Source of the DNA: Alphaproteobacteria bacterium | Lineage (GTDB): Bacteria > Pseudomonadota > Alphaproteobacteria > CBDDJK01 | Length of the DNA: 64,000 nt | NCBI GenBank assembly: GCA_045106055.1 | Contig: JBGCED010000025.1 | Span: forward strand, 1,835-65,834 | Direction: 5' to 3' | Part shown: positions 1-64,000 of the stretch, piece after piece | How positions within the stretch are numbered: the stretch's first letter is position 1 | Layout of the letters: each line of letters opens with the position of its first letter | Made by a program: the position numbers and the translations under genes | Notes under the pieces: model-generated | The model's input: the letters and a program-made list of their open reading frames with translations, nothing else | Databases searched by the model: none | What the model was told of the DNA's origin: nothing

Positions 1-175
1 TATGATTTTGATCCATGCCCGCAACAAGCCCGCTATCCATGCCCAAAACAGATGAATTTGAAGAGGCAATTGCCCCCACCAGCCGCGCTTTTGGATGAAG
101 CATGACCGATCGAATCAGCATTTTACCCATGCGCCCCGCAGCGCCCATAATGGCAATATTGACCCTATCCTGCAT
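1..175 (-). CDS. dapB: 4-hydroxy-tetrahydrodipicolinate reductase, N-terminal fragment that continues past the window edge
   Basis: The reverse-strand translation from the ATG at 175..173 reads MQDRVNIAIMGAAGRMGKMLIRSV, the classic DapB N-terminal NAD(P)-binding motif (GAAGRMG). Its start overlaps the hpt stop by 1 nt in a TGATG arrangement. It is too short and truncated to appear in the ORF track. Confidence 0.7.
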   Translation of the reverse strand, partial: MQDRVNIAIMGAAGRMGKMLIRSVMLHPKARLVGAIASSNSSVLGMDSGLVAGMDQNH

Positions 176-708
176 CAATCAATCACCCCAATATAGGGCA
201 GATAACGATAATCTTCTGCATAATCAATGCCATAACCAACAATAAACCGATCAGGCACTTCAAAGCCCACAAATTCTGCGGTAACATCAATCACGCGCCG
301 TTCAGGCTTATCCAGCAACACACAGCTGGTAACAGAATTTGCCCCTGCATCATTAAAAAAATCTTTTGCAAATTGCAGGGATCGCCCCGTATCCAAAATA
401 TCATCCACCAGCAATAAATCCTTGCCGCGCACTTCTGGTGCAGGACCCGTTAAAATCACCTCGCCTGATGATGTTTTCGCCTTTCCATAAGATGAAATCC
501 GCATAAATTCAATCCGTGGGCGCAAGCCCGCTTGCCCCAAGGCGCGGTATAAATCGCCCGCAAACATAAAGCCGCCCTTTAGCAAAACAACCAAGCTGCA
601 TTCCACGGGCAGGCTTTTTGCCATTTCAACCGCCAAATCATTAATGCGCTTGGTCAGTCTTTGTTCATCAATTAAGATTTCAGGCACTTTTAAAATATGA
701 TCTGTCAT
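175..708 (-). CDS. hpt: hypoxanthine-guanine phosphoribosyltransferase
   Basis: A 177-aa protein carrying the PRPP-binding motif LLLVDDILDTGRSL and VLLKGG, with typical HPRT length. Confidence 0.9.
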   Translation of the reverse strand: MTDHILKVPEILIDEQRLTKRINDLAVEMAKSLPVECSLVVLLKGGFMFAGDLYRALGQAGLRPRIEFMRISSYGKAKTSSGEVILTGPAPEVRGKDLLLVDDILDTGRSLQFAKDFFNDAGANSVTSCVLLDKPERRVIDVTAEFVGFEVPDRFIVGYGIDYAEDYRYLPYIGVID

Positions 709-781
709 TTAGACTTCAATCCTTTTGACTCTTTGTGTTTACGCTCATCGTGCGCGATGATGCGCAGTCGCGCTTGTTAAT

Positions 782-806
782 TATCAAAAGGATTCAATCC
801 TTTTGA
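782..806. promoter_or_regulatory. perfect hairpin (10-bp stem atcaaaagga/tccttttgat, loop ttcaa) at the comEC stop; a partial direct copy (caatccttttga) lies at about 719-733
   Basis: Read directly from the sequence. It is an AT-rich stem and is not followed by a clear T-run on the minus strand, so it could be a weak terminator or an RNA element between comEC and hpt. Confidence 0.3.
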
Positions 807-2992
807 TAATATTGCCAAGGATGCGGTGTTTCCGCTGCTTTTGCGGTTTCTATGCTAAATCCTTTACCTGTTTTATAAATATGATGCCAGCCCTTTTCCT
901 GTAAATCAAGCGCCGTTACTAATTTTTCATGCGAACATGGCTTTTTATCAAAAATATAGGGCGCAAAAACCATATCGGAATTTTGACATAAGGCTTTGAT
1001 CATCATCGGGCTGGGTTTGGGATTAAGCTTTGCTTTTACAATCGCGATATGGGCATCATATATATGATAATCGCATGTCATGTCGCTGCATTTAAGCCCT
1101 GTCATGGGCTGTTGCCAATTCCCTTTGATCGGCAATCCAAGCCGGCTTGACCAGATGCGCTGCGTGAATTTAGCGCGCCTTGGATGGTCAATATAAATGC
1201 CATCCGCTTGCACAAGCCCTGTGATTCGTGCATTATTTGCGATCATCATTACAGGTTTTGATGGCAGATATAATAATCCAAGAGCCAAGCATATCAGGGT
1301 AAGCCCCGCAAAAACATATCGAAAGAAATGCGTAAAAATAAAACCCAGCGCAGCACAACAGGCAAATAATAGCAGCCAAATTGCAGATGGCGGAGAAACC
1401 ATAATGCCCGCCAAAGGCAAGGATGATGAAAGGCTTGCAACGCTTAATAATTGGGTAATCCCATAGCCAGCCAGCATCAAAAAAGGATAATCAAGCCCAA
1501 GCGGCATCAACATTAACGAAATCATTAATAAGGGCATGATGAAAAGCCCCACCAGCGGAATTGCAATCAGATTGGCAATGATTGCAACCCAGCTAAATTG
1601 CCCAAAATGATAGGCAACAAACGGGGCGGTTGCCATGCTTGCGACCAAGGATGTTAGCATGATCAAGCCAAAATAGCGGATGATTTTCATCAAAATATGC
1701 GGCAAGCCCTGTCTTTGTCGTTGCTGGTAATAATCTGGATTATCATTAAGTTGCCGCGCCAAACGGCCTCGTCGCCATTCAAACACCCCAGAAAGCGCAA
1801 TCACGGCTGCAAAAGAGAGCTGAAAGCTGATTGATACCAAATGCCCAGGATTAATCATTAAAATTACCATTGCCGCAATCGCCAATGGCCGCAAAGACAA
1901 GGCATAACGATCCAATGAAATCGCCAGCATAATTAACCCCGTCATAATAAAGGCGCGCTGGGTGGGCGGGGTTGCACCAGCCAGCAGCAAATAAATGAAT
2001 AGGCAGGGAATCGCCGTCAAAGCCGCGATCTTCTTGGAATTATAAAATAAGGCAGGGCGTTGCATCAAGGCAAGTAACCAGCGCATCATGCCAAAGCCAA
2101 TCATCGCAACCAGCCCTAGATGCAGCCCTGAAATTGCCAGCAAATGCGATAATCCCGATGCTTGCATGGCTGAAATAATTTCCCTGCTTAAGCCCGCGCG
2201 ATCCCCAACGCTTAACGCCGCTGCAACTGCGGCTGAATCCTTGGAAACAGGCGCAACTATATCACGAATGCGAACCGATATGTCTTCGCGAACGCCATTA
2301 ACCCAGCCCATGATCGCGGGATCAGCCATGCTTGGTTCATGGGGTGCGGCTGCATGAATTTTACGGATAAATCCCGTTGCGCTGATCTGATGCAAATAGG
2401 CATAGCGGCGAAAATCATAGCCTTGGGGAAAGGGCGGGGGCGCGGGCGGGAATAATTTTATATCAACAAGCATGATTTGATTGGTTGCAAGCAATGCCTT
2501 GCCGCGATGAATAACGCGCACCATAATGGGTTCATGCGATCCATTCGCCAAAGCCGATTCAGGCAAAATGCTTGGCTGAATGCGCAGCCACAGGCGCTTG
2601 CGCGATTCGGATTGATGTTCAATCCGCTCTATGCGTGTTTCCACCTGTTTTAAATCAACAATTTGGGTGATGAAATTGGTGCGCCCGTCAAGATGCCACG
2701 CTGTATAGCCAACCCCGATGGCAACCAGCCCCAGAAAATAGCATCCTAATTTAAAGGGAATATTGCGGGCGATCACCCCCAATAGCAGCAAGCCTAAGCC
2801 GATCCATAAAGGCAGCCCTATCGTGATCGGAGGATAGATAAAATAAACCCCAACCCCCAGCCCAAAACCAAAGGGAATAAGCAGCGCAACCCTGGATTGC
2901 TGGGCAAGCGCATTTTGCTTAAACCGATCAACAATATTGGGAAAGGACTTTAAATTAAGCCTTATGCTGGATTGGTGTGTCCCATCTGGCAT
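794..2992 (-). CDS. comEC: ComEC/Rec2-family competence membrane protein (no obvious C-terminal metallo-beta-lactamase HxHxDH motif)
   Basis: A 732-aa polytopic membrane protein with the ComEC-type core (…LSHLLAISGLHLGLV…). The C-terminal roughly 150 aa are hydrophilic and lack MBL motifs. Confidence 0.75.
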   Translation of the reverse strand: MPDGTHQSSIRLNLKSFPNIVDRFKQNALAQQSRVALLIPFGFGLGVGVYFIYPPITIGLPLWIGLGLLLLGVIARNIPFKLGCYFLGLVAIGVGYTAWHLDGRTNFITQIVDLKQVETRIERIEHQSESRKRLWLRIQPSILPESALANGSHEPIMVRVIHRGKALLATNQIMLVDIKLFPPAPPPFPQGYDFRRYAYLHQISATGFIRKIHAAAPHEPSMADPAIMGWVNGVREDISVRIRDIVAPVSKDSAAVAAALSVGDRAGLSREIISAMQASGLSHLLAISGLHLGLVAMIGFGMMRWLLALMQRPALFYNSKKIAALTAIPCLFIYLLLAGATPPTQRAFIMTGLIMLAISLDRYALSLRPLAIAAMVILMINPGHLVSISFQLSFAAVIALSGVFEWRRGRLARQLNDNPDYYQQRQRQGLPHILMKIIRYFGLIMLTSLVASMATAPFVAYHFGQFSWVAIIANLIAIPLVGLFIMPLLMISLMLMPLGLDYPFLMLAGYGITQLLSVASLSSSLPLAGIMVSPPSAIWLLLFACCAALGFIFTHFFRYVFAGLTLICLALGLLYLPSKPVMMIANNARITGLVQADGIYIDHPRRAKFTQRIWSSRLGLPIKGNWQQPMTGLKCSDMTCDYHIYDAHIAIVKAKLNPKPSPMMIKALCQNSDMVFAPYIFDKKPCSHEKLVTALDLQEKGWHHIYKTGKGFSIETAKAAETPHPWQYYQKD

Positions 2993-3393
2993 ATTAGCTT
3001 CCAGCTTTCAGGATCAATCGGCATCACCGATAATCTGGATTGACGAATAAGCGATAATTCTGCCAATTTTGGCTCATTTTTGATTTGTGCAAGCGTCACG
3101 GGCTGCTCAAAAGAACGATGGGCGGCGCATTGAACCATGCCAAATCGCCCCGAAGCATCGGTTGGATCAGGCTTATAAAGTTCGGTAATGCGCACAATGC
3201 CAACAATTTGTTTTTCCTTAATGGAATGATAGAAAAACGCCAAATCGCCAATTTCCATCGCTTTCATATTATTGGATGCTTGATAATTGCGAACACCGTC
3301 CCAGCCCGTTCCAGCATCGGCTGCATCCAGTTGATCTTGCCATGACCAGCTTGATGGCTCTGATTTCATCAGCCAGTAATTGATGTTTGTCAT
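2962..3393 (-). CDS. EVE (PUA-like) domain protein
   Basis: A 143-aa protein starting MTNINYWLMKSEPSSWSW, which is the typical EVE-domain N-terminus. Confidence 0.7.
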   Translation of the reverse strand: MTNINYWLMKSEPSSWSWQDQLDAADAGTGWDGVRNYQASNNMKAMEIGDLAFFYHSIKEKQIVGIVRITELYKPDPTDASGRFGMVQCAAHRSFEQPVTLAQIKNEPKLAELSLIRQSRLSVMPIDPESWKLICQMGHTNPA

Positions 3394-3412
3394 TTGCGTA
3401 ATCCCTTTTAAA

Positions 3413-4687
3413 TCAGGCGGCTAATGGGGTAAGGCTTTCAAGCATTGGCACAGCATCAATCGGTCCAATGGCTGCCAAGCTTGGTTTTGCTTTAAAAATA
3501 CGCTGTGCGCTGCGCAATAAATCTTGCGCGGTAATTGCATCAATGCGTTCAATAATTTCTGCATCAGGAATGATCCGCCCATAAGTATGGATATGATGCG
3601 CAAGCTGTTCTGCACGCGATGACATGGATTCGCGCGACATTAACAGCCCCGATTTTAATTGCGCTTTTGCCCGTTCAATTTCTTGGGGTTCCAGCTTGGT
3701 TTGCACCTTGTCAATTTCAACCATCAGCGCGCTTAATAAGGTCGCGGCATCTTCATTGCTTGTGCCTGCATAAATCGCGAATAAGCCGCTATCGCTGGCG
3801 GGCATTTCCAAGGTGGAGATATTATAAACCAGCCCCAGCTCTTCGCGAATGCGCTGAAATAACCGCGATGACATGCCGCCGCCAAACAGACTGCCAAACA
3901 AATTCATTGCAATAAAATCATCATCGCAATAGCCAAAGCCTTCATAGCCCAGCATCAAATGCACCTGTTCATTATCGCGCTGTTCGCGGTGCTGAGCGGG
4001 GCGATAAACGGGCATCGCGCGCCGCTGGCTGGTTTTATGCTGCGCTTTTTCTGGCAAGCCCTTAAAATGATCCTGTGCAAGCTTTACCAATTGATCATGG
4101 TCAATATTGCCCGCAGCAACCATCACCATTTGATCGCACGCATAATGCTGATCCATAAAGCTTGAAATATCGGCTGGGGTAAAGCTTTTGATCCTTGCAG
4201 CTTCGCCCAAAATCGGGCGACCAATCGCCTGATCAGGATAGCAACTTGCTTGAAAGCGATCAAAAATAATATCATCAGGCGTGTCTTCAGATTGCCCAAT
4301 CTCTTGCAAGATTACCCCGCGCTCGCGCTCAAACTCTTCGCGGTCAAAAGTTGGATATTGCAATATATCCGCCAAAATATCGATGCCAAGCGGCAAATCA
4401 TCTTTTAACAGGCGCATATGATAAGCGGTGCGCTCACGCCCTGTATAGGCATTCATAAAGCCGCCAACCTGTTCAATTTCTTCGGAAATTTGGCGCGCTG
4501 TGCGCCGCTTTGTCCCCTTAAACGCCATATGTTCCAGAAAATGGGCCGCCCCGCCTTGATCATCCGCTTCATCGCGCGCGCCTGCATTAAACCAGCAGCC
4601 AACCGTGATGCTTTCAACATGGGGGCTGTGATCCGACAAGACCATCATGCCATTATCAAGCGTGGTGATTTTTATATCCCGTTTCAT
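3413..4687 (-). CDS. M16 (pitrilysin-family) zinc peptidase
   Basis: The HxxEH inverted zincin motif is present (HFLEHMAFKGT). The protein is 424 aa and overlaps thrC by 4 nt. Confidence 0.85.
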   Translation of the reverse strand: MKRDIKITTLDNGMMVLSDHSPHVESITVGCWFNAGARDEADDQGGAAHFLEHMAFKGTKRRTARQISEEIEQVGGFMNAYTGRERTAYHMRLLKDDLPLGIDILADILQYPTFDREEFERERGVILQEIGQSEDTPDDIIFDRFQASCYPDQAIGRPILGEAARIKSFTPADISSFMDQHYACDQMVMVAAGNIDHDQLVKLAQDHFKGLPEKAQHKTSQRRAMPVYRPAQHREQRDNEQVHLMLGYEGFGYCDDDFIAMNLFGSLFGGGMSSRLFQRIREELGLVYNISTLEMPASDSGLFAIYAGTSNEDAATLLSALMVEIDKVQTKLEPQEIERAKAQLKSGLLMSRESMSSRAEQLAHHIHTYGRIIPDAEIIERIDAITAQDLLRSAQRIFKAKPSLAAIGPIDAVPMLESLTPLAA

Positions 4688-6093
4688 GCGTTGCTTTCTA
4701 TATAGGATTTAACGGCATCATAATCATTGGGGATTACCTTAAACCGCTCTGGATGATTGTAAAGCTGTTTGATTGATTGCGGTGGATCAAGATCAAGGGG
4801 CTGATCTTGAAAAGCTGCTTTGACCGCCGCTGGAAACTTAGCGGGATGCGCGGTTGCTGCAACCACCATTGGATTTTCATAATCATCCGAACATTGTTCT
4901 GCGGCGGCAACCCCGCATGCCGTATGCGGATCAATCACGATACCTGATTGGTTGTAAATGCGGCGCATAACCGCCTTAATCGCATCATCATCAAGGCTGT
5001 GGGCTTGAAAATCACGGCGCAGGCGTTGCCATAAATCATGGGTTAGCTTCATATTGCCTGTGGTTTTAAATTCATGCATTAACGCTTCGCATTGATCCGA
5101 ATTCTGCCCCAGTAAATCAAACAAATAGCGTTCAAAATTGCTGGAGACTTGAATGTCCATAGACGGGGCAAGGCTTGGAATAACGGGCTGCTTTTCCATC
5201 GCATTATGCGATATAAGCCGCGTTAAGACATCATTTTGATTTGATCCAATCACAAGCTGATTAATGTTAAGCCCCATTTGCTTTGCCAGCCATGCTGCCA
5301 AAATATTACCAAAATTGCCCGTTGGCACGGCAAAATTCACGCAAACATCAGGGCCGCCAAGGCGCAATGCTGCCACCGCAAAATAAACCGTTTGCGCGGC
5401 AACCCGCATCCAATTAATCGAATTTACAGCCCCCAAATTTAAATGATGGCGCAAATGATGATCTTCAAACATGTGTTTTACCATTGCTTGGCAATCATCA
5501 AAATTGCCTTCTATGGCAATGTTAAACACATTTTCATCAGGGCAGCAGGTCATTTGCTTGCGCTGAATTTCCGATACTTTATCCTTGGGATGCAGAATAA
5601 AGATTTTCATATTCTTCCTGCCGCGATAGCCCGCAATCGCCGCCGATCCTGTATCACCAGAAGTTGCGCCAATGATCGTCATCTGCTTATCGCTTTTTAG
5701 CAAAGCCTGTTCCATCATGCGCCCTGTAAGCTGCAAAGCAAAATCTTTAAAGGCCAAAGTTGGGCCGTGATAAAGCTCCAACAGCCATAAATTATGGTCA
5801 ATTTGCGATAAGGGCGCAATCGCAGCATGATTGAAATTTTCATAAGCATCATGGATTAAGCGTTCAAGCAGCGCATCATCAAAAATTTCAGAGCCTTCAG
5901 TGAATTGCCGCAGCAGCCTAAAGGCAATTTGGGCATAATTGTTGCCGCGCATCAACCGCCATTCATTATGGGAAAATTTGGGAATGCTAAGCGGCATAAA
6001 CAGCCCGCCATCTGGCGCAAGCCCCGCCATTAATACCGAATCAAAATCGTGAATAAGTGCCTTATCACGGGTGGAGGCATATTTAATCTTCAT
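4684..6093 (-). CDS. thrC: threonine synthase
   Basis: A 469-aa protein with the PLP-lysine motif TLAFKDFALQ and the long-form ThrC architecture. Confidence 0.88.
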   Translation of the reverse strand: MKIKYASTRDKALIHDFDSVLMAGLAPDGGLFMPLSIPKFSHNEWRLMRGNNYAQIAFRLLRQFTEGSEIFDDALLERLIHDAYENFNHAAIAPLSQIDHNLWLLELYHGPTLAFKDFALQLTGRMMEQALLKSDKQMTIIGATSGDTGSAAIAGYRGRKNMKIFILHPKDKVSEIQRKQMTCCPDENVFNIAIEGNFDDCQAMVKHMFEDHHLRHHLNLGAVNSINWMRVAAQTVYFAVAALRLGGPDVCVNFAVPTGNFGNILAAWLAKQMGLNINQLVIGSNQNDVLTRLISHNAMEKQPVIPSLAPSMDIQVSSNFERYLFDLLGQNSDQCEALMHEFKTTGNMKLTHDLWQRLRRDFQAHSLDDDAIKAVMRRIYNQSGIVIDPHTACGVAAAEQCSDDYENPMVVAATAHPAKFPAAVKAAFQDQPLDLDPPQSIKQLYNHPERFKVIPNDYDAVKSYIESNA

Positions 6094-6102
6094 TGCTAGC
6101 CC

Positions 6103-7059
6103 TTAAATTTTATCATTTTCAGATTGTTCATTCACAATATGCAAGACACGCTGCGGAAAGGGAATGCTTAACCCCGCAGCCTCAATCGCATATTTCACAT
6201 CGCGGTTAAGCCTGAAACCAATTTTCCACTGATCCGCGCTTTTTACCCAGCATCGAAGGCGAACATCAATGCCTGATGCCCCCAAGCTGATCACCAAATA
6301 TTGGGGTTCGGGGTCTTTTAAAATTTCAGCATCACCCGCTGCAAGTGCGCGCAAAACGCCCAGCGCAGTATCAATATCATCCTCATAAGCGATGGAGACA
6401 TCAATATCAATGCGCGCAATTGGGTGGGTGGAATAATTGACAATGGTCACATTCCATAAATTGCTGTTGGGAACCGCCATATATTGCCCTTGAATGGACC
6501 GCATTTCCGTGTTGAATAAGCCAATTTGCTTGACGGTGCCATTGATGCCGCCCGCTTCGATATAATCATCCACCCGAAAGGGGCGCAGCAATAACAGCAT
6601 CAAGCCCGCAGCGATATTTTGCAATGTCCCTTGAAGCGCAAGCCCGATTGCAAGCCCCGCTGCCCCCAAAAGCGCAATGATGCTGGCGGTTTGCACCCCA
6701 ATTTGCGCCAGCACAATAACCAGCGTAAATACCCACACCAAATAACGCACAAAAAGCGGGATAAAATTGCGAATGGTTTGATCAATATAGCCAAATTTTG
6801 CTAGGATTTTAGACAAATAGGATGAAACGCTGCGCGCAATCCAATAGCCGATTAATAAAACCAACAAGGCGCGGATAAGCGCAATGCCATATTCAATGAT
6901 GATCGGCAAAATATCCTTTAGCAGCACCATAATTTGCTGATAATATTCATTGTTGAAAAAATCTTCAAACAAATGTTGTTCTCCCGGGCGTTGTTTTCTC
7001 GGGCGTTGTTCGCCCAAGCGTTTTTCGCCATTGATAAACGAATAATGCAAAAATGCCAA
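6103..7059 (-). CDS. small-conductance mechanosensitive channel (MscS family); the true start is possibly the internal MVLLKD Met near 6930
   Basis: MscS TM3 and beta-domain-like sequence. The N-terminal 30 codons overlap SURF1 and carry a GEQRPRKQRPGEQ repeat encoded by a cgggcgttgtt DNA repeat. Confidence 0.7.
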   Translation of the reverse strand: MAFLHYSFINGEKRLGEQRPRKQRPGEQHLFEDFFNNEYYQQIMVLLKDILPIIIEYGIALIRALLVLLIGYWIARSVSSYLSKILAKFGYIDQTIRNFIPLFVRYLVWVFTLVIVLAQIGVQTASIIALLGAAGLAIGLALQGTLQNIAAGLMLLLLRPFRVDDYIEAGGINGTVKQIGLFNTEMRSIQGQYMAVPNSNLWNVTIVNYSTHPIARIDIDVSIAYEDDIDTALGVLRALAAGDAEILKDPEPQYLVISLGASGIDVRLRCWVKSADQWKIGFRLNRDVKYAIEAAGLSIPFPQRVLHIVNEQSENDKI

Positions 7060-7753
7060 TCAAGGCAAAGCCCAATGAAAACCAAGTGATCGCATATTCC
7101 AAATGGTCATTTTGAACATTGATTTTCCATTGTTTGCCAAGCGGATGCCCGCCTGGAATTTCGGTATTATCATCCATAATATAATAAAGCGGAAATTGAT
7201 GCCCCAAGCGCGCATTGATTTTCTCAATATCAAGCGCATACCACAGATTATTATCAAGCTCCGCCTCTGGCAATAATAATTTACGCAAAGTTGGCTGCCC
7301 GCGATCATAACGCAGCAGCCCGCTTAAATTTACCGTCCCAGCGGTTGCTGAAAGCGGGCGATCCGCAATTTCTTTTTTATCAAAAGGCACAAAGCCGCGA
7401 TTGATCAAGATGGTTTGATCATAAGGCGGGGCAAGCTTGAACGGCGTTACAATATTAAGCCCCTCTTTGCCATTTAGCGCGCGATTCATAATATGAATTT
7501 CTTGTTCATGGATAAATTCACCCACGGCGCTTACAGGGCGAAATTCCCACGCTTCAAGCGATAATTGATCCAGTTGAGGCAAGGGAACGGGCATAAGTTC
7601 CATGCGTTCATAAAGCCGATCCAAATAGGTTGTTTTTTCATCCAAGCGCAATAATTGCCATGTGCCAAGGCTGAACAGCAATAAAATCGCAGGAAACGCC
7701 ATCAGGCTTGGTGCTAGCGGCAAGGGAAGAAATTTAAAATTTTTGATGTTCAC
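6965..7753 (-). CDS. SURF1-family cytochrome oxidase assembly protein
   Basis: N-terminal TM followed by the GTWQLLRLDEK motif typical of SURF1, and a C-terminal TM. Confidence 0.75.
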   Translation of the reverse strand: MNIKNFKFLPLPLAPSLMAFPAILLLFSLGTWQLLRLDEKTTYLDRLYERMELMPVPLPQLDQLSLEAWEFRPVSAVGEFIHEQEIHIMNRALNGKEGLNIVTPFKLAPPYDQTILINRGFVPFDKKEIADRPLSATAGTVNLSGLLRYDRGQPTLRKLLLPEAELDNNLWYALDIEKINARLGHQFPLYYIMDDNTEIPGGHPLGKQWKINVQNDHLEYAITWFSLGFALIGIFALFVYQWRKTLGRTTPEKTTPGRTTFV

Positions 7754-7810
7754 GATGCTCAGGCTCTTTATGCTTTATGTTGGCTTTATGCTTAATTTGC
7801 TTTATCAATT

Positions 7811-8416
7811 ATGTGTTTAAGCAAAAGCATGGCTGGGGTCAAGATTGATCGCAAAATAAATCCAAATTTGAGCATATCACCAATGAATTTTTCATTTAAA
7901 GCAAAACCAGCATCATCAACAGGCATCTTCACCTTACCAGATGGGCGGGAATTTCCTGCAATTTGCGGCAAAAACGGGCTTTGCCCGCCTGAACAAAAGC
8001 GCGAGGGGGATTGGATGACCCCAATCGGTGCTTATAAAATATTAAGCCTATTTTACCGCCATGATCGCATTGCAAACTTACCCGCATTGCCGCAATTTCC
8101 GCTTGAAATAACCAAGATCACTCAAATTATGGGCTGGTGCGATGATCCCGCCAGCCAATTCTATAACCGCTTGCTGCCCCTGCCAAGCGTGGATACACAT
8201 GAAATATTGATGCGCGATGATTCGCTTTATGATCTGCTATTGGTGCTGGATTATAATTATCATCAGCCGATTGCGGGGCGCGGCAGCGCGATTTTTATCC
8301 ATCTTTGGGAACAGGGCAAGACCAGCACCAAGGGCTGCATTGCCCTAAAGCGCGATCATTTATTATCCATGCTTCCTTTTATAAATAAGGATAGTTGCAG
8401 GTTAAATATTTCTTAA
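7811..8416 (+). CDS. L,D-transpeptidase (YkuD) catalytic-domain protein
   Basis: C-terminal …GSAIFIHLW…TKGCIAL with the catalytic Cys context of L,D-transpeptidases. Confidence 0.6.
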   Translation: MCLSKSMAGVKIDRKINPNLSISPMNFSFKAKPASSTGIFTLPDGREFPAICGKNGLCPPEQKREGDWMTPIGAYKILSLFYRHDRIANLPALPQFPLEITKITQIMGWCDDPASQFYNRLLPLPSVDTHEILMRDDSLYDLLLVLDYNYHQPIAGRGSAIFIHLWEQGKTSTKGCIALKRDHLLSMLPFINKDSCRLNIS

Positions 8417-8417
8417 A

Positions 8418-8560
8418 TTACGCTCACACGCCGCGAGAGCTTGATTACGCGCTCACACGCCGCGCAGGCTTTCGTCGCACTGGCGACGGCATGCGGTCTC
8501 ATGCTTGATTACGCGCTCACATGCTTGATTACGCGCTCACATTCTTGATTACGCGCTTTT
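8418..8560. repeat. REP-like intergenic repeat block: cttgattacgcgctcaca units at 8440, 8504, 8526 and 8544 (the last three tandem, 22-bp period), plus the hairpin cgtcgc-actg-gcgacg at 8473-8488
   Basis: Seen directly in the sequence. The core ttacgcgctcacacgcc is the reverse complement of ggcgtgtgagcgcgtaa, which recurs at 34.9-35.2 kb. Confidence 0.8.
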
Positions 8561-11159
8561 AAATATTTCTAAGCAGGGTTAGCGGGGATTTGCCAAGCAG
8601 ACGAAACCCAGCAGCAAGCCCGATTGGCAATATAAGCACCAATGCTAAAATTAAAATCCCCAGCATGGACATAAAATCAAACTGATACGGGGTTTGCATG
8701 ATCGCGCTTACCACATAAAAGCTGGTTGCAATCCCTGCAATCGCTGCCAAAATGGAAGCAAGCAGTGCAATAAAACTATATTCACCAAGCCAGCCCAGCA
8801 TTTGCTGCCAGCGCGTGATCCCCAAGGTTTTAAAGATGATTGAATCATGTAAACGCATTGATTGTTCTGACATTAGCGCCCCGATTAACACAATCAACCC
8901 TGCAAGCAATGAAACCGCAGCGATGGCTTTAACCGCGAGTGCCATTTGCGTTAAAATAAGCGTTATATTATCCACCACATCGCGCACCCGAATGACCGAA
9001 ATATTATTAAATTCATCGGTAAGAGCGCGTTCAATCGCCGCTTCATCTTCGGCAGGGGCGTTGATGCTAGACAGCACGCTTTGCGGGGCGTTACTTAACA
9101 TGCCTGGCGAAAATACCATTAAAAAATTAAGATTCATGCTTGCCCAATCAATATAACGCAAATTTGCAATGGTCGCATCAAATTTGCGCCCAAATAGATT
9201 AATGCCAATCTGATCGCCAACATTAAGCCCAAAGGCGGCTGCGGCTTCTGCGTCAAAGCTTACCAGCGGATCGCCATCATAATCAGCATCCCACCATTCG
9301 CCCTTTGTAATATGTCCCTCGCCAGCCAGCATCGGGGTTGCCGACCATGTAATGCCGCGATCACCGCGCATTACCCACTGAAAATCTGCGGGTGGTTCAA
9401 TTTTATCTTCTGGCACATTGTTCAAATGGGTAATGCTGGCGCGCATAAGCGGCGTTGCATAATGGCTGATCTCTGTTTGATTTTCTGCATTATAATCACC
9501 GATAATCGCTTCAAAGCGCGCTTGCTGGCTGGGCTGTAAATCAAGCACAAACAGGCTTGGGCGGTCTTCGGTCGTGACATTCACCAGCTGCTGATCCAAA
9601 TTGCTTTGTAAATCATTTACCGCAACCAGCATGGTAAGCCCCAGCCCCAGCGATAGGGCAATGCTGATCGCGGGCGCATTTGGGCGGGATAATCCTGCAA
9701 TCGCAAGGCGTAAGGGAATGGATTTTGGATGCGCAACATAAGTCGTTAGCAGTTTGGATATTCCCCATCCAATTAGGGCAAAACCTGCAATCAAGCCCGC
9801 AAGCCCAAAAATAAAATAGAAAAATAACCGCTTATCAGGGGTGATCAGCCAGCACATGCCAATAAAAGCAGCAAGCAATGCTGCCATCACCCATAATAAT
9901 TTTAAAGGGGCGCGCCCCAATTGCATTGCACCGCCAAGCCCGCCTGCGCTTCTAAACAAGCCAGCAACAGGAATGGTCGCAGCTTGACCAAGGCTCCAAA
10001 TGATGAAAATTAAAGTCACCAGCAAGCCAAGCATTGCCGCAACCAATAGCGGTAAAGGATAAATCCCAATATTGGCGGTTAATGGCACATAATCTTGCAA
10101 TAAAGGCGCAAGCAGCCACAGCGATCCTGCGCCCAGCATAAGCCCAATCACAATGCCAATCGCTGCCATAAATAAGGCTTCAAACAGAAAAATCGTAAAG
10201 ATCAAGGCTTGCGACGCACCAAGCGCTTTTAAGCTTGCAATGGATGAAGCCTTGCGGGTTAAAAAGGCGCGCACCGCATTTGCAGCCCCAACCCCGCCAA
10301 TCACCAAAGTCGCCAGCGACACCAAATTTAAAAAGCTGCCAATGCGATCAAAAAAGCGATCCAGCCCTGGTGCGGCGCGATCCAAGCCGCGCACCCGAAA
10401 GCCTGCATCCGCAAATTCGGTTTCAATGGCGGTTTTAAAATCTGCGAATATTGTGCCTTCTTTTAAAATCAATCTTGTATAATAGCGCGCAACGCTGCCA
10501 GGCTGGATTAAATTGGTGGCTGCCAATGCCGCCGCAGAAATGGTGACCTCGGGCCCAAAATCAAGCGCATTGCTGCTTTTATCAGGCAAGCTGGTGGTGA
10601 TCCCCGCAAGGTAAAAATCAGCGTCCCCCAAGCTTAACGCATCGCCAATTTCAATCTCCAACAGATCAAGAATTCTGGAATCCGCCAATAAGGGAAATGG
10701 GCGATCAGGCGCAATTACTTGATGCAATTCATCAAACGCAATCATGCTATCCGCGCTTAACACCACGCTGCCATAAAGCGGGTAAGCATCATCAACCGCA
10801 TTAATTTCAATGATATTGCGTTGATCATTTTCAGCATAAGCCATTGCGCGAAGCGTAATAACCGAAGAAATTTCAGCAGCATTTTGCTTGATAAATGCCA
10901 TCTGTTCAAGGCTGGGTGCGCGCTGGGACAGGCGCAATTCTGCGTCCCCGCCAAGCAAGGTTCTTGCATCCCGTTCAATCGTTGATTCCAAGGCAGCGCG
11001 CAAGCTGCCAACCGCGCTGATCGCGGCAACGCCAAGCGCAAGCGCAATGATAAACAAGACAAAGCCATTTGACCCGCCGCGCATATCGCGAATGCTTAAT
11101 TTAAAGGCAAGCCTTAAAAAATCAATAAGCCCCATATTGCCGCCCATATTACTGCTCAT
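8559..11159 (-). CDS. FtsX-family (DUF214, YbbP-like) ABC transporter permease with two FtsX domains; no cognate ATPase adjacent
   Basis: An 866-aa protein with two blocks of four TM helices separated by large periplasmic domains. Its start overlaps the def stop by 4 nt. Confidence 0.75.
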   Translation of the reverse strand: MSSNMGGNMGLIDFLRLAFKLSIRDMRGGSNGFVLFIIALALGVAAISAVGSLRAALESTIERDARTLLGGDAELRLSQRAPSLEQMAFIKQNAAEISSVITLRAMAYAENDQRNIIEINAVDDAYPLYGSVVLSADSMIAFDELHQVIAPDRPFPLLADSRILDLLEIEIGDALSLGDADFYLAGITTSLPDKSSNALDFGPEVTISAAALAATNLIQPGSVARYYTRLILKEGTIFADFKTAIETEFADAGFRVRGLDRAAPGLDRFFDRIGSFLNLVSLATLVIGGVGAANAVRAFLTRKASSIASLKALGASQALIFTIFLFEALFMAAIGIVIGLMLGAGSLWLLAPLLQDYVPLTANIGIYPLPLLVAAMLGLLVTLIFIIWSLGQAATIPVAGLFRSAGGLGGAMQLGRAPLKLLWVMAALLAAFIGMCWLITPDKRLFFYFIFGLAGLIAGFALIGWGISKLLTTYVAHPKSIPLRLAIAGLSRPNAPAISIALSLGLGLTMLVAVNDLQSNLDQQLVNVTTEDRPSLFVLDLQPSQQARFEAIIGDYNAENQTEISHYATPLMRASITHLNNVPEDKIEPPADFQWVMRGDRGITWSATPMLAGEGHITKGEWWDADYDGDPLVSFDAEAAAAFGLNVGDQIGINLFGRKFDATIANLRYIDWASMNLNFLMVFSPGMLSNAPQSVLSSINAPAEDEAAIERALTDEFNNISVIRVRDVVDNITLILTQMALAVKAIAAVSLLAGLIVLIGALMSEQSMRLHDSIIFKTLGITRWQQMLGWLGEYSFIALLASILAAIAGIATSFYVVSAIMQTPYQFDFMSMLGILILALVLILPIGLAAGFRLLGKSPLTLLRNI

Positions 11160-11653
11160 GATGCGATCTTTTTCAAGCGTCGCATAATCATATCGCGGCG
11201 AATGCGGCTGATATGATCCACAAAATTAACGCCGTCCAAATGATCAATTTCATGCTGAACACAAATGGCAAGCAGCCCATCTGCTTCCAGCGTTTGATCT
11301 TTGCCGTCAATATCCACATAATCCACGGTGACGGCTTTGGGGCGTTTTACCAGCGCATATTGTTTTGGAAAGGACAAGCAGCCCTCTTCATAATTTTCGC
11401 TTTCATCGCTTGCCTTGCGAATTATGGGGTTAATTAATTTCATCGGGGCGGGGGCTTCATCTGTTTCTGCGACATCCATTACCAGCATTCGCTTTGAAAT
11501 GCCAACTTGCGGGGCAGCAAGCCCAATGCCGTTTGCCTGATACATCGTATCCAGCATTTGATCCAGAATTTGCCGAATTTCATCATCAACTGCCGTGACG
11601 GGCAATGCCTTTTTCTTTAACGCTGGGTGGGGCGCAACCAAAATTTTCATCAT
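11156..11653 (-). CDS. def: peptide deformylase
   Basis: Motifs GLAAPQVG, EGCLSFP and HEIDHLDG are all present. Confidence 0.92.
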   Translation of the reverse strand: MMKILVAPHPALKKKALPVTAVDDEIRQILDQMLDTMYQANGIGLAAPQVGISKRMLVMDVAETDEAPAPMKLINPIIRKASDESENYEEGCLSFPKQYALVKRPKAVTVDYVDIDGKDQTLEADGLLAICVQHEIDHLDGVNFVDHISRIRRDMIMRRLKKIAS

Positions 11654-11787
11654 AGCGAATATGCCTTAATGTTTTTAATATGTCATAAATTATGCTTGTA
11701 TGTAGGCAATCATAACGCTAAATTCAAGCATATATGAAAAGCACTTATGCTGCATCTGCTGAATTTAATTTTTAAAGGCTTAAACCA

Positions 11788-12177
11788 TTGGCAAACATCA
11801 TCACGCGCGCGATTACCACTTTTTTTGGGGAATTGGTCGGAACGGATCAATTTGGCAATCTTTATTATCAGCATAAAAAGCAACCAAGCCCCCATAAAAG
11901 ACGGCGGCGCTGGGTTGTTTACAGCAAGGATGCCAAAAAAATGACCTCGCAAGATGATGCAAGCTTGGTGCCTTCCAGCCATTATAATTGGCTGCATCAT
12001 ACCAGTGATGAATTTCCAGATGATGCTTCCTTATCAAAAGCCCTCTCTCATTCATGGCAAAAGCCGCATCGCCCCAATATGACGGGAACGCGCCATGCTT
12101 ATCGCCCCAGCGGTCATCTTTATAAGGGCGGAAAACGCCCAAAGGCGACGGGCGATTATGAAGCATGGCAACCTTAA
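11788..12177 (+). CDS. NDUFA12-like (NADH:ubiquinone oxidoreductase 17.2-kDa subunit family) protein
   Basis: GTDQFGNLYY…RRWVVY…NMTGTRHAYRP…GDYEAWQP matches the NDUFA12 family pattern. Confidence 0.75.
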   Translation: MANIITRAITTFFGELVGTDQFGNLYYQHKKQPSPHKRRRRWVVYSKDAKKMTSQDDASLVPSSHYNWLHHTSDEFPDDASLSKALSHSWQKPHRPNMTGTRHAYRPSGHLYKGGKRPKATGDYEAWQP

Positions 12178-12686
12178 TCAGGGGGGGATTTAAAGCCATG
12201 CATAAAATTTTCAACAGCGAATTTCAAGATTACCGCCATTTTGTGCTTGGCTGTGTGCTGATGGGTGCGCTGGTCATGCTTGCCTTTTTAAGCGCATCTT
12301 CAAATGCAAACAGCAATGGCAGCGCATCTTTTAAGCTTCATGCGACATTCAAACAAATTCAAGGCATTACGATGGGCAGCCCCGTTAATATTGCGGGCAT
12401 AAAAGTGGGGCAGGTTGAGGATATTGCGCTTAACACCCAAAATCAAGAAATCACCCTTACGCTTGGCTTTGATCGCGATGTTCAGCTTCCTTATGACAGT
12501 TCCATAAAGATCGTGTCATCGGGGCTATTTGGCACAAAATCGCTAAGGCTAAGCCCGGGCGCAGAATTTGAAAATTTTGAATCGGGCGATATGATTGACT
12601 ATACCCAAGATGCGATTTTGTTGGAACAAGTGCTTGAGGATATTATCATTCGCGCCGAAACAAATAAGCTTAAACAACAAAAATAA
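12165..12686 (+). CDS. MlaD/Mce-domain protein (small, single TM)
   Basis: N-terminal TM followed by an Mce-like beta domain (…IAGIKVGQVEDIAL…). Confidence 0.55.
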   Translation: MATLIRGGFKAMHKIFNSEFQDYRHFVLGCVLMGALVMLAFLSASSNANSNGSASFKLHATFKQIQGITMGSPVNIAGIKVGQVEDIALNTQNQEITLTLGFDRDVQLPYDSSIKIVSSGLFGTKSLRLSPGAEFENFESGDMIDYTQDAILLEQVLEDIIIRAETNKLKQQK

Positions 12687-12700
12687 TAAGGGATAGAGCG

Positions 12701-13153
12701 TTGAACAGAAATGCGATTGAAGCCGTATTGGGCATGGTTGTCTTGTTGGTTGCGGGGCTGTTTTTGCTGGCTGGCTGGTCGGCAGGGTCGGCGGGAAGCG
12801 CGCAAACAGGCACAGGCTATAAGGCGGAATTTAACAATATTGATGGCTTATCACAAGGCGCGCTTATTCGCCTAGGCGGGGTTGAAGTTGGCAGCGTGAC
12901 CAATATCGCGCTGGATATGCAGCGCTTTATGGCGGTCATTGATCTTAATGTTGATGAAACTTTGGCTATTCCAGCCGATTCAGAACTTAAAATCATGTCA
13001 GATGGCTTGCTTGGCGGTAAATATTTGCAGCTAATCCCAGGCAAAGCGGGTGATTCGCTTGCAGCAGGTGCAAAATTTTCAAAAACCCATGATCTTATTA
13101 ACCTTGAAGATTTATTAAGCCGCGCCATCTTTATGGTTGGCACGAATAATTAA
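12701..13153 (+). CDS. MlaD/Mce-domain protein, paralog in tandem
   Basis: N-terminal TM followed by …LIRLGGVEVGSVTNIALD…, the same fold as the upstream ORF. Confidence 0.55.
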   Translation: MNRNAIEAVLGMVVLLVAGLFLLAGWSAGSAGSAQTGTGYKAEFNNIDGLSQGALIRLGGVEVGSVTNIALDMQRFMAVIDLNVDETLAIPADSELKIMSDGLLGGKYLQLIPGKAGDSLAAGAKFSKTHDLINLEDLLSRAIFMVGTNN

Positions 13154-13175
13154 GAAAAACCAAAGGAGTTAAAAA

Positions 13176-14036
13176 ATGACAGATCCCCGCGCCCTATCCC
13201 AGCTTGAGGCTGAAATTAACAGCGCATTTGAGCAAAAAGAAGCGATCTCAACCGATACAAAAGGTGCGGTGCGCGATGCCGTCAATGAAACCTTAACTTT
13301 GCTGGATCAAGGCAAAGTGCGGGTTGCCACCCGCGAAGCCGTTGGGCAATGGACGGTGCATCAATGGCTTAAAAAGGCTGTTTTATTATCCTTTCGTTTA
13401 AATGGCATGGTGATGATCAAGGGCGGGGCTGGCAATGATACGCATTGGTGGGATAAAGTCCCCAGCAAATTTGAAGGCTGGCAAGCCGCAGATTTTCAAA
13501 ATGCGGGCTTTCGCGCCGTTCCAAACTGCACGGTAAGACATTCAGCCTATATTGCGCCATCTGTGGTGTTAATGCCAAGCTTCGTGAATTTAGGGGCTTT
13601 TGTGGATCAAGGATCAATGGTGGATACATGGTCAACCGTGGGTTCATGCGCGCAAATTGGCAAGAATGTTCATTTATCGGGCGGGGTTGGCATTGGCGGG
13701 GTGCTTGAACCTTTACAAGCAGGCCCTGTGATCATTGAAGATAATTGCTTTATCGGCGCGCGTTCCGAAATCGCCGAGGGGGTAATCGTTGAAGAGGGCG
13801 CGGTCGTATCCATGGGGGTCTATATTGGGGCTTCCACCAAAATCATTGACCGCCAAACGGGCGAAGTGATTATGGGGCGCGTTCCAGCTTATTCAGTCGT
13901 GGTTGCGGGCAGCTTGCCAGGCAAAAACTTGCCAAATGGCGAACCAGGCCCCAGCCTATATTGCGCGGTCATCGTTAAAAAAGTGGATGCAAGAACGCGC
14001 AGCAAAACATCAATCAACGATCTTTTGCGCGATTAA
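13176..14036 (+). CDS. dapD: 2,3,4,5-tetrahydropyridine-2,6-dicarboxylate N-succinyltransferase
   Basis: A 286-aa protein with left-handed beta-helix hexapeptide repeats and the alphaproteobacterial DapD length. Confidence 0.85.
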
Positions 14037-14047
14037 TGCCTTAAATC

Positions 14048-14869
14048 ATGCAAATATTATCAGAAAAAATCACGGCAACGCTTGATACGCTTTCTAGGCT
14101 TGCACCCAATTTTAGCCCCAAGGTTGGGATTGTACTTGGCTCTGGCTTGGGCGGTTTTGTGGATCAGGTTAAAAACCCAATTCATATTGGCTATGATCAG
14201 CTGCCAAGCTTCCCAAATGCAGGGGTTGCAGGTCATAAGGGGCGTTTGGTGCTGGGATATATTGGCGATGTTCCAATCGCGGTCATGCAAGGGCGCGCCC
14301 ATTTTTATGAAACAGGCGATGCAAGCGCGATGAAGGGCGCAATTTTCACCCTAAAGCAATTTGGCTGTGAAAATCTGATCCTAACCAATGCTGCGGGCAG
14401 CATTGATGAACATGCAGGTTCTGGCAGTGTGATGTTGCTGCGCGATCACATTAACTTTACGGGCGTATCGCCATTATTTAATGAACAGGGCGATCAGCGA
14501 TTTGTGGATTTGGTGGATGCCTATGATCCTGAATTTTGCGATTCCCTGCTTGCTCATGCAAAGACACAGAATATTGAATTGCATCAAGGCGTTTATATGT
14601 GGTTTTGCGGCCCGCATTTTGAAACCCCTGCGGAAATAAGGGCAGCAAAAATAATGGGCGCAAATGCGGTTGGGATGTCCACCGTTCCCGAAGTGATTTT
14701 GGCGCGCCATCAAGGGATGCGGGTTGCCGCCTTATCCATCATCACCAATGAAGCTGCGGGCATTAGCAAGGTTAAATTAAGCCATGAACATACGATGAAA
14801 AATGCTGGCATTGCTGCAAAAAAGATTGAAAATTTGCTAAGTGCTTTCATTGCAAGCGATCTGGCATAA
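14048..14869 (+). CDS. purine nucleoside phosphorylase (PNP/MTAP family)
   Basis: GSGLGG phosphate loop and the …ILTNAAGS… motif; 273 aa. Confidence 0.85.
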   Translation: MQILSEKITATLDTLSRLAPNFSPKVGIVLGSGLGGFVDQVKNPIHIGYDQLPSFPNAGVAGHKGRLVLGYIGDVPIAVMQGRAHFYETGDASAMKGAIFTLKQFGCENLILTNAAGSIDEHAGSGSVMLLRDHINFTGVSPLFNEQGDQRFVDLVDAYDPEFCDSLLAHAKTQNIELHQGVYMWFCGPHFETPAEIRAAKIMGANAVGMSTVPEVILARHQGMRVAALSIITNEAAGISKVKLSHEHTMKNAGIAAKKIENLLSAFIASDLA

Positions 14870-14870
14870 G

Positions 14871-16205
14871 ATGCAACATAATTATATCCCGCAAGAGCTT
14901 ATTCGCAAAAAACGCGATGGCGGTCATCTTGATGAAGCTGAAATTGATTTTTTAGTGCGCGGGCTTACCGATCATAAAATTGGCGATGCGCAAATTGCAG
15001 CCTTTGCGATGGCGGTGTTTTTTAATGGCATGGATAAAACAGAAGGCATTGCCTTAACCCGCGCCATGACCCAATCGGGCGATGTGCTGGATTGGCAGCA
15101 TTTGAATTTATCTGGTCCAATCTTGGATAAGCATTCAACGGGCGGGGTCGGCGATAAGGTTAGCTTGATGCTTGCCCCAATCATTGCCGCTTGCGGCGGT
15201 TTTGTGCCAATGATTTCAGGGCGCGGACTTGGGCATACGGGCGGCACATTGGATAAAATGGATTCGATCGCAGGCTATCAAACTGCCCCTGATCCTGATT
15301 TATTTCGGCGCACTGTCAAGCAGGTGGGCTGTGCGATTATCGGGCAAACTGGGAATTTAGCGCCTGCGGATAAGCGCCTATATGCCATTCGCGATGTAAC
15401 CTCAACCGTTGAATCGATCCCGCTTATTACCGCATCCATTCTTTCAAAAAAGCTTGCTGCGGGGCTGGAAGGCTTGGTGCTTGATGTCAAAACAGGTTCT
15501 GGTGCATTTGCGGCAACTTATGATATGGCGCGCTCATTATCCTTAAATATTGTTGAGGTCGCAAAAGGGCTGGGACTGCAATGCAGCGCATTAATTACCG
15601 ATATGAATCAGGTGCTTGGGCATAGCGCAGGCAATGGCGTTGAGGTGATGGAGGTTATAAAATATCTTCAAAACACAGATCAAGACCCGCGCTTGCATGA
15701 ATGCGTTGTTGCCTTATGCGCGGCAATGCTCATGCAAGGCAAGCTTGCATCATCGCTTGAACAAGCGCGCAATAAGGTCAATAAGGCAATTAGCAGCGGC
15801 GATGCTGCCCAATATTTTGCAAAAATGGTTGCTGCGCTTGGCGGGCCTGTGGATGTGATGGAACGACCCGATGATTATATTGCATCCGCCCCCTATATTG
15901 CGCCCTGTTTTTTGGATGATGCAGGGATTGTAAACAAAATTGATGTGCGCAAGATCGGCATTGCGATTATCGGGCTTGGGGGCGGGCGCACGGATCCGCA
16001 ACAAAAAATTGACCCTAGGGTCGGGTTTACACAGCTTGCAGGGTTAAATGCTGCGCTTGATTCAAAAACCCCGCTTGCAATCATTCATGCTGCCGATGAA
16101 GGCGCGTGGCAGCGCGCTGCTGCTGCTTTAAAATCCGCTTATCAGATTGACCCAGCAGCTGCAAAAACCGATTCTGCCCCCATCATTATGGAACAGATTG
16201 ATTAA
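14871..16205 (+). CDS. deoA: thymidine/pyrimidine-nucleoside phosphorylase
   Basis: KHSTGGVGDKVSLMLAPIIAACGGFVPMISGRGLGHTGGTLDKMDSIAG signature. The ORF track starts at 14841, but the Met at 14871 avoids overlap with the PNP gene. Confidence 0.85.
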   Translation: MQHNYIPQELIRKKRDGGHLDEAEIDFLVRGLTDHKIGDAQIAAFAMAVFFNGMDKTEGIALTRAMTQSGDVLDWQHLNLSGPILDKHSTGGVGDKVSLMLAPIIAACGGFVPMISGRGLGHTGGTLDKMDSIAGYQTAPDPDLFRRTVKQVGCAIIGQTGNLAPADKRLYAIRDVTSTVESIPLITASILSKKLAAGLEGLVLDVKTGSGAFAATYDMARSLSLNIVEVAKGLGLQCSALITDMNQVLGHSAGNGVEVMEVIKYLQNTDQDPRLHECVVALCAAMLMQGKLASSLEQARNKVNKAISSGDAAQYFAKMVAALGGPVDVMERPDDYIASAPYIAPCFLDDAGIVNKIDVRKIGIAIIGLGGGRTDPQQKIDPRVGFTQLAGLNAALDSKTPLAIIHAADEGAWQRAAAALKSAYQIDPAAAKTDSAPIIMEQID

Positions 16206-16207
16206 GC

Positions 16208-17389
16208 ATGGCGCGCGCATTTATCCTTGTGATTGATTCTTTTGGAATTGGCGAAGCCCCCGATGCGGCTTCCTTTGGGGATGTGGGCGCGGATACTTTT
16301 GGGCATATTGCTGAAAAATATCCTTTGAAAATACCCAATTTGCTTGGGCTTGGGCTTGGGGAGGCCTATCGGATCAGCACGGGGCATTATCCTGCTGGCA
16401 TGAAGGATATGCCCCCGATCAATGCAGCTTACGGTGCAGCCGCCGAACAAAGTCGCGGCAAAGACACGCCAAGCGGACATTGGGAAATGGCGGGGCTGCC
16501 TGTTGATTTTGATTGGGGCTATTTTCCAGATGAAAATCCTTGTTTTCCCAAGGAATTAACCGATGCTTTAATTGATCAAGGCAATTTGGCGGGCATTTTG
16601 GGAAATCGTCATGCTTCTGGCACGCAAATTATCCAAGAATGGGGCGAAACCCATATTAAAACAGCAAAGCCAATTTGCTATAGTTCTGCGGATTCTGTAT
16701 TTCAAATTGCGGCGCATGAAGATGTTTTTGGGCTTCAGCGCCTATATGATCTATGCGCGCTGGCAGAAACTTTATGTAAACCCTATAAAATCGGGCGGGT
16801 CATTGCGCGACCTTTTCTTGGCAGCCATGCGGATGATTTTAAACGCACCGCCAACCGCAAGGATTTAACCGTTCCCCCTCATGGGGAAACCTTGCTGGAT
16901 CGCCTTTGCGCTGCGGGCGGCAGCGTCATTTCAGTGGGAAAAATTGCCGATATTTTTGCAGGTCGCGGCATTTCCAAACGCTTAAAAGCCCCAACCACCG
17001 AAGGCTTGATGGATCACGCGATCAATCAATTAAAAACCGCCCCTGATGAAAGCTTGACCTTTGTCAATTTTGTTGATTTTGACCAGCTTTATGGGCATCG
17101 CCGCGATGTAGAAGGCTATGCGCGGGAGCTTGAAAAATTGGATGCGATTTTGCCTGATTTTATCCATCAAATGCGCCCCGATGATTTGGCGGTGATCAGC
17201 GCAGATCATGGCTGCGATCCCACATGGCATGGCACAAATCATACGCGCGAAAATGTGCCTTTATTATTCTTTGGTGCGGGGGTAATTCCGCAAAATTTGG
17301 GGCTGCGTTCAAGCTTTGCCGATTTGGGGCAAACGCTTGCTGCGCATTTGGGCATCCCCCCGCTTCAATATGGCATCAAATGTTTTTAA
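16208..17389 (+). CDS. deoB: phosphopentomutase
   Basis: N-terminal VIDSFGIGEAPDA…GHIAE metal-binding signature; 393 aa. Confidence 0.9.
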   Translation: MARAFILVIDSFGIGEAPDAASFGDVGADTFGHIAEKYPLKIPNLLGLGLGEAYRISTGHYPAGMKDMPPINAAYGAAAEQSRGKDTPSGHWEMAGLPVDFDWGYFPDENPCFPKELTDALIDQGNLAGILGNRHASGTQIIQEWGETHIKTAKPICYSSADSVFQIAAHEDVFGLQRLYDLCALAETLCKPYKIGRVIARPFLGSHADDFKRTANRKDLTVPPHGETLLDRLCAAGGSVISVGKIADIFAGRGISKRLKAPTTEGLMDHAINQLKTAPDESLTFVNFVDFDQLYGHRRDVEGYARELEKLDAILPDFIHQMRPDDLAVISADHGCDPTWHGTNHTRENVPLLFFGAGVIPQNLGLRSSFADLGQTLAAHLGIPPLQYGIKCF

Positions 17390-18633
17390 AAACAGCGTTT
17401 GAACCAGTTTAAAAGCTGGTAATGATAGCCTGTTCTGCCGTCAATATTTTCGCGTTTGGGCTTGACCGCAGCAGATAGAAATTTGGGTTGAAGCGCATGG
17501 AAATTATAATGCTGAACCAGCCCCATAACGCACGCGCCTTGTGGTAATTTAAAGCCTTCAAGCACGCCCGAAACCCCTTGCGGTTTTCCGTTTCTGACCT
17601 GCGCTTTAAAATGTTCGGTTGCAACCATGTGCAGCCCTTCTAGGTTTGCGCCGCCGCCCGTTAAAACAAAATGCCATAAATGCAAATGATCATAGCCTGC
17701 ATTGTTTAATTTTTTTTCAATTTCCTCAAGCAGCGCTTTAACCCGCCCATTAATCACCTTATTGAGCTGGGACGCGGATTGTTGGTGCTGATGATTGCTG
17801 GGATCATCGCCTGCAAGATAATAGGTAATAAAATTATTGGCATCTTTTGGTGCCATCAGCGCATTTCCATGACGCGACATTAGCCGATAAGATTCTTTTG
17901 AATTTATACCAAGCGTGCGCGCAATATCATTTTGAACCGTATTGATGCCAAAGGGCAGGCTGGCTGCAAATTGCAGCGCATGCTGGCGAATGATGCTAAT
18001 GCCAATGGTTTGATCGCCAAAATCAAGAACAATGGCACCGATTTCACTTTCCGCAGGGGTAAGCACCGATTGCGCCGCAGCATAGGGCGCAAAAACCTTG
18101 CGATGCGCTTTTATTTTGCAATATGCAAGCGCGGCATCAATATTTTTAACGGCGGTTGCATCCACGCTTAGGCAGTGCATTTTAATGCTAAGGCTGTTGG
18201 AGTGAAGATTAACGGGGTTTTTGCTTTCAAGCTTGCCATCAATGTAAAACCCAATCGGGTTTAAATGTAAAATTTGGCGATCTGGCTTTAGGGCAATATT
18301 TGCTTTGGCTTCGCTGATCAGGCGGCGTACATCGTCTTGGGTGATTTGTGTGGACGGAATTTTGATCTGGTGCTGGGTTTGATGGCTGATCGCTTTTGAT
18401 CGATTGACCGATATGATTAAATTATCAATATGTTGTTGTGCTGCTGATTCTGCGCGATGAATCGCGGTTGAGATTGCGTCTGCGGCGGCATCAAAGGCGG
18501 TGATCTGCCCCGATACAATGCCTGATGATGGTACGATTGCCCCGCCAAGCTGCGTAAAGCCTTGTTCTGTTTTTTGGGCAATCAATACCCTAATGTAAGA
18601 TGATCCGATGTCTAAGCCTGCAACGATTGTCAT
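17386..18633 (-). CDS. ftsA: cell division protein FtsA
   Basis: Actin-fold motifs (VAGLDIGSS, …LTGGGANL…), 415 aa, immediately downstream of ftsQ. Confidence 0.9.
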   Translation of the reverse strand: MTIVAGLDIGSSYIRVLIAQKTEQGFTQLGGAIVPSSGIVSGQITAFDAAADAISTAIHRAESAAQQHIDNLIISVNRSKAISHQTQHQIKIPSTQITQDDVRRLISEAKANIALKPDRQILHLNPIGFYIDGKLESKNPVNLHSNSLSIKMHCLSVDATAVKNIDAALAYCKIKAHRKVFAPYAAAQSVLTPAESEIGAIVLDFGDQTIGISIIRQHALQFAASLPFGINTVQNDIARTLGINSKESYRLMSRHGNALMAPKDANNFITYYLAGDDPSNHQHQQSASQLNKVINGRVKALLEEIEKKLNNAGYDHLHLWHFVLTGGGANLEGLHMVATEHFKAQVRNGKPQGVSGVLEGFKLPQGACVMGLVQHYNFHALQPKFLSAAVKPKRENIDGRTGYHYQLLNWFKRCF

Positions 18634-18655
18634 TTATAACATCCTATTCATAAGC

Positions 18656-19618
18656 TTACCCGCAATCTGGGGCGCAAATTAATGTTGGGTTAAGTGCGGG
18701 GCTTGGCGGGTCGCTTTTTATGTTTGATTTTGCCTTTTTAGGGGCGGTTTTTTGTGTCGCCACAGGCGCAATCGGGCGCATGATCATACGATCTTCCAGC
18801 CGTAAGTCAATTTGATCAAAATGGGTTAAATCAAGGCGGCTATTTTCGATTAATTCAATGAATTGGGTTAATTTTTTGCCTGGCCTATCCGCAGGCAATT
18901 TTAAGCGCAATCCTTGGTTGAAATGCAGCATCCAATAGCGCTCGCGCATCAAGGTTGCCGCTTGAAATTGATCCCGCAAATAGGGGCTTAGCTGGTCAAG
19001 CAACGGATAAACCTCGTCTGCGCGCACATTCGCACTTTGACCAATAACCAAAGGCAAATCTGAGAAGCCTTGGCTTGGCTGCCTGATAAAGGCAACCCCA
19101 TCTGGGTCAACTAGAAAAAATTGGCGTTGATGTTGCCAGATGGCATAGGGCTGACGCTCTTGGATGGTGATGTGTAATTTATTCGGCCATTGCCGCTTGA
19201 TGCTTGCCTGTTTAATCCAATCAATTTGCAGCAATTCCTGTTTTGTATGTTCAAGGTCAATCCAGAATAAGGGGGTGCCATTGGTAAGGGTAATCGCTTC
19301 CATAATTTTATGTTTCTGCGTGTGCTTGCGCCCATCAAGTGCCAGCTGTTCCAAGCCAAATCCTGTTTTCATGGCATGGGTTTCAATTATTTGATTTAGC
19401 ATGGCAGGGGTCAAACCTGACAAATTGGCAATCGGCCAGAATCCAAACCATAATATAAAACCCAAAATACCAAGCCCGCCAACCCCGCTTAATTTTTTGT
19501 GTTTTAACAGAAAATTCCAAGATTGAACCAGCAATATTTTTGTGTCGCTTGGCGGCTTTTTCTTTTGTTTCGTTCGAGATATCCGCGCGCTTTTTTTTAT
19601 TCTTCTTTTTGTCGTCAT
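18656..19618 (-). CDS. ftsQ: cell division protein FtsQ
   Basis: Basic cytoplasmic N-terminus, a single TM, then POTRA/FtsQ periplasmic domains; its position between ddl and ftsA supports the call. Confidence 0.75.
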   Translation of the reverse strand: MTTKRRIKKSARISRTKQKKKPPSDTKILLVQSWNFLLKHKKLSGVGGLGILGFILWFGFWPIANLSGLTPAMLNQIIETHAMKTGFGLEQLALDGRKHTQKHKIMEAITLTNGTPLFWIDLEHTKQELLQIDWIKQASIKRQWPNKLHITIQERQPYAIWQHQRQFFLVDPDGVAFIRQPSQGFSDLPLVIGQSANVRADEVYPLLDQLSPYLRDQFQAATLMRERYWMLHFNQGLRLKLPADRPGKKLTQFIELIENSRLDLTHFDQIDLRLEDRMIMRPIAPVATQKTAPKKAKSNIKSDPPSPALNPTLICAPDCG

Positions 19619-20586
19619 TTCAAGGCATCCTTGATGATCCAGTCAATCAGCTGATCAAAGCTGATGCCTTTGCTGGCGGCTTGTTCAGGGGCAAGGCTAA
19701 GCGCGGTCATGCCTGGCTGTGTGTTGATTTCCAAAATAACAAGCCGCGCAGGCGCGTCTTTAATATTTGTGTCATCATAGCGAAAATCAGTGCGGGTAAG
19801 CCCCTTGCAATCAAGCGCAAAATGCGCGGTTTCTGCCATCACCATGCAGCGTTCATAAAGCGCATCATCAATCTTTGCAGGGCAAATATGCTGGGTTGCC
19901 CCTTGGCTATATTTTGCATCAAAATCATAAAATCCTTGATTGGGGATAAGTTCGGTAACCGCAAGCGCCTTTCCGCCCAAGACCGCAACCGTAAATTCAC
20001 GCCCCGCAATATATTCTTCAACCAAAAATTCTTGATTGCCATATTGCTCTAGGTCAGGCATATCATCTTGGGTTTTAACAACCCATACCCCAACCGATGA
20101 TCCTTCATTAAGCGCTTTAATCACAAAAGGGAAGGGCAGCGGTGGGTGGCTGTTAATTCGCGCCGCCGTTTCAATGCGCCCCGCCGCAATCGGCAGCCCA
20201 AGGGATTGCAGGATTTGCCGCGTCACATGCTTATTCATTGCCATTGCGGATGATAATAGCCCAGAATGGGTGATGGGAAGCCCAAGCAATCCGCATAGCG
20301 CTTGCACATGCCCATCTTCGCCAAACGGACCATGCAGCCCATTAAATACCAGCTGGCATTGCCCATCAAAGGCATTTTTAAGCGCATTGCAAAAATCGGC
20401 AGCATCACGCGGCGGGTCAATCACAATGACTTGATGCCCAAGCGCAAGCAAGGCTTGGTGAATGGCAGCCCCTGTTTCCAAAGAAACGGATCGCTCCGCA
20501 GACCATCCGCCTTGCAGCAAGATAATTTTTAAAGCAAGCATCTTATCCATGGCATGCCCCCTTTGGCGCGATTTGATGGCGGCCAA
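19615..20586 (-). CDS. ddl: D-alanine--D-alanine ligase
   Basis: ATP-grasp fold (…LHGPFGEDG…, …EEYIAGREFTVAVL…), 4-nt overlap with ftsQ. Confidence 0.88.
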   Translation of the reverse strand: MAAIKSRQRGHAMDKMLALKIILLQGGWSAERSVSLETGAAIHQALLALGHQVIVIDPPRDAADFCNALKNAFDGQCQLVFNGLHGPFGEDGHVQALCGLLGLPITHSGLLSSAMAMNKHVTRQILQSLGLPIAAGRIETAARINSHPPLPFPFVIKALNEGSSVGVWVVKTQDDMPDLEQYGNQEFLVEEYIAGREFTVAVLGGKALAVTELIPNQGFYDFDAKYSQGATQHICPAKIDDALYERCMVMAETAHFALDCKGLTRTDFRYDDTNIKDAPARLVILEINTQPGMTALSLAPEQAASKGISFDQLIDWIIKDALK

Positions 20587-21484
20587 TGCGGATCAATTCC
20601 CATTCAAGGATAATTCCAGTGCATTGCCTTACTTGATCAATGGCATATTCGCCAAGCATTTCCAAATCTCTTGCGCTGGCATTTCCCAGATTAATTAAGA
20701 AATTACAATGCAAGGGCGATATTTGTGCATCATTTCGGCGATAACCGCGCAGCCCCGCTGCATCAATCAGTCGCCATGCCTTATGCCCTGCGGGGTTTTT
20801 AAAGGTTGAACCGCCTGTTCTTGCCTTGGTTGGTTGGGTTGCTTTGCGCTGTCTTGCAATTTCATCCATCTTGTGTTTGATCATGTCGCTGCGCGCCGAT
20901 AAATCGCCAATCAGGGTCATGCTGGTCACAATGAAACCAGATGGCAGCCCGCCATTGCGATACCCCATGGGCAGGTCCGAACATAAATAGCGTGCTTTTG
21001 ATCCATCTGGCAAAACCCCTTCAATATCATGGGCGATGTCCCGAAATTCACTGCCATAAGCCCCCGCATTCATCGCGGCAATCCCGCCCATTGCCCCTGG
21101 AATGCCGCTTAGAAATTCCAAGCCGCCGACACAATGCTGCTGGGCAAAACGGGCAAGCTGTATTGCAAGCGTCCCCGCGCCAACTTTTATTTTATCATCT
21201 GTTATGATCATGTCATTAAAGCCTGCACCCAGCTTGATTACAGTTCCTGCGATGCCGCCATCGCGGATTAAGATGTTTGATGCCGCCCCCAGCAAGGTAA
21301 CAGGCATTGCGGCTGGCTTGCTATGCAAGAATTCAGCCAATTCCAAAGCATTTGCAGGGCGAAACAGAAAATCAGCATTGCCGCCCACCCGCAGCCAGCT
21401 ATATTTGGCAAGCGGAATATCAGCCTCCATCCGCCCCAAAGGCGGGGAATAGGGAATGTTGATGGTCAAAGATGATTGCGTCAT
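20543..21484 (-). CDS. murB: UDP-N-acetylenolpyruvoylglucosamine reductase
   Basis: FAD-binding MurB fold (…GGNADFLF…, …GGLEFLSGIPG…). Confidence 0.85.
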   Translation of the reverse strand: MTQSSLTINIPYSPPLGRMEADIPLAKYSWLRVGGNADFLFRPANALELAEFLHSKPAAMPVTLLGAASNILIRDGGIAGTVIKLGAGFNDMIITDDKIKVGAGTLAIQLARFAQQHCVGGLEFLSGIPGAMGGIAAMNAGAYGSEFRDIAHDIEGVLPDGSKARYLCSDLPMGYRNGGLPSGFIVTSMTLIGDLSARSDMIKHKMDEIARQRKATQPTKARTGGSTFKNPAGHKAWRLIDAAGLRGYRRNDAQISPLHCNFLINLGNASARDLEMLGEYAIDQVRQCTGIILEWELIRIGRHQIAPKGACHG

Positions 21485-21488
21485 TTGA

Positions 21489-22940
21489 TTATTCTTTTAA
21501 GCGATCTGGAAAATCATTTGCCCATTTGGTAATGGATCCTGCACCCAAAAAGATCACCATATCCTGATCATTAAGGGCGGGCCTGATTAAGGAGGGAAGC
21601 GTTTGTTCATCTTCAAAAACATGCACGGAAACATGCCCATTCTCACGCAGTTTTTGAGCAAATATCGTGCTGCTAACCCCTTGAATTGGGGATTCGCCCG
21701 CAGCATAAACAGGGGCAATATAAACATGATCCGCATCATTCAAGCAATTCATAAATTCAGGCATAAGATCATTAAGTCTGCTATAGCGATGGGGCTGGAT
21801 GATGGCATGGATTTTTCCCGTGGTTAGGCTGCGCGCCGTATCAAGGACAGCTGCAATTTCGGTTGGATGATGCCCATAATCATCAATGATTTTAACGCCA
21901 TCAACCTCGCCAACTAAGGTGAAGCGGCGTTTTACGCCTTTGAAATGATGAAGCCCTGCTTTGATTTGGGCAAGCGGAATGCCGATCCCATAGCCCACCG
22001 CTATTGTTGACAGCGCATTTAACACATTATGTTTTCCTGCGATTGGCATTGTAATCCCAGACAAGGTAAGATCAAGCCCAATCATCTGATCCTTAATTTG
22101 AACATCAAAATGCTGGATTTGATCTTTGATCGATAGGTTAATGCCGCGAATCATTGAATCGGAATCAAGCCCATAAGACAGGATGCGGCGATCCTTAATC
22201 TCATTAAAAATGGCTTTAACCGTGGGATCATCGCAGCATAACACGCCAAACCCATAAAAGGGAATTTGTTCAATAAATTGCTTAAAGCCAGCAATTAAAT
22301 TTTCAAAACTTCCATAATAATCCAAATGTTCAGGATCAATATTGGTAATAACCGCAATGTCGGATGGCAATTTTAAAAAGCTGCCATCTGATTCATCGGC
22401 TTCTGCAACCAGCCAATCGCCGCTGCCAAGCAGTGCGTTGCTGCCGATGGCGTTGATGATCCCGCCATTAATGATGGTGGGTTCAAAACCCGCGCTGACC
22501 AATATTTGTGCCATCATCGATGTTGTGGTGGTTTTGCCATGGCTGCCCGCAATCGCGATGGAGCGTTTGAAACGCATTAATTCTGCTAGCATTTCAGCGC
22601 GCCTTACCACGGGAATATGGTGCTTGCGCGCTTCCACCAATTCGGCATTATCATGGCGAATCGCGCTGGAAGTTACAACGACCGCCGCCCCAAGGATATT
22701 TTGTGCGTGATGCCCATCAAAGATGCGGACGCCAAGCTGGCGCAAGCGCTGTGTATTTGGATTGCTTGCCTGATCGGAGCCTGATATTTCATAACCTAAA
22801 TTATGCAATAATTCAGCAATGCCTGACATGCCAATCCCGCCAATGCCGATAAAATGGATGCGCCCGAAATGAAGCGGGATTTTATGTGCGTGATGGATTG
22901 ATTTGTTGGGCATGGATATTTCCTTAGATGCTATGATCAT
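21489..22940 (-). CDS. murC: UDP-N-acetylmuramate--L-alanine ligase
   Basis: HFIGIGGIGMSGIAELL N-terminus and the Mur ligase GSHGKTTTT P-loop. Confidence 0.9.
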   Translation of the reverse strand: MIIASKEISMPNKSIHHAHKIPLHFGRIHFIGIGGIGMSGIAELLHNLGYEISGSDQASNPNTQRLRQLGVRIFDGHHAQNILGAAVVVTSSAIRHDNAELVEARKHHIPVVRRAEMLAELMRFKRSIAIAGSHGKTTTTSMMAQILVSAGFEPTIINGGIINAIGSNALLGSGDWLVAEADESDGSFLKLPSDIAVITNIDPEHLDYYGSFENLIAGFKQFIEQIPFYGFGVLCCDDPTVKAIFNEIKDRRILSYGLDSDSMIRGINLSIKDQIQHFDVQIKDQMIGLDLTLSGITMPIAGKHNVLNALSTIAVGYGIGIPLAQIKAGLHHFKGVKRRFTLVGEVDGVKIIDDYGHHPTEIAAVLDTARSLTTGKIHAIIQPHRYSRLNDLMPEFMNCLNDADHVYIAPVYAAGESPIQGVSSTIFAQKLRENGHVSVHVFEDEQTLPSLIRPALNDQDMVIFLGAGSITKWANDFPDRLKE

Positions 22941-24069
22941 TCATATTATTACCAGAAGATAAAATGACGCTTTTTGCCATTGCTGCTAGTTTTAGCGCGG
23001 CATCAGGCATTGCATGCTTGCGCACCGCCTTTGCGGCAAGCGGTAAAATTTCTTCTGAATCAATGAAATTTTGAAGCCTTGCTGCCAACCATTCAGGGGT
23101 GAAATCTTGCTGGGGGATCATCCAGCCCCCTGCAATCTCGCTTATTCTAACGGCATTTGCGGTTTGATGATCATCGGTTGCAAAAGGATAGGGAACCAGG
23201 ATTGCAGGCTTTCCTGCAAGCGTTAATTCGGCAATGGTTGATGCCCCCGCGCGGGCAATTACCAAATGCGCCTGTTCCAGCCGTTTTGGCATATCATCAA
23301 AAAAGCCTTTCACTTCAAAATCAAGATTTAAAGCTTGATAGGCAGCAGATAGGGTTTCAATATCTTCCAGCCTTGCTTGCTGCACCAGCCTTAACATTGA
23401 ACGGCTGTCATCGGTTAGCAAAGTCAAGGCATCGGGCAGAATTTTTGTATAGATCGAAGCCCCCTGGCTGCCGCCCGTGATTAAAATGGAAAGCTTTTGC
23501 CCTTTTTGGGGCAGCTGATAGGATGAATGGGTTAAAGCGGTAATGGCTTGGCGGACGGGATTTCCAACCCATTGTGATTTTATTCTTTGGGCGGCGCTTA
23601 ATTTATCGGTTCTGGTAAAGCTTAGCGCCAGTGCCTGCGCCCCGCTTGCAACCAAGCGATTTGCCCGCCCAAGCACGGCATTTTGTTCATGGATAATATA
23701 AGGGACGCGCCATAATTTTGCCGCCAAGATCGTGGGGATGCTGGAATAACCGCCAAAGCCGATAACCAAATTAGGGCGATCGCGTGCCATTGCAAATACC
23801 GCTTGCATGCTGCCAAGCCCCAGTAAAATGGCGGCCTTTATTTTTGTAAACAGCCCCTTTCCCGTGATTCCCGCACTTAAAAAACGCCTTGTTTGCAAGG
23901 ATGCAAGCAAACCATCATTTGGAATGGGGCGATGATCCGTATAAAGCTTCATAACCATTCCCATCTTTTGTAAATGGGCGCAAACTGCTTCTGCGGGATA
24001 TAAATGCCTGCCCGTTCCGCCCGTTGCAAGAATGATTAAACAGGGTTCTTTGGTTGTTTTTCTGGGCAT
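22924..24069 (-). CDS. murG: undecaprenyldiphospho-muramoylpentapeptide beta-N-acetylglucosaminyltransferase
   Basis: GT28 fold (ILATGGTGRHLYPA…, …ITGGSQGA…). Confidence 0.88.
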   Translation of the reverse strand: MPRKTTKEPCLIILATGGTGRHLYPAEAVCAHLQKMGMVMKLYTDHRPIPNDGLLASLQTRRFLSAGITGKGLFTKIKAAILLGLGSMQAVFAMARDRPNLVIGFGGYSSIPTILAAKLWRVPYIIHEQNAVLGRANRLVASGAQALALSFTRTDKLSAAQRIKSQWVGNPVRQAITALTHSSYQLPQKGQKLSILITGGSQGASIYTKILPDALTLLTDDSRSMLRLVQQARLEDIETLSAAYQALNLDFEVKGFFDDMPKRLEQAHLVIARAGASTIAELTLAGKPAILVPYPFATDDHQTANAVRISEIAGGWMIPQQDFTPEWLAARLQNFIDSEEILPLAAKAVRKHAMPDAALKLAAMAKSVILSSGNNMNDHSI

Positions 24070-24072
24070 GGG

Positions 24073-25185
24073 CTATTGCTCTTTCCTGGTTAACGCCAAA
24101 ATCATGCCAAGGGTCACCCCTGTTGCAAGCACTGAACTGCCGCCAAATGATAAAAAAGGAAAAGTCATGCCCTTTGGGGGGATTATGCTAAGCGCGGTTG
24201 CCATATTAATAACAGATTGCAGGCAAAATTGGGTAATTAAGCCCATGCTTGCCAGCTGAGCAAATATGTCATTCAATTTAAGGGTCTTATAAAAGGCACG
24301 AAAGATCAGCCCCGCCAAAGCGATCATCAAGATCGTGCAGGCAACCAGCCCAAACTCTTCGCCAATCACGGCAAAAATATAATCATTATGCCCGTCTGGG
24401 ATGCTGTTTTTATACGCCCCCTCGCCAGGGCCTGTTCCAAATAGCCCGCCAGAGGCAAAAGCGCGCTGGGCTGTATAGCTTTGGGTGACAACACTGGAAT
24501 GGTCAACAAACAGAAATCCATCAATGCGATTTTTAAAATAACTAACATTGTGATAGGCTCTAAACACAGCGAAAAAGCCCAATAGCGCAAATAAAATCAT
24601 GGATTTCAGCCCCCAGCCCCCAAGAAATAAAATGACAACAAAGATGCTGGTTAAAATAAAAGTTTGCCCAAAATCAGGCTGGGTAACAACCGTGATTGCA
24701 ACCAGCCCATAAATTATAAAAGCAATTGTAAAACTTGGAAGCTCTTTTTCCTTGAATCTTGAACTGATTACCCATGCAATGATAATGGCAAAGCTTGGTT
24801 TTAAAATTTCAGTTGGCTGAAAGGTAAGCCCAAATAATCCAAGCCACCGCTGTGCGCCTTTGACTTCCACCCCAATCAGATGGGTTAATACAACCATGGT
24901 AAAGGCAAGTCCAAATAACAAAATGCCAAATCGCCTGATTTGATCTTTTGATAGAAAAGACAAAATAATCATAATGGTAATCGCCCCAATGAGCATTGTA
25001 ACTTGCTTAATAAGCATAAGAAGCGGGCTTTTATCATTCGAAAAATCCAAGGTCGCACTTATTGTAAAGGCAAGCCAAATGCCCGTCAGCGCCAATAATA
25101 AACAGCCGACCAAAGCAACACGATCCACCGTCAACCACCATTTGCCAAGAATCGAATTATCATTTCTGGAGATGATGTTAAACAT
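24073..25185 (-). CDS. ftsW: peptidoglycan glycosyltransferase FtsW (SEDS family)
   Basis: A 10-TM SEDS protein sitting between murD and murG. Confidence 0.85.
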   Translation of the reverse strand: MFNIISRNDNSILGKWWLTVDRVALVGCLLLALTGIWLAFTISATLDFSNDKSPLLMLIKQVTMLIGAITIMIILSFLSKDQIRRFGILLFGLAFTMVVLTHLIGVEVKGAQRWLGLFGLTFQPTEILKPSFAIIIAWVISSRFKEKELPSFTIAFIIYGLVAITVVTQPDFGQTFILTSIFVVILFLGGWGLKSMILFALLGFFAVFRAYHNVSYFKNRIDGFLFVDHSSVVTQSYTAQRAFASGGLFGTGPGEGAYKNSIPDGHNDYIFAVIGEEFGLVACTILMIALAGLIFRAFYKTLKLNDIFAQLASMGLITQFCLQSVINMATALSIIPPKGMTFPFLSFGGSSVLATGVTLGMILALTRKEQ

Positions 25186-26564
25186 CAGCTTTGATCCTTT
25201 GAATCTTCGGCTAGATCAGGTCTTGCCGCCGCGATTACCTTTAGTTTTTCAATAAAATCACGCCCGCGATGTTCAAAATCTTCGTAAGCATCAAAGGATG
25301 CACAAGCGGGGGATAATAAAATTACAGGATGATCGCCATTATCGGTAAATGCCGCGTGCCATGCTTGCTCTATGGCATCGCTTAGCGATATGGCATGATG
25401 GGTTTCAATGCGGCGATTGATGAAAGCATCAAGTTCATGTGCAGCATCGCCAATTAAAAAAACTTGTTTGATATTTTCAAAATGGGGGGTAAGCACATCA
25501 TACGCACCTTGCTTTGACAATCCGCCCGCGATCCAAAAAATATCATCAAAACAGGCAAGCGCCTTTGCCGCAGATTCTGGGTTGGTTGCCTTGGAATCAT
25601 TATAAAAGCGTATTTTTCCATAATGCGCGACTTTTTGCAAACGATGATCAAGCCCGCGAAAGCCTTGAATGCCTTGTATGATCTGGGCTTGATTCATGCC
25701 CAAATGCGCGCAGATAAAATAACAGGCTTTGATATTTTGTTGATTATGATCCCCTGGTAAATATTCAAGCTGGCCAAGCGTTTTTTGAGCGGCAGCGGGC
25801 AGGGTTTCTTCAGCTAGCCCTTTAAGCTGATAAGGCGTGCTGGCAACCGCTTTGCTGTTAAATATTTTTTGTGTTAAAGCATCATCATTGCCCAGCAAGG
25901 CAAGCCCATCAGGCAGCATTAAATCAAGCAATTTTGCTTTTGCGGCTGCGTAATTATCTAGGCTTTTGTGATAATCCAAATGATCGGGCGTGATGTTTAA
26001 AATCACCCCCGCCGCCAGCTTAAGGTCTTTGATCGTTTCCAGCTGATAGGATGATAATTCCAAAACATAAACCCCGCCTTGTGCAAGTGGCGGTAAATTT
26101 AAGGCAGCAACCCCCAAATTTCCGCCCGCTGCAACTGCAAACCCCGCCATTGACAGGCAATGGGCAATCAGCGCGGTCGTTGTGGATTTTCCATTGGTGC
26201 CAGTAATGCCAATAAAATGGCATTGCGGGTTTGCCAAATATAATAAATCAATATCGCTTAATCGCGGAATGTTAAGCCGCTGCGCTTCCTTAATTAGCGG
26301 GTGATCTTGCGGGATGCCAGGGGATAGAATAAGCGCGCTTGCCGTTTGAAGCTGCGCAAAATCACGGCTTGCATGGTGAAACTCTATTTGCTGCTGATCG
26401 GGCTTTAAGTGCTGCTGCGCCCGCGCCAAACCTGCTTCATAATCGTCAAAGGCAAGAATGTCTGCGCCGCCAGCCAGCAGCGCATGAATGGCAGCAATCC
26501 CCGTGCGTCCAAGCCCCAATATGGCGACTGTATTTCCATTAAAGCTGTTTATTTTCTGTTGCAT
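25185..26564 (-). CDS. murD: UDP-N-acetylmuramoylalanine--D-glutamate ligase
   Basis: Mur ligase P-loop GTNGKSTTT and N-terminal Rossmann fold VAILGLGRTG. Confidence 0.9.
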   Translation of the reverse strand: MQQKINSFNGNTVAILGLGRTGIAAIHALLAGGADILAFDDYEAGLARAQQHLKPDQQQIEFHHASRDFAQLQTASALILSPGIPQDHPLIKEAQRLNIPRLSDIDLLYLANPQCHFIGITGTNGKSTTTALIAHCLSMAGFAVAAGGNLGVAALNLPPLAQGGVYVLELSSYQLETIKDLKLAAGVILNITPDHLDYHKSLDNYAAAKAKLLDLMLPDGLALLGNDDALTQKIFNSKAVASTPYQLKGLAEETLPAAAQKTLGQLEYLPGDHNQQNIKACYFICAHLGMNQAQIIQGIQGFRGLDHRLQKVAHYGKIRFYNDSKATNPESAAKALACFDDIFWIAGGLSKQGAYDVLTPHFENIKQVFLIGDAAHELDAFINRRIETHHAISLSDAIEQAWHAAFTDNGDHPVILLSPACASFDAYEDFEHRGRDFIEKLKVIAAARPDLAEDSKDQS

Positions 26565-26574
26565 AAGCCTATAT

Positions 26575-27660
26575 CTAGCGCAATTTTAAGGTTGCAAGTC
26601 CGATCATTGCCAGAATAAGTGCAATGATCCAAAAGCGGATGACGATGGTTGGTTCTGACCAGCCCTTTTTTTCAAAATGATGATGAAGCGGTGCCATCCT
26701 AAAGACGCGCTTTCCTGTAAGCTTAAAGGATGCAACTTGAATGATGACCGATACCGCTTCCAGCACGAACAGTCCGCCAATAATGGCAAGCACAATCTCG
26801 TGCTTGGTGACCATCGCGATTGCCCCAAGCGCGCCGCCAAGCGCAAGCGATCCTGTATCGCCCATAAAAACTTGAGCGGGCGGGGCATTAAACCATAAAA
26901 ATCCAAGCCCGCCACCAATCATCGCCCCGCAAATGATCGCAAGCTCGCCCGCGCCATCCACATAAAATAATTGCAGATAATTGGCGTAAATCGCGTTCCC
27001 CACCAGATAAGAGATAAAGCCAAAACACCCCGCAGCAATCATCACAGGACCAATCGCCAGCCCATCCAAGCCATCGGTTAAATTGACCGCATTGGATGAT
27101 CCAATCAGCACCACCATCAAAAACGGGATATAGAAATATCCAAAATTTAAAGTAAATTCTTTCAAGAAAGGCACAGAAAGATGGCTGTCAATCATGTCGG
27201 GGGCGGTGGCTTGATATAGAATGATTGCCATGATGCTAATCACGCTTTGGGCAAGCAATTTATAGCGCCCTTTTAGCCCTTTGGAATTTTTCTTGGTGAT
27301 TTTCAAATAATCATCGGCGAACCCAATCAGCCCAAAGCCAAAAGTCACCAAACACACAACCCAAATATAAATATCGGTTAAATCTGCCCATAATAAAACA
27401 GAAATGCCCATTGCAAGCAAGATTAACATCCCGCCCATGCTTGGTGTGCCGTGCTTTGCAAGATGCGTTTCTGGTGTATCCTCGCGAATATTGCTGTTGC
27501 CAGCTTGTTTGGCGCGCAACCACCCAATCAGCTTTGGCCCAAGATAGAAGCTTAACAGAATCGCGGTTAATATTGCCCCGCCAGTTCGGAAGGTCAAATA
27601 GCGAAACAGGTTAAAGCCTGACCAAATGTCACTTAATTCGGGTTGAAGCAGAAAAAACAT
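26575..27660 (-). CDS. mraY: phospho-N-acetylmuramoyl-pentapeptide transferase
   Basis: …[13 protein letters not shown]… and …HHHFE… signature motifs; 361 aa. Confidence 0.92.
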
Positions 27661-29150
27661 CAGGATGTTTCCTTTGGGGCTTGTGTAAATTCATCAATCA
27701 AATGGCTTAATTTTGCCGAATTTGATCCCTTGACCAAGATAAAATCATGCGGCTTAACAAGGGATTTTATATCGTATAGCAGCGCATTAACATCTTTGAA
27801 AAACAGGCATTTGCTGCGGTGATCCAAGGAATAATTGGAAGCACCCTGATTGAAATCACCTTGATATGAATCATTTAACATCTGCATATTTTTATTGCTT
27901 ATTATGTCCTTGCCCACCAGCCATATCTGATCCAGAATCATTCCAGTTAATGCAGCAGCAATGCTTGTATAATGATCTTGTGCCATGCCGCCCAATTCGG
28001 CAAAATCCCCAAGAATGACGATTTTACGCCCCTTATGGGCAACAGCATCAAAATGTTTCAGCGCAGCTTTTACTGCAATTGGACTTGCATTATATGATTC
28101 ATCAATCAATGTAACGGGGAAATCATAGCGATTGGATATTATTTTATTGCCGCGTCCTTTTGGAATTTCAAAAGCGCGCAGCGCATCAAGCCCTGTTTGC
28201 ACCGATAATCCCAGCGCATCAAGCACAGGCGCAACCGATGATAGGGTAATGGCAAGCCCATCGCTGATGGCCGCTATGTTTAGCGTGTAATCATTGCTTT
28301 TATGATGAATATTGGCGGTAAGCTGATCTGGATTGGATGCGATATGATCAAGGTGAAAATCCGCCTGCGGGTGCTTGCCAAAGCTGGTAAGGGCGCAATT
28401 TTGATGTTGCGTTTTTTTAAAAATCAAAGGGTAATAAGGGGATTCGCGAAGTGCGATCAAATGTCCCTTTGGGCTAAGCCCATCGGCGATTTCAAGCTTT
28501 GCCAGCGCAATATCTTGGGGATGATCAAAATTTTCACTATGGGCAGAGGCAATATTGGTGATCAGCGCAATGTCTGGGCGCGCAAGATGTGATAGGAAAT
28601 GAATCTCGCCCGCGTGATTCATGCCCATCTCAAAAATGCCATATTCTGTTTCAAGCTTCATGCGCGCTAGGGATAGCGGCATCCCAATATGATTGTTTAA
28701 ATTGCCCTTTGTGGCGTGAACCGCCCCAAATTTAGCAAGCGCAAGTGCAAGCGCGCTTGTTGCCCCTGTTTTGCCGACCGATCCTGTAATGCCAATGATT
28801 TTTGCTGCGGATTGATTGCGGCGATGGCGTGCAAGGTCTTGCAATGCTTCCAAGCAATCTTGGACTTTAATCAAAGGGATAGCAGCGTTGATATGCGCAA
28901 GATCAATTGTTTCGGCGCGCCTTTGATCGATCAGCACGCAAGCTGCGCCCTTATCAATCGCAGCCTTTATATGATCATGCCCATCATGGTTATCCCCGAT
29001 TAAGGGAATAAATAAATCACCTTTGGCAAGGGTTCTGGTGTCAATCGAAATGCCCATGATTGGCTGCATAGGCTTATCTGAAATCGGATGATATAATGCG
29101 CCCTTTACCGCATCAATAATATCCGCTATTTTCCATAATTCTGCCATCAT
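27660..29150 (-). CDS. murF: UDP-N-acetylmuramoyl-tripeptide--D-alanyl-D-alanine ligase
   Basis: Mur ligase P-loop [10 protein letters not shown]; its position between murE and mraY supports the call. Confidence 0.85.
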
Positions 29151-30652
29151 ACTTCTTCCGATAATGCGCGTTCAATGATCTGCTTATCGCTAAAAGGCAC
29201 GGATTTTCCATTGCTAATTTGAACGGTTTCATGCCCCTTTCCTGCAACAATCAAGCAATCATCAGCCCCTAATTTGCTGATGGCGTGCCTTATCGCCTTA
29301 GCGCGATCGCCAATTTCGGTTGCATGCTTACATTTTGTCATAATCATGCTGCGAATATGCGCAGGGTCTTCATCGCGTGGATTATCGTCTGTAATGATAA
29401 TATGATCGGCATTTTGCGCGGCGATCTTTCCCATAATTGCGCGTTTTTCCTGATCGCGATTGCCGCCGCAACCAAATACCACATGCAATTTACCCTTAAA
29501 ATATGGGCGCACATCGCCAAGCACCACCGATAGCGCATCTGGTGTATGGGCGTAATCGACAAAGATGCTGCCACCATTCTGGGTCTGCCCAATCCATTCC
29601 ATGCGCCCCGCAACCGCATGAAGCCCGCGCAGATAATGACCGATGGAGGTGGGTGAAAACCCGCTTGCTAGGGCAAGCCCCACGGCAGCAAGCATGTTTT
29701 TAAGCTGGAATCTGCCAATTAACCCAACAAATACATTAAATTTATAGTCTTGCAAGATGCTTAAACTTACCAGCGTTCCTGTTTGCAAGGTTTTATAAGA
29801 AGTGATTTTAAGATCGGCATCCCCTTCATCTTCTGGCAGCGCATAGGTCAGCTTGAATAAATGACGCTGTTTAACTAGCGGGCTTAAATCCTTTTCTGCG
29901 CGCGATCCAGCTTGCAGCACCATACAGCCGCCTGCGACCAGAATATCTGTAAATAAGCGATATTTAGCAGCGCGGTATGTTTCCATATCGCCGTGATAAT
30001 CCAAATGATCATGCGATAGGTTGGTAAAGGCTGCTGCCATAATCTTAATGCCATCAAGGCGATATTGCGCCAATCCATGGCTGGATGCTTCCATCGCCAA
30101 ACATTGAACATCCTTATTTGCAAGCATGGCAAGAATTTGCGCAAGTTCCGCAGGATCAGGCGTGGTTAGCGCATGGTGAAATACAGGCAAATCATTCCCA
30201 AGATGATGGGGGTGGGTAATCACCCCCATCGTGCCAATGCTGGCAGTGGTGCAAGCTTGCATTTCAAAAAGCTGGCGGTAAAATTCAACAACCGAGCTTT
30301 TGCCATTTGTTCCCGTCACGGCAACCACGCGATCAGGCTGGCTTTTCTTGCCCTTGCTGGCAAAATGCCTTGCAAGCAGGCTAAGCACCAATCGCGCATT
30401 TTCAACCTGTATGAATTTACAGTCTTTTGCTGCTTGATGGGCTGCTTGATGAGGTGCTTGATAAGCAGGGCTGGCTTCAAACAGAATCGCGCTTGCCCCT
30501 TTTTCAATGGCTGCATTGATATAATCCGCGCCATTATGGGTGCTGCCTTTAAGGGCAATATAAAGATCGCCAGCTTCAAGATTGCGGCTATCATGGCTGA
30601 TATTGGTGGCTTCAGGCGGCAGTTGCGCGATTAATGCGTTGATGTTAATCAT
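29147..30652 (-). CDS. murE: UDP-N-acetylmuramoyl-L-alanyl-D-glutamate--2,6-diaminopimelate ligase
   Basis: P-loop VTGTNGKSS and the …DNPR… motif; 4-nt overlap with murF. Confidence 0.88.
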   Translation of the reverse strand: MININALIAQLPPEATNISHDSRNLEAGDLYIALKGSTHNGADYINAAIEKGASAILFEASPAYQAPHQAAHQAAKDCKFIQVENARLVLSLLARHFASKGKKSQPDRVVAVTGTNGKSSVVEFYRQLFEMQACTTASIGTMGVITHPHHLGNDLPVFHHALTTPDPAELAQILAMLANKDVQCLAMEASSHGLAQYRLDGIKIMAAAFTNLSHDHLDYHGDMETYRAAKYRLFTDILVAGGCMVLQAGSRAEKDLSPLVKQRHLFKLTYALPEDEGDADLKITSYKTLQTGTLVSLSILQDYKFNVFVGLIGRFQLKNMLAAVGLALASGFSPTSIGHYLRGLHAVAGRMEWIGQTQNGGSIFVDYAHTPDALSVVLGDVRPYFKGKLHVVFGCGGNRDQEKRAIMGKIAAQNADHIIITDDNPRDEDPAHIRSMIMTKCKHATEIGDRAKAIRHAISKLGADDCLIVAGKGHETVQISNGKSVPFSDKQIIERALSEEV

Positions 30653-30655
30653 TTA

Positions 30656-32590
30656 TTACCCTCCATGCCCGTCAAGCGCAATATGAATTGCCTTGGTCAT
30701 TAACGGGTCAAAATCATCTGGATCACTGCCGATAGGATGATAGGGCGCAATCGCATATAGTCCAATCATGGCGTTGATAATTTCTTTTACCAGCGGGGCA
30801 GCCGTCCAGCCACTGGTTGCAAAACCGTGAGTTTCCTTGATGCCCTTGGGTTCATCAATCAGACCATAGACCAAATATTGCGGATCATCCATCGGAAAGG
30901 CAGCAATAAAGCTGTTGCGATTCTTGTTTCCATATTTGCCATCTGCGTTTAATTTTGATGCTGTGCCTGTTTTACCGCCAATATAATAGCCTGGAATCTC
31001 AGCCTTTTTGCCAGAGCCATAAATCATATTAAGCCGCATTAATTGCCGTATTTGGGTTTGGCTTTCAGCGGAAATAAGCGGTTCAAACTTTTTATTTTCA
31101 AAATCTTCTGCGCTTTGCTTTAGCAAGGTTGGCTGCGTATAGCCCTTTGTGCCAATCAAGCCGCCAATGCTTGCAGCAAGCGCCATCGGCGATGTGGCAA
31201 AGCCATGACCATAAGCAATGGAATAAGCCCTTGTTCTGTTCCATGGGGAAAGATAGTTTGCTTGCTTGCAATTGCCAATTTCGCTTGGCGCACAATCGGT
31301 TAGGTGAATGGCGTTAAAAAAATCCTTTTGGGCTGCTGCGCCGACCTTATCCGCCATCAAAGCAGAAGCGATGTTGGACGAAAAAACAAAGGTTTCAGCA
31401 ACATTTAAGGGGCGTTTTTTAGGGTGAAAGTCGCGAATATAATTTCTACCAAGCCGTAAAGGGTTGGTCGCATCATGGATGTCGGTTAATGCGCCATTGC
31501 CGCGATCCAAATAAAGGGCGGTATTGATGATTTTAAGCACTGAACCAAGTTCCAATGCGTCATCAACCATGACATTACGCTGTGCAGGATGATCGGGCGA
31601 AAGCGGGCGATCTGGATCAAAATCAGGCAGCGATATATTGGTTAATATTTCGCCCGTTTTGATGTTCATCACCAGCACCCCACCAGCCAATGCGCTGAAT
31701 TTATCAATATAAGTTCCCAGAATTTGATGTGATTTTGCTTGCAATCTTGTATCAATCGACAGGATAAGGGGTTGATCTGGATGGGCGGTTAAACGCGTTT
31801 CAAAAGCGCGCTCTGCGCCCATCAACCCTTTATGTACATTGATTGTTTTGCCGTCCCTTACAACATCAGCAAAACCAGGATAGCCCACAACATGGCTGGT
31901 GATGGGCTGGGTTAGGGCGCGCGATTCTGATTTTTCCCATGTAAGATGCGGAAAGCCCAGCCCGTGAATGCGCTGATAAAGCGATGGGGCGATTTTGGTA
32001 AAAAGCCTGAAACGGCTTTTTCGATCTTTGATGCGTTCATAAAGCGCGTTAGGGTCAATTTTATCCGCTTTATTTTCAATATCCATATTTAATATTTCAG
32101 CCAAATGCGAGGCAACATATTCTGCGCTATAAAGCGGTTGTTCCTGATAATAGAGATCCCGCGTTTCTAAATTTGATGCAAGCATCATCCCGTTTCGATC
32201 CAAAATATCCGCCCGTTTGCTAATTCTTGGGCGCTCTTTAATTGTTGGCAGCGGTTGTTCTGCGCGAATTCCATAATCTTCGGGGCGCAAATGGCTGGTT
32301 TTCACAATGCCATGTGCGATAAATGCAAATGCAATGAACATCACAAATGCAACCATAAATGCACGCGCCCTTGCTTGTATATGATGGCTGCTAAGGGCGT
32401 TTTTCTTATCGCCTATCCTTGAATCTTCGTCTGCTAGATCTGCAAAATACAGCGCAGAGGCAGCACCATTTTCAGCAGCAAAATCGCCATATTCTGATTG
32501 CCGCGCCTGATCTGGGCCCTGATCCTGATCTTGTTGATCAGAAGAAAGCGTAAAAAAATCAGCAACTGGTTTAAACGGATTATGGGTCAT
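30656..32590 (-). CDS. ftsI: peptidoglycan D,D-transpeptidase FtsI (PBP3) with a roughly 60-aa acidic N-terminal extension
   Basis: SxxK (GSVLK), SSN (FVFSSN) and KTG (GGKTGTA) motifs. A TM follows a DQQDQDQGPDQ-rich N-terminal tail. Confidence 0.85.
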   Translation of the reverse strand: MTHNPFKPVADFFTLSSDQQDQDQGPDQARQSEYGDFAAENGAASALYFADLADEDSRIGDKKNALSSHHIQARARAFMVAFVMFIAFAFIAHGIVKTSHLRPEDYGIRAEQPLPTIKERPRISKRADILDRNGMMLASNLETRDLYYQEQPLYSAEYVASHLAEILNMDIENKADKIDPNALYERIKDRKSRFRLFTKIAPSLYQRIHGLGFPHLTWEKSESRALTQPITSHVVGYPGFADVVRDGKTINVHKGLMGAERAFETRLTAHPDQPLILSIDTRLQAKSHQILGTYIDKFSALAGGVLVMNIKTGEILTNISLPDFDPDRPLSPDHPAQRNVMVDDALELGSVLKIINTALYLDRGNGALTDIHDATNPLRLGRNYIRDFHPKKRPLNVAETFVFSSNIASALMADKVGAAAQKDFFNAIHLTDCAPSEIGNCKQANYLSPWNRTRAYSIAYGHGFATSPMALAASIGGLIGTKGYTQPTLLKQSAEDFENKKFEPLISAESQTQIRQLMRLNMIYGSGKKAEIPGYYIGGKTGTASKLNADGKYGNKNRNSFIAAFPMDDPQYLVYGLIDEPKGIKETHGFATSGWTAAPLVKEIINAMIGLYAIAPYHPIGSDPDDFDPLMTKAIHIALDGHGG

Positions 32591-32594
32591 GGTT

Positions 32595-32939
32595 TTAATT
32601 CTTGAACGCTTGTGTGCTGGGCGCTTGAGCGTAATCTTTTATTCCGTAATGGGTGGTTAATTTATCCAGTGAAAAAATCTGTTCGGGCGTGATTTCAACC
32701 ATGTGCGGCAGAATGCGCGCCGATTTCTCTAAAATACGGCTGGGCGTGGTTAAATATTCCCAATCCCGCTTATAGGCTTCAATCAAGGCGCGCTCTTGTG
32801 CGATTTTGCGGTTAATCTCATTGATTTCGTCTTCAAGCAATTTTGCCTGACGGTTGGTATAGCTTAAAAACACAATCGCCCCCATCAATGCCGCCAAGAT
32901 CAGCCAGTTAAAATGCGCCATTTTGAATTTTTCAAACAT
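32595..32939 (-). CDS. ftsL: FtsL-like cell division protein
   Basis: A 114-aa protein with one N-terminal TM and a coiled coil, lying between rsmH and ftsI. Confidence 0.55.
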   Translation of the reverse strand: MFEKFKMAHFNWLILAALMGAIVFLSYTNRQAKLLEDEINEINRKIAQERALIEAYKRDWEYLTTPSRILEKSARILPHMVEITPEQIFSLDKLTTHYGIKDYAQAPSTQAFKN

Positions 32940-33948
32940 GATGATATGCCTTATTTGCAGCTAAGGGGGCGGGATGATCAATTTTAACCGCAACCCGCAA
33001 TTTTGCCGATCTGGAGCGAATATTTTCACTAAGCTCGTCTTGACTTGCAGTATAAGGCTTGCGGTTAATGATCTTCAAGCTGGGTGTTTTTAACGGGTTT
33101 TCGGGGCGATAGCGTGACCCGCCGCCGCCAATATCGCTATGATGGCGCATAAATTGCTTCACAATGCGATCTTCAAGTGAATGAAAGCTGACCACCAGCA
33201 ATTTGCCATTAATTTTTAGCAGATGAAGCGCTTGCATTAAGGCGGTCTCCAGCTGCTTCAATTCTTGATTAACCGCAATGCGGATTGCTTGAAAACTGCG
33301 GGTTGCGGGATGGATTTGTTTGCCTGATCCTTTTTTGTTGCGGCCGCGCGGCATGATATCCTCAATCAGGCTTGCCAAGGCTTGGGTGGTTGATAATCTT
33401 GTGCCTTGCGCTTTTAATTCCATTTGTTTTTTAACAATGGCAGCCGCAATTTTGCGCGCTTGGCGTTCTTCGCCATAATGATATAGAATATCGGCCAGGG
33501 ACGCTTCATCAATATTTTCCAGCAAATCGGCTGCGCTTTGCCCCGATTGGCTCATCCGCATGTCTAAGGGTCCGTCTTTTGCAAAAGAAAAGCCGCGTTC
33601 CGCTTGATCTAATTGCGGGGAAGACACGCCAAGATCAAATATGATGCCATCAAAACCCGCAAAGTCAGGCGTGTGAATGGATTGAAGCGGGCAAGTGGAA
33701 AGCTGATCCCTCATCTGATCAAAACAGCTTTCAATGCCATAAAATCGTCCGCTAAATTGCGCCGATAACGCATCCATATAAGATAGCGCAGCAGGATCGC
33801 GATCAAAGCCAATCACGCTGCAATGCGCTGCTTCCAGCATGGCTTTGCTATAACCGCCAACCCCAAAGGTTGCATCAATATAATGCCCTTGCGTTTTGCA
33901 TTCCAACTGCTTCATCACATCAGGCAGCATAACGGGGTAATGTTGCAT
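32932..33948 (-). CDS. rsmH: 16S rRNA (cytosine1402-N4)-methyltransferase RsmH/MraW
   Basis: The conserved N-terminus MQHYPVMLPDVM starts at 33948, 10 nt after the mraZ stop, with an AAGGGGA Shine-Dalgarno. SAM motifs (IDATFGVGGYS, …DLGVSSPQLD…) are present. The track ORF extends to 34173 only because the frame has no upstream stop. Confidence 0.88.
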   Translation of the reverse strand: MQHYPVMLPDVMKQLECKTQGHYIDATFGVGGYSKAMLEAAHCSVIGFDRDPAALSYMDALSAQFSGRFYGIESCFDQMRDQLSTCPLQSIHTPDFAGFDGIIFDLGVSSPQLDQAERGFSFAKDGPLDMRMSQSGQSAADLLENIDEASLADILYHYGEERQARKIAAAIVKKQMELKAQGTRLSTTQALASLIEDIMPRGRNKKGSGKQIHPATRSFQAIRIAVNQELKQLETALMQALHLLKINGKLLVVSFHSLEDRIVKQFMRHHSDIGGGGSRYRPENPLKTPSLKIINRKPYTASQDELSENIRSRSAKLRVAVKIDHPAPLAANKAYHHV

Positions 33949-33958
33949 ATTTTTCCCC

Positions 33959-34468
33959 TTATCTGTTTTCATCTTTGCGTAATTGATCAAGCGCAGCCCA
34001 GCCCGCCTCAAGCTGATCTGGATCTGCGGGCGAACAATCTTGAACCCATGCAAGATGGGGTTCGCTTTGGCGAATTTCAAAGGTTTCCCCGCGCCCAACA
34101 AACAAGCATTGCCCCTTAATTTGAGCATGGGTTTGAAATGATTTTGGCAATAAAAACCGCCCCGATTGGTCAAGGCTGATGCGCTGTGCTTTCGCCATAT
34201 AAAAATCTTCCATTATTTTTCGCTGTGCGCTTAAACGCGGCAATCGTGCAATGTCGCGCCCAAGCTGTTCCATATAAGGATGGTCGCATCCTTCCAAATA
34301 ATGGTTGCTGGTGGGCGATGGGTAAAGATAGAAAAATCCAAAAGGATCATCAGGATTTGAAGCCAGCTGGTCTGCCGCTTGAACAAGCCCGACACGATAA
34401 GAAGCAGGCAGCGATACACGCCCCTTGCGATCTAGCTTATTATCATAGCTGCCTGTAAATAACGCCAT
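33959..34468 (-). CDS. mraZ: transcriptional regulator MraZ
   Basis: Two MraZ/SpoVT-AbrB-like repeats (…DxxGRVxLP…) in a 169-aa protein at the first position of the division cluster. Confidence 0.9.
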   Translation of the reverse strand: MALFTGSYDNKLDRKGRVSLPASYRVGLVQAADQLASNPDDPFGFFYLYPSPTSNHYLEGCDHPYMEQLGRDIARLPRLSAQRKIMEDFYMAKAQRISLDQSGRFLLPKSFQTHAQIKGQCLFVGRGETFEIRQSEPHLAWVQDCSPADPDQLEAGWAALDQLRKDENR

Positions 34469-34555
34469 TTTCTGTTTAACCTAATTTAAGCATTCTGCCT
34501 GTTTTTTTATGCTAAATCATTAAACAATTATATGCGTGTAAAGTCAATGATATTT

Positions 34556-34590
34556 ATGGGATTTTATGGTTTTTTAAGGGATTTTATGGG
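34556..34590 (+). promoter_or_regulatory. candidate MraZ operator: four (T/A)(T/A)GG(G/T) direct repeats with an exact 10-bp period (TGGG 34557, TGGT 34567, AGGG 34577, TGGG 34587)
   Basis: Seen directly in the sequence, about 90-120 bp upstream of the mraZ start. E. coli MraZ binds three TGGGN direct repeats at 10-bp spacing in the mra promoter. Confidence 0.45.
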
Positions 34591-34683
34591 CTATTTTGTT
34601 TTTTAGCTTGATTTAGATATCAGAATCGCGTTAAATTTTGATAAGAAGTTTGCTCAAAACAAAATTAATCTAGTCATAATAAA

Positions 34684-34857
34684 ATGAAAACACCAGATGC
34701 CAATCCAGATTCACCCGACTTAAAAACGGATGATGCAAGACCAAAAGCAAAGGGCGCAAAGCCGAAGAAATCACCAGAGAAACAGGCTTTGCTTGCTGCG
34801 CGATTGCGCGAAAATTTAACAAAGCGAAAATCACAAAGCCGCGCCCGCGCAAAATGA
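34684..34857 (+). CDS. small basic hypothetical protein (57 aa: MKTPDANPDSPDLKTDDARPKAKGAKPKKSPEKQALLAARLRENLTKRKSQSRARAK); under 60 aa and therefore absent from the ORF track
   Basis: ATG at 34684 and TGA at 34855-34857 were translated by hand. It is lysine/arginine-rich, with no recognised family. Confidence 0.3.
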   Translation: MKTPDANPDSPDLKTDDARPKAKGAKPKKSPEKQALLAARLRENLTKRKSQSRARAK

Positions 34858-34904
34858 AAGTAAACATATCATAAAATCATATTTTGATTCTATTTGGTTC
34901 AGTG

Positions 34905-35205
34905 CATAAAAAACGCACGGCGTTTAAGCCCGCGACTGCGGGTCGCCAATGGTTTGGCGTAAGCCCGCACGGCGTGTGAGTGCGTAAAAAAATAGCGTGT
35001 TTATTTCAAGCGCACAAGTGTGCGCCATCGCTAGTGCGATGTAAGCCTGCATGGCGTGTGAATGCGTAAAAAAGTTTTAAGCCCGCGACTGCGGGTCGCC
35101 AATAGTTTGGCGTAAGCCTGCACGGCATGTGAGTGCGTAAAAAAACGCACGGCGTGTGAGTGCGTAAAAAAACGCACGGCGTGTGAGTGCATAAAGAGTG
35201 CGCTA
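34905..35205. repeat. REP-like repeat block: a roughly 68-bp unit (ttaagcccgcgactgcgggtcgccaatggtttggcgtaagcccgcacggcgtgtgagtgcgtaaaaaa) at 34925-34992 and 35077-35145; a 27-bp unit acgcacggcgtgtgagtgcgtaaaaaa repeated in tandem at 35146-35199; and the perfect palindrome gcgcacaagtgtgcgc at 35010-35025
   Basis: Seen directly in the sequence. It shares the core ggcgtgtgag(c/t)gcgtaa with the 8.4-kb block in the opposite orientation, and both carry a GC hairpin with a 4-nt actg/gact loop. Confidence 0.85.
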
Positions 35206-36846
35206 TAAATTAGCAGCGGCAATTAATGTTTTTGTGTAAGCATGTCGGGGCTGGGTTAGAATTTGCTGTGCAGCGCCAATTTCAACACATTTTCCATGCT
35301 GCATCACCATAATATCATCCGCCATGGCGCGAATAACTGCAATATCATGGCTGACAATCATATAGGTTAAATCATGTTTTTGCTGTATATCCAGCAATAA
35401 TCTAATCAGTTTAAGCTGGGTTTTGACATCCATTGCCGAAGTTGGCTCGTCTAAAATCATAAATTTAGGTCTTAAAACAAGCCCGCGTGCAATCGCAATC
35501 CGTTGACGCTGCCCGCCTGAAAATTCATGGGGATAGCGATATTGCATATTAGGATCAAGCCCAACTTCTTGTAAAATTTCCGATACGCAGTCGCTTTGGG
35601 CTTGCGGCGATAAATGCGGTTGATGCAGCACCAGCCCCTCCAAAATAATTTGTGCGATGGTCATGCGCGGGCTTAAACTGCCATAAGGGTCTTGAAAAAT
35701 TTGCTGCATGTCTTTTCGCAAATTGCGCAAAGATTTACCGCCAAGATTCGTGATATTTTGACCATCAAATAGGATATTGCCTTCTGCTTGAATTAATTTC
35801 AAAATGGCAAGGCTTAGGCTGGTTTTGCCAGATCCAGATTCGCCAACAACCCCAAGCGTATGCCCGCGTTTGATTGAGATGTGAATATCATCAAGCGCCT
35901 TAATGCTGGTAAGCGGTTTTCCAAACAAAGCGCGCTTCAGCACATAGCTTAAACTTAAATGCTGCGTTTCCACCATTGGCGGCGAATGCTGCATTGTGCC
36001 TTGATCTAATGGGGCTGGGGAGTGGCGCGGGGGCGGGGTTGAGTTTAACAATTCCTTGCTATAGGCATGGATGGGCTTTGCGAAAAAATCGGCGCAAGAT
36101 TGCGCTTCAATCAGCTTTCCTTGCTGCATGACCAGCACATGATCCGCCAATTTGCGCACCAATTTAAGATCATGGGTAATAAACAGCATTGATAGGTTCA
36201 TTTGCCGCTTTAAATCTGCCAATAGATCAAGAATTTGGGCTTGGGTGGTGACATCAAGCGCGGTTGTTGGCTCGTCTGCGATTAATAAATCGGGTTTATT
36301 GGCAAGCGCCATTGCGATCATAATCCGTTGCCGCTGCCCGCCAGAAAGCTGATGGGGATAGGATAGATAACGATCTTGGGGATGATCAATCCCGACCTGT
36401 TCCATCAGCGCAATCACACGCTGTTTGATTTTTGCAGCGGGCAGCTTGTTATGAATGGAAATGGCTTCGGCAATTTGCTTGCCTACACGATGAAGCGGAT
36501 TAAGCGAGGTCATGGGTTCTTGAAAAATCATCGCCATGCGATTTCCGCGCAAATGGCGAACCGCCGCGCTTGATCCAGGATAAAGCGTTTGATCTGCAAA
36601 TTTTATCTGCCCCGCCGCCATTTCAACGCCGCTTCCCCCAAGCAATCGCATAATGGCAAGCGCGGTTAAGGATTTTCCAGACCCTGATTCGCCAACCAAG
36701 GCAACGGTTTGCCCCGCTTCAATCTTAAAGCCAATATGATCCACCAGCATGGTTTCATTTGCTTTTAAGGTCAAATCTTGAACATCAAGCGTGATATTGG
36801 CGGGCGGGGAAATAGGGTTTTTGATCATAATATCAAATCTTACCAT
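35203..36846 (-). CDS. yejF: ABC transporter ATPase with two fused NBDs (YejF/DppDF-like)
   Basis: Two Walker A sites (GESGSGKS x2) and two LSGGQRQR signatures in a 547-aa protein. Confidence 0.85.
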   Translation of the reverse strand: MVRFDIMIKNPISPPANITLDVQDLTLKANETMLVDHIGFKIEAGQTVALVGESGSGKSLTALAIMRLLGGSGVEMAAGQIKFADQTLYPGSSAAVRHLRGNRMAMIFQEPMTSLNPLHRVGKQIAEAISIHNKLPAAKIKQRVIALMEQVGIDHPQDRYLSYPHQLSGGQRQRIMIAMALANKPDLLIADEPTTALDVTTQAQILDLLADLKRQMNLSMLFITHDLKLVRKLADHVLVMQQGKLIEAQSCADFFAKPIHAYSKELLNSTPPPRHSPAPLDQGTMQHSPPMVETQHLSLSYVLKRALFGKPLTSIKALDDIHISIKRGHTLGVVGESGSGKTSLSLAILKLIQAEGNILFDGQNITNLGGKSLRNLRKDMQQIFQDPYGSLSPRMTIAQIILEGLVLHQPHLSPQAQSDCVSEILQEVGLDPNMQYRYPHEFSGGQRQRIAIARGLVLRPKFMILDEPTSAMDVKTQLKLIRLLLDIQQKHDLTYMIVSHDIAVIRAMADDIMVMQHGKCVEIGAAQQILTQPRHAYTKTLIAAANL

Positions 36847-37923
36847 TTAGCTTTCAAAATTTTGACGGTGATTCTTGCGTGGATCAAACGCATCACGCGT
36901 TGCCTCGCCAACAAAGACCAACAGGGTTAATAGAACAGATATGGCAAAAAAGCCAGAAAGACCAAGCCAAGGCGCAGATAGATTTTCTTTTCCCTGCTTT
37001 AGTAATTCGCCCAAGGATGCAGAGCCTGCGGGCAAGCCAAAGCCAATAAAATCCAAGGCGGTTAAGGTGGTGATGGATGCGGTTGCGATAAAGGGCAGAA
37101 AAGTTAGGCTTGCAACCGATGCATTTGGCAAAATATGCGACCAAATAATGCGGCGATCAGCAATGCCCAATGCCTTGGCAGCGCGCACATAATCAAAATT
37201 ACGCACCCTTAATGTTTCCGCACGCACCAGCCCAACCAACGCAGGCCAGCCCATTAAAATCATCAAGCCAAGCAGCCATGAAAAATTGGGCTGAACAATG
37301 CTGGATAAAATAATCAGCAGATAAAGGGTTGGCAATGCGCCCCATACCTCGATCAAGCGCTGCCCAAATAAATCGGTAAGCCCGCCAAAATAGCCTTGAA
37401 CCACCCCGACCATCAACCCAATGATCGAGCTGAAAAAAGTCAAAGCAAGCCCAAATTGCAGCGATATTTTCATGCCATGAATAAGGCGTGCCGCAACATC
37501 GCGTGCTTGATCGTCGGTGCCAAGCCAATGTTTGCTGTCTGGCGGGGTGGGGGCGGGCGCATCAAGATCAAAAGACGGGCTTATATAACCATAGGGGATG
37601 GGCGGCCATAGCATCCAGCCTTTGGCTTTAATTAAATCTTGGACAAAAGGATCTGTGTAAACCGCTTCGGTTGGAAAATCCCCGCCATAGGCTGTCTCGG
37701 GGATGGATTGATAAATGGGCATATATAATGCACCGTCAAACCAAACCAAAATCGGCTTATCATTTGCAATAAAATCGGCACACATGCTGATGATGAACAA
37801 AAAGCAAAATAGGATAAAGGCGCTAAAGCCAACCTTGTTGCGCCTAAATCGCTGCAAGCGTTTGCGTGTTAGCGGCGTTGGTTGCAGCTGGGTTAGAAAG
37901 CGATGAAGCGCATTTTTCATCAC
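36847..37923 (-). CDS. yejE: ABC transporter permease (DppC/YejE-like)
   Basis: BPD-transporter inner-membrane component, 358 aa, directly upstream of the fused ATPase. Confidence 0.82.
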   Translation of the reverse strand: MMKNALHRFLTQLQPTPLTRKRLQRFRRNKVGFSAFILFCFLFIISMCADFIANDKPILVWFDGALYMPIYQSIPETAYGGDFPTEAVYTDPFVQDLIKAKGWMLWPPIPYGYISPSFDLDAPAPTPPDSKHWLGTDDQARDVAARLIHGMKISLQFGLALTFFSSIIGLMVGVVQGYFGGLTDLFGQRLIEVWGALPTLYLLIILSSIVQPNFSWLLGLMILMGWPALVGLVRAETLRVRNFDYVRAAKALGIADRRIIWSHILPNASVASLTFLPFIATASITTLTALDFIGFGLPAGSASLGELLKQGKENLSAPWLGLSGFFAISVLLTLLVFVGEATRDAFDPRKNHRQNFES

Positions 37924-39041
37924 TGCAATTTCCGTTCAAAATCAATCCGTGGGTCAACCCAAACATAGGTTAAATCGGTCAATAGCCCCAGCACCAGCCC
38001 CATCAAGCTAAAAATATAAAGCGTTGCAAACATGATCGGGTAATCGCGCCCAATCGCCGCTTCAAAGCCAAGCAATCCCAGACCATCCAGCGAAAAAATA
38101 ATCTCGGTTAGCAAGGTGGAGGTGAAAAACATGCCAATAAAGACCGCAGGAAAGCCTGCAATCACAATCAGCATGGCATTGCGAAACACATGGCGGTAAA
38201 GCACCGCTTTTTGATCCAAGCCCTTGGCGCGGGCGGTTTGCACATAATGCTTGCTGATTTCTTCTAAGAAGCTGTTGCGGGTTAGCATGGTTAAGGTCGC
38301 AAAGCCGCCAATAATGATTGAAATAAGCGGCAGGGTTAAATGCCAAAGATAGTCTAAAATCCGTTCATACCAGCCCAAATCATGCCAATTATCCGACACC
38401 AATCCGCGCAGCGGAAACCAGCTGAAATATTCCCCGCCCGCAAATAGGATAATCAATAAAACCGCAAATAGAAAATTGGGAATGGCATAGCCCGTGATGA
38501 TGATGATGCTGGTTGCAAGATCGAATTTTGTACCCATACGCACCGCTTTTGCAATTCCCAGCGGAATAGAGATCAGATAAATCAATAAGGTTGACCATAG
38601 CCCAAGCGATATTGATACAGGCATTTTATCCAGAATGATTGATAAAACGCTGCGATCTTGGTAATAGCTTTCGCCAAAATCAAATTTTGCATAGCTGATA
38701 ATTAAGTCAAAGAATCGTGTATGCAGCGGTTTATCAAACCCATATTGCCGTTCAAGCTGGGCGATATAGTCAGGATCAAGCCCCGATGCTGCGCGGCTGC
38801 TGCTATTGGTGGTGCTATTGGCGGCATTGCCGCTGGGCGCGCTTTCAATGTCGCTGCCGGTGCCGCCCGTTACCCGCCCCAAGGTTCCCCCGCCCATATG
38901 CTGCATCTGGGCAATCATTTGCTCAATCGGGCCGCCTGGAGTTGCCTGCACAATCACAAAATTAATTGCCATGATGACAATCAAAGTGGGAATGATAAAC
39001 AGTAATCTGCGGATAATATAGCGCGTCATATTACCCCGCAT
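37920..39041 (-). CDS. yejB: ABC transporter permease (DppB/YejB-like) with a Gly/Ser/Thr/Asn-rich periplasmic insertion
   Basis: N-terminal …IIRRLLFIIPTLIVI… DppB-type start; its 5' end overlaps the fliP stop. Confidence 0.82.
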   Translation of the reverse strand: MRGNMTRYIIRRLLFIIPTLIVIMAINFVIVQATPGGPIEQMIAQMQHMGGGTLGRVTGGTGSDIESAPSGNAANSTTNSSSRAASGLDPDYIAQLERQYGFDKPLHTRFFDLIISYAKFDFGESYYQDRSVLSIILDKMPVSISLGLWSTLLIYLISIPLGIAKAVRMGTKFDLATSIIIITGYAIPNFLFAVLLIILFAGGEYFSWFPLRGLVSDNWHDLGWYERILDYLWHLTLPLISIIIGGFATLTMLTRNSFLEEISKHYVQTARAKGLDQKAVLYRHVFRNAMLIVIAGFPAVFIGMFFTSTLLTEIIFSLDGLGLLGFEAAIGRDYPIMFATLYIFSLMGLVLGLLTDLTYVWVDPRIDFERKLQ

Positions 39042-39819
39042 TGAACCCTTTAATCAAAGACCCAACCACCATATACCAGCCATCAATTAACACAAAGAAA
39101 ATCAATTTGAACGGCAGCGCAATCATCACAGGGGGCAGCATCATCATCCCCAGCGACATTAATACGGATGCGACCACCATATCAATCACCAGAAAGGGAA
39201 TAAATAATAAAAACCCAATTTCAAAGGCGCGCTTTAATTCCGAAATCATAAAGGCGGGAATCAGCGCACGCAGCGGCGTTTCATCTGGATTTGCGATCAG
39301 ATCAATGCCCGCAATGTCTAAGAATAGCCGCAAATCAGTAGGGCGAACATTGGCAAGCATGAAGCTTCGAAAGGGGGCGATGGAGCGTTCAAACGCTTCC
39401 ATTTCATCAATTTCTTCATTAATTAAGGGGGTAATGCCGTCATTCCACGCGGTTTCCAAGGCGGGCTGCATGATGAAAAAAGTCATAAATAGCGCAAGCG
39501 AGATTAATACGGAATTGGGCGGTGATTGCTGAATGCCAATCGCGGTGCGCAGCAAGGAAAACACAATCACAAAGCGCGTGAAAGAGGTAATCATCACCAA
39601 AATAGACGGCGCAAGCGATAAAACCGTTAGCAACGCAATCATTTGAACAATGCGCCCCGTTACCGTTCCGCCTTCGCCAAGATCAAAGGTCACGGCTTGC
39701 GCAAAGGCTGCCATGCCTTGGATTTTATCCGATAGCAATAAAATCATCAAACCCAATATAAAGCCCCCAGCGCCATATATTAAATGACGGGCAATGCGTT
39801 TATGGGCGTTTATCTTCAT
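39031..39819 (-). CDS. fliP: flagellar export apparatus protein FliP
   Basis: …ITSFTRFVIVFSLLRTAIGIQQSPPNSVL…LALFMTFFIMQP… signature. Confidence 0.88.
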   Translation of the reverse strand: MKINAHKRIARHLIYGAGGFILGLMILLLSDKIQGMAAFAQAVTFDLGEGGTVTGRIVQMIALLTVLSLAPSILVMITSFTRFVIVFSLLRTAIGIQQSPPNSVLISLALFMTFFIMQPALETAWNDGITPLINEEIDEMEAFERSIAPFRSFMLANVRPTDLRLFLDIAGIDLIANPDETPLRALIPAFMISELKRAFEIGFLLFIPFLVIDMVVASVLMSLGMMMLPPVMIALPFKLIFFVLIDGWYMVVGSLIKGFNAG

Positions 39820-39834
39820 TCTTGTAACCCCTTG

Positions 39835-40224
39835 TTAATCGGCTGTGGTTTGATGGGGGGTAACAAAACGGCTGAAATCTTGTGCGTGATCTTTCTTGGC
39901 ATTGCCAAGCATTGATGCGCTATGGAGCGATGCACCAGGTGCTGACCCATTTGCACCAATTTCAAAATCATTATTGGGACCAAGATAAAGCACATGGTCA
40001 ACCCCATTGCAATTTACCAGCACAATGCGCCGCCTTGGGTCAAGCCCAAGGGTTTGCTTTATATATAAGGGGCGATCGGGCGATGGCTGTTGCTTGCGGT
40101 TAAGGCTTGAACGGCTTAGAAAATCACCCAGCCGCATGCCATATTTTCTAAGCCCAACCGACAATAAGCCAATTAAACCCAGCACAACCAGTAACGCCAG
40201 AAAATATCGAATATAATCTACCAT
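39835..40224 (-). CDS. fliO: FliO-like flagellar biogenesis protein
   Basis: A 129-aa protein with one N-terminal TM and an …RRRIVLV… segment, immediately upstream of fliP. Confidence 0.55.
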   Translation of the reverse strand: MVDYIRYFLALLVVLGLIGLLSVGLRKYGMRLGDFLSRSSLNRKQQPSPDRPLYIKQTLGLDPRRRIVLVNCNGVDHVLYLGPNNDFEIGANGSAPGASLHSASMLGNAKKDHAQDFSRFVTPHQTTAD

Positions 40225-40357
40225 TTAATGCTTTCTTGATTTTTTAATATGTCTCTTCAAAATTTGATTTAACCGATTCGCACATTCCTAAAAGGATAAT
40301 GGTTGGCTTTTCCAAATTAAACTTGTGGAAAATGCGGTTTTGGCGTAAAAAACCCTA

Positions 40358-40684
40358 ATGAAAATAGATAAACAGCTTGAACAGGATGTAAAATCATTGG
40401 GGGATCAGCTTGATAAGCTGGATCGCTTGGGGGAAACGCATAAACCGCAATCAATGATCAAAACCGCCCCAAAAGGCATGGCGCAAGGCATTCGGCTTTC
40501 GGTTGATTTTATTGCGGCGATTGGGGTTGCAGGCTTTATGGGCTGGATGCTTGATGGGTGGCTTGATACGCGCCCATGGCTGATGGTTGCTTTGCTGCCA
40601 ATTGGGTTTGCTGCGGGCATTTTAAATATGATCCGCACCGCTAAAAAAGCTGAATTGGATCAGCATGCGTCAAAAAATCCCTAG
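40358..40684 (+). CDS. atpI: ATP synthase protein I-like small membrane protein
   Basis: A 108-aa protein with 2 TM, immediately upstream of atpB in the alphaproteobacterial F0 operon arrangement. Confidence 0.55.
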   Translation: MKIDKQLEQDVKSLGDQLDKLDRLGETHKPQSMIKTAPKGMAQGIRLSVDFIAAIGVAGFMGWMLDGWLDTRPWLMVALLPIGFAAGILNMIRTAKKAELDQHASKNP

Positions 40685-40797
40685 GGATGGGTTAAAAAAA
40701 ACTTGTTTTATTGCTAAAATTTGATTATGCGCAATGGTGAAACTTTTAAAAGCGTAGCAGAATAAATTCAAAGTTCCTTATTTCAGGGTGAAAGATT

Positions 40798-41526
40798 ATG
40801 GCAGCAAGTCCAATAGAACAGTTTGAAATTAAACCGATTGCAAGTCGGTTTGAACTTGCGGGTTTGGATTTAAGCTTTACCAATTCGGCGTTATGGATGG
40901 CAATCTCGGTGGTTGTAAGCGTTGGGCTATTGCTGGTGGCGATTAAAAACAGATCGCTTATTCCAGGACGCGGGCAGTTTGTTGCCGAATCCCTTTATAA
41001 AACGATCCTAACCATGGTGCTTGAGAATGTCGGCAAAGAAGGGCTTCGTTATTTCCCCTTCATCTTTAGCCTGTTTATCTTTGTGCTGTTCGGTAATGTG
41101 CTTGGCATGATTCCAGGATCCTTCACCTTTACCAGCCATTTGGTTGTAACCTTTGCGATGGCAGCCTTTATCTTTGTGGCGGTAACAATCATTGGGCTTG
41201 TAAGGCATGGCGGTAAATTCTTCAGCCTGTTTTTCCCGCATGGCGCGCCATTATGGACGGCGGTGATTTTGATCCCGATTGAATTGGTGTCTTATTTATC
41301 GCGCCCCGTTAGCCTTGGGGTCAGATTATTTGCAAATATGACGGTTGGGCATGTGCTGTTAAAAGTCATGGCTGGATTTGTAATTGCGCTTGGGGTTGGC
41401 GGTGTGCTGCCCCTTGCAGGGCTGGTTGCGATCACCGCGCTTGAATTTATGGTGGCGGTCATTCAAGCCTATGTGTTTGCGATTTTAACATGTATTTATT
41501 TACATGATGCGATTCATCTTCACTAA
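40798..41526 (+). CDS. atpB: F0F1 ATP synthase subunit a
   Basis: …LGVRLFANMTVGH… conserved Arg-containing helix; 242 aa. Confidence 0.92.
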   Translation: MAASPIEQFEIKPIASRFELAGLDLSFTNSALWMAISVVVSVGLLLVAIKNRSLIPGRGQFVAESLYKTILTMVLENVGKEGLRYFPFIFSLFIFVLFGNVLGMIPGSFTFTSHLVVTFAMAAFIFVAVTIIGLVRHGGKFFSLFFPHGAPLWTAVILIPIELVSYLSRPVSLGVRLFANMTVGHVLLKVMAGFVIALGVGGVLPLAGLVAITALEFMVAVIQAYVFAILTCIYLHDAIHLH

Positions 41527-41596
41527 GGCATAAACGCTTTATGAAATGATTAATTTAAGTAAAACTCTAACCTAAAAAGAATAAGGAATTAAGAAA

Positions 41597-41821
41597 ATGG
41601 AAACAGAAGCAGCAAAATTCATCGGTGCAGGCTTGGCAGCAATCGGCATGATCGGTGCTGGTATTGGGGTTGGCAATGTGTGGGCAAGCTATATTACAGC
41701 ATTGGCACGCAATCCTGCTTCAAAAGCTGAAATTGGTGCAAATATCTGGATCGGCTTTGCCGTTACCGAAGCGATTGCATTATTTGCATTGATCGTTGCA
41801 TTGATTGCACTTTTTGGCTAA
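41597..41821 (+). CDS. atpE: F0F1 ATP synthase subunit c
   Basis: A 74-aa hairpin proteolipid with the ion-binding Glu in …AVTEAIALF…. Confidence 0.92.
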   Translation: METEAAKFIGAGLAAIGMIGAGIGVGNVWASYITALARNPASKAEIGANIWIGFAVTEAIALFALIVALIALFG

Positions 41822-41966
41822 GCTTTACGGGCGTTATGAAATCTGGCATGGCGCAGGGGATGTTGCAGAACATACCTTGCCCATGTTTCAGATGATAGCC
41901 TGTTATAGATAGTTGCCAGCTATCGGTAGTTGATTATTTAATAAACGAAATTAAGGATATAGATAC

Positions 41967-42425
41967 ATGCCTCAATTCGATCAAATTGAAAGTTTTGCGG
42001 GTCAGATTTTTTGGCTAATCGTCTTTTTTGGTCTGATCTATTTCTTAATGTCAAAGATTGTGCTGCCGCGCATTGCGGAAATCTTGGAAGCGCGCGGTAA
42101 GCGCATTGAAATGGATTTGATTGATGCTCGCAGGCAGCAAGAAGAAGCGGAAATGCTGCTGGCAGAAGTTTCAACGAAGCTGGATGCTGCCCGCGAAGAT
42201 GCGCGCAAGCTTTACGCAGATGCAGAAATTTCAATGACAGAGGATTTTTCAAAGAAAGCGCAAAAGCTTGAAGCACAAATCGCAGATCAATTTGCCGAAG
42301 CGGAAGCAAGCATCAATGCACAAATTGAAGTAGCACGCAAAGATATTCAAGCAGAGTCCAAAGATTTGGCAGCGAATATTGTCTATTCTATTTCTGGATC
42401 AAAGATTGCTGCTGGCGCGAAATAA
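41967..42425 (+). CDS. atpF2: F0F1 ATP synthase subunit b'
   Basis: Single N-terminal TM followed by a long coiled coil; first of two b-type genes, as in alphaproteobacteria. Confidence 0.78.
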   Translation: MPQFDQIESFAGQIFWLIVFFGLIYFLMSKIVLPRIAEILEARGKRIEMDLIDARRQQEEAEMLLAEVSTKLDAAREDARKLYADAEISMTEDFSKKAQKLEAQIADQFAEAEASINAQIEVARKDIQAESKDLAANIVYSISGSKIAAGAK

Positions 42426-42492
42426 GGCGCTGCCGTGATTTAAGGTTAATGAATTATTTGAATTATGTTGGTTAAAAGGAAAGTCTTTAACG

Positions 42493-42987
42493 ATGGAAAT
42501 GCTGCATAGCACTGTATTTTGGATTGCCGTTGCGCTTGTGATCTTTTTGGCGCTGATTTGGTTTAAAGGGCGTAAATCCATTGCCAATGGCATTGATCAA
42601 AAGATTGACCTGATTAGAAGCGAACTTGCGCAAGCAGAACAGCTAAAGATTGAGACCAAGCAAAAGCTTAGCGAGGCACGCACCCATAAAGCGGATGCCG
42701 ATACCAGGATCAAAGAAATTCAGGCGCAAGCAAAGCAAGAAGTTAAGCTGCTGAAGCAAAAAACTGAAGCCCGTTATGATGAATTTGTCAAGCGCAAGCA
42801 GCAGCAATCCCAAGACCGTATTGATCAAATGCAGCGTGCAGCCATTGCGCAAATCCGCGCTGAAATTGCAGATCAATCCATTGAAATTTCAACCAAAGCG
42901 CTTAAAGCGCAATATCAACAGCAAGATAAAGATAATCTTGCCGATGCGGTGCTGGGTGATATTGCAAAATTGGGCGAAGCCGCCTAG
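42493..42987 (+). CDS. atpF: F0F1 ATP synthase subunit b
   Basis: Single N-terminal TM followed by a coiled coil; second b-type gene. Confidence 0.78.
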   Translation: MEMLHSTVFWIAVALVIFLALIWFKGRKSIANGIDQKIDLIRSELAQAEQLKIETKQKLSEARTHKADADTRIKEIQAQAKQEVKLLKQKTEARYDEFVKRKQQQSQDRIDQMQRAAIAQIRAEIADQSIEISTKALKAQYQQQDKDNLADAVLGDIAKLGEAA

Positions 42988-43018
42988 TAAAATTGGGCGA
43001 AGCCGCCTGCCCTAGGGC
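42966..43018. repeat. tandem duplication: the 20-bp aaaattgggcgaagccgcct at 42966-42985 and again at 42989-43008 (23-bp period), followed by the palindrome gccctagggc at 43009-43018; the atpF stop (TAG-TAA) sits between the copies
   Basis: Seen directly in the sequence. Confidence 0.8.
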
Positions 43019-43338
43019 ATCTCATGCTAAGCTTGATCTCTATGCTTATTCACACAAGTATGCTTATTCATACAAGATAGCAGGGCGATATTATCTGCTG
43101 CGATCCTTTATTCTTTCAAAGTCTAAATATACTTCATTAGGGCTAAGAAAATGATCTTATCCTTTTGCTTGTCAGCCCTTAAGTTTTTGCTTGATTACAG
43201 GGCTGTGTTTATGTATAGCAACGGTTAATTCACAGGAAGATGCCATAAATCTTTTTTTCTGGTGTTGCATTTGCAATTCTATCATTCGTGCATCTTCCAA
43301 GGGCATAACCAGAAAATAAATTTAGAAAGTATAAAATC

Positions 43339-44166
43339 ATGTCTTCAAATATCCCTAGTTTTACCATGCGCCAACTGCTTGAAGCGGGCGTGCATTTTGG
43401 TCATACAACCCGTCGCTGGAATCCAAAGATGGAACAATATATCTTTGGGGTGCGTAACGGCATTCATATCATGGATTTGGGGCAAACCGTTCCCATGCTC
43501 AATACCGCGCTTAAAGCATTATATGATGTTGCTGCTGGCGGCGGACGCATTTTATTTGTTGGCACAAAACGCCAAGCACAAATGCCATTAAAAGAATATG
43601 CGATGAATTGCGGGCAATATTATGTCAATCACCGCTGGCTTGGGGGCATGATGACGAATTGGAAAACCGTTTCAAATTCGATCAAACGCTTGAAAGAGCT
43701 TGATAAATTGCTGCAAGATGAAGAGCATAACAATAAATTAACCAAGCGCGAATTATTGGGGCTTAGCCGCCAGCGCGATAAATTAGAATTAACGCTGGGC
43801 GGAATTAAGGATATGGGCGATACGCCAAATATGCTGGTCGTGCTGGATGTGGTTAAGGATCAAATCGCGGTTCAAGAAGCAAAAACAATGGGCTTGCCCG
43901 TGATTGGGATTTTGGATTCAAACGCAACGCCAGAAGGGGTTGATTATCCAATTCCAGGCAATGATGATTCCATGCGCTCGATTAAGCTTTATCTTGAATT
44001 AATTTCGCGCACAGTGCTTGCTGGGATTGATCAATCCGTTCAAAATTCAGGGGTTGATATTGGTGAAAAACTGAATGCGTCCGAACCCGCGCTTGAAGCC
44101 ACTGCCGAAGTTGCTGAAGCCCCCGCTGCTGAAGCTTCATCAGAATCAGCTGCACCATCTGCATAA
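43339..44166 (+). CDS. rpsB: 30S ribosomal protein S2
   Basis: MRQLLEAGVHFGHTTRRWNPKM N-terminus. Confidence 0.93.
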   Translation: MSSNIPSFTMRQLLEAGVHFGHTTRRWNPKMEQYIFGVRNGIHIMDLGQTVPMLNTALKALYDVAAGGGRILFVGTKRQAQMPLKEYAMNCGQYYVNHRWLGGMMTNWKTVSNSIKRLKELDKLLQDEEHNNKLTKRELLGLSRQRDKLELTLGGIKDMGDTPNMLVVLDVVKDQIAVQEAKTMGLPVIGILDSNATPEGVDYPIPGNDDSMRSIKLYLELISRTVLAGIDQSVQNSGVDIGEKLNASEPALEATAEVAEAPAAEASSESAAPSA

Positions 44167-44200
44167 ATCAATCACTATCGGTTAAAGGAACTATAAAATT

Positions 44201-45130
44201 ATGACGATTACAGCCACAATGGTAAAAGAGCTGCGCGAAAAATCAGGCGCGGGCATGATGGATTGCAAAAAAGCATTGGCAGAAACGGATGGTGATTTTG
44301 AAGCTGCTGTCGATTGGTTGCGTAAAAAAGGATTATCGGCTGCGGCTAAAAAATCCAGCCGCATCGCTGCGGAGGGGCTTGTTGGGCTTTCATTTGATGG
44401 CACAAAAGGCGCATTGATTGAGGTGAATGCAGAAACCGATTTTGTTGCCCGCAATCAATTATTCCAAGATTTTGTGCTTAATTTGGCATCCTTGTCGGTT
44501 GCTGTGGGCGGCGTTGATGATTTGCAAGGCTTGGCTTACCCAGATACGGGGCGCAATGTTGCAGAAGAATTAACCCATAATATCGCGATGATTGGCGAAA
44601 ATATGAGCATCAGGCGTTTGGTTGCGCTTAGCGTGGAAGCGGGCGCGGTTAGCGGTTATGTTCATGCCGCAGCCGAAGGATCAAACGGCAAGCTTGGGCG
44701 CATTGGTGTGCTGGTTGCGCTTGAATCACAAGCGGATGCTGGCGCATTGGCGCAGCTTGGCAAGCAAATTGCCATGCATATTGCGGCTGCAAATCCGCGC
44801 TTTTTATCGGTTGATGAAATTAGCGAGGAAGACCGTGAGCGCGAACGCAATGTGTTGACCGAACAAGCCCGCGCAGAGGGTCGTCCTGAAAATATCATTC
44901 AAAAAATGGTTGAAGGGCGCATGCGTAAATTCCAAGAAGAGGTTGCCTTATTAGAGCAAATATTTGTGATTGATAATGAAACCAAAATTTCCGATCTGCT
45001 TGAAAAGCAAAGCAAAGAACTTGGCAGCAAGATTATATTGAAAGCATTTGCACGGTTTGAACTTGGCGAAGGCATCGAGAAAAAACAAGATGATTTTGCA
45101 GCAGAGGTCGCCGCAGCCGTCGGGGGATAA
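44201..45130 (+). CDS. tsf: elongation factor Ts
   Basis: …VKELREKSGAGMMDCKKAL… UBA-like N-terminus followed by a duplicated EF-Ts core. Confidence 0.93.
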   Translation: MTITATMVKELREKSGAGMMDCKKALAETDGDFEAAVDWLRKKGLSAAAKKSSRIAAEGLVGLSFDGTKGALIEVNAETDFVARNQLFQDFVLNLASLSVAVGGVDDLQGLAYPDTGRNVAEELTHNIAMIGENMSIRRLVALSVEAGAVSGYVHAAAEGSNGKLGRIGVLVALESQADAGALAQLGKQIAMHIAAANPRFLSVDEISEEDRERERNVLTEQARAEGRPENIIQKMVEGRMRKFQEEVALLEQIFVIDNETKISDLLEKQSKELGSKIILKAFARFELGEGIEKKQDDFAAEVAAAVGG

Positions 45131-45172
45131 TGTAAACGAAACGCGCTATAAGCACGATGTGAACGGAAAATA

Positions 45173-45979
45173 ATGCCACATGATTTAACATCATCGGATG
45201 ATGCAAGGATAGCCGCCAGAAAAAACGGCGATTCACCTTTAGGCGATGTTCGCTATAAACGCATTTTGCTTAAAATCTCAGGTGAAGCTTTGATGGGCGA
45301 TAAAGCCTTTGGCATTGATGCAGAAGCAGTTAAATTAATTGCCCAGCAAATTGGCAGTGTTTACCAGCTTGGCGTTGAAATTTGCTTGGTGATTGGCGGC
45401 GGTAATATTTTTCGCGGCATTTCAGCTGCGGCTGAGATGGAGCGCACCACCGCTGATTATATGGGCATGCTAGGCACGGTGATGAATGCGCTTGCCCTGC
45501 AATCGGGGCTTGAAAATGACGGCATTCCAACGCGTGTGCTTTCTGCGGTTCCCATGAATACGATTTGCGAACCCTATATCAGGCGGCGCGCCATGCGCCA
45601 TCTTGAAAAGGGGCGTATTGTTATTTTTGCTGCTGGCACAGGCAATCCCTATTTTACCACGGACAGCGCCGCTGCCTTGCGCGCTTCCGAGATGGAATGC
45701 GATGTGGTGATGAAAGCAACCAAAGTGGATGGCGTTTATGATAGCGATCCCAAGATTAATCCAAATGCCAAACGGTTTCAAACCATCAGCTATCAAACCG
45801 CATTGGAACGCAATTTAAGGGTGATGGATACAGCAGCAATCGCGCTATGCCGCGAGAAAAAGCTGCCGATCTTGGTGTTTTCAATGTTTGAACCCAATAG
45901 TTTTTCAAATATTGTAAGGGCAAGGGGGGCTTTCACGCAAATTATGGAATCAGCCCCCGATCACATGCCCCCCACTTAA
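45173..45979 (+). CDS. pyrH: UMP kinase
   Basis: [13 protein letters not shown] start of the conserved core and the …GGGNIFRG… motif. The roughly 25-aa leader before the core suggests the annotated ATG may be upstream of the true start. Confidence 0.9.
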
Positions 45980-45992
45980 AGATAAAGGAGTA

Positions 45993-46556
45993 ATGATAAT
46001 GAGCTTTCAAGGCGATAAAGATTTAAAAAAACGGATGGATGGCGCAACTGAAGCTTTGCAAAAGGAATTTTCAGGATTAAGAACGGGACGCGCAAGCCCC
46101 GCCTTGCTTGAATCTGTTCAAGTCGAGGCTTATGGCGGGCATATGCCATTAAAAGAGCTTGCAGGGGTTAATGTGCCAGAACCTAGAATGCTAAGTGTGA
46201 ATGTATGGGATCAAGGGCTTGTCAAGGCGGTTGAAAAGGCAATTTCAGATGCAAATTTAGGTTTAAACCCAATGTCCGAGGGCAATGTTATTCGCGTTAC
46301 CTTGCCTGAACTTACCGAAGATCGCCGCCGCGAACTTACCAAGGTTGCAGGAAAATACGCAGAAGCAGCAAGGATTGCGGTGCGAAATGTTCGCCGCGAT
46401 GGGATTGATGGGCTGCGCAAGGCAGAAAAATCAGGGGATATTGCGCAAGATCAGCTGCATCGCGGACAAGATGAGATTCAAAAAATGACCGATGCCGCGA
46501 TTGCAAATATTGATAAGATGCTGGCGGATAAAGACCAAGATATTATGCAGGTTTAA
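45993..46556 (+). CDS. frr: ribosome recycling factor
   Basis: 187 aa, with a …LRTGRASPALL… motif. Confidence 0.92.
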   Translation: MIMSFQGDKDLKKRMDGATEALQKEFSGLRTGRASPALLESVQVEAYGGHMPLKELAGVNVPEPRMLSVNVWDQGLVKAVEKAISDANLGLNPMSEGNVIRVTLPELTEDRRRELTKVAGKYAEAARIAVRNVRRDGIDGLRKAEKSGDIAQDQLHRGQDEIQKMTDAAIANIDKMLADKDQDIMQV

Positions 46557-46602
46557 GCCTTAATTTTTTAAATTTAACCATTTTGATCGCGACCCCCCTC
46601 CC

Positions 46603-47328
46603 GTGACTTATCAGGATAAAATTAAGCATATTGCCTTTATCATGGATGGCAATGGGCGCTGGGCAAAGCAGCGCGGAAAGCCGCGTATTGAGGGGCATAG
46701 AAAAGGCGCAGCTGCGCTTCGCGGCGTGATTGAAGCCGCTGCCGATTTATCCATCCCATTTGTAACTTTCTTTGGCTTTTCAACCGAAAATTGGCAACGC
46801 CCCCCCCAAGAAGTACAGGATTTAATGGGGCTATTGCGGCAGTATTTGATGTATGAGGTAAATGCGTTTCATAAGGCGGGGGCAAAATTAATTATCATTG
46901 GTCAGCGTGATCGCTTTTCAGCCGATTTGATTGAATTAATTGAAAAGGCAGAGACAAAAACAAAAGATAATGATAAAATCACCGTGGTGATTGCTTTGAA
47001 TTATGGCGCGCGCGCTGAATTGCTGCATGCCGCAAAAGAAATTTGCAAGCAAGCCGTTGCGGGTGATATAAGCATGGATGATCTTCAAGAGCAGGATATT
47101 TCCAATCTGTTATGGACAAGGGATATTCCAGATCCTGATTTGCTGATCCGAACCAGCGGCGAGCAACGGATTAGCAATTTTTTATTATGGCAGCTTGCCT
47201 ATAGCGAATTATTATTTATGGATTGCCTATGGCCCGATTTCAGCAAAGCGCATTTACAAACTGCGATGGATGAATTTTATCGCCGCAATCGCCGCTTTGG
47301 ACTTGTTGAAGAAAACCCGCCTGCTTAA
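46603..47328 (+). CDS. uppS: isoprenyl transferase (undecaprenyl-diphosphate synthase)
   Basis: HIAFIMDGNGRWA and the …FSTENW.R… motif. Confidence 0.9.
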   Translation: MTYQDKIKHIAFIMDGNGRWAKQRGKPRIEGHRKGAAALRGVIEAAADLSIPFVTFFGFSTENWQRPPQEVQDLMGLLRQYLMYEVNAFHKAGAKLIIIGQRDRFSADLIELIEKAETKTKDNDKITVVIALNYGARAELLHAAKEICKQAVAGDISMDDLQEQDISNLLWTRDIPDPDLLIRTSGEQRISNFLLWQLAYSELLFMDCLWPDFSKAHLQTAMDEFYRRNRRFGLVEENPPA

Positions 47329-47363
47329 ATCAACTTACTTAAATCAACTATGAAAGTATAAGA

Positions 47364-47786
47364 ATGATGAAAGATCAACAAACCCATTTTGCAGCCCAGC
47401 GTTCACACCGCCAGCTTAAAGTTGGTGAGGAAATACGCCATATTGTCTCTTCGTTATTTGCGCGCGGGGAATTGGCCGATCCTGCGCTTTTTGGTAAATC
47501 CTTGACGATTACCGAGGTTAAGATCAGCCCCGATCTTAAAAATGCCACCATATTTTATGTGCCATTGCTGGCGGTCAATTTTGATGCGGAAGGATTGGTG
47601 GTCATTCAAAAAGGACTTGAAAAAGTAGAGCCCTTTATTAAACGGCACATTGCAGCAAGTTTGAAAATTAGAGTGACCCCAAAATTGAAATTTAGCTATG
47701 ATCGCACTTTTGACAATATTGATGCGGTCGGTAAATTATTGAGCCACCCACGGGTTCAGGCAGATTTAACCCCACCAACAAAATAA
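47364..47786 (+). CDS. rbfA: ribosome-binding factor A
   Basis: A 140-aa KH-like fold (…RQLKVGEEIRHIVSSLF…TITEVKISPDLKNATIFY…). Confidence 0.75.
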   Translation: MMKDQQTHFAAQRSHRQLKVGEEIRHIVSSLFARGELADPALFGKSLTITEVKISPDLKNATIFYVPLLAVNFDAEGLVVIQKGLEKVEPFIKRHIAASLKIRVTPKLKFSYDRTFDNIDAVGKLLSHPRVQADLTPPTK

Positions 47787-47794
47787 TATTTTCA

Positions 47795-48754
47795 ATGAAT
47801 GATCTGCTTAAAATTCTTTCAAAATCTTTAAAGCCCTTTGGCTATCATATTGCCAGACATTCCGCCCCTGCTTTATTAAAAATTAAAAATATTGAAGCTG
47901 GGCAAGATGGCGAGCAATCGATCCTGTTTCCGCGTCACTATTTTGATGGATGCGTCTTTGACCCGCCCAGCGCGCTTGATCTTAATCATTTGAAAATTTA
48001 TTTGCGCAGCTGCATGCGCGATCACCGCAATGTGAATAAGAAAATGCGCGTTAGCGGAGATAGCGAAAATGACACGCTGCTTGCTTGTATTGCATCCTTG
48101 GTTGCTGCCGTGAATTATCTTGATCAGCAAAATCCCGCATTATCAATCGATGTGATATGTCTTGATGATCGTTCGGATGCAGGCAATCTGGCGCGCATTG
48201 ACCATATATTATCAGGGCTGAATTGCCCATGGCACATTAAGCAAACGGCGATCAGCGGGCAAGGAAAATCCCTGCATGAGCAATTTTCGCTGGCGCGCCA
48301 AGAAAAAGGGCTGTGTTATTTCATTGAAGATGATTATTTGCATGAAGTGCAGGGGATTGACAGATTATACCAATTTTACTTGAAAATCATAAATGATTTC
48401 AATGCCCATTGTGTGCTTTATACGCAAGAAAGCGATAATATTTACCATGAAGCCTATCCCTCTTATTTGTTAAAGGGGCAAGATTGCAGATGGCGCACCG
48501 TTCGCCACGCAACCCATAGTTTTTTTATCCATAGCCATTATGTCGATCATTTTTGGAAATATTTTGAAAATACAAAATATGTCGGCGTGAAGTCAAAACG
48601 GCGTGCAGGATCAGAGCGCAACACCACCAATAAATTATTCTTGCATATGCCAGGCTTCGTCCCCTTGACCCCCGCAGCCGTTCATTTGCAATTTCAAGAA
48701 ACATTGCCCCCGTTTTATGATTGGCAAGTGCTTTACAAGCTCTATCAGCAATAA
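47795..48754 (+). CDS. GT2-like glycosyltransferase with an N-terminal roughly 80-aa extension
   Basis: GT-A signature segments …LSIDVICLDDRSDAGN… (DDxSxD-like) and …CYFIEDDYL… (DxD). Confidence 0.5.
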   Translation: MNDLLKILSKSLKPFGYHIARHSAPALLKIKNIEAGQDGEQSILFPRHYFDGCVFDPPSALDLNHLKIYLRSCMRDHRNVNKKMRVSGDSENDTLLACIASLVAAVNYLDQQNPALSIDVICLDDRSDAGNLARIDHILSGLNCPWHIKQTAISGQGKSLHEQFSLARQEKGLCYFIEDDYLHEVQGIDRLYQFYLKIINDFNAHCVLYTQESDNIYHEAYPSYLLKGQDCRWRTVRHATHSFFIHSHYVDHFWKYFENTKYVGVKSKRRAGSERNTTNKLFLHMPGFVPLTPAAVHLQFQETLPPFYDWQVLYKLYQQ

Positions 48755-48756
48755 AG

Positions 48757-49113
48757 TTAGCTGCCCCGATAGGTGGAATATGAAAAGGGAGAGACCAATA
48801 ATGGCACATGATAATGCTGATTGGGATCATTGACACCAAAGAAAATCGGGATTTGATCCAGAAAATTGGGTTCAGGCAAATCCCAGCCCAGCGCTTTAAA
48901 ATAAGGTCCAACCGCAAATACAAGCTGATATTGACCAATTTCAAGGGGCTGCCCGTCAATTAAGGGGGCATCGGTGCGGCCATCTTGATTGGTAACCCCG
49001 CTTGAAATTAAAGTTGGGGCAGCGCCTTCAGCGACCTTATATAATGCATAATTCACCCCCGCAGCAGGGCGCCCGCCCGCCGTATCAAGCACATGTGTTG
49101 TTAATTTTCCCAT
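48757..49113 (-). CDS. 5-hydroxyisourate hydrolase (transthyretin-like)
   Basis: N-terminal THVLDTAGGRPAAGV and the C-terminal YRGS tetrapeptide diagnostic of HIUase; 118 aa. Confidence 0.85.
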   Translation of the reverse strand: MGKLTTHVLDTAGGRPAAGVNYALYKVAEGAAPTLISSGVTNQDGRTDAPLIDGQPLEIGQYQLVFAVGPYFKALGWDLPEPNFLDQIPIFFGVNDPNQHYHVPLLVSPFSYSTYRGS

Positions 49114-49289
49114 TCATTTCCCCATCTTTATGCTGTTTATCGTGGATTGTTTTTTATCATTATAGAACATAATTCAAAAAGTTAAACCCGTATCAGCAAA
49201 AAAACCCCAGCTTCGTTGATAAGAAAATTGAGCTTAGAAAATAAGCATTGAAAATTTTATCATTAAACCGCCTGTAAGGAGCAAAGCCC

Positions 49290-49916
49290 ATGAAACACAG
49301 CATGAAAAACAACATGAAAAACAGTATCACTTTAACCCATTCCCCCAAAACAGCTATTTCCCCCAAAACAGGTCAGGCCTTGAAAGCAATGATGCTTGCG
49401 GGGATTATGATTGGCAGCACCGCCTGCATGACTTTTGATGGCGGCAGCACCGCAGAAGGCATTGGATACCGCCAAGCGCGCTTTGCAGAAATGTCTGCGA
49501 TGAATGAATTTCGGGCATGCAAAGCAGATGGGCTTGCACTTGATGAGCAAGCAAGGCTGGATGCTTCTGGTGCAAAATATCTTGCCAGTGCTAAGATTCT
49601 TGAACAATGCGAAGCCAGTGTTGGCAGCGTTGATCAAACCATCGGCAGTGATGAACGGATGCGGGTCTATGCCTTATCCATTCAAAATTATGTAAAAGGC
49701 GGCGATATTGCAAAGGCAGCGGATAGTTTAAATCAATTCCAATCTGCTTTTCCAAATAAGGATTTATATTATGCGGATGGATCGTCTTTTATTGAAACAA
49801 TGCTGGTGATCACCCATCAAAAAGAGGATGCAAATTTCTCGGTCGCTTCAACCTTAAATGTGCCGCGCGCTTTGAAAATTGAAAAAAACCGCATTGCGCA
49901 TTGGGAAATTCATTAA
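49290..49916 (+). CDS. hypothetical exported protein, possibly a lipoprotein
   Basis: Hydrophobic …MMLAGIMIGSTAC… signal-like segment followed by a hydrophilic domain; no family recognised. Confidence 0.45.
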   Translation: MKHSMKNNMKNSITLTHSPKTAISPKTGQALKAMMLAGIMIGSTACMTFDGGSTAEGIGYRQARFAEMSAMNEFRACKADGLALDEQARLDASGAKYLASAKILEQCEASVGSVDQTIGSDERMRVYALSIQNYVKGGDIAKAADSLNQFQSAFPNKDLYYADGSSFIETMLVITHQKEDANFSVASTLNVPRALKIEKNRIAHWEIH

Positions 49917-49943
49917 TTTTTTCAAACATCATATCATTCTTGA

Positions 49944-50846
49944 TTGAGAGGAGTAATTATCATGTTAAAGAAAACGCTAATCGCGGGCGGTTTTGCCCTT
50001 TTTCTATCGGCAGCAAGCGCGCCCAGCTTTGCAAATAATACCGCAGGATCACAAGCAATATGGCAGCCAAGCGCAAGCGAGATGCTGGTGAAAATGCCAA
50101 CAGCCAGCATGCAAAAAAAGATTGAACGGGACTTTAGAAGTTCCCCGCTTGCAAGTGCGCTTCAGCAAAGCAATGTTGATTTGGGCTTAAAGCAGCAAAC
50201 GCTGGAAAGTTTAAATCAAACCCTGACCCAAACCCAAGGCGAGATGAATGTTGAGGTGCGCCATCAAATTTTAAGCCAAAAACGCGATTATTTAACCATG
50301 GTTGGCGGGCGCAACACGATGCGCAAACAAGCAGCAGAAACCAGAATCACCCTATATCGCGATTTACTGGAGAAAATGCAGATTGAAAAGCGCGGATTAA
50401 CGCCCGAAAAACAAGCCTTGATTGCCAAGCAAGAAGCAGCGCGCGCCCGCGCACAGCAAAATTATGATCTGGTTGAAACGGCTATCTTTAGCGATGGACC
50501 AGGCAAAAACAGCAAATATAATCAGGATTATAATAAAAATCAGGCTTTGATTGAACAGCTGATCGCCAAAGTCGGTCAGCATAAGGCAAATCAAAGCGCG
50601 ATGCTTGACGGCGAAGCTTTGTCAAAACAGGATTATTTAAGACAATTAATCGCAGATACCGAAGCCGATATTGCGCTTGTTGATCAGGAAAACCAAATTT
50701 TGGGGCTAATGTCAAAATTGGTTGCTTTGGATGCGATGGCATTATCCGAAGAAGTTGCAGATGCCCAAGATATGGAAGCAGGCATTGACCCAGAAGCAGC
50801 AAAAAACCCGCTGCATAATGTCGCCAATCTGTTCATTGGGGGATGA
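49944..50846 (+). CDS. hypothetical secreted Gln/Ala-rich coiled-coil protein
   Basis: Signal peptide MLKKTLIAGGFALFLSAASAPSFA (probable start at 49962), then Q-rich heptad-like sequence. Confidence 0.45.
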   Translation: MRGVIIMLKKTLIAGGFALFLSAASAPSFANNTAGSQAIWQPSASEMLVKMPTASMQKKIERDFRSSPLASALQQSNVDLGLKQQTLESLNQTLTQTQGEMNVEVRHQILSQKRDYLTMVGGRNTMRKQAAETRITLYRDLLEKMQIEKRGLTPEKQALIAKQEAARARAQQNYDLVETAIFSDGPGKNSKYNQDYNKNQALIEQLIAKVGQHKANQSAMLDGEALSKQDYLRQLIADTEADIALVDQENQILGLMSKLVALDAMALSEEVADAQDMEAGIDPEAAKNPLHNVANLFIGG

Positions 50847-50968
50847 TGAAACAGCAAAGCGGGATATAAGCATTTATCCAAGCCGAATCGGATGTTATTC
50901 TGTGAAGAGAGAAAAGACTAAAAAACAAATTTCATTATTAACCTTATGATCAATGTGAGTTTTCGGCC

Positions 50969-51370
50969 ATGATTACGCCAAAAAGTTCGCCAGCAAAGCT
51001 GCAATCCACATCTTCTAATCTACAGAATTTGTTGAATGATCTTAGCAAAATCTCAACTTCGGATTCAAAAGGAAACTCGAAGCAGGCGGAATTGACGCGT
51101 GATCCTGTTGGGCGCGATGATCCAAGAAATATTGATGAAGGAAATATGAATGCTGGCGGGGCGATGGCGCATCACTTGGAGTCGCGCATTGACCCTAATC
51201 AGGAATATATTCGCCCATCCTTTTCAAGATTTTTTGGCCGCAATGCCCCTGATCCTTTTAATCTTGCCTATGCCCTAGAGCGATTAAGCGGATTATTGCG
51301 CCAAGATGGCAATAATGGCCCGCGCCAAAATGTGCCAGCCAAAGGCTTTTATTTGAATGTTGTTTTGTGA
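50969..51370 (+). CDS. hypothetical hydrophilic protein (candidate partner of the downstream Panacea-like gene); an alternative start at the internal MNAGG with an AAGGA Shine-Dalgarno would give about 74 aa
   Basis: The ORF ends 27 nt before the next gene, and a GGGTGGGG Shine-Dalgarno for the downstream gene sits within that gap. No family recognised. Confidence 0.35.
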   Translation: MITPKSSPAKLQSTSSNLQNLLNDLSKISTSDSKGNSKQAELTRDPVGRDDPRNIDEGNMNAGGAMAHHLESRIDPNQEYIRPSFSRFFGRNAPDPFNLAYALERLSGLLRQDGNNGPRQNVPAKGFYLNVVL

Positions 51371-51397
51371 TTCTTAAAAGCGGGTGGGGTTTAAAAA

Positions 51398-51907
51398 ATG
51401 CGGCCAGCGGTTGATAATACATTGATGATTGCCTTGTGGCTTGAAGATCGCGCACGGGAAGATCAGGTGCGGTTAAGCCCGCAGCATCTTCATCAATTAT
51501 TATATTTGCTGCAAACGATCTATGCGCTGGATTTTAAGGGTCAAATGCTGATGCCAGCCCAGTTTGTTGCCTTTAAAGACGGGGTGCGCGAACCAACCCT
51601 TTATGCCGTGATGAGCGAATTGAATTTTTTTGATGATCCGCTGCCATTGCCAGCGCAGATATTGCAATTTTTGGAACAGTTTTGGGCAAAATTTAACGAA
51701 AAATCCGAAGCGATGCTGATCAAAGAAATTAAGAAACACCCCCCCTATGATCAGGCAATATCCAAAGGCACAGGCGCGTTAATTGCTTTTGAAGAAATTG
51801 CAGAACATGCCCGCCAGCATAAAATATCAACCCATGTTAAGGTTGCAGATGGTCGCAAATTGCCGCGCTGGACACCTGAACGCCATCTTGCTGCCGCAAA
51901 ATCCTAA
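51398..51907 (+). CDS. DUF4065/Panacea-domain-like protein (SocA/GepA family, putative antitoxin)
   Basis: N-terminal …NTLMIALWLEDRAREDQVRLSPQHLHQLLYLLQTIYALDFKGQMLMPAQFVAFKDGVREPTLYAVMSEL… follows the Panacea pattern (…A.yfL…lt.LKLqKLLYyaQ…L…g.pLf…feAW.hGPV.p.vY…). Confidence 0.45.
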   Translation: MRPAVDNTLMIALWLEDRAREDQVRLSPQHLHQLLYLLQTIYALDFKGQMLMPAQFVAFKDGVREPTLYAVMSELNFFDDPLPLPAQILQFLEQFWAKFNEKSEAMLIKEIKKHPPYDQAISKGTGALIAFEEIAEHARQHKISTHVKVADGRKLPRWTPERHLAAAKS

Positions 51908-52066
51908 AGTTTATATTATATCTATAATCATAGATATGGAGCATTCCCGCCTTAGATTGTATATTCGGTTGACAAGCAATCAATTTTGTATTTATGATAG
52001 AGTTTAGCTTATTTTTTGTATGGAAGCATCAAACAACATCATTGTAAAAAAAACGGGAGAGAATTT

Positions 52067-53086
52067 ATGAAAAAACTATTGATAGCGGCAGCAATTGCGA
52101 TTGTTAGCACATCTGGATCAGCGCTTGCTGATGGTCACAATATAAGCGCTTGCTTGATTACCAAGACGGATACCAATCCCTTTTTTGTAAAAATGCGTGA
52201 AGGTGCGGCTGCCAAAGCAGAAGAGCTTGGCATCACTTTAAAAAGCTATGCAGGGAAGATCGATGGCGATAATGAAAGCCAAGTCGCGGCGATTGAAACA
52301 TGTATTGCAGATGGTGCATCTGGTATTTTATTAACCCCATCAGATACGGCGGGGATCGTGCCATCGGTTGAACAGGCAAAAGATGCAGGGCTGTTGGTCA
52401 TTGCACTTGATACACCGCTTGATCCAATTGAAGCCGCGCATGCAACCTTTGCAACAGATAATTTTCTGGCGGGCGAATTGATTGGGCAATATGCTGCTGC
52501 TGCGCTTGGTTCGCAGGCTGCAAACGCGAAAATTGCTATGCTTGATCTGGCGATTAATCAGCCAACCGTTGGGGTTCTGCGCGATCAAGGCTTTTTACAG
52601 GGATTTGGCATTGATCTTGGCGATCCCAACAGATGGGGCGATGAAACAGATGCTAGGATCATCTGTAATGAAGTCACCGCTGGCAATGAAGAAGGCGGGC
52701 GCACAGCCATGGAAAATTGCTTGGCGCAAGACCCAATGATTAATGTGGTTTACACCATCAATGAACCTGCAGCAGCAGGTGCTTATGAAGCGCTTCGGGC
52801 AGTTGGGCGTGAAAATGATGTTATGGTTCTGTCGGTTGACGGCGGATGCCCTGGCGTTCGAAATATAGCAGATGGCGTGATTGCAGCAACTTCACAGCAA
52901 TATCCCTTATTGATGGCATCGCTTGGCATTGAAGCGATTGTGAATTTCGCAAAAACGGGAACGCTTCCGACCAATACGCCAGGCAAAAATTTCTTTGATA
53001 CAGGTGTATCTTTGGTTGCTGCGAACCCTGTTGACAATGTTGATAGCATCGATGTTGCAACAGGCATAGATATGTGCTGGGGGTAA
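52067..53086 (+). CDS. sugar ABC transporter periplasmic binding protein (PBP type I, FrcB/RbsB-like)
   Basis: Signal peptide [21 protein letters not shown], then a type-I periplasmic binding fold. The track ORF starts at 52016, but the signal peptide begins at 52067. Confidence 0.78.
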
Positions 53087-53121
53087 TTTTTTTTAAAAGA
53101 CTTAGCAATGGTTTCTAAGAC

Positions 53122-53150
53122 GGTGGAAGCGATAAATATTCGCTTCCACC
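53122..53150 (+). promoter_or_regulatory. intercistronic stem-loop (10-bp perfect stem ggtggaagcg/cgcttccacc, 9-nt loop) between the binding-protein and permease genes
   Basis: Seen directly in the sequence. Confidence 0.5.
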
Positions 53151-53217
53151 CCATATCATTAACCAATGATATAAAAATCATTAGGCGGCAATAGGGGCAA
53201 TTAGGGAAGGGGTTTAA

Positions 53218-54312
53218 ATGTCATCACCGCAAGATTCATCATCGCAAGATTTTGAAAAGGCAGCATCTGGCGCATCCGATGACATTGCTGATTTTAAAAA
53301 ACATCACAATCTTTATCATCGGGGATTTGTTGGTCGGTTGCAACATGCCTTGCATGCAACCCCTGCTTTGATTCCGCTTATTGTTTTAATCTTTGCGATT
53401 GCGTTGTTTGGCATTTTGTTGGGTTCAAAATTTTTCTCACCCTTTGCTTTAACGCTGATTTTGCAACAGGTACAGATCGTTGGCGTGCTGGCTGCTGCGC
53501 AAACTTTGATTATTCTAACTGCGGGCATTGATCTTTCGGTTGGTGCAATCGCCGTATTTTGTATGGTCGTGATGGGGCAGTTTAGCTTTCGTTATGGCAT
53601 TCCAGCGCCGATTTCCGTTGCTTTGGGGCTGGCGGTTGGCACGGGACTTGGCGCAATCAGTGGCTGGTTGGTCAGCCGTGTTAAGCTTCCCCCATTCATT
53701 GTGACCTTGGGGATGTGGCAAATCGTGTTGGCTGCAAATTATTTATATTCTGCGAATGAAACATTGCGCAGTCAGGATATTGCAGAAAAGGCAGCATTTC
53801 TTCAATTCTTGGGAAGAAAAATAACATTTGGCGGTGCAACTTTCACATTTGGCGTCATTTTGATGGTTGTCTTGGTCTTCATTCTTGCTTATGTGCTTCG
53901 CTCGACGGGGTGGGGGCGTCATGTATATGCGGTGGGGGATGATCCCGAAGCGGCTGAACTTGCAGGGGTGAATGTGCATAGAACCCTGATGTCTGTATAT
54001 ATGCTGGCTGGCTGCATTTGCGGGTTGGCTGCTTGGGTGATGATTGGGCGCTTTGGTTCTGTTTCCCCTTCTGCATCAACCGGTGTTATTGGTAATATTC
54101 AGGCAATCACCGCCGTGGTGATTGGGGGGATTTCGCTTTTTGGGGGGCGCGGATCAATCGTTGGTGCGTTCTTTGGGGCGCTTATCGTGGGGGTGTTCGA
54201 GCTTGGCTTGCGTATGGCTGGGGCTGACCCGCAATGGACTTTTATGTTAATTGGCATGTTGATTATTGGGGCGGTCACCGTTGATCAATGGATTAGAAAG
54301 GTGACGGGATGA
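53218..54312 (+). CDS. sugar ABC transporter permease (RbsC/FrcC-like)
   Basis: A 364-aa polytopic protein with a C-terminal …GGISLFGGRGSIVGA… motif of the CUT2 permeases. Confidence 0.82.
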   Translation: MSSPQDSSSQDFEKAASGASDDIADFKKHHNLYHRGFVGRLQHALHATPALIPLIVLIFAIALFGILLGSKFFSPFALTLILQQVQIVGVLAAAQTLIILTAGIDLSVGAIAVFCMVVMGQFSFRYGIPAPISVALGLAVGTGLGAISGWLVSRVKLPPFIVTLGMWQIVLAANYLYSANETLRSQDIAEKAAFLQFLGRKITFGGATFTFGVILMVVLVFILAYVLRSTGWGRHVYAVGDDPEAAELAGVNVHRTLMSVYMLAGCICGLAAWVMIGRFGSVSPSASTGVIGNIQAITAVVIGGISLFGGRGSIVGAFFGALIVGVFELGLRMAGADPQWTFMLIGMLIIGAVTVDQWIRKVTG

Positions 54313-55079
54313 TGGTTGAACCCATTCTTTCAGCAGCAGGTCTGGTCAAGCATTATGGTCGCGTCACGGCGCTTGATCATTGTGATTTTGAATTGATGCC
54401 CAATGAAATTTTGGGGGTGATTGGTGACAATGGTGCAGGAAAATCGACTTTAATTAAAGCCCTTTGTGGCGCAGTCATTCCTGATGGCGGTCAGGTTTAT
54501 TTTGATGGCCAGCGGGTATCTTTTCAATCTCCGATTGACGCGCGCAAACATGGCATTGAAACGGTTTATCAAACCCTTGCGATGAGTCCTGCGCTTTCCA
54601 TTGCGGATAATATGTTTATGGGGCGCGAATTACGCAAAAGCGGGATCATGGGATCGGTATTTAGGCAACTTGATAAAAAACGGATGCAAGCATTTGCGCG
54701 TGAAAAGCTTTCTGAATTGGGATTGGCAACCATTCAAAACATTAATCAAGCAGTTGAAACGCTTTCAGGGGGGCAGCGACAAGGGGTTGCGGTGGCACGC
54801 GCGGCTGCATTTGGATCAAAAGTGATCATCTTGGACGAGCCTACGGCGGCGCTGGGCGTTAAGGAAAGCCGCCGTGTTTTGGATTTAATCCAAGATGTGA
54901 AATTACGCGGCATTCCGATCATCTTGATCAGTCACAATATGCCCCATGTTTTCGAGATATGTGATCGTGTCCATATTCATCGTCTGGGCAAGCGACTAAT
55001 GGTTATCAACCCCAAAGAACATACAATGTCCGATGCCGTTGCCTATATGACGGGCGCAAAATCCCCAAATGAAAAATAA
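54309..55079 (+). CDS. sugar ABC transporter ATPase, single NBD (FrcA-like)
   Basis: Walker A GDNGAGKST, signature LSGGQRQGV, Walker B ILDEP; 256 aa. Confidence 0.88.
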   Translation: MMVEPILSAAGLVKHYGRVTALDHCDFELMPNEILGVIGDNGAGKSTLIKALCGAVIPDGGQVYFDGQRVSFQSPIDARKHGIETVYQTLAMSPALSIADNMFMGRELRKSGIMGSVFRQLDKKRMQAFAREKLSELGLATIQNINQAVETLSGGQRQGVAVARAAAFGSKVIILDEPTAALGVKESRRVLDLIQDVKLRGIPIILISHNMPHVFEICDRVHIHRLGKRLMVINPKEHTMSDAVAYMTGAKSPNEK

Positions 55080-55127
55080 AATAGATTAAAAAATTACCAA
55101 TATGCACCAATATGCAATTGAAATTCA

Positions 55128-55955
55128 TCAAGATTTAAGAGGGTTAGTATAAAAAGATATGGGGTCATTGATCCTTAGGGTGATGGGATTTAAATCACCC
55201 ATTTTGGCATCATCCGTTTTTGAAAGCGGGGTGATGAAAACACCGCACGCAATATGACCAAAACCACGGCGCAGGGCAAGCGGGATATTCATATCGCACT
55301 CACCAAGATTTTTTCCTGGCTGCGGATTAACATTTACCGCCGCGCAGCGTTCAATCACAGCCCCAATTTTAAAATCAACATTGCCAATTTTAAGCATTTT
55401 GCCCGTCATTTCCAATTCTTGCCATGGCTTCATGCCAGAAATATACAAATTGCCGCGAAATCTGATGGGATCAATCGGGGCGCGAACTAGCCGCTGTTCC
55501 AAATCCTTAACCGAATCAAGATTAATCAGCGATAGGCGTTCATCTTGGCGGTCATAAAAATGATCTTGCGGGGTTTTTGCTTGAATGATGCTTGGGTTGC
55601 TGCGACTGCCAGAACCCAGAAAGCTGGTTAGGAAATTTTGCAGCAGCATTCGCCCCATCGGATCATTTAATTTTCCTTGGCATAATTTACGCCCTTTGCG
55701 TAAAATTGTCAGATTTTGGCTGGCTTCGTCAAATTCTGTTTGCAGCTGGATTAATTTTGGATCGGTTGACAGATTTAAAAAATGCTGTTTGGTCGCCCAT
55801 GGCGCAGCTTCGCCCTTGATCGGGCTTGCAATATGGGCAAGCGCCCATTGCCGATCACATGGAATGCCGCCATCCGCGTTTAAGGTTATTTCGCTAAGCG
55901 CTTCGCCCATTAACCCTTTTACGGGATAGCGATAAATCTGTTCAAGCGTTATCAT
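55128..55955 (-). CDS. MOSC-domain protein (YcbX-like, without ferredoxin domain)
   Basis: N-terminal MOSC_N beta-barrel motif IYRYPVKG and a C-terminal MOSC domain with a conserved Cys. Confidence 0.75.
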   Translation of the reverse strand: MITLEQIYRYPVKGLMGEALSEITLNADGGIPCDRQWALAHIASPIKGEAAPWATKQHFLNLSTDPKLIQLQTEFDEASQNLTILRKGRKLCQGKLNDPMGRMLLQNFLTSFLGSGSRSNPSIIQAKTPQDHFYDRQDERLSLINLDSVKDLEQRLVRAPIDPIRFRGNLYISGMKPWQELEMTGKMLKIGNVDFKIGAVIERCAAVNVNPQPGKNLGECDMNIPLALRRGFGHIACGVFITPLSKTDDAKMGDLNPITLRINDPISFYTNPLKS

Positions 55956-55969
55956 TGGTTCTTAACATC

Positions 55970-57856
55970 TTATAGCTTTGTGATTGGGGTGCAGGCAGTT
56001 AACAGCCAATTATAATCTTTTATATCAAGCTGATCCTTGTAAAGATCAAGAATGCTTTGGTGATAGCGATTAACCCATGCGCATTCTTCGCTTGATAATA
56101 AGGCTGGATCAATCAGCTTCAAATCATAAGGTGCTTTTGTTAGCTGGATAAATTGCAACATATCCGAATTTGGAACAGGGACAACCATGATTAAATTTTC
56201 AATTCTGATCCCATAATGCCCTTTTCTATATAGGCCAGGTTCATTTGAAACCACCATGCCGCTTTGCAGATGCACTTCATTCGGGCGGGCAGCGGAAATT
56301 CCTTGCGGCCCTTCATGCACATTTAAATAGCTGCCAACGCCGTGCCCAGTGCCGTGGGCATAATCATTGCCGCTGTTCCAGATTGCGCTGCGGGCTAGAA
56401 TGTCAAGCTGGCTTCCCTTGGTTGTGTTGGGAAATTTCTGGCGCGCAATCGCGATATGCCCTTTTAATACCAAAGTATAATCTGTGATCATCGCATTGCT
56501 GGGTGTGCCAATCGCGATGGTGCGGGTAACATCGGTCGTGCCGTCCAAATATTGACCACCAGAATCAAGCAGCAATAATTCACCATCTTGAAGGGTGCGG
56601 TTGCTGTTTTGATTTGCACGATAATGCACAATCGCACCATGCGCGCCAGAACCTGCAATGGTGTCAAAGCTGTTTCCTTGAAATAAGGGCTGTTTTTGCC
56701 TTAATTGATATAGAAAATCGGTCAATTCCAATTCATCAGGCAAATTATTTGCTAGGCTGCGCTCTTTAAGCCAGTGCATGAATTGAATAAGCGCCATGCC
56801 ATCATGCTTATGGGCATTGATCATGCCCTGCTGTTCTTTTTCATGCTTTGTTGCGCGCGGCACAAGGATCAAATCATCGCCATAAAGGATATCTGTTTGT
56901 TTATGCGCGGATAATGCTTGGGAAATTGCATCAGAAGCCGTGGTCGGGTCAAGGAATATTCGAATTTTCTTAGATGTTTCTGGCGCGCCAAATAAGGCAT
57001 CTAGCTGTGCTTGAAATTGATCAATATCCATGATTGAAACGCATTCAGGCAGCAAGCTTTGATCAAATCCAGTTAATTTTTCAGGCGCAATGAACCAGCA
57101 AAGCGCGCCCGTAGCCGACAGAATTCCGCGCGATAAGGCAAGCGGGCAGTTTGGCACATCATCGCCGCGAATATTAAGCAGCCATGCAAGCTGGTCTGGC
57201 GCATTGATGATCGTATAATCCGCATTTTTCTTGCCCAGCAGCAAAGTGATTTGCGTTATTTTTTCATCTGCGCTGCGCCCTGCATAGCGCAAGGGCTGTG
57301 ATTTTACGCGCCCAAGCGGCGGGGCAGGGCGGTTTTCCTGCCAAATATGATCAATCGGATTGCTTGTTAAGGGGGTAAGCTTGCCGCCCGCCTTTTCAAT
57401 TAAGTCCTTTAATTTTCGCGCAGTTCCAATGCTAAACAGCCATGGATCATAGCCAATGACGGCTTTGGGGGAGAATTTTTTACGGATAAAATCTTCAATT
57501 GCTTCGGGTTTCCACGGCGCGCTTTCCATGATGGCAGGGTCAATTTCAGCCTCTGCTTGAATGTCATAACGCCCATCCACAAACAGGCAGCTTTTTGTAA
57601 GCCCAATGATGGCAAGCCCCGCAGAACCCGTAAAGCCTGTTATAAATTCCAAACGCTCGCTATGGGCAGGGACATATTCGCCCAGAAATTCATCCGAACG
57701 CGATAGGATAAATCCATCAATTTGCTGCTGTTTTAAGTGTTCGCGCAGGGCATTGATGGCATTAAAAGATAAAGACTGATTGGACGCATTTGCTTGATCC
57801 TGCATGATCAGCGCATCCGTTTTTTGGTTTTGGCTTCCCAATAATTGCCAAGCCAT
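55970..57856 (-). CDS. M24B Xaa-Pro aminopeptidase, three-domain form
   Basis: HGTGHGVGSYLNVHEGP and …SNEPG.Y… pita-bread motifs; 628 aa. Confidence 0.82.
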   Translation of the reverse strand: MAWQLLGSQNQKTDALIMQDQANASNQSLSFNAINALREHLKQQQIDGFILSRSDEFLGEYVPAHSERLEFITGFTGSAGLAIIGLTKSCLFVDGRYDIQAEAEIDPAIMESAPWKPEAIEDFIRKKFSPKAVIGYDPWLFSIGTARKLKDLIEKAGGKLTPLTSNPIDHIWQENRPAPPLGRVKSQPLRYAGRSADEKITQITLLLGKKNADYTIINAPDQLAWLLNIRGDDVPNCPLALSRGILSATGALCWFIAPEKLTGFDQSLLPECVSIMDIDQFQAQLDALFGAPETSKKIRIFLDPTTASDAISQALSAHKQTDILYGDDLILVPRATKHEKEQQGMINAHKHDGMALIQFMHWLKERSLANNLPDELELTDFLYQLRQKQPLFQGNSFDTIAGSGAHGAIVHYRANQNSNRTLQDGELLLLDSGGQYLDGTTDVTRTIAIGTPSNAMITDYTLVLKGHIAIARQKFPNTTKGSQLDILARSAIWNSGNDYAHGTGHGVGSYLNVHEGPQGISAARPNEVHLQSGMVVSNEPGLYRKGHYGIRIENLIMVVPVPNSDMLQFIQLTKAPYDLKLIDPALLSSEECAWVNRYHQSILDLYKDQLDIKDYNWLLTACTPITKL

Positions 57857-58569
57857 TGGTCAAATTTTAATTCCAATGTATCTTTTAACACGGCTGGCAT
57901 GAAATAATAAAAGCGCCCTTGATAATTTTGGGGCTGGCTGATGAATTGCCCAAAATGGCTATACATAGAAAGACTATGGTCAATCGCGGTCAAGGCGCGC
58001 TCTGTAAAAAGGGATCTAAGCTCGATTAAACTTGTCTTTTTGCTTGGCGTATAATGATATTTCAATATTTTTGATCCCCATTGCCGTTCTGGTAGGATCA
58101 AATTAATACAGGCTGCCATATTGCTAAAATCACCGTGAAACGCCGCCCAATAGACCGTATCAAGCCCTGAATAATGTTCTGTGTCGGTTGCAACCACATT
58201 AATCACGGACCTTGGCGCAAGATTTAACAGCGGTGCATCAAGCCGCCCAACCCCAAGCGCAATGATAATATCAGGCGCAGCCTTGGTAAGGGCTTCAATG
58301 CCTTCTGGTTGATTGCAGTTTAACAATTTAAGGTGATTGGCAACTTTAAATTCAGGCGTTTCTTTTTTAAACCATAATTTTTGTTCATAAGCAGCAACCT
58401 TATCATCCAAGGCAGCTCTGGTTTGGTAATTCACGCTAATTTGGCGCACTTCTTCGATCAATAGCACCACATTATAATGTTCCGCCAGAAAATTCGCCAT
58501 ATAGATTTGGTGATTTCTTTTGCTTGTTAAAAGCGCAATTCTTAGTTTTTTATTATTTTGATTCATCAT
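57808..58569 (-). CDS. formyltransferase-fold protein (the canonical catalytic His is not evident)
   Basis: …RIALLTSKRNH… Rossmann-like start and …INVVATDTEHYSGLDTVYWAAFHGD…, which resembles the formyltransferase NxHxSLLPxxRG…wA…G block but has Val in place of His. Confidence 0.4.
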   Translation of the reverse strand: MMNQNNKKLRIALLTSKRNHQIYMANFLAEHYNVVLLIEEVRQISVNYQTRAALDDKVAAYEQKLWFKKETPEFKVANHLKLLNCNQPEGIEALTKAAPDIIIALGVGRLDAPLLNLAPRSVINVVATDTEHYSGLDTVYWAAFHGDFSNMAACINLILPERQWGSKILKYHYTPSKKTSLIELRSLFTERALTAIDHSLSMYSHFGQFISQPQNYQGRFYYFMPAVLKDTLELKFDQWLGNYWEAKTKKRMR

Positions 58570-58709
58570 ATCGCGCTTAATAAAGGGTTGCTTCTATGGT
58601 TTTGTGACATATTATTTGGATATAAGTAAAGTATTTAGCACAATATTTGTCAATATATATTTACATAATATATATTAAAAATAGGATTTTAAGAAAGTGA
58701 TTTTTAAGC

Positions 58710-59708
58710 ATGGTTGATTTAACCTTTGTTGAAACGCAGCTGGAGACATTGATTGCTGAAAAAGGAATGAATATCCATAAAAGCAGATTTTTAAAACCCT
58801 TTGCGCTGATGCCGCAAGAAACTCCGCCCTTATTTTTTTATCACACGCCAAAGGCAAGCGGCAATGCGTTGATCGTCGCGATTCAAGGGGCGTATTTGGG
58901 GCATGCGGTATTGCATCATCAAAATGCGGATTTGGCATATAATCGCTTTGATGTTTTAAATGCAGAAAATGCACTGGCGCGTAAGCTTCCCTTTAAATTC
59001 ATTGCGTCCCATTTGCCGTTTGGGGTGCATCATCATTTTAATCATTATGATTATGATTTAATGGCATGTTTGCGCGATCCTGTGACGCGGGTTAAATCGG
59101 CTTATGCCTATGAAATGATGCGTCAGGATTGGACGCCAGAAGCCGATGATTTTCAAGATTATATCAAAGATCCTTCGAATCAAAATATTACAGCATTGCA
59201 ATTTGCAGGCATTGCTTCAAGCAAAGCGCATTTAAGATCAATCAGCGATGATGCTTTATTTGAGCTTGCGCTGGAAAATCTGGATCAATGCCGCTATGTG
59301 CTAACTTCAAAAGACATTCATGCTTTTATTGAATATTTTATCTCGGCGCATGGTCTGCCCAATGTCATATCAACCAGAATGAATGTCACGCTTCCCAAAT
59401 ATATTGCTGATTTTAGCGCATTTGATGATCAAATTGCGGTGCTTAATCAAGTGGATTTAAGGCTGTTTGAACATATATCCAAGCAAGGGAACAGGGAATT
59501 TTTAAAACAGGAAGCGGCATTAGCAATATCGCCCTTTCATCATCCCGCTTTTGCGCTGTGTTTTGACATTCAATCTTCGGTTAAGATGGAGGGCAAGATT
59601 CATTTTGCCCATGAAGATAATCTGGAAGCGGCGCTGTTATCAGGCAATCATTATGATGATTTTCAAAGCTTTTGCCAGCACGAGATTATACCGCGCAACA
59701 AGGCTTGA
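58710..59708 (+). CDS. PAPS-dependent sulfotransferase-family protein
   Basis: 5'-PSB-like FFYHTPKASGNAL and 3'-PB-like LRDPVTRVKSAYAY motifs; 332 aa. Confidence 0.55.
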   Translation: MVDLTFVETQLETLIAEKGMNIHKSRFLKPFALMPQETPPLFFYHTPKASGNALIVAIQGAYLGHAVLHHQNADLAYNRFDVLNAENALARKLPFKFIASHLPFGVHHHFNHYDYDLMACLRDPVTRVKSAYAYEMMRQDWTPEADDFQDYIKDPSNQNITALQFAGIASSKAHLRSISDDALFELALENLDQCRYVLTSKDIHAFIEYFISAHGLPNVISTRMNVTLPKYIADFSAFDDQIAVLNQVDLRLFEHISKQGNREFLKQEAALAISPFHHPAFALCFDIQSSVKMEGKIHFAHEDNLEAALLSGNHYDDFQSFCQHEIIPRNKA

Positions 59709-59714
59709 AGCGCC

Positions 59715-60632
59715 TTAAAATCCCGATTGATTAAGCAAATAAAAGCCAATGGATGTTGCGTCTGATTCGGTGAGCTTGCTGGTGCTGTGATCCACAAATT
59801 CAGCCATGGAGCCACCAAACGCATCACCATCCATTAAAATTCCTGTCTTTAGTGCAAAGGCAATATCATCGGCGGTCCATCCTTGCTGGTTTAAGCTGGA
59901 TTCCTCAATTGAAGGCACTTTTTTGCCGTCCATTCCAATTCCGCCCGCAAGATAAAGATCGGTCTTTTCCCCGCCCAATATGCCGCGCGGTGTATGGCAT
60001 GCCCCGCAATGGCTTACCGCATTCACCAAATAGCGTCCGCGCTGCCATTGATCGATTTCAGCCTGATTAAGGGTGGTTGGCGGTGTGCTGCTGGCGGGCT
60101 GGACATGTTCAAAAAACAAGGTTTTCCACCCGCCTTGCAACATGCGGACAGAAAAGGGGAAAATAACTTCATTCGGCTTGGAGGGAACAGGATGGGCGGT
60201 GCTTGCCATCAGTGCGCCATAAAGATCAACCATATCTTGATCCGACATGAATTGATAATATTGATAAGGCAAAGCAGGGAAATAATGCTGGGATGTTGGC
60301 GAAATGCCTTGCTTCATCGCATTTGCAAATTGCACAATATCCCATTTGCCAATGCCATGATCAACATCGCTTGTGATATTTGGCGTGATAAAATTGCCAA
60401 ATTTGGTGGATAAGATAACCCCGCCCGCTAAATCCAGATCGCTATTTTCAGCCGTATGGCAGCCAGCGCATCCTGCAACATTCAATAAATACGCGCCATT
60501 ATCCAGATTTGGAATTAATTCATGGTAGGCTGCATAATCCTTGGATTGCGGACGCGTAAACCACCCGCCAGCAATTGCCAGCACCATCAAGATTCCAACA
60601 ATAAGCCTTAATTTTATAAATTGCGGGCGCAT
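59715..60632 (-). CDS. dihaem c-type cytochrome, exported
   Basis: Two CxxCH motifs (CAGCHT, CGACHT) and an N-terminal TM/signal; 305 aa. Confidence 0.8.
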   Translation of the reverse strand: MRPQFIKLRLIVGILMVLAIAGGWFTRPQSKDYAAYHELIPNLDNGAYLLNVAGCAGCHTAENSDLDLAGGVILSTKFGNFITPNITSDVDHGIGKWDIVQFANAMKQGISPTSQHYFPALPYQYYQFMSDQDMVDLYGALMASTAHPVPSKPNEVIFPFSVRMLQGGWKTLFFEHVQPASSTPPTTLNQAEIDQWQRGRYLVNAVSHCGACHTPRGILGGEKTDLYLAGGIGMDGKKVPSIEESSLNQQGWTADDIAFALKTGILMDGDAFGGSMAEFVDHSTSKLTESDATSIGFYLLNQSGF

Positions 60633-60647
60633 TTGCGTTTTAACGGC

Positions 60648-61208
60648 TTAATCTGCGCGGTAAGCTTTATGGCAAGCACTGCAATTTTGTGCCATTAAGC
60701 GAAAGGAAACATCAGGCGCAAGCCCAGATAAAACCGATAAATCTTTCTTCTCAGCATCGCTTAACATTGAAATTTCGCCCATTGGATCATCGCTGCGCGG
60801 ATTATTGGCAGAAAGCGCAAGCGCTTGCGCATATAGCCCAACTTCTTGTGCAAGCGCGCTGAAATTATCCCATTCTTGCCAAATAATGGGCAAGGCTTCC
60901 GAATCATCAATGATGCTGTCTTTTGTGAAAGTCAGGGTCATTTTATCCCCCGCTTGATCGGCAATGATGCTTGCAGCTTTGGCTAGTTCATCGCCATTAT
61001 ATTCAATTTTGCCGCGAAACATGCCCGCAATGGTTTTCATGGATTTTCCATAAGATTTCATTAAAACCTGCCGCGCTTCATAGGCTTGGCTGGGGGTTAG
61101 ATCGCTTGCATAAAGCTTGTTCATATTTAGGGCTGCCACCATGGTTACAGCGGTTACAGCAATCAGCCCGATAAACCCATACATCCATTTTGTGCGATTA
61201 AGATTCAT
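60648..61208 (-). CDS. class II c-type cytochrome (cytochrome c'/c-556-like)
   Basis: Signal peptide, a roughly 150-aa helical mature region, and a single CxxCH (CSACHKAYR) at the extreme C-terminus, as in four-helix-bundle class II cytochromes. Confidence 0.6.
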   Translation of the reverse strand: MNLNRTKWMYGFIGLIAVTAVTMVAALNMNKLYASDLTPSQAYEARQVLMKSYGKSMKTIAGMFRGKIEYNGDELAKAASIIADQAGDKMTLTFTKDSIIDDSEALPIIWQEWDNFSALAQEVGLYAQALALSANNPRSDDPMGEISMLSDAEKKDLSVLSGLAPDVSFRLMAQNCSACHKAYRAD

Positions 61209-61311
61209 TATTTTTTACCTTTATTTTGATTTTAATTGATATGCTATTTTTTTATCATAGTTTACTTTTGATCATAAATCATCTAAATTTTATGCAATAA
61301 TACACCAAAAT

Positions 61312-62541
61312 TTGGAGTGCCTGATGAAAAACCTACCCCTATTACGCAACCTTAACCCCTTAACCCATAAAAAAATATTGGTGCGATTGGATTTAAATGT
61401 GCCGATTAAGGATGGGGTGATTGGTGATAGAACGCGGATTGAACGGGCAATTCCAACCTTGAAATATATGTTGGATGGCGGGGCGAAGATTGCCATTTGC
61501 AGCCATCTTGGCAGACCAAAGGGCAAAGCGATGCCTGAATTTAGCCTAAGGCCATTGCTTGCGCCTTTAAGCGATTTGTTGGGGGTGAAATTGGGCTTTG
61601 TGGATGATCTTTATCAAAGCGATTCGGCGCATTATTTTGATGAAAGCAATATTGTCTTATTTGAAAATTTACGCTTTCACAGCGCGGAAACAGAGAATGA
61701 TCCTGATTTTGCAAAAAGATTAGCCGCTGGCTTTGATTATTATGTGAATGATGCTTTTTCCTGCGCGCATCGCGCCCATGCTTCGGTGCATGGCATTGTG
61801 GATATGCTGCCAAGCGTTGCAGGGCTTAGCCTTGAAGCAGAGGTGAATGCGCTATCGTCTGCGCTGAATGACCCCAAGCGCCCCGTAATGGCGGTGATTG
61901 GCGGTGCGAAAATATCAACAAAAATCCCTGTGCTTGAATTTTTATTAAGCAAATTGGATTATATGGTGATTGGCGGCGGAATGGCAAATGGGTTCTTGGC
62001 AGCACAAGGCAAGAATATCGGCAAATCCCTTTGTGAACAGGATATGATCCCGACCGCAGCAAAAATTATGAACATGGCAGCGGCTGCGAATTGCGAAATC
62101 CTATTGCCGCTGGATGCTGCGGTGGCAACCAAATTTGAAGCGGGTCAGCCAAGAATTGAACGGATGGTTGATGATGTTCAAGATGATGAGCTTATTTTGG
62201 ATGTTGGCGCGAAAACCATTGAATTTTTGCAAGAAAAATTGGCGGGCTGTTCCACCCTATTATGGAATGGGCCGCTTGGGGTGTTTGAACTTGCCCCGTT
62301 TGATCATGGCACAAATAAGCTTGCTGAATTTGCTGCACAGCAAACAAACAGGGGGCAATTAATCTCGGTCGCAGGGGGCGGGGATACGGTTGCCGCCCTA
62401 AATCATGGGTTAAGCGGCGTGGCGGAATATAAAAATGCAGATGATGCCTTTACCTATATTTCAACCGCAGGCGGTGCATTTTTGGAATGGTTGGAAGGCA
62501 AGGATTTGCCAGGAATTGACGCGCTGATCAATCAAACATAA
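61312..62541 (+). CDS. pgk: phosphoglycerate kinase
   Basis: …VRLDLNVP… and …GGGASLE-like GGGMANGFL… motifs; 409 aa. The true start is possibly MKNLP at 61324. Confidence 0.92.
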   Translation: MECLMKNLPLLRNLNPLTHKKILVRLDLNVPIKDGVIGDRTRIERAIPTLKYMLDGGAKIAICSHLGRPKGKAMPEFSLRPLLAPLSDLLGVKLGFVDDLYQSDSAHYFDESNIVLFENLRFHSAETENDPDFAKRLAAGFDYYVNDAFSCAHRAHASVHGIVDMLPSVAGLSLEAEVNALSSALNDPKRPVMAVIGGAKISTKIPVLEFLLSKLDYMVIGGGMANGFLAAQGKNIGKSLCEQDMIPTAAKIMNMAAAANCEILLPLDAAVATKFEAGQPRIERMVDDVQDDELILDVGAKTIEFLQEKLAGCSTLLWNGPLGVFELAPFDHGTNKLAEFAAQQTNRGQLISVAGGGDTVAALNHGLSGVAEYKNADDAFTYISTAGGAFLEWLEGKDLPGIDALINQT

Positions 62542-62571
62542 AGAAAGCTTTTAAACAGGAGGGGGCGGGAC

Positions 62572-63822
62572 ATGATTGTAAATCTAACAGGGCAGGAAGC
62601 AACACAAGCACAAGCGATTCAATATGGTGCGATGGAAGGGACAAGCCCGCCCGCTCATCTTGATCAAACCCGCCTTTACAGGCTGGGGCGGGTGCGCGCA
62701 TTATTAGCCGAATTTGATTATGCGGGCATCTTGCTTTATGACCAGCTTAATATTCGCTATGCAACCGATGCGACCAATATGCAATTATGGTGCAGCCATA
62801 ATGAAGCGCGCTATTGCCTGATTTTAACCCAAGGCCCTGTTATTTTATTTGATTATGGCGGCAAGGATTTATTGACAAAAGGCTTGCCCACGATTGATGA
62901 AACCCGCCCTGCGCAAGATTTTTATTATATGTATGCAGGAAATAATCAGGATGAAAAGCTGGCATCATGGGCAGGGGAGATTGATGATTTATTAAAACAA
63001 TATGGGGCGGGCAATAAACGCCTTGCGGTTGACCGAATTGCGCCGATTGGCACGCTGGCACTTGATCGGCGTGGCTATGACATTATGGACGGTTTTACAC
63101 TGATGGAAGAAGCCCGCAAGCTTAAATCAGCAGGCGAACTTGATTTAATGCGCTATGCCATTCATGCAGCCGAAAATGCAATCCAAATGATGCGCCAGCA
63201 TTTAAGCGCGGGCATCACCGAAAATGCGCTATGGGCAAAGCTGCATGAGGGCAATATTGCCCAAGGCGGTGAATGGATTGAAACCCGTTTATTGGCATCA
63301 GGCCCTAGAACCAACCCATGGTTTCAAGAATCTTCAATGCGGCAAATTCAAAAGGGCGATATGGTTGCCTTTGATACTGATATGATTGGTCCTTATGGCT
63401 ATTGTGCGGATATATCGCGCAGCTTTGTGTGCGATTCAAAGCCATCGGATGATCAAAAGCGGCTTTATGCAGAAGCAAATTTACAGCTTGAACATAATAA
63501 AGCCTTGTTAAAGCCAGGCATCAGCCTGCGGGAATTATCATCAAAGCTGCGCATTCCCCCAGATCAGTTTAAGAAAATCCGCTATAGCGTTGCCATGCAC
63601 GGGGTGGGGCTGTGCGATGAATATCCGTTTATCCCCTATTTTGATGATTTTGATGAAAAAGGCTTTGATGCGGTGCTATTGCCTGGCATGTGTTTATGCG
63701 TGGAAGCCTTGGTCGCGCTTGAAGGTAAAGGCGAAGCCGTGAAGCTTGAAGAACAAATCACCATTACCGAAGATGGGTTTGAACAATTATCAAGCCTGCC
63801 GCTTGAAAGCGCGATGCTTTGA
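62572..63822 (+). CDS. M24-family metallohydrolase (creatinase/prolidase/ectoine-hydrolase-like)
   Basis: Creatinase_N-like N-terminal domain and a C-terminal pita-bread fold with …AMHGVGLCDEYP…; 416 aa. Confidence 0.72.
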   Translation: MIVNLTGQEATQAQAIQYGAMEGTSPPAHLDQTRLYRLGRVRALLAEFDYAGILLYDQLNIRYATDATNMQLWCSHNEARYCLILTQGPVILFDYGGKDLLTKGLPTIDETRPAQDFYYMYAGNNQDEKLASWAGEIDDLLKQYGAGNKRLAVDRIAPIGTLALDRRGYDIMDGFTLMEEARKLKSAGELDLMRYAIHAAENAIQMMRQHLSAGITENALWAKLHEGNIAQGGEWIETRLLASGPRTNPWFQESSMRQIQKGDMVAFDTDMIGPYGYCADISRSFVCDSKPSDDQKRLYAEANLQLEHNKALLKPGISLRELSSKLRIPPDQFKKIRYSVAMHGVGLCDEYPFIPYFDDFDEKGFDAVLLPGMCLCVEALVALEGKGEAVKLEEQITITEDGFEQLSSLPLESAML

Positions 63823-63921
63823 TCTATTTTCAAGTGAATTTTCATTTTATGTTTGATTTTAAGGCTTCAACCGATCATAATTATAAATGATTTTAAAAAT
63901 ATTTTTAGCAGGAGTGCTATC

Positions 63922-64000
63922 GTGACATCACAGCCCGCCGCTCAGGCGTTTCAAGAATTTTCAAGCTTCACTTATGATCAACTGATTGAATGCGCAAAAG
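63922..64000 (+). CDS. partial ORF that continues past the window edge (GTG start after a GGAG Shine-Dalgarno), unknown function
   Basis: ggagtgctatcGTG followed by an open frame encoding VTSQPAAQAFQEFSSFTYDQLIECAK up to the window edge. Confidence 0.25.
   Translation, partial: MTSQPAAQAFQEFSSFTYDQLIECAK

Follow-up and report, generated by a model that had tools for sequence, protein, structure and literature searches.

Repeat Loci in the Window

The analyzed stretch of DNA, here called the window, covers 64 kb with a G+C content of 45.8% and belongs to a compact genome, in that only about 15 spacers in the 64 kb are longer than 70 nt. Three of these hold copies of one repeat family (Table 1), and all scanned open reading frames (ORFs) of the window are either housekeeping genes or genes without known function. 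At locus A the repeats lie between a YkuD-like gene and an FtsX/MacB-like permease gene (8559-11147, minus strand), at locus B between the stop codon (35203) of a gene for a YejF-like double ABC ATPase (35203-36828, minus strand) and the region upstream of mraZ, and at locus C in an 85-nt spacer that extends from the stop codon (794-796) of the ComEC competence gene (794-2992, minus strand) to the start (708) of a hypoxanthine phosphoribosyltransferase gene. The inserts measure 64, 145, and about 300 nt and contain only short repeat-derived ORFs; a 25-codon open frame that spans locus C is probably not significant.

The core motif of the family, GGCGTGTGAGYGCGTAA, has seven matches in the 64-kb window when up to two mismatches are allowed, as compared with 0.00 expected from shuffles, and a shorter pattern adds an eighth, partial copy at 8529. 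The sequence-only reading had described this core as shared by the 8.4-kb and 34.9-35.2-kb blocks in opposite orientations, with both blocks adjoining gene 3′ ends, and these statements hold: the copies at locus A are all on the minus strand, those at locus B are all on the plus strand, and the blocks adjoin the minus-strand stops at 8559 and 35203. The term “forward” denotes the motif strand throughout, that is, plus at locus B and minus at loci A and C. The two hairpins that the same reading had paired with each other are found where it had placed them (cgtcgc-actg-gcgacg at 8473-8488 and cccgc-gact-gcggg at 34929-34942); in a common orientation, however, the one at 8.4 kb is the second hairpin (hp2) of the repeat module and the one at 34.9 kb the first (hp1), so that the two are not homologous. 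Its unit lengths of 22-29 bp and 68 bp have to be replaced by tandem periods of 20 nt (x2.9) and 27 nt (x2.8) and by one 29-nt pair and three 70-nt units, the latter starting at 34923, 35005, and 35076 with spacings of 82 and 71 nt. The two loci that it had named are real, but the list was incomplete, the third locus at 729-792 having been missed.

Table 1. Features of the repeat family in the window and contigs carrying the empty locus C
Feature	Position or contig	Strand	Basis or source
Core GGCGTGTGAGYGCGTAA, locus A copies	8445, 8509	-	motif scan
Core GGCGTGTGAGYGCGTAA, locus B copies	34971, 35053, 35124, 35151, 35178	+	motif scan
Locus A array, 145 nt	8414..8558	-	motif scan, tandem and repeat searches
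Module A-4, 70 nt	8440..8509	-	alignment and model R1, 89.5 bits
20-nt tandem units (CATGTGAGCGCGTAATCAAG), x2.9	8500..8557	-	Tandem Repeats Finder
Locus A direct repeat, copy 1 (TTAAATATTTCT)	8402..8413		exact 12 nt
Locus A direct repeat, copy 2 (TTAAATATTTCT)	8559..8570		exact 12 nt
Locus B array, about 300 nt	34901..35202	+	motif scan, tandem and repeat searches
Module B-a, 70 nt	34923..34992	+	alignment and model R1, 95.9 bits
Module B-b, 70 nt	35005..35074	+	alignment and model R1, 93.7 bits
Module B-a′, 96% identical to B-a	35076..35145	+	alignment and model R1, 96.4 bits
Two 27-nt units (hp3 and TAAAAAAA)	35146..35199	+	tandem and repeat searches, model R1
Locus C insert, 64 nt	729..792	-	model R1 match and sister-strain comparison
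Locus C distal direct repeat (plus strand TTCAATCCTTTTGA)	715..728		exact 14 nt
Locus C gene-proximal direct repeat, with comEC stop TGA (794-796)	793..806		exact 14 nt
Perfect palindrome, 31 nt	780..810		15 + 15 nt, 100% complementary, 1 nt between
Empty locus C	L233		run SRR29999184
Empty locus C	L242		run SRR29999185

Architecture of the 70-nt Module

The three long units of locus B and one unit of locus A (8440-8509) can be aligned without gaps over 70 columns, and all four follow the same order, in which a linker (T)YAAG is followed by hp1 (5-6 bp, loop of 4-6 nt), hp2 (6 bp, loop NRGT), a second linker RWAAGCC, a third hairpin (hp3; 5 bp with a 9-nt loop, GGCGTGTGA), and finally TAA with an A/T-rich tail. 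Each module thus carries three GC-rich hairpins of 14-19 nt, of which the stems vary across the four modules while the hp3 loop and the linkers are invariant. In module B-a the hairpins are CCCGC-GACT-GCGGG, CGCCAA-TGGT-TTGGCG, and CGCAC-GGCGTGTGA-GTGCG, followed by TAAAAAAA, and module B-b has the same architecture built with other stems (GCGCAC-AAGT-GTGCGC, CATCGC-TAGT-GCGATG, and GCAT..ATGC). Module A-4 consists of ATCAAG, hp1 (CATG..CATG), hp2 (CGTCGC-CAGT-GCGACG), AAAGCC, hp3 (TGCGC-GGCGTGTGA-GCGCG), and TAATCAAG.

That the repeats form hairpins, as had been proposed, is borne out by folding and by the pairing of the modules themselves. On the motif strand, standard pairs occupy 98.5% of the 68 pair cells (17 base pairs in four modules), and 9 of the 17 base pairs have changed on both sides; none of 500 shuffles matched the observed pairing and covariation, and slid registers were only 18-59% paired, although the sample behind the covariation is small, with four modules of which three are independent. 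Pairing on the complementary strand is lower (91.2% of cells) because five helix-end G.U pairs turn into A.C, and the better pairing of the motif strand may be taken as a mild indication that one of the strands is the relevant one.

The arrays are mosaics of such modules and of shorter pieces. Read from the permease stop codon, locus A opens with a partial unit and two 20-nt units, continues with one 70-nt module, and closes with a 29-nt terminal unit; locus B combines three 70-nt modules with a partial unit and two 27-nt units, the latter falling within a 27-nt tandem array (x2.8) at 35120-35195 reported by Tandem Repeats Finder. From their sequences, the 20-nt units of locus A and the 27-nt units of locus B read as internal-deletion or partial derivatives of the 70-nt module.

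A covariance model (R1) built from the four modules and run over the window without filters recovered its own four members and the hp3-only units, and it additionally gave a match at 734-780 on the minus strand, in locus C (14.8 bits, rough E 0.007); only loci A and B are visible by simple word searches. The structured 70-nt module family is therefore present at three loci, and word search and model R1 together found no copy in the 64-kb window beyond these. Locus C begins with 13 nt of the comEC 3′ end in inverted form and continues with TAACAAG, hp1 (GCGC-GACT-GCGC), hp2 (TCATCG-CGCA-CGATGA), and GCGTAAACACAAAGAG; it is a degenerate copy, in which hp1, hp2, and the GAGCGTAA end are present and most of hp3 has been deleted (GCGTAAAC...). 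The 10-mer CGCGACTGCG is common to loci C and B, and TGAGCGTAA is common to locus C and the terminal unit of locus A. A weaker R1 match at 58833-58886 on the minus strand (10.7 bits, E about 0.3), in which GGCGTGTGA is directly followed by TAAAAAAA, lies inside an ORF and is probably due to chance, though a decayed fragment is possible.

Insertion Footprints and Empty Sites

Exact direct repeats flank locus A (12 nt) and locus C (14 nt). At both, the gene-proximal copy takes in the stop of the minus-strand gene that lies upstream (TAA for the permease, TGA for comEC), and the inserts start 0-1 nt past that stop, a distance which suggests targeting or strong selection. At locus A the final codons (LNIS) of the YkuD-like gene lie in the distal copy, and the proximal copy combines the TAA stop with the final codons of the permease gene; at locus C the distal copy carries a Shine-Dalgarno-like AAGGA for the downstream gene. 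A single copy of the repeat would leave the neighboring genes tail to tail at locus A or 7 nt apart at locus C, so that the duplication of a 12-14-nt target allows both neighbors to retain their ends and at locus C also preserves the AAGGA ribosome-binding site. Repeats of this length are not rare as such, since about six 12-mer direct-repeat word pairs are expected per 64 kb within 400 nt and five background pairs were seen, and the argument for insertion consequently rests on the placement of the repeats at the edges of the element and on the empty site.

The empty site predicted from the duplication at locus C, with one copy of the repeat and no insert (...ATTATCAAAAGGATTGAAGTCTAAATG...), was found exactly in two Logan contigs. 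The flanks of one of them, L233, are 99.3-99.8% identical to the window, and its alignment falls into two parts, which share a 14-nt overlap and pass over 64 nt of the window. Locus C is thus an insertion with target duplication that is polymorphic between strains, which makes at least one copy of the family such an insertion. The filled allele occurs only in the contig of the metagenome-assembled genome (MAG) and in none of the three Logan assemblies. The empty allele could instead have been derived by deletion between the 14-nt repeats and not be ancestral; the 14-nt repeats themselves would nevertheless still require an origin of the insertion type. For locus A, eight hypothetical YkuD proteins ending in ...LNISKQG, as expected of an empty allele, were looked for and none is on record, and in SRR29999185 the locus is filled as seen from both sides. 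At locus B a clean flanking duplication is lacking; the 10-nt AGTGCATAAA present there resembles part of a unit.

No inverted repeat joins the two ends of the insert at locus A or at locus C, and the only long inverted repeat pairs an insert with its own flank. This is the perfect palindrome at locus C, which has the G of the comEC stop codon at its center. Native comEC sequence supplies one of its arms and the first 13 nt of the insert most of the other, and the whole palindrome is missing from the empty allele. At the junction of locus A, a native quasi-palindrome is lengthened by no more than 4 nt of the insert.

In array B, the 18 nt at 34998-35015 are 78% complementary to 35198-35215 (the last yejF codons and the stop codon), which echoes the inverted flank copy of locus C and is possibly due to chance.

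The arrays at loci A and B are unstable and their content differs between samples, the differences being seen at contig ends, with no complete alternative arrays among them. In L111 (SRR29999183), 24 nt of another unit (…AACAAGCGCACAAG) stand against the same left flank of locus B; in the alignment of positions 1-24 of this contig with 34905-34928 of the window, the left edge of array B joins that other unit (GATAAGGCTTAACAAGCGCACAAG, forward strand), so that the content of array B differs between co-occurring strains. L110 (SRR29999185) stops exactly at the left edge of array B, and L113, from the same run, stops within the 20-nt units of locus A, its first unit being CAAGCATG as compared with CAAGAATG in the window. 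Since Logan contigs end at them, the arrays evidently break short-read assemblies, and they could serve as strain markers.

The repeats are a genuine dispersed family, as the sequence-only reading had it, with members in three distinct intergenic spacers of the 64 kb. The rival view, that the 8.4-kb and 35-kb regions merely share a local duplication with no family behind it, would agree with the simple word searches, which showed two loci only, but is extremely improbable given that a third locus was found, that the flanking duplications are independent and differ in sequence, that presence/absence polymorphism exists, and that the stems differ between modules.

Searches for Related Sequences

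No transposase, RAYT (Y1/HUH), integrase, or reverse-transcriptase domain was found in the scanned ORFs of the window, a scan that left out seven presumed dcw genes (17386-25043). About 5 kb of extra flank from related Logan contigs held no further copy, and as the examined part of the genome thus amounts to about 69 kb with three loci, the term “family” rests on a small sample.

An exact scan with the degenerate core gave single chance matches in unrelated taxa among 185,579 species genomes, and the same scan of JGI metagenome contigs and viral contigs likewise gave single matches in unrelated taxa only. With blastn, both loci searched against 229 genomic stretches yielded nothing beyond the 17-mer, and locus B searched in the “distant” mode against plasmids and phages yielded no match. 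Within the collections searched, in which the source genome is absent or masked, the lack of real recurrence means that the family is shared by no other organism. The closest permease relative (contig L230, 57% identity) lacks both synteny and the repeats, and the named permease relatives, at 35-40% identity, are mostly from Rhodospirillales.

Rfam gave no match at the gathering score in the window and none on the arrays at E<=1, and ARAGORN found no tRNA; tRNA-derived and known small-RNA readings were rejected accordingly. CRISPR and attC arrays were rejected for want of unique spacers or cassettes. DNA uptake sequences were considered as well and rejected, as no Haemophilus, Actinobacillus, or Neisseria dialects were found and no 9-12-mers are over-represented outside the arrays, despite the presence of comEC.

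Comparison with Known Small Repeats

The family is a new member of the known class of small bacterial interspersed repeats, being neither a REP/RAYT system nor a textbook MITE. Such repeats are known mostly from a few well-studied groups. In BIMEs the REPs alternate in orientation, and REP systems typically comprise tens to hundreds of copies per genome together with a cognate single-copy RAYT gene flanked by repeats. By definition, a REP is a short (about 21-65 nt) GC-rich imperfect palindrome (PMC3184786) and a REPIN is a doublet formed by two REPs in inverted orientation (PMC3337134). With the REP/BIME/REPIN-RAYT systems of enterobacteria and pseudomonads, the present family shares short, GC-rich, imperfect extragenic palindromes, conserved motifs outside the stems, and mosaic clusters with conserved linkers that lie at gene 3′ ends and between convergent genes. 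In a classical REP/BIME (REPIN) reading, the palindromes would be multiplied by a single-copy RAYT, that is, an IS200-like HUH tyrosine transposase, encoded elsewhere, and the variable stems combined with conserved flanking and loop motifs are indeed what structure-specific recognition would be expected to produce. We nevertheless consider this reading distinctly unlikely, and the signature of a REP/BIME-like family, which the sequence-only reading had seen at these loci, is not upheld: all units of a locus are arranged head-to-tail and share one orientation, inverted doublets and a GTAG-type 5′ tetranucleotide are both lacking, no RAYT was found among the scanned ORFs of the window, and loci A and C are flanked by target duplications of 12 and 14 nt, respectively, whereas single-strand transposition of the IS200/IS605 type makes none.

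The proposed likeness to MITEs is borne out in part. As in Correia/Nemis, RUP, and MITEAba12, the elements are small (64-300 nt here), non-coding, and intergenic, have stable stem-loops and flanking target duplications, and show insertion polymorphism between strains. In contrast to MITEs, their ends lack terminal inverted repeats, the duplications, at 12 and 14 nt, are long and differ in length, the architecture is one of tandem or mosaic direct units, and no parent insertion sequence is known.

The mycobacterial MIRUs, which form VNTR loci, appear to be similar in that 40-100-nt tandem units occupy short intergenic spacers of operons, contain GC-rich internal inverted repeats, form arrays whose content may likewise vary between strains, and abut the flanking stop and start codons, as at locus C. 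The present tandem units are of 20, 27, and 70 nt; small overlapping ORFs are not evident, the orientation with respect to the flanking genes is not constant, and the sequences are unrelated.

Intergenic mosaics of palindromic modules also appear to be a point of architectural likeness with the neisserial NIMEs and with RIME, the latter likewise alphaproteobacterial. RIME were reportedly described by Osteras et al. in 1995 as Rhizobium-specific intergenic mosaic elements.

The near-identical strains (~99.7%) supply a filled and an empty site with exact junctions, which include the 14-nt duplication and the 13-nt inverted flank copy. The junctions of locus C thereby constitute a concrete and testable footprint of how insertion takes place in this uncultured alphaproteobacterium, the genome of which is very compact.

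Models of Spread

The reading that we favor, and hold to be likely, is that of a lineage-specific family of small, non-autonomous, and recently mobile DNA elements, with recent mobility following from the existence of the empty site in sister strains. Modules or parts of them have inserted into very short spacers immediately past a stop codon, duplicating 12-14 nt of the target; in this model, the insert may then grow or shrink into mosaic arrays via slipped-strand events or unequal recombination between the 20-nt and 27-nt sub-repeats. Mobility would be conferred by an activity whose gene lies in another part of the genome and which introduces staggered breaks at a distance of 12-14 nt or, alternatively, by a replication or repair template switch provoked by the hairpins, and the hairpins themselves might be kept because the moving or recognized form is single-stranded. 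It should be noted that the duplications differ in length, with 12 nt at locus A and 14 nt at locus C, and that unequal lengths are unusual for a single DDE transposase. To our knowledge, the mechanism by which small repeats lacking inverted ends move is largely obscure. The unequal duplications together with the inverted flank copy keep two further readings alive, namely template switching and target-primed copying.

In the first of these, spread would be enzyme-free: replication stalled by a hairpin would switch template to a local fold-back and then to another copy of the family before returning upstream, which would give a templated insertion, a local inverted copy, and a direct duplication. 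Consistent with that, the locus C insert opens with 13 nt that repeat the comEC 3′ end perfectly in inverted form, belong to the 31-nt palindrome, and are followed by family sequence and then by the 14-nt direct duplication; the duplications vary in length (12 vs 14 nt), terminal inverted repeats are lacking, and the starts of the elements are truncated or permuted. On the other hand, the inverted flank copy is clear at one locus only (4 nt at locus A), three independent events involving one family within 64 kb seem many for untargeted repair, and both clean insertions lie 0-1 nt from a stop codon, which points to targeting or strong selection. On balance we regard this reading as unlikely.

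In the second, the family would be a SINE-like bacterial retroposon, the module being copied via a single-stranded, possibly RNA, intermediate by target-primed synthesis. The lack of terminal inverted repeats fits such copying, as do the duplications of 12 and 14 nt, which begin A-rich just past T's (TT|AGAAAT and TTA|TCAAAA), the A/T-rich 3′ tails (TAAAAAAA and TAAACACAAAGAG), the occurrence of 5′-truncated or rearranged copies, the snap-back inverted flank copy at the 5′ junction, and the slight bias of pairing toward one strand. We know of no bacterial small repeat that combines these features, and we rate the retroposon reading as highly improbable.

Effects on the Host and Neighboring Features

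For the mobile family that we favor, effects on the host would be side effects, for example stable hairpins in 3′ untranslated regions (3′-UTRs), and such side effects are likely. The minus strand of locus B would offer several weak hairpin-U7 terminators in succession on the way from yejF to the mraZ promoter, and the comEC stop codon at locus C would be spanned by a 15-bp hairpin. The former prediction stems from hp3 (-6.8 to -7.3 kcal/mol): in the stretch from yejF to the mraZ promoter region, the minus strand of locus B shows this hairpin with a trailing U7 five times. Loci A and C lack U-tracts, so that the terminator-like arrangement is confined to the minus strand of locus B and is not a property of the family; a role as terminator or mRNA stabilizer is plausible for that strand of that locus only.

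A rival explanation would make usefulness to the host the reason for duplication, the repeats being functional RNA elements such as 3′-UTR stabilizers, intrinsic terminators, or a small structured RNA. The compensatory changes that conserve the structure, the better pairing of one strand, the folding z-score of locus B (-4.4 to -5.3), and the hairpins with U7 after yejF would all agree with this. The reading is very unlikely all the same, as loci A and C have no U-tracts, loci A and C are oriented differently from locus B with respect to the upstream gene, no Rfam family or tRNA is matched, and the plus strand of locus A folds no better than shuffles (z = -0.39). Moreover, locus C is dispensable in near-identical strains (~99.7%), and a host function is therefore not required.

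Several further features of the window were observed alongside the repeats. A basic ORF of 57 aa (34684-34857, plus strand), called as a gene in a public collection, converges on array B; no homologue was found among 1.84 billion representatives, which makes its reality as a gene doubtful. Adjoining array B, a sub-threshold Rfam match to STnc290 at 34851-34898 on the minus strand (28.6 bits against a gathering score of 60) is most likely due to chance. Between yejB and the ATP synthase operon lies a lone gene of the FliP family (39031-39819, minus strand; PF00813, E 2e-79), with no other flagellar or type III secretion gene in the window. The 351-nt spacer upstream of rpsB contains an 18-nt tandem duplication at 43041-43076 (TATGCTTATTCACACAAG x2, 94% identical) that is unrelated to the family.

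Six ORFs (47795-48754, 49944-50846, 50969-51370, 51398-51907, 57808-58569, and 58710-59708) have no Pfam match at E 0.01, and a seventh, 49290-49916, has a sub-threshold match only; the regions 47795-51907 and 57808-59708 form a lineage-specific gene patch in an otherwise housekeeping window. Just past the left end of the window, L233 carries at 6359-6589, upstream of a dnaX-like gene, a sequence (..GGTCAGGTTCGGAAGAAAGCAGCC..) that by eye resembles SRP (4.5S) RNA. Finally, a 10-nt period at 34553-34590, with 3.8 copies of TTTATGGGAT (minus strand ..CCCATAAAAT..), lies just upstream of a promoter-like site (TTGACT-N17-TTTAAT) and mraZ; with its spaced TGGGA boxes it looks like a candidate MraZ operator, separate from the repeat family.

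Follow-up and report, generated by a model that had tools for sequence, protein, structure and literature searches.

An alphaproteobacterial gene-order break after uppS, probably of native origin, and the genes that occupy it

Introduction

Alphaproteobacteria canonically carry one long cluster, dnaE..rpsB-tsf-pyrH-frr-uppS-cdsA-dxr-rseP-bamA-skp(ompH)-lpxD-fabZ-lpxA-lpxI-lpxB. The housekeeping gene rbfA usually resides in the nusA-infB-rbfA-truB operon. Genes for cytoplasmic 5-hydroxyisourate hydrolases (HIUases; UraH/PucM) usually sit in purine operons (PMC3528726). About half of the Panacea proteins, described with PanA/PanT and with SocA/SocB of Caulobacter, are found in conserved two-gene loci whose toxins are extremely diverse, and Panacea-domain genes are often tied to mobile toxin-antitoxin loci (PMC8832971).

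We analyzed a stretch of 64 kb, here called the window, in which members of all these systems meet behind uppS. The original prediction described this patch (47.3-51.9 kb) as an accessory insertion and as a rearrangement or insertion hot-spot. Is it foreign DNA, or native chromosome put in a new order?

Results

The five genes preceding the patch have strong Pfam matches and form a block at 43339..47328 on the forward strand:
43339-44166, forward, rpsB
44201-45130, forward, tsf
45173-45979, forward, pyrH
45993-46556, forward, frr
46603-47328, forward, uppS, the last gene of the block, marking the breakpoint

Order and orientation of these genes are those of the canonical cluster, but every gene past uppS has been replaced, and the upstream neighbor of the block is an atp F0 operon instead of dnaE. 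Neither cdsA nor dxr, rseP, bamA, ompH or lpxD occurs anywhere in the 64-kb window. The block is also present in the relatives L068, L069, L111 and L112. Since uppS is followed by cdsA-dxr-rseP-bamA-ompH(skp)-lpxD-fabZ-lpxA in three of these four sampled relatives (L069, L111 and L112), the break is derived. It is also real: the stretch from pyrH to ORF300 is jointly covered, in the same order and at 98.9-99.8% nucleotide identity, by four short-read contigs assembled independently from three sequencing runs, so the order is not an assembly artefact. In L068, the closest sampled relative (82% identity in RpsB, 77% in Frr and 66% in Tsf, against about 60% for the others), the block likewise ends at uppS, and H+-PPase-SpoU-HPr-MsrA-LplA comes next; the junction has thus been used more than once.

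The features that follow uppS here are:
47364..47786, forward, rbfA, 30S ribosome-binding factor A (PF02033, 79.8 bits), starting 35 bp past uppS
47795..48754, forward, 319-aa GT-A-fold glycosyltransferase (predicted structure and PDB fold matches), starting 8 bp past rbfA
48757..49113, reverse, cytoplasmic, transthyretin-like HIUase (PF00576, 123.8 bits)
49114..49289, no strand, divergent intergenic region between HIUase and ORF208 (176 bp in the ORF map)
49290..49916, forward, ORF208, predicted lipoprotein (lipobox-like ..MLAGIMIGSTAC, read from the translation)
49944..50846, forward, ORF300, exported coiled-coil-rich protein (signal peptide MLKKTLIAGGFALFLSAASAPSFA, read from the translation)
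50969..51370, forward, ORF133, orphan small protein of 133 aa with a low-complexity N-terminal half
51398..51907, forward, ORF169, diverged Panacea (SocA-like, DUF4065) domain protein, placed by transitive homology
52016..55079, forward, sugar-type ABC transporter (binding protein, permease and ATPase; Pfam Peripla_BP_4, BPD_transp_2 and ABC_tran), the downstream boundary

Every gene identity that had been proposed for the patch was confirmed when the calls were checked, as was the observation that uppS leads into rbfA rather than cdsA-rseP-bamA. RbfA scores 58.3 bits with TIGR00082, above the cut-off of 51.15 for that model, and 132.9 bits with NF001802. In the relatives examined, neither uppS nor the glycosyltransferase gene has an rbfA less than 10 kb away. 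Judged by textbook operon order, rbfA appears to have been displaced from its nusA-infB neighborhood, and it is in this sense that we call it relocated.

The glycosyltransferase ORF has no Pfam or NCBIfam match of its own, PF00535 included; weak precomputed PF00535 matches exist for some homologs. Its AlphaFold model (pLDDT 90.6) shows a GT-A fold, the top PDB fold matches being SpsA, TarP, GlcAT and MGAT2 (E 1.7e-6 and up, TM ~0.42), while the sequence profile gives only a marginal match to TarS (E 0.013). With the GT-A/GT2 enzymes SpsA (1h7q), TarP (6h21) and TarS (5tzi) it shares the Rossmann-like GT-A fold and two motifs, DD.SD for nucleotide binding near the N-terminus and an EDD of the DxD type; these read LDDRSD and EDDYLHE here and are conserved among homologs. 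Its identity to solved structures is only ~12%. In contrast to those enzymes, its family has a long conserved C-terminal region, an invariant Met-Asn start throughout the alignment and a helical N-terminal extension of ~60 residues. The first core strand of the model begins at residue 65, so the extension is real, and the GT2-like call with an N-terminal extension was correct.

About 77 homolog clusters (38-53% identity, all ~316 aa) make up this family, which occupies 62 genome loci in metagenome-assembled genomes of alphaproteobacteria, Micavibrio-like and Finniella-like ones among them. Its main context, ntrYX | ispDF-pgpA-cinA-GT | SRPBCC-lipA, accounts for 21 of 49 loci and extends to two of the closest homologs (51-52% identity). 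None of the relatives' loci examined has rbfA, uppS or an HIUase gene near the glycosyltransferase. We regard the family as uncharacterised, clade-wide in alphaproteobacteria and vertically held; together with the non-mobile Panacea pair, it is the only mildly novel item of the patch. The 8-bp gap suggests that the gene is probably co-transcribed with rbfA, and its product probably makes an envelope glycoconjugate.

Convergent to it, with stops 2 bp apart, lies the HIUase gene, whose product matches TIGR02962 over its full length and above the equivalog cut-off (130.3 against 87.45 bits) and is ~57% identical to alphaproteobacterial UraH. As in UraH/PucM, there are catalytic-type residues (His7, Arg46 and His100/His102, as read from the sequence), a C-terminal Tyr-Arg-Gly-Ser and no signal peptide, in agreement with the predicted convergent HIUase with a YRGS end. 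It differs from UraH/PucM in lying outside a purine-catabolism operon: uricase, OHCU decarboxylase and allantoinase were absent from the Pfam-scanned ORFs of the 64-kb window, a scan that left out four dcw genes. Given the usual residence of such genes in purine operons (PMC3528726), its position, judged within the window, appears mildly atypical. The 176-bp region between HIUase and ORF208 has no Rfam match and contains a promoter-like site at 49235-49263, itself weak evidence; the promoters of both genes probably lie in this region.

Two exported proteins lacking a family had been predicted, and both descriptions stand. The N-terminus of ORF208 fits a lipobox (..IGSTAC) and the signal peptide of ORF300 reads ..SAPSFA/NN, both in our own reading of the translations; the true start of ORF300 is probably the ATG at 49962. 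Neither has a significant match in Pfam, NCBIfam, PADLOC or PHROGs, a plasmid match, or a homolog in 1.27 Mb of relatives' loci, and it is on these family libraries and loci that we call them lineage-specific. In a contig from the same population, ORF208 is 95.7% identical and differs in length by 18 nt.

The original prediction also placed a Panacea module here. Homologs and the structural model put ORF169 in the Panacea family, but the protein itself has no direct Pfam match and misses the PF13274 threshold. The protein has 165 representative homologs. Of 60 aligned homologs, 22 match PF13274 (SocA_Panacea), and two relatives score above the gathering threshold; ORF169 itself matches phrog_1281 (E 2.6e-7) and the SocA model NF047745 (E 0.007). 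Its model (pLDDT 92.3) has the published Panacea topology (PMC8832971), sharing with PanA and SocA a central helix, five further helices, a three-strand sheet and a motif strand at residues 62-64, and among predicted structures of viral proteins the closest match reaches TM 0.66/0.75. Unlike the described proteins, ORF169 reads G62-V63-R64 where the signature is G-P-V (PMC8832971) and its own family has G-P-[M/I/R], and its C-terminus is extended by a conserved DGR..W.P tail.

As in PanA/PanT and SocA/SocB, a small gene is adjacent: ORF133 ends 27 bp upstream, in the partner or toxin position. Unlike the partners in those systems, ORF133 is an orphan lacking a toxin domain. It matches only itself among 5.8 billion proteins, has no family match in Pfam, NCBIfam, PADLOC or PHROGs, and shows no significant similarity to the partner family of ORF169 relatives. 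In marine and lake metagenomes, an upstream partner of ~140 aa accompanies the ORF169 family in 15 (c1) and 4 (c24) of the 33 metagenome loci in which the family's own gene was called. Also in contrast to the described pairs, the relatives are embedded in conserved chromosomal neighborhoods, and in some of these a mini flagellar-rod gene separates the partner from the Panacea gene. Most likely, ORF169 binds and controls ORF133, either in the manner of toxin-antitoxin pairs or by serving as an adaptor.

The profile of composition across the patch, run as a check, gave no foreign signature: GC, GC3 and codon usage of its seven genes all lie at abs(z) < 1.4 against the 56 other genes of the 63-gene window. 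The patch has no tRNA, tmRNA or Rfam element, no flanking direct or inverted repeats above chance, no integrase or transposase domain and no PADLOC match.

Discussion

Why would such unrelated genes follow uppS? We think it probable, with reasonable confidence, that 47.3-51.9 kb is native chromosome that old rearrangements within the genome have shaped, in an alphaproteobacterial lineage that branches deeply, is poorly sampled and has a generally eroded gene order. The ancestral uppS-cdsA-dxr-rseP-bamA link would have been cut, probably before the split from the closest sampled relative, and different genes would then have come to occupy the junction in each lineage. Here it would have received relocated rbfA and the clade-wide glycosyltransferase, found elsewhere 3' of ispDF-pgpA-cinA; the HIUase gene, transcribed alone from the opposite strand; the two lineage-specific envelope proteins; and the diverged Panacea protein with its small upstream partner, of a family apparently inherited in stable chromosomal contexts. 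The closest database relatives are about 53-60% identical at the protein level, with RpsB at 82%, and at that distance, to which a comparison of order across the family is limited, the arrangement is not conserved.

Could the patch instead be a horizontally acquired island inserted past uppS? Four of its seven genes have no family assignment, ORF133 is an orphan, a Panacea gene is present, and all sampled relatives lack these genes at this position; an old transfer that has since taken on the composition of its host (amelioration) is compatible with the composition data. Such an island is nevertheless very improbable given native composition and codon usage, the lack of integrase, tRNA or repeats, the inclusion of housekeeping rbfA and a clade-wide glycosyltransferase, the tight operon-like spacing (gaps of 35, 8, 2, 27 and 27 bp), and the absence of phage or plasmid homologs for ORF169 and of plasmid homologs for ORF208 and ORF300. 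The accessory insertion is therefore unsupported, and of the predicted hot-spot we retain the rearrangement and drop the insertion. Narrowing the claim to ORF133-ORF169 as an active mobile PanAT-type cassette, toxin upstream, that marks the patch as accessory makes it less implausible but still unlikely. The two-gene layout with its 27-bp gap, the Panacea fold, family membership by transitive homology and the diversity of known toxins (PMC8832971) would fit, but ORF169 fails PF13274 with GVR at the signature, half of ORF133 is low-complexity and none of it matches a toxin fold or family, phage, plasmid and PADLOC matches are absent, and the relatives occupy syntenic rather than patchy, mobile surroundings.

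The order may also be no accident, with uppS, rbfA and the glycosyltransferase selected as a functional unit in which the acceptor of the enzyme is linked to polyprenyl phosphate or to a lipid. The enzyme would then have been recruited beside isoprenoid or lipid genes twice, at uppS here and at ispDF-pgpA elsewhere; gaps of 35 and 8 bp suggest a single transcript, the ispDF-pgpA-cinA context recurs in the relatives, and in another 10 loci GT9 heptosyltransferase-like LPS-core genes flank the gene. We consider this improbable: rbfA, which has no link to envelope synthesis, separates the two genes, the enzyme has no predicted membrane span, and with so many contexts, two that relate to lipids could have arisen by chance. 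In the closest relative the glycosyltransferase gene lies 3' of a metallo-beta-lactamase-fold gene and next to formate dehydrogenase, and elsewhere its surroundings are unrelated, three ABC binding proteins in one case. The source contig is metagenome-assembled, which would allow an assembly or binning chimera at the junction, but the independent contigs reproducing the order from pyrH to ORF300 leave this with hardly any probability.

Rearrangement of native chromosome agrees with the surroundings. The dcw cluster of the same window is also incomplete, lacking ftsZ past ftsA, which points to genome-wide shuffling and not to one local hot-spot. At the downstream boundary, the ABC transporter is preceded by a strong promoter-like site (51969-51998).

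Gene order at the uppS junction

The window, with a coding GC of about 46%, is a piece of chromosome from an uncultured alphaproteobacterium. Elsewhere along its length it encodes the atp F0 operon (b and b' subunits included), SURF1, a dcw cluster and fliP. The conserved block that ends in uppS and the seven genes that follow it are laid out as follows (ORF numbers are lengths in amino acids).

43339-47328, +, rpsB, tsf, pyrH, frr and uppS, with strong Pfam matches
47364-47786, +, rbfA, 35 bp after uppS (PF02033, 79.8 bits against 34.7; TIGR00082, 58.3 bits against a cut-off of 51.15)
47795-48754, +, glycosyltransferase (GT) of 319 aa, 8 bp after rbfA
48757-49113, -, 5-hydroxyisourate hydrolase (HIUase) of 118 aa (TIGR02962), convergent with the GT, stop codons 2 bp apart
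49290-49916, +, ORF208, lipobox-type signal read from the translation
49944-50846, +, ORF300, classical signal peptide, rich in coiled coil
50969-51370, +, ORF133, low-complexity N-terminal half, 27 bp upstream of ORF169
51398-51907, +, ORF169, Panacea-like
from 52016, sugar-type ABC transporter, downstream of ORF169

A 176-bp divergent spacer separates the HIUase gene from ORF208. The ORF map, the Pfam and NCBIfam matches and the translations all agree with the gene-by-gene account in the original prediction. The gene rbfA usually belongs to a nusA-infB-rbfA-truB operon. Here that context is missing: its neighbours are uppS and the GT, and none of the window's scanned ORFs showed a nusA, infB or truB domain. 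A scan of the genome collection with RbfA alone matched no relative. Further upstream, an isolated fliP (39031-39819, -) and an ORF of 129 aa with no assignment occupy 39031-40224, flanked by an oligopeptide-type ABC transporter and by the atp F0 operon; flagellar genes thus appear scattered.

The break after uppS is genuine and derived

Could the unusual order be an artifact of assembly? The run pyrH-frr-uppS-rbfA-GT-HIUase-ORF208-ORF300 is repeated in short-read contigs from three sequencing runs at 98.9-99.8% nucleotide identity, which excludes an assembly chimera. These contigs evidently derive from the same population as the window. All same-population contigs (99% identical) carry the patch, and the next relative is too distant for a presence/absence comparison; the best non-self UppS in the databases is 60% identical and the best GT 53%.

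The synteny comparison therefore had to be made against four distant relatives that carry the rpsB-uppS block, the databases holding no closer ones, and the order of the patch is conserved in none of them. Three of the four (L069, L111 and L112) keep the canonical continuation, dnaE..rpsB-tsf-pyrH-frr-uppS-cdsA-dxr-rseP-bamA-ompH-lpxD-fabZ-lpxA, while cdsA, dxr, rseP, bamA, ompH and lpxD are absent throughout the 64-kb window. From these two observations we conclude that the predicted synteny break is real and derived. The fourth relative, L068, is by far the closest (RpsB 82%, Frr 77% and Tsf 66% identical, against about 60% for the others). Its block likewise stops at uppS, and is followed by genes for an H+-PPase, a SpoU methylase, HPr, MsrA and LplA, none of which occurs anywhere in the 64-kb window. 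The break probably predates the genome sampled here, and in each of the two lineages other genes have come to occupy the junction. L068 and the closest GT homologue come from a common assembly, ERZ25074195; the L068 UppS cluster and the genomic locus of that homologue can each be followed to OZ245897.1, a chromosome of 2.47 Mb.

The patch is probably native, rearranged chromosome

Is the patch foreign? It had been proposed as an accessory insertion, at a rearrangement or insertion hot-spot. Profiling of composition across 47-52 kb does not bear out an insertion: none of the seven genes departs by more than 1.4 sd from the mean of the window's 63 genes in GC, GC3 or synonymous-codon likelihood, and the sliding GC profile is flat. 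The window holds no tRNA or tmRNA gene and no Rfam element, its repeat pairs are short and at chance level with no flanking direct repeats, and a terminator scan gave chance-level signals only. Pfam scans detected no integrase, transposase or recombinase domain in any ORF. Searches of the uncharacterised ORFs against PADLOC, PHROGs, phages and plasmids returned nothing useful except phrog_1281 for ORF169; ORF169 has no phage or plasmid homologues, and ORF208 and ORF300 have no plasmid homologues. Moreover, the patch contains a housekeeping gene, rbfA, and its spacing is tight and operon-like. We conclude that its content is most likely native chromosome that has been rearranged.

Rearrangement is thus favoured and insertion is unsupported, and a special hot-spot is not favoured either. 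The dcw cluster (16208-34468, - strand; mraZ, mraW ... ddl, ftsQ, ftsA) stops at ftsA (17386-18633), after which a convergent phosphopentomutase gene takes the place of ftsZ, so that a second normally conserved cluster is broken within the same window. The upstream neighbour of the rpsB-uppS block also varies: relatives have dnaE or RNase HII there, the window atp F0. A dcw cluster lacking ftsZ and a shifting upstream neighbour argue for genome-wide shuffling over a special hot-spot at uppS. The chief lesson is a warning: where a lineage is deep and thinly sampled, a textbook cluster that breaks off into unannotated ORFs mimics a genomic island, and here native, rearranged chromosome probably lies behind the island-like appearance.

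Near the patch only 57808-59708 deviates in composition, with GC falling to 0.37-0.38 in 1-kb windows. It contains ORF253 (57808-58569, -) and ORF332 (58710-59708, +), with GC of 0.404 and 0.412 where genes average 0.461 (sd 0.020), and neither has a Pfam match. As an island candidate this stretch outranks 47.3-51.9 kb.

An uncharacterised GT-A family

The GT has no Pfam or NCBIfam match, PF00535 included, even at an E value of 10. A database search recovered homologues in 77 clusters at 38-53% identity, nearly all of 307-336 aa and from alphaproteobacterial metagenome-assembled genomes (MAGs); the window GT itself is also present as a 100%-identical cluster. A few homologues are named glycosyltransferase by their source, and some carry weak precomputed PF00535 matches. 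The family alignment shows an invariant Met-Asn start. D124-D125-x-S127, in the motif LDDRSD, is shared by all 52 aligned members; within the motif EDDYLHE, E178 never varies and D179-D180 are retained by at least 90% of them. They correspond to the nucleotide-binding and DxD-type (metal/nucleotide-sugar-binding) motifs of GT-A enzymes.

The AlphaFold model is confident (pLDDT 90.6, pTM 0.89), and Foldseek gives a probability of 1.00 to SpsA, TarP, TarS, GlcAT-P, MGAT2, K4CP and GtrB. The likeness to the SpsA, TarP, TarS, GlcAT, MGAT2 and GtrB structures is nevertheless distant, with a TM score of only about 0.42 and identity of about 12%; a sequence profile of the GT against PDB sequences barely reaches TarS, at an E value of 0.013. 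The first core strand of the Rossmann-like model begins at residue 65, so the helical N-terminal extension of about 60 residues is real, and the assignment as GT2-like with such an extension holds at the level of the fold. On the strength of the model, the protein is a putative transferase of a distinct, uncharacterised GT-A family. That family may be restricted mainly to Micavibrio-like, Finniella-like and other alphaproteobacteria, and may be marked by a unique, invariant N-terminal module.

Where do the relatives of the GT reside? A genome scan with the family alignment yielded 62 loci from Micavibrio-like organisms, Candidatus Finniella and unclassified alphaproteobacterial MAGs, some under dubious gammaproteobacterial labels. 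None has rbfA, uppS, HIUase or any of the four uncharacterised ORFs within 10 kb of the GT. The order ntrY / ispDF-pgpA-cinA-GT / SRPBCC-lipA occurs in 21 of 49 loci, and the next-closest GT homologues (51-52%) show this order too; the position after ispDF-pgpA-cinA is likely ancestral. Ten loci read yidC-mnmE-x-GT9-GT and have another GT9 heptosyltransferase-like gene close by, and in three the GT is preceded by three paralogues of an ABC binding protein. The closest relative has it behind a metallo-beta-lactamase-fold gene, with formate dehydrogenase facing it. Contexts that recur and yet differ among these loci indicate a vertically held gene of the clade that has changed place several times. 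Neighbours from lipid and LPS-core synthesis suggest a role in envelope glycans, and the GT may build an envelope or LPS-core glycan.

In MAGs labelled Gammaproteobacteria, Enterobacteriaceae or Thiotrichaceae (L036-L044, L048, L052-L053) the GT sits beside yidC-mnmE and genes resembling GT9 heptosyltransferases. Unless those taxonomic labels are unreliable, the family reaches beyond Alphaproteobacteria.

The hydrolase and the exported proteins

The HIUase scores 130.3 bits against TIGR02962 (cut-off 87.45, equivalog level) and 123.8 bits against PF00576, is about 57% identical to alphaproteobacterial uraH and lacks a signal peptide. Its translation contains the catalytic residues His7, Arg46 and His100/His102 and, at the C-terminus, Y115-R116-G117-S118; the YRGS C-terminus and the convergence with the GT had both been predicted and are present in the sequence. 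We therefore regard it, from these features, as a predicted bona fide cytoplasmic HIUase. No uricase, OHCU decarboxylase or allantoinase was found among the Pfam-scanned ORFs of the 64-kb window, a set that leaves out four dcw genes. Cytoplasmic members of the family usually reside in purine operons and periplasmic ones do not (PMC3528726), so the placement here is mildly atypical; Salmonella retains an HIUase without uricase (PMC3528726). About 31-48 kb from the HIUase lie nucleoside salvage genes (14048-17389 and 175-708), namely a purine/uridine phosphorylase-family gene, thymidine phosphorylase, phosphopentomutase and a phosphoribosyltransferase, with no urate-oxidising enzyme among them.

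The two exported proteins anticipated downstream are recognisable in translation, ORF208 by its lipobox-type signal and ORF300 by its signal peptide. Neither shows similarity to the lipoprotein, 17-kDa antigen or hydrolase encoded upstream of the Panacea pair in relatives. ORF300 was considered as a Skp/OmpH remnant of a lost bamA-skp segment and gave no Pfam OmpH match at an E value of 10; a weak Phe_hydrox_dim match of ORF208 (21.9 bits, below cut-off) was treated as spurious. ORF208 is the most variable gene in the population, with 95.7% amino-acid identity to its counterpart at L004:1765-2370 and an 18-nt length difference in the contig alignment, while the flanking genes are 100% identical. 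This variability is consistent with a surface-exposed protein.

A Panacea branch with a disordered partner

ORF169 has no direct Pfam match and does not reach the gathering score of PF13274 (SocA_Panacea); its only two direct matches are phrog_1281 (E 2.6e-7) and SocA NF047745 (E 0.007). An exhaustive search with HMMER returned 165 representative homologues. Among 60 aligned homologues, 22 match PF13274, and two relatives exceed its gathering score (27.2 and 25.9 bits against 25.7), so membership in Panacea is by transitive homology only. The model (pLDDT 92.3) comprises H8-21, H28-45, E56-59, E62-64, H66-77, H86-99, H104-112, H115-122, E127-129 and H131-140. Compared by description, it matches the published topology of a central helix, five helices around it and a little sheet of three strands (PMC8832971), with the motif strand at residues 62-64. 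At that strand, beta-2, the signature G-P-V is replaced by G62-V63-R64 in ORF169 and by G-P-[M/I/R/Q] in close relatives. A PDB fold search found no comparable solved structure; predicted phage protein structures match with TM scores of 0.66 and 0.75. Beyond the Panacea domain runs a conserved C-terminal DGR..W.P tail, with W158 and P160 invariant in the closest 11 sequences (alignment A3).

A metagenome scan with the three closest ORF169 sequences returned nothing. Forty loci came from a scan seeded with more distant members of the family, and leave out the neighbours of the closest homologues (51%, 44% and 38%). A Panacea-like ORF was called in 33 of the 40. In 15 loci (partner family c1) and in 4 more (c24), the gene before it, with the same orientation, encodes a protein of 139-150 aa that is disordered in its N-terminal half. 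Recurrent genes upstream encode a lipoprotein, a 17-kDa-antigen lipoprotein and an alpha/beta hydrolase, and an ABC transporter often lies downstream. The recurrence of the same neighbours across contigs fits vertical chromosomal inheritance and not a mobile cassette.

ORF133 sits where the partner sits in relatives. It is an orphan, and as a candidate homologue of c1 or c24 it failed: a full-length HMM gave 0.7 bits, and its C-terminal HMM score was equalled by 155 of 2000 shuffles. Most likely ORF169 binds and controls ORF133. Do the two form a toxin-antitoxin pair, with ORF133 as the candidate toxin? This is conceivable yet somewhat doubtful, ORF133 having no toxin domain. Alternatively they may form an adaptor/chaperone pair; the ORF169 family would then serve, on the chromosome and by vertical descent, as adaptor or chaperone for a fast-evolving, largely disordered partner. 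That the GT founds a distinct GT-A family and the ORF169 family is also a use of Panacea outside toxin-antitoxin systems is, as a joint reading, unlikely. Two by-products of this analysis may be of use: a well-delimited, structurally confident and uncharacterised GT-A family, whose neighbours are ispDF-pgpA-cinA or GT9 heptosyltransferases depending on lineage, and evidence for one Panacea branch that, together with a disordered partner, occupies stable places on the chromosome in place of mobile toxin-antitoxin cassettes. Neither upsets current understanding.

In 12 loci a small ORF occurs near the pair, usually between both genes and, where scanned, encoding a mini flagellar-rod protein (PF00460 and PF06429). 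The ORF169 family in relatives may be linked to this stand-alone protein. On three marine and lake alphaproteobacterial contigs (L109:2909-4513, L095:3024-4555 and L102:2985-4528) it has about 107-130 aa, with an N-terminal Flg_bb_rod and a C-terminal Flg_bbr_C motif, and lies between the disordered protein of about 145 aa and the Panacea-like gene. No further flagellar genes were recognised within ±4 kb of it. The C-terminus of the partner of about 145 aa aligns loosely with the C-terminal motif of the rod protein.

Follow-up and report, generated by a model that had tools for sequence, protein, structure and literature searches.

A divergent gene pair in a marine alphaproteobacterium encodes a probable carbohydrate-type sulfotransferase and a putative pseudo-formyltransferase adjoining pepP

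Sulfotransferases are defined by a 5'-phosphosulfate-binding (PSB) strand-loop-helix carrying a lysine and a glycine, an arginine and a serine in the 3'-phosphate-binding (PB) motif, and a histidine or glutamate as catalytic base, and bacterial members are missed by Pfam because its seeds are GAG-biased (PMC11625862). Among solved structures the closest to the first protein described here are the heparan-sulfate 2-O- and 6-O-sulfotransferases HS2ST (PDB 3F5F/4NDZ) and HS6ST3 (PDB 5T03). For the second protein the closest described systems are the sugar N-formyltransferases of nonulosonic-acid and deoxyamino-sugar pathways, represented by PseJ (PDB 6CI4), WbkC (PDB 5VYR) and the N-domain of ArnA (Formyl_trans_N). 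A formyltransferase-fold gene also sits beside the gene of an N-terminal peptide-processing metalloenzyme in the def-fmt pairing, which offers an analogy for the gene order reported below. Here we describe a divergent gene pair in a 64,000-nt stretch of DNA from a marine Alphaproteobacteria bacterium (contig JBGCED010000025.1). We refer to the whole stretch as the window and all coordinates are window positions.

The divergent gene pair and its neighbours

The pair and the genes adjoining it are arranged as follows.

58710..59708, plus strand: ORF of the 332-aa putative sulfotransferase, soluble product, apparently monocistronic
58570..58709, no strand: divergent intergenic spacer between both genes, 140 bp, AT-rich, 23.6% GC
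57808..58569, minus strand: ORF of the 253-aa formyltransferase-fold (FT-like) protein, first gene of an FT-like-pepP-MOSC array
55970..57856, minus strand: pepP, three-domain aminopeptidase P (M24B; Pfam Creatinase_N, Creatinase_N_2, Peptidase_M24 and Peptidase_M24_C)
55128..55955, minus strand: gene of a MOSC-domain protein, third in the conserved array (Pfam MOSC_N and MOSC)

Both reading frames and the AT-rich spacer are as an earlier note on this DNA had described them. On its other side the sulfotransferase gene is convergent with a cytochrome c gene at 59715-60632. The spacer is presumed to hold the promoters of both genes. Promoter-like hexamers on its two strands are no more frequent than chance would give (9, against 7.2 ± 2.4 in shuffled sequence), it has no Rfam match, the palindromes within it are all AT-rich, and it is weakly conserved relative to the spacer of the homologous locus L001. 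AT-rich divergent spacers are also not peculiar to this pair, as the one at 61209-61311 has a GC content of 17.5%.

Two of the gene starts deserve comment. The 49-nt overlap between the FT-like gene and pepP that had been noted earlier exists with the longest pepP ORF (ATG at 57856); public gene calls place the start at Met18 (57805), which leaves a 2-nt gap after the FT-like stop. The N-terminus of PepP is poorly conserved and favours neither start. For the FT-like gene the public call gives a protein of 230 aa without the N-terminal strand LTTxTxHH, which is conserved family-wide, and the 253-aa ORF is therefore the better model.

A probable sulfotransferase of the carbohydrate type

The 332-aa protein falls below every Pfam gathering threshold, with no match to PF03567 and a score of 12.4 bits against PF00685 (cutoff 22), and it has no NCBIfam match. 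The direct Pfam hit that the earlier note had looked to was thus not obtained; however, a profile built from four members of its family finds proteins annotated as PF03567 or PF06990 at 1e-18 to 1e-7 in a database of 5.8 billion sequences, and 47 of 55 aligned relatives match Sulfotransfer_2. A profile of all 55 sequences, which already includes bona fide PF03567 members and whose E-values are to be read with that in mind, aligns with HS6ST3 (5e-26) and HS2ST (3e-20) with the lysine, histidine, arginine and serine in register. A confident AlphaFold model has the sulfotransferase fold and matches the heparan-sulfate 6-O- and 2-O-sulfotransferases. The assignment to the cytosolic type made earlier does not stand: at the family level the protein lies nearest to Sulfotransfer_2 and Gal-3-O-sulfotransferase, and of the solved structures HS6ST and HS2ST come closest, not the cytosolic SULTs. 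As judged from the alignments and the predicted model, the protein is of the carbohydrate (Sulfotransfer_2) type; the cytosolic SULT type (Sulfotransfer_1, PF00685) was rejected since the best sequence and structure matches lie elsewhere.

The candidate functional residues map as follows.

58842..58871, plus strand: PSB loop, H45-T-P-K48-A-S-G51-N-A-L54, strand-loop-helix
59010..59012, plus strand: His101, candidate catalytic base in an SHLPFG motif, invariant in 55 relatives
59073..59105, plus strand: PB strand-turn-helix, R122-D-P-V-T-R-V-K-S130-A-Y132, placed by alignment and model

Both nucleotide-binding motifs lie where the earlier note had placed them, HTPKASGNAL at residues 45-54 and RDPVTRVKSAY at residues 122-132. 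Across the 55 relatives His45, Pro47, Lys48 and Gly51 of the PSB loop are at least 90% conserved, as are Asp123 and Arg127 of the PB motif, while His101, Arg122, Pro124 and Ser130 are invariant. In HS2ST and HS6ST3 the aligned segments are vPKTAStS and HIqKTGGTT, respectively, for the PSB loop, and RDPIERLVSYY and RDPVSRYLSEW for the PB motif. His101 aligns with the second histidine of the HS2ST HGH motif, which we take to be the catalytic base His142. In the predicted model the PSB loop runs between a strand (41-45) and a helix (51-68), and the PB motif forms a turn between a strand (116-121) and a helix (124-138). A three-member family alignment has F42, F43, Y44, H45, P47, K48, G51, L121, R122, D123, P124, V125, R127 and S130 invariant; when the L001 neighbour is included, variation appears at L121 and V125. 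Invariance of the motif residues across the family alignments argues that the motifs are not chance resemblances.

On alignment the PAPS-binding residues, on which the earlier note had made its assignment depend, are all kept (Lys48, Arg122 and Ser130), and its claim of a PAPS-type sulfotransferase is upheld at the level of sequence and model. The protein is thus probably a PAPS-dependent sulfotransferase from a rare, unannotated alphaproteobacterial subfamily. By the standard mechanism, Lys48 of the PSB loop would stabilise the leaving phosphate, Arg122 and Ser130 would hold the 3'-phosphate of PAPS, and His101 would take the proton from the hydroxyl of the acceptor, with the sulfuryl group transferred in line. 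The gene would then encode a PAPS-dependent O-sulfotransferase, soluble and in the same structural class (Sulfotransfer_2) as HS2ST and HS6ST.

The protein is only 13-15% identical to HS2ST and HS6ST3 and differs from them in several respects. It is a soluble bacterial protein without a membrane anchor, its PSB loop reads PKASGNA in place of PKT(G/A)(G/S)T, and it carries a C-terminal extension of ~70 residues (a β-hairpin and helices, ~262-332) that both lack and that is shared only with the closest relative, in L001. Its acceptor, unlike theirs, cannot be heparan sulfate. Nearer relatives form an alphaproteobacterial subfamily (P0008-P0021, for example the Varunaivibrio sulfuroxidans hypothetical protein P0019) that is 26-38% identical to it across 47-79% of the query and carries these motifs too. 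Most of its members lack the extension, and they are mostly single genes in housekeeping surroundings; in contrast to the window, none adjoins an FT-like or PepP gene. One relative, P0013, lies inside a DegT-SDR-AMP-binding-LuxE-PglD operon. By analogy with the structural relatives and with the amino-sugar/acyl operon of this one distant relative, our best guess is that the acceptor may be a sugar or glycolipid.

A formyltransferase-fold protein linked to pepP

The 253-aa protein itself has no Pfam match. The Formyl_trans_N assignment proposed for it was recovered through its family, as the family profile finds 730 representatives and 60 of 63 sampled members match PF00551. The protein has the formyltransferase N-domain fold, in a model of moderate confidence (pLDDT 62) that is low exactly over the degenerate block, at residues 128-146. 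Two sites depart from the catalytic consensus.

58165..58200, minus strand: degenerate catalytic block, N124-V-V126-A-T-D-T-E-H-Y-S134-G, from column-by-column alignment
58081..58083, minus strand: Gln163 at the catalytic Asp position, from alignment (R-Q-W-G-S-K against the consensus L-D-x-G-x-I)

The family consensus at the first site is N-L-H-G-G-D-P-E-x-Y-R-G, and in a profile alignment to ArnA NLHGS pairs with N-V-V-A-T, which puts Val126 at the catalytic His. The catalytic Asn-x-His and Asp, which we take to be equivalent to N106, H108 and D144 of PurN, are represented in the 253-aa protein by N124, a position that varies in the clade, V126 and Q163, and the Arg of the YRG motif is Ser134. 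The canonical consensus NLHGGDPExYRGLD...LDxGxI is replaced throughout the window clade: all four close relatives have V or Q in place of the His, with N/V/Y/N at the Asn position and S/T/Y/C at the YRG Arg, and the catalytic Asp is represented by Q/Q/K/Q in the window clade and by N in P0125. The missing histidine reported in the earlier note is therefore real, and the Asn, His and Asp have been lost together. From these residue states the protein appears to be a catalytically dead pseudo-formyltransferase, which could not catalyse folate-dependent formyl transfer.

The wider family keeps Asn, His and Asp and is located in nonulosonic-acid sugar clusters adjoining NeuB, the canonical neighbours being NeuB (39 loci), Polysacc_deac_1 (43 loci), Epimerase, DegT and CTP_transf_3. 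The window gene lies outside any such NeuB/DegT/cytidylyltransferase cluster, between the sulfotransferase gene and pepP-MOSC. PepP is directly downstream of the FT-like gene in all four informative degenerate loci (the window, L001, L002 and L012/L013), and in 0 of some 155 canonical ones; in the two loci whose sequence extends far enough, MOSC comes next after PepP, the L012/L013 copy being 43% identical. The FT-like protein of the window is 55% identical to that of L001 and 53% to that of L002, with PepP at 48% in both comparisons, and the junction with pepP, an overlap or 2-nt gap in the window, is a 4-nt overlap in L001. These four independent loci are a small sample from one lineage, and there is some chance that the linkage reflects retention by descent and not selection. 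In the tree the window clade is monophyletic (bootstrap 0.995) on a long stem branch. It is rare, with four or five sequences among billions.

We suggest that the gene descends from the ~235-aa sugar N-formyltransferases of nonulosonic-acid (pseudaminic/legionaminic-type) clusters, and that in one alphaproteobacterial lineage it would have lost the Asn, His, Asp and YRG Arg that PseJ, WbkC and ArnA retain and moved to the head of a pepP-MOSC array. It would be co-expressed, and probably translationally coupled, with aminopeptidase P. Since its conservation matches that of the housekeeping genes beside it, the most likely reason for its persistence is a non-catalytic role in binding a ligand or a partner. 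The parallel with def-fmt has limits: the FT-like protein derives from sugar formyltransferases and not from Fmt, it lacks the catalytic residues and the tRNA-binding C-domain, and its partner PepP is an aminopeptidase of the M24B type where def encodes a deformylase.

A different explanation for this conservation would be that the protein is an enzyme with new chemistry through Thr128, Asp129, Glu131, His145 and Asp147, for example a hydrolase or transferase acting on peptides or N-modified substrates linked to PepP or MOSC. The clade does have ~90 invariant columns among four proteins at 49-55% identity, with new AT[DN]xExYxGLDTxYWA and AAC.N signatures, and is conserved as well as PepP. However, Asp129, Glu131, His145 and Asp147 are conserved in the canonical family too and are thus probably structural or ligand-binding, there is no obvious new nucleophile or metal site, and no similarity to other enzyme families was found in Pfam, NCBIfam or the PDB. 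We regard this explanation as unlikely.

Two probably separate units across a shared intergenic region

On balance we favour the reading in which two separate units share an intergenic region, one a PAPS-dependent enzyme of the Sulfotransfer_2 class and the other a non-catalytic FT-like partner of the pepP-MOSC array. The folds, residue states, family contexts, synteny and composition are what the analysis shows directly, whereas the activity of the sulfotransferase, the inactivity of the FT-like protein and its co-transcription with pepP are inferred. The earlier note had proposed a single horizontally acquired module for surface or small-molecule sulfation. Spelled out, the dead FT-like protein would keep the ancestral pocket for a nucleotide-linked amino sugar or folate and present or sense the substrate of the sulfotransferase, to decorate a surface glycan or small molecule. 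In its favour, the divergent arrangement over an AT-rich spacer is shared by the window and L001 at 42-55% protein identity (42% for the sulfotransferase) although the outer flanks differ (cytochrome c in one, Obg in the other), which leaves some room for a functional tie. The FT-like ancestor also acted on sugar precursors, the sulfotransferase is of the carbohydrate type, and one of its relatives lies in the DegT/PglD amino-sugar operon.

The wider contexts point away from such a module. Of the four informative loci, two have the sulfotransferase gene next to the FT-like gene and the other two, L002 and L012/L013, lack it; relatives of the sulfotransferase in five other contexts have neither an FT-like nor a pepP gene beside them, and the two families are paired in none of the roughly 155 canonical formyltransferase loci. 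The conserved partner of the FT-like gene is pepP-MOSC and not the sulfotransferase gene. The window has no PAPS-supply genes in its 64 kb and no glycan genes near the pair. The 'GT2-like' gene at 47.8 kb, which had been linked to the module, has no Pfam match even at E ≤ 0.1, and between it and the pair lie rbfA-side ORFs without assignment, a sugar ABC transporter, MOSC and pepP.

Composition, which the earlier note had offered as a check, sets the two genes apart in GC content and not in codon usage. The sulfotransferase and FT-like genes are the lowest in GC of the 59 window ORFs (z = -2.8 and -2.4), yet their GC3 (z = -1.5 and -1.8) and codon-usage distance (z = +0.7 and -0.1) are unremarkable. 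In L001 and L002 the homologous genes show a like shortfall in GC against the genes around them, which suggests a trait of the genes more than a mark of recent import. The clade is rare, but the trio of sulfotransferase, FT-like and PepP genes is shared with the divergent locus L001, and the flanks of the pair carry no integrase, transposase or tRNA gene. These signs are mixed and do not support horizontal acquisition, and we consider the joint module improbable.

For the first of the two units it could also be asked whether the 332-aa protein is an active sulfotransferase at all, or instead a PAP/PAPS-binding protein or a transferase with another donor. Four positions of its PSB loop, PKASGNA, deviate from the consensus PKTGGT(T/S), which could alter its affinity for PAPS, and the sub-threshold Pfam scores, the missing NCBIfam match and the lack of PAPS-supply genes in the window would fit such a role. 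We think this very doubtful, as conservation extends to Lys and Gly of the PSB loop, to the catalytic His and to Arg and Ser of the PB motif, all of them in the correct predicted secondary-structure elements. That the FT-like gene is a decaying relic, upstream of pepP by recent common descent alone, would agree with its lost catalytic residues, long stem branch and rarity, and is highly implausible given a frame intact in five lineages differing by 45-63% in protein, an identity that equals or exceeds that of the adjacent PepP, and a position and tight pepP junction kept while both outer flanks were rearranged.

Returning to the two separate units, it is possible, and we propose only tentatively, that the FT-like clade is a previously undescribed pseudoenzyme, recruited to sense a ligand for the three-domain aminopeptidase P or to act as its scaffold, and perhaps to do the same for the MOSC protein. 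Through such physical or regulatory coupling the processing of peptide N-termini may be tied to a signal from folate or a nucleotide sugar, with the sulfotransferase in the same regulon in some lineages.

The locus illustrates how bacterial Sulfotransfer_2-type enzymes slip past Pfam and NCBIfam annotation, and it defines a small alphaproteobacterial subfamily with its catalytic residues all intact. Sulfated compounds of marine Alphaproteobacteria, metabolites as well as glycans, have been poorly mapped, which gives an enzyme open to testing some value. The FT-like protein appears to provide a clean case of pseudoenzyme birth, monophyletic and nested within active sugar N-formyltransferases, in which the gene has left its sugar cluster and is now fixed ahead of pepP-MOSC. 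Both points are modest and neither bears on a long-standing open question. If the FT-like protein does modulate aminopeptidase P, this widespread housekeeping peptidase would have a partner of a new kind.

Gene models and the divergent spacer

Both open reading frames were confirmed exactly where the earlier note had placed them, as was the strongly AT-rich spacer between them. Together with the genes that follow on the minus strand, the arrangement is:

58710-59708, + strand: sulfotransferase-like protein (ST), 332 aa
58570-58709: divergent spacer, 140 bp, 23.6% GC
57808-58569, - strand: formyltransferase-fold protein lacking the catalytic Asn, His and Asp (FT-like), 253 aa
55970-57856, - strand: three-domain aminopeptidase P of the M24B family (PepP)
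55128-55955, - strand: MOSC-domain protein

The public annotation of this metagenome-assembled Alphaproteobacteria bacterium labels ST and FT-like as hypothetical (locus tags AB8B77_01750 and AB8B77_01755). There FT-like starts at Met24, giving 230 aa and dropping 58501-58569 on the minus strand. The 253-aa frame is the better model, because the later start cuts an N-terminal beta-strand and LTTxTxHH, which are conserved family-wide.

Promoter-like hexamers occur on both strands of the spacer, at a count not above that in shuffled sequence. A search for RNA elements or riboswitches returned no Rfam match at E<=1, and a search for operator-like repeats revealed nothing beyond AT-rich low-complexity palindromes. 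Comparison with the spacer of a homologous locus, L001, showed little conservation, the shared motifs being weak and unconvincing. The divergent spacer between cytochrome c' and pgk (61209-61311) has a GC content of 17.5%, below that of the ST/FT-like spacer, and strongly AT-rich promoter regions between divergent genes appear typical of this genome.

Family assignment of the sulfotransferase

Direct scans gave no above-threshold Pfam or NCBIfam match for ST, the best Pfam match being Sulfotransfer_1 (E=0.11, 12.4 bits against a cutoff of 22). Searching PDB sequences with small profiles of ST or FT-like reached E values of about 0.15-0.2 at best. By the earlier note's own refuting criterion, the absence of a sulfotransferase-family HMM match, the proposal would have failed on the direct scans. 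The sulfotransferase fold proposed from the sequence nevertheless proved right on deeper analysis. An initial search among 5.8 billion clusters returned only two relatives, and L001 supplied a third (42% identity), encoded divergently next to its FT-like homologue. The resulting four-sequence profile reaches 236 proteins. Its nearest matches form an unannotated, mostly alphaproteobacterial subfamily (P0008-P0021) that includes Varunaivibrio sulfuroxidans, followed by Pfam Sulfotransfer_2 and Gal-3-O-sulfotransferase proteins (E from 1e-18 to 1e-7). Among 55 aligned relatives, 47 match PF03567. The candidate catalytic base His101, Pro124, and Arg122 and Ser130 of the 3'-phosphate-binding motif are invariant in this alignment, and His45, Pro47, Lys48, Gly51, Asp123 and Arg127 are at least 90% conserved. 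The profile's reach to Sulfotransfer_2 and these conserved residues together suggest that ST is probably an active PAPS-dependent sulfotransferase. The PAPS type was therefore borne out, but ST is of the carbohydrate (Sulfotransfer_2) type and not of the cytosolic (SULT) type that the earlier note had favoured. No hydrophobic segment was seen when the N-terminal sequence was read by eye, so the protein is probably soluble. A C-terminal extension of ~70 residues is common only to the L001 protein.

Members of the ST subfamily are mostly solitary and sit in unrelated housekeeping surroundings. The Varunaivibrio relative is flanked by an MFS pump and dsrC, other loci by hsp20 and aroA-cmk-rpsA, and further ones lie beside an enolase-superfamily gene. 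One relative, P0013 (L175 5768-6724), which is 29% identical to ST, is embedded in an operon running DegT aminotransferase, 80-aa ORF, SDR, AMP-binding, LuxE, ST and PglD-like acetyltransferase. This operon is the sole contextual pointer to a target, suggesting that its host organism sulfates an acylated amino sugar.

The formyltransferase-fold protein and its parent family

A direct Pfam scan of FT-like found nothing, and the NCBIfam formyltransferase model scored 15.7 bits against its cutoff of 316. A word-indexed search recovered three relatives only, at 51-55% identity. In an exhaustive HMMER search, a profile of the FT-like relatives retrieved 730 family representatives, mostly stand-alone and ~235 aa long. 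The formyltransferase fold was upheld; 60 of 63 sampled members match Formyl_trans_N. The canonical signature, Asn-x-His plus Asp, is present in the family consensus, NLHGGDPExYRGLD[ST]HLWAIYHxDF...TTLH...LDxGxI. FT-like and its three close relatives depart from it, their corresponding blocks reading [N/V/Y]-x-[V/Q]-A-T-D (Asn-x-His), Y-[S/T/Y/C]-G (YRG), AAC-x-N (TTLH) and [Q/K]-x-G (Asp). V or Q thus occupies the position of the catalytic His; in the window protein it is Val, as the earlier note had observed.

We fetched 160 loci of the family from species-representative genomes and metagenomes, and confirmed the neighbour families of the canonical members with Pfam. Among the canonical loci, 39 have NeuB at -1 and 43 have a polysaccharide deacetylase at +1, with NAD-epimerase/dehydratase, DegT aminotransferase, asparagine-synthase-like, N-acetyl-sugar-amidotransferase-like and CMP-sugar cytidylyltransferase genes recurring nearby. 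Such a neighbourhood is characteristic of nonulosonic-acid biosynthesis of the pseudaminic/legionaminic type, which makes a PseJ-like sugar N-formyltransferase the most likely identity of the parent family. JGI labels family members methionyl-tRNA formyltransferase. Across L013-L172 the ~235-aa stand-alone proteins are named either so or hypothetical in their sources, while being placed consistently between NeuB-type synthase and polysaccharide-deacetylase genes in nonulosonic-acid clusters of many phyla; this looks like systematic misannotation.

In a neighbour-joining tree with bootstrap, the PepP-linked FT-like proteins form one clade (0.995) on a long stem. Its neighbour is an alphaproteobacterial canonical group, including Marivibrio, that retains NLHGADPEKYRGLD...LDRGG and the sugar-cluster context. 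Clade-specific peptide patterns did not find the FT-like subclade in 185,579 species-representative genomes or in JGI metagenome contigs at that stringency; a broader pattern added OZ245892.1 (L013) as the only second PepP-linked species. Elsewhere in the family, P0126 (L173 629-1372) has Asn replaced by Thr and His by Tyr (TLYAADPE), with YRGLD and TTLH retained. Its context is still a sugar cluster, with an N-acetyl-sugar amidotransferase gene upstream, and formyltransferase catalysis may have been lost here a second time, independently.

Conserved gene order and two probable independent units

The genomic context is the key result on FT-like. PepP lies immediately downstream on the same strand in every informative degenerate FT-like locus (the window, L001, L002 and L012/L013), and a MOSC gene follows PepP, as in the window, in both loci long enough to show it. 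The gene divergent from FT-like varies.

Comparison of degenerate FT-like loci (identities are to the window proteins)
Window: divergent neighbour, sulfotransferase; FT-PepP junction, overlap of 49 nt with a pepP start at 57856, 2-nt gap with one at Met18 (57805)
L001: sulfotransferase; 4-nt ATGA overlap; identity FT-like 55%, PepP 48%, ST 42%; GC ST 0.353, FT 0.333, PepP 0.392, Obg 0.457
L002: unrelated polytopic membrane protein; 92-nt gap; identity FT-like 53%, PepP 48%; GC FT 0.419, PepP 0.460
L012: IalB; 40-nt gap

The 49-nt overlap described earlier thus holds with the 57856 start and becomes a 2-nt gap with the public start at Met18; N-terminal conservation, which is poor in PepP, favours neither start. 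A second M24B peptidase (62572-63822, + strand; Creatinase_N and Peptidase_M24, 416 aa) directly follows pgk, so two Xaa-Pro-type peptidase genes lie less than 7 kb apart.

ST and FT-like have the lowest GC contents among 59 ORFs (0.404 and 0.412; mean 0.461; z -2.8 and -2.4), yet their GC3 (z -1.5 and -1.8) and codon-usage distance (z +0.7 and -0.1) are unremarkable. The GC offset recurs in L001 and L002, so low GC seems to belong to these genes in whichever lineage they occur and probably does not reflect a recent import. Core chromosomal genes make up the flanks, with a sugar ABC transporter, MOSC, pepP, cytochromes c and c' and pgk close by and rpsB-tsf, uppS, rbfA, atpB, the mraW/dcw region, thrC and dapD further out; no mobility genes were found in them. 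The proposed horizontal acquisition is not supported by these observations. A defence-system reading was also rejected, with no PADLOC match for ST, FT-like, PepP or MOSC. In the same window, fliP (39031-39819, - strand) adjoins an oligopeptide-type ABC transporter operon (35203-39041), with no other flagellar genes among the ORFs scanned. Four consecutive ORFs of 208, 300, 133 and 169 aa (49290-51907, + strand) have no significant Pfam match, the first showing only a weak, sub-threshold Phe_hydrox_dim match; this unannotated block separates the rbfA region from the sugar ABC transporter.

We think it probable, though well short of certain, that the locus holds two independent units with a shared intergenic region: a monocistronic Sulfotransfer_2-type ST, predicted to be active and possibly acting on a carbohydrate or glycolipid, and a pseudo-formyltransferase heading the FT-like-pepP-MOSC array. 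FT-like would have a single origin from a nonulosonic-acid sugar N-formyltransferase, and is most likely non-catalytic, either binding a ligand or partnering aminopeptidase P. The array is presumably co-transcribed, and its products may be physically coupled. Folds, residue states, phylogeny, synteny and composition come directly from the analyses, whereas the activity of ST, the inactivity of FT-like, co-transcription and physical coupling are inferences.

The degenerate protein is not decaying, its identity lying above that of PepP in the comparisons with both L001 and L002. Synonymous sites are saturated at about 50% protein identity, which puts such comparisons out of reach of dN/dS. That FT-like has been neofunctionalised and is catalytic in a different way is unlikely. 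Rather doubtful, too, is the joint sulfation module of the earlier note, even though the ST-FT adjacency is kept in two divergent lineages and both proteins are of sugar ancestry. The divergent neighbour varies, no PepP, MOSC or ST-like gene was located within 6 kb in any of ~155 canonical loci, and no PAPS, sulfate-assimilation or glycan genes were found among about 40 ORFs scanned in the window. The supposed GT2-like partner (47795-48754, + strand; 319 aa, after uppS at 46603-47328 and rbfA at 47364-47786) has no Pfam match even when the threshold is relaxed to E<=0.1. The 5'-phosphosulfate-binding loop of ST, PKASGNA, deviates from the PKTGGT(T/S) consensus; an ST inactive as a sulfotransferase is nonetheless improbable, given the residues conserved among its relatives. 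A functionless FT-like relic is very improbable in a protein that is not decaying.

With the two-unit reading, ST adds a divergent new member to a known enzyme class, and FT-like is a pseudoenzyme variant not seen before, whose clean genomic association had not been described either; neither is a categorical novelty. Both are moderately interesting and fully testable findings.
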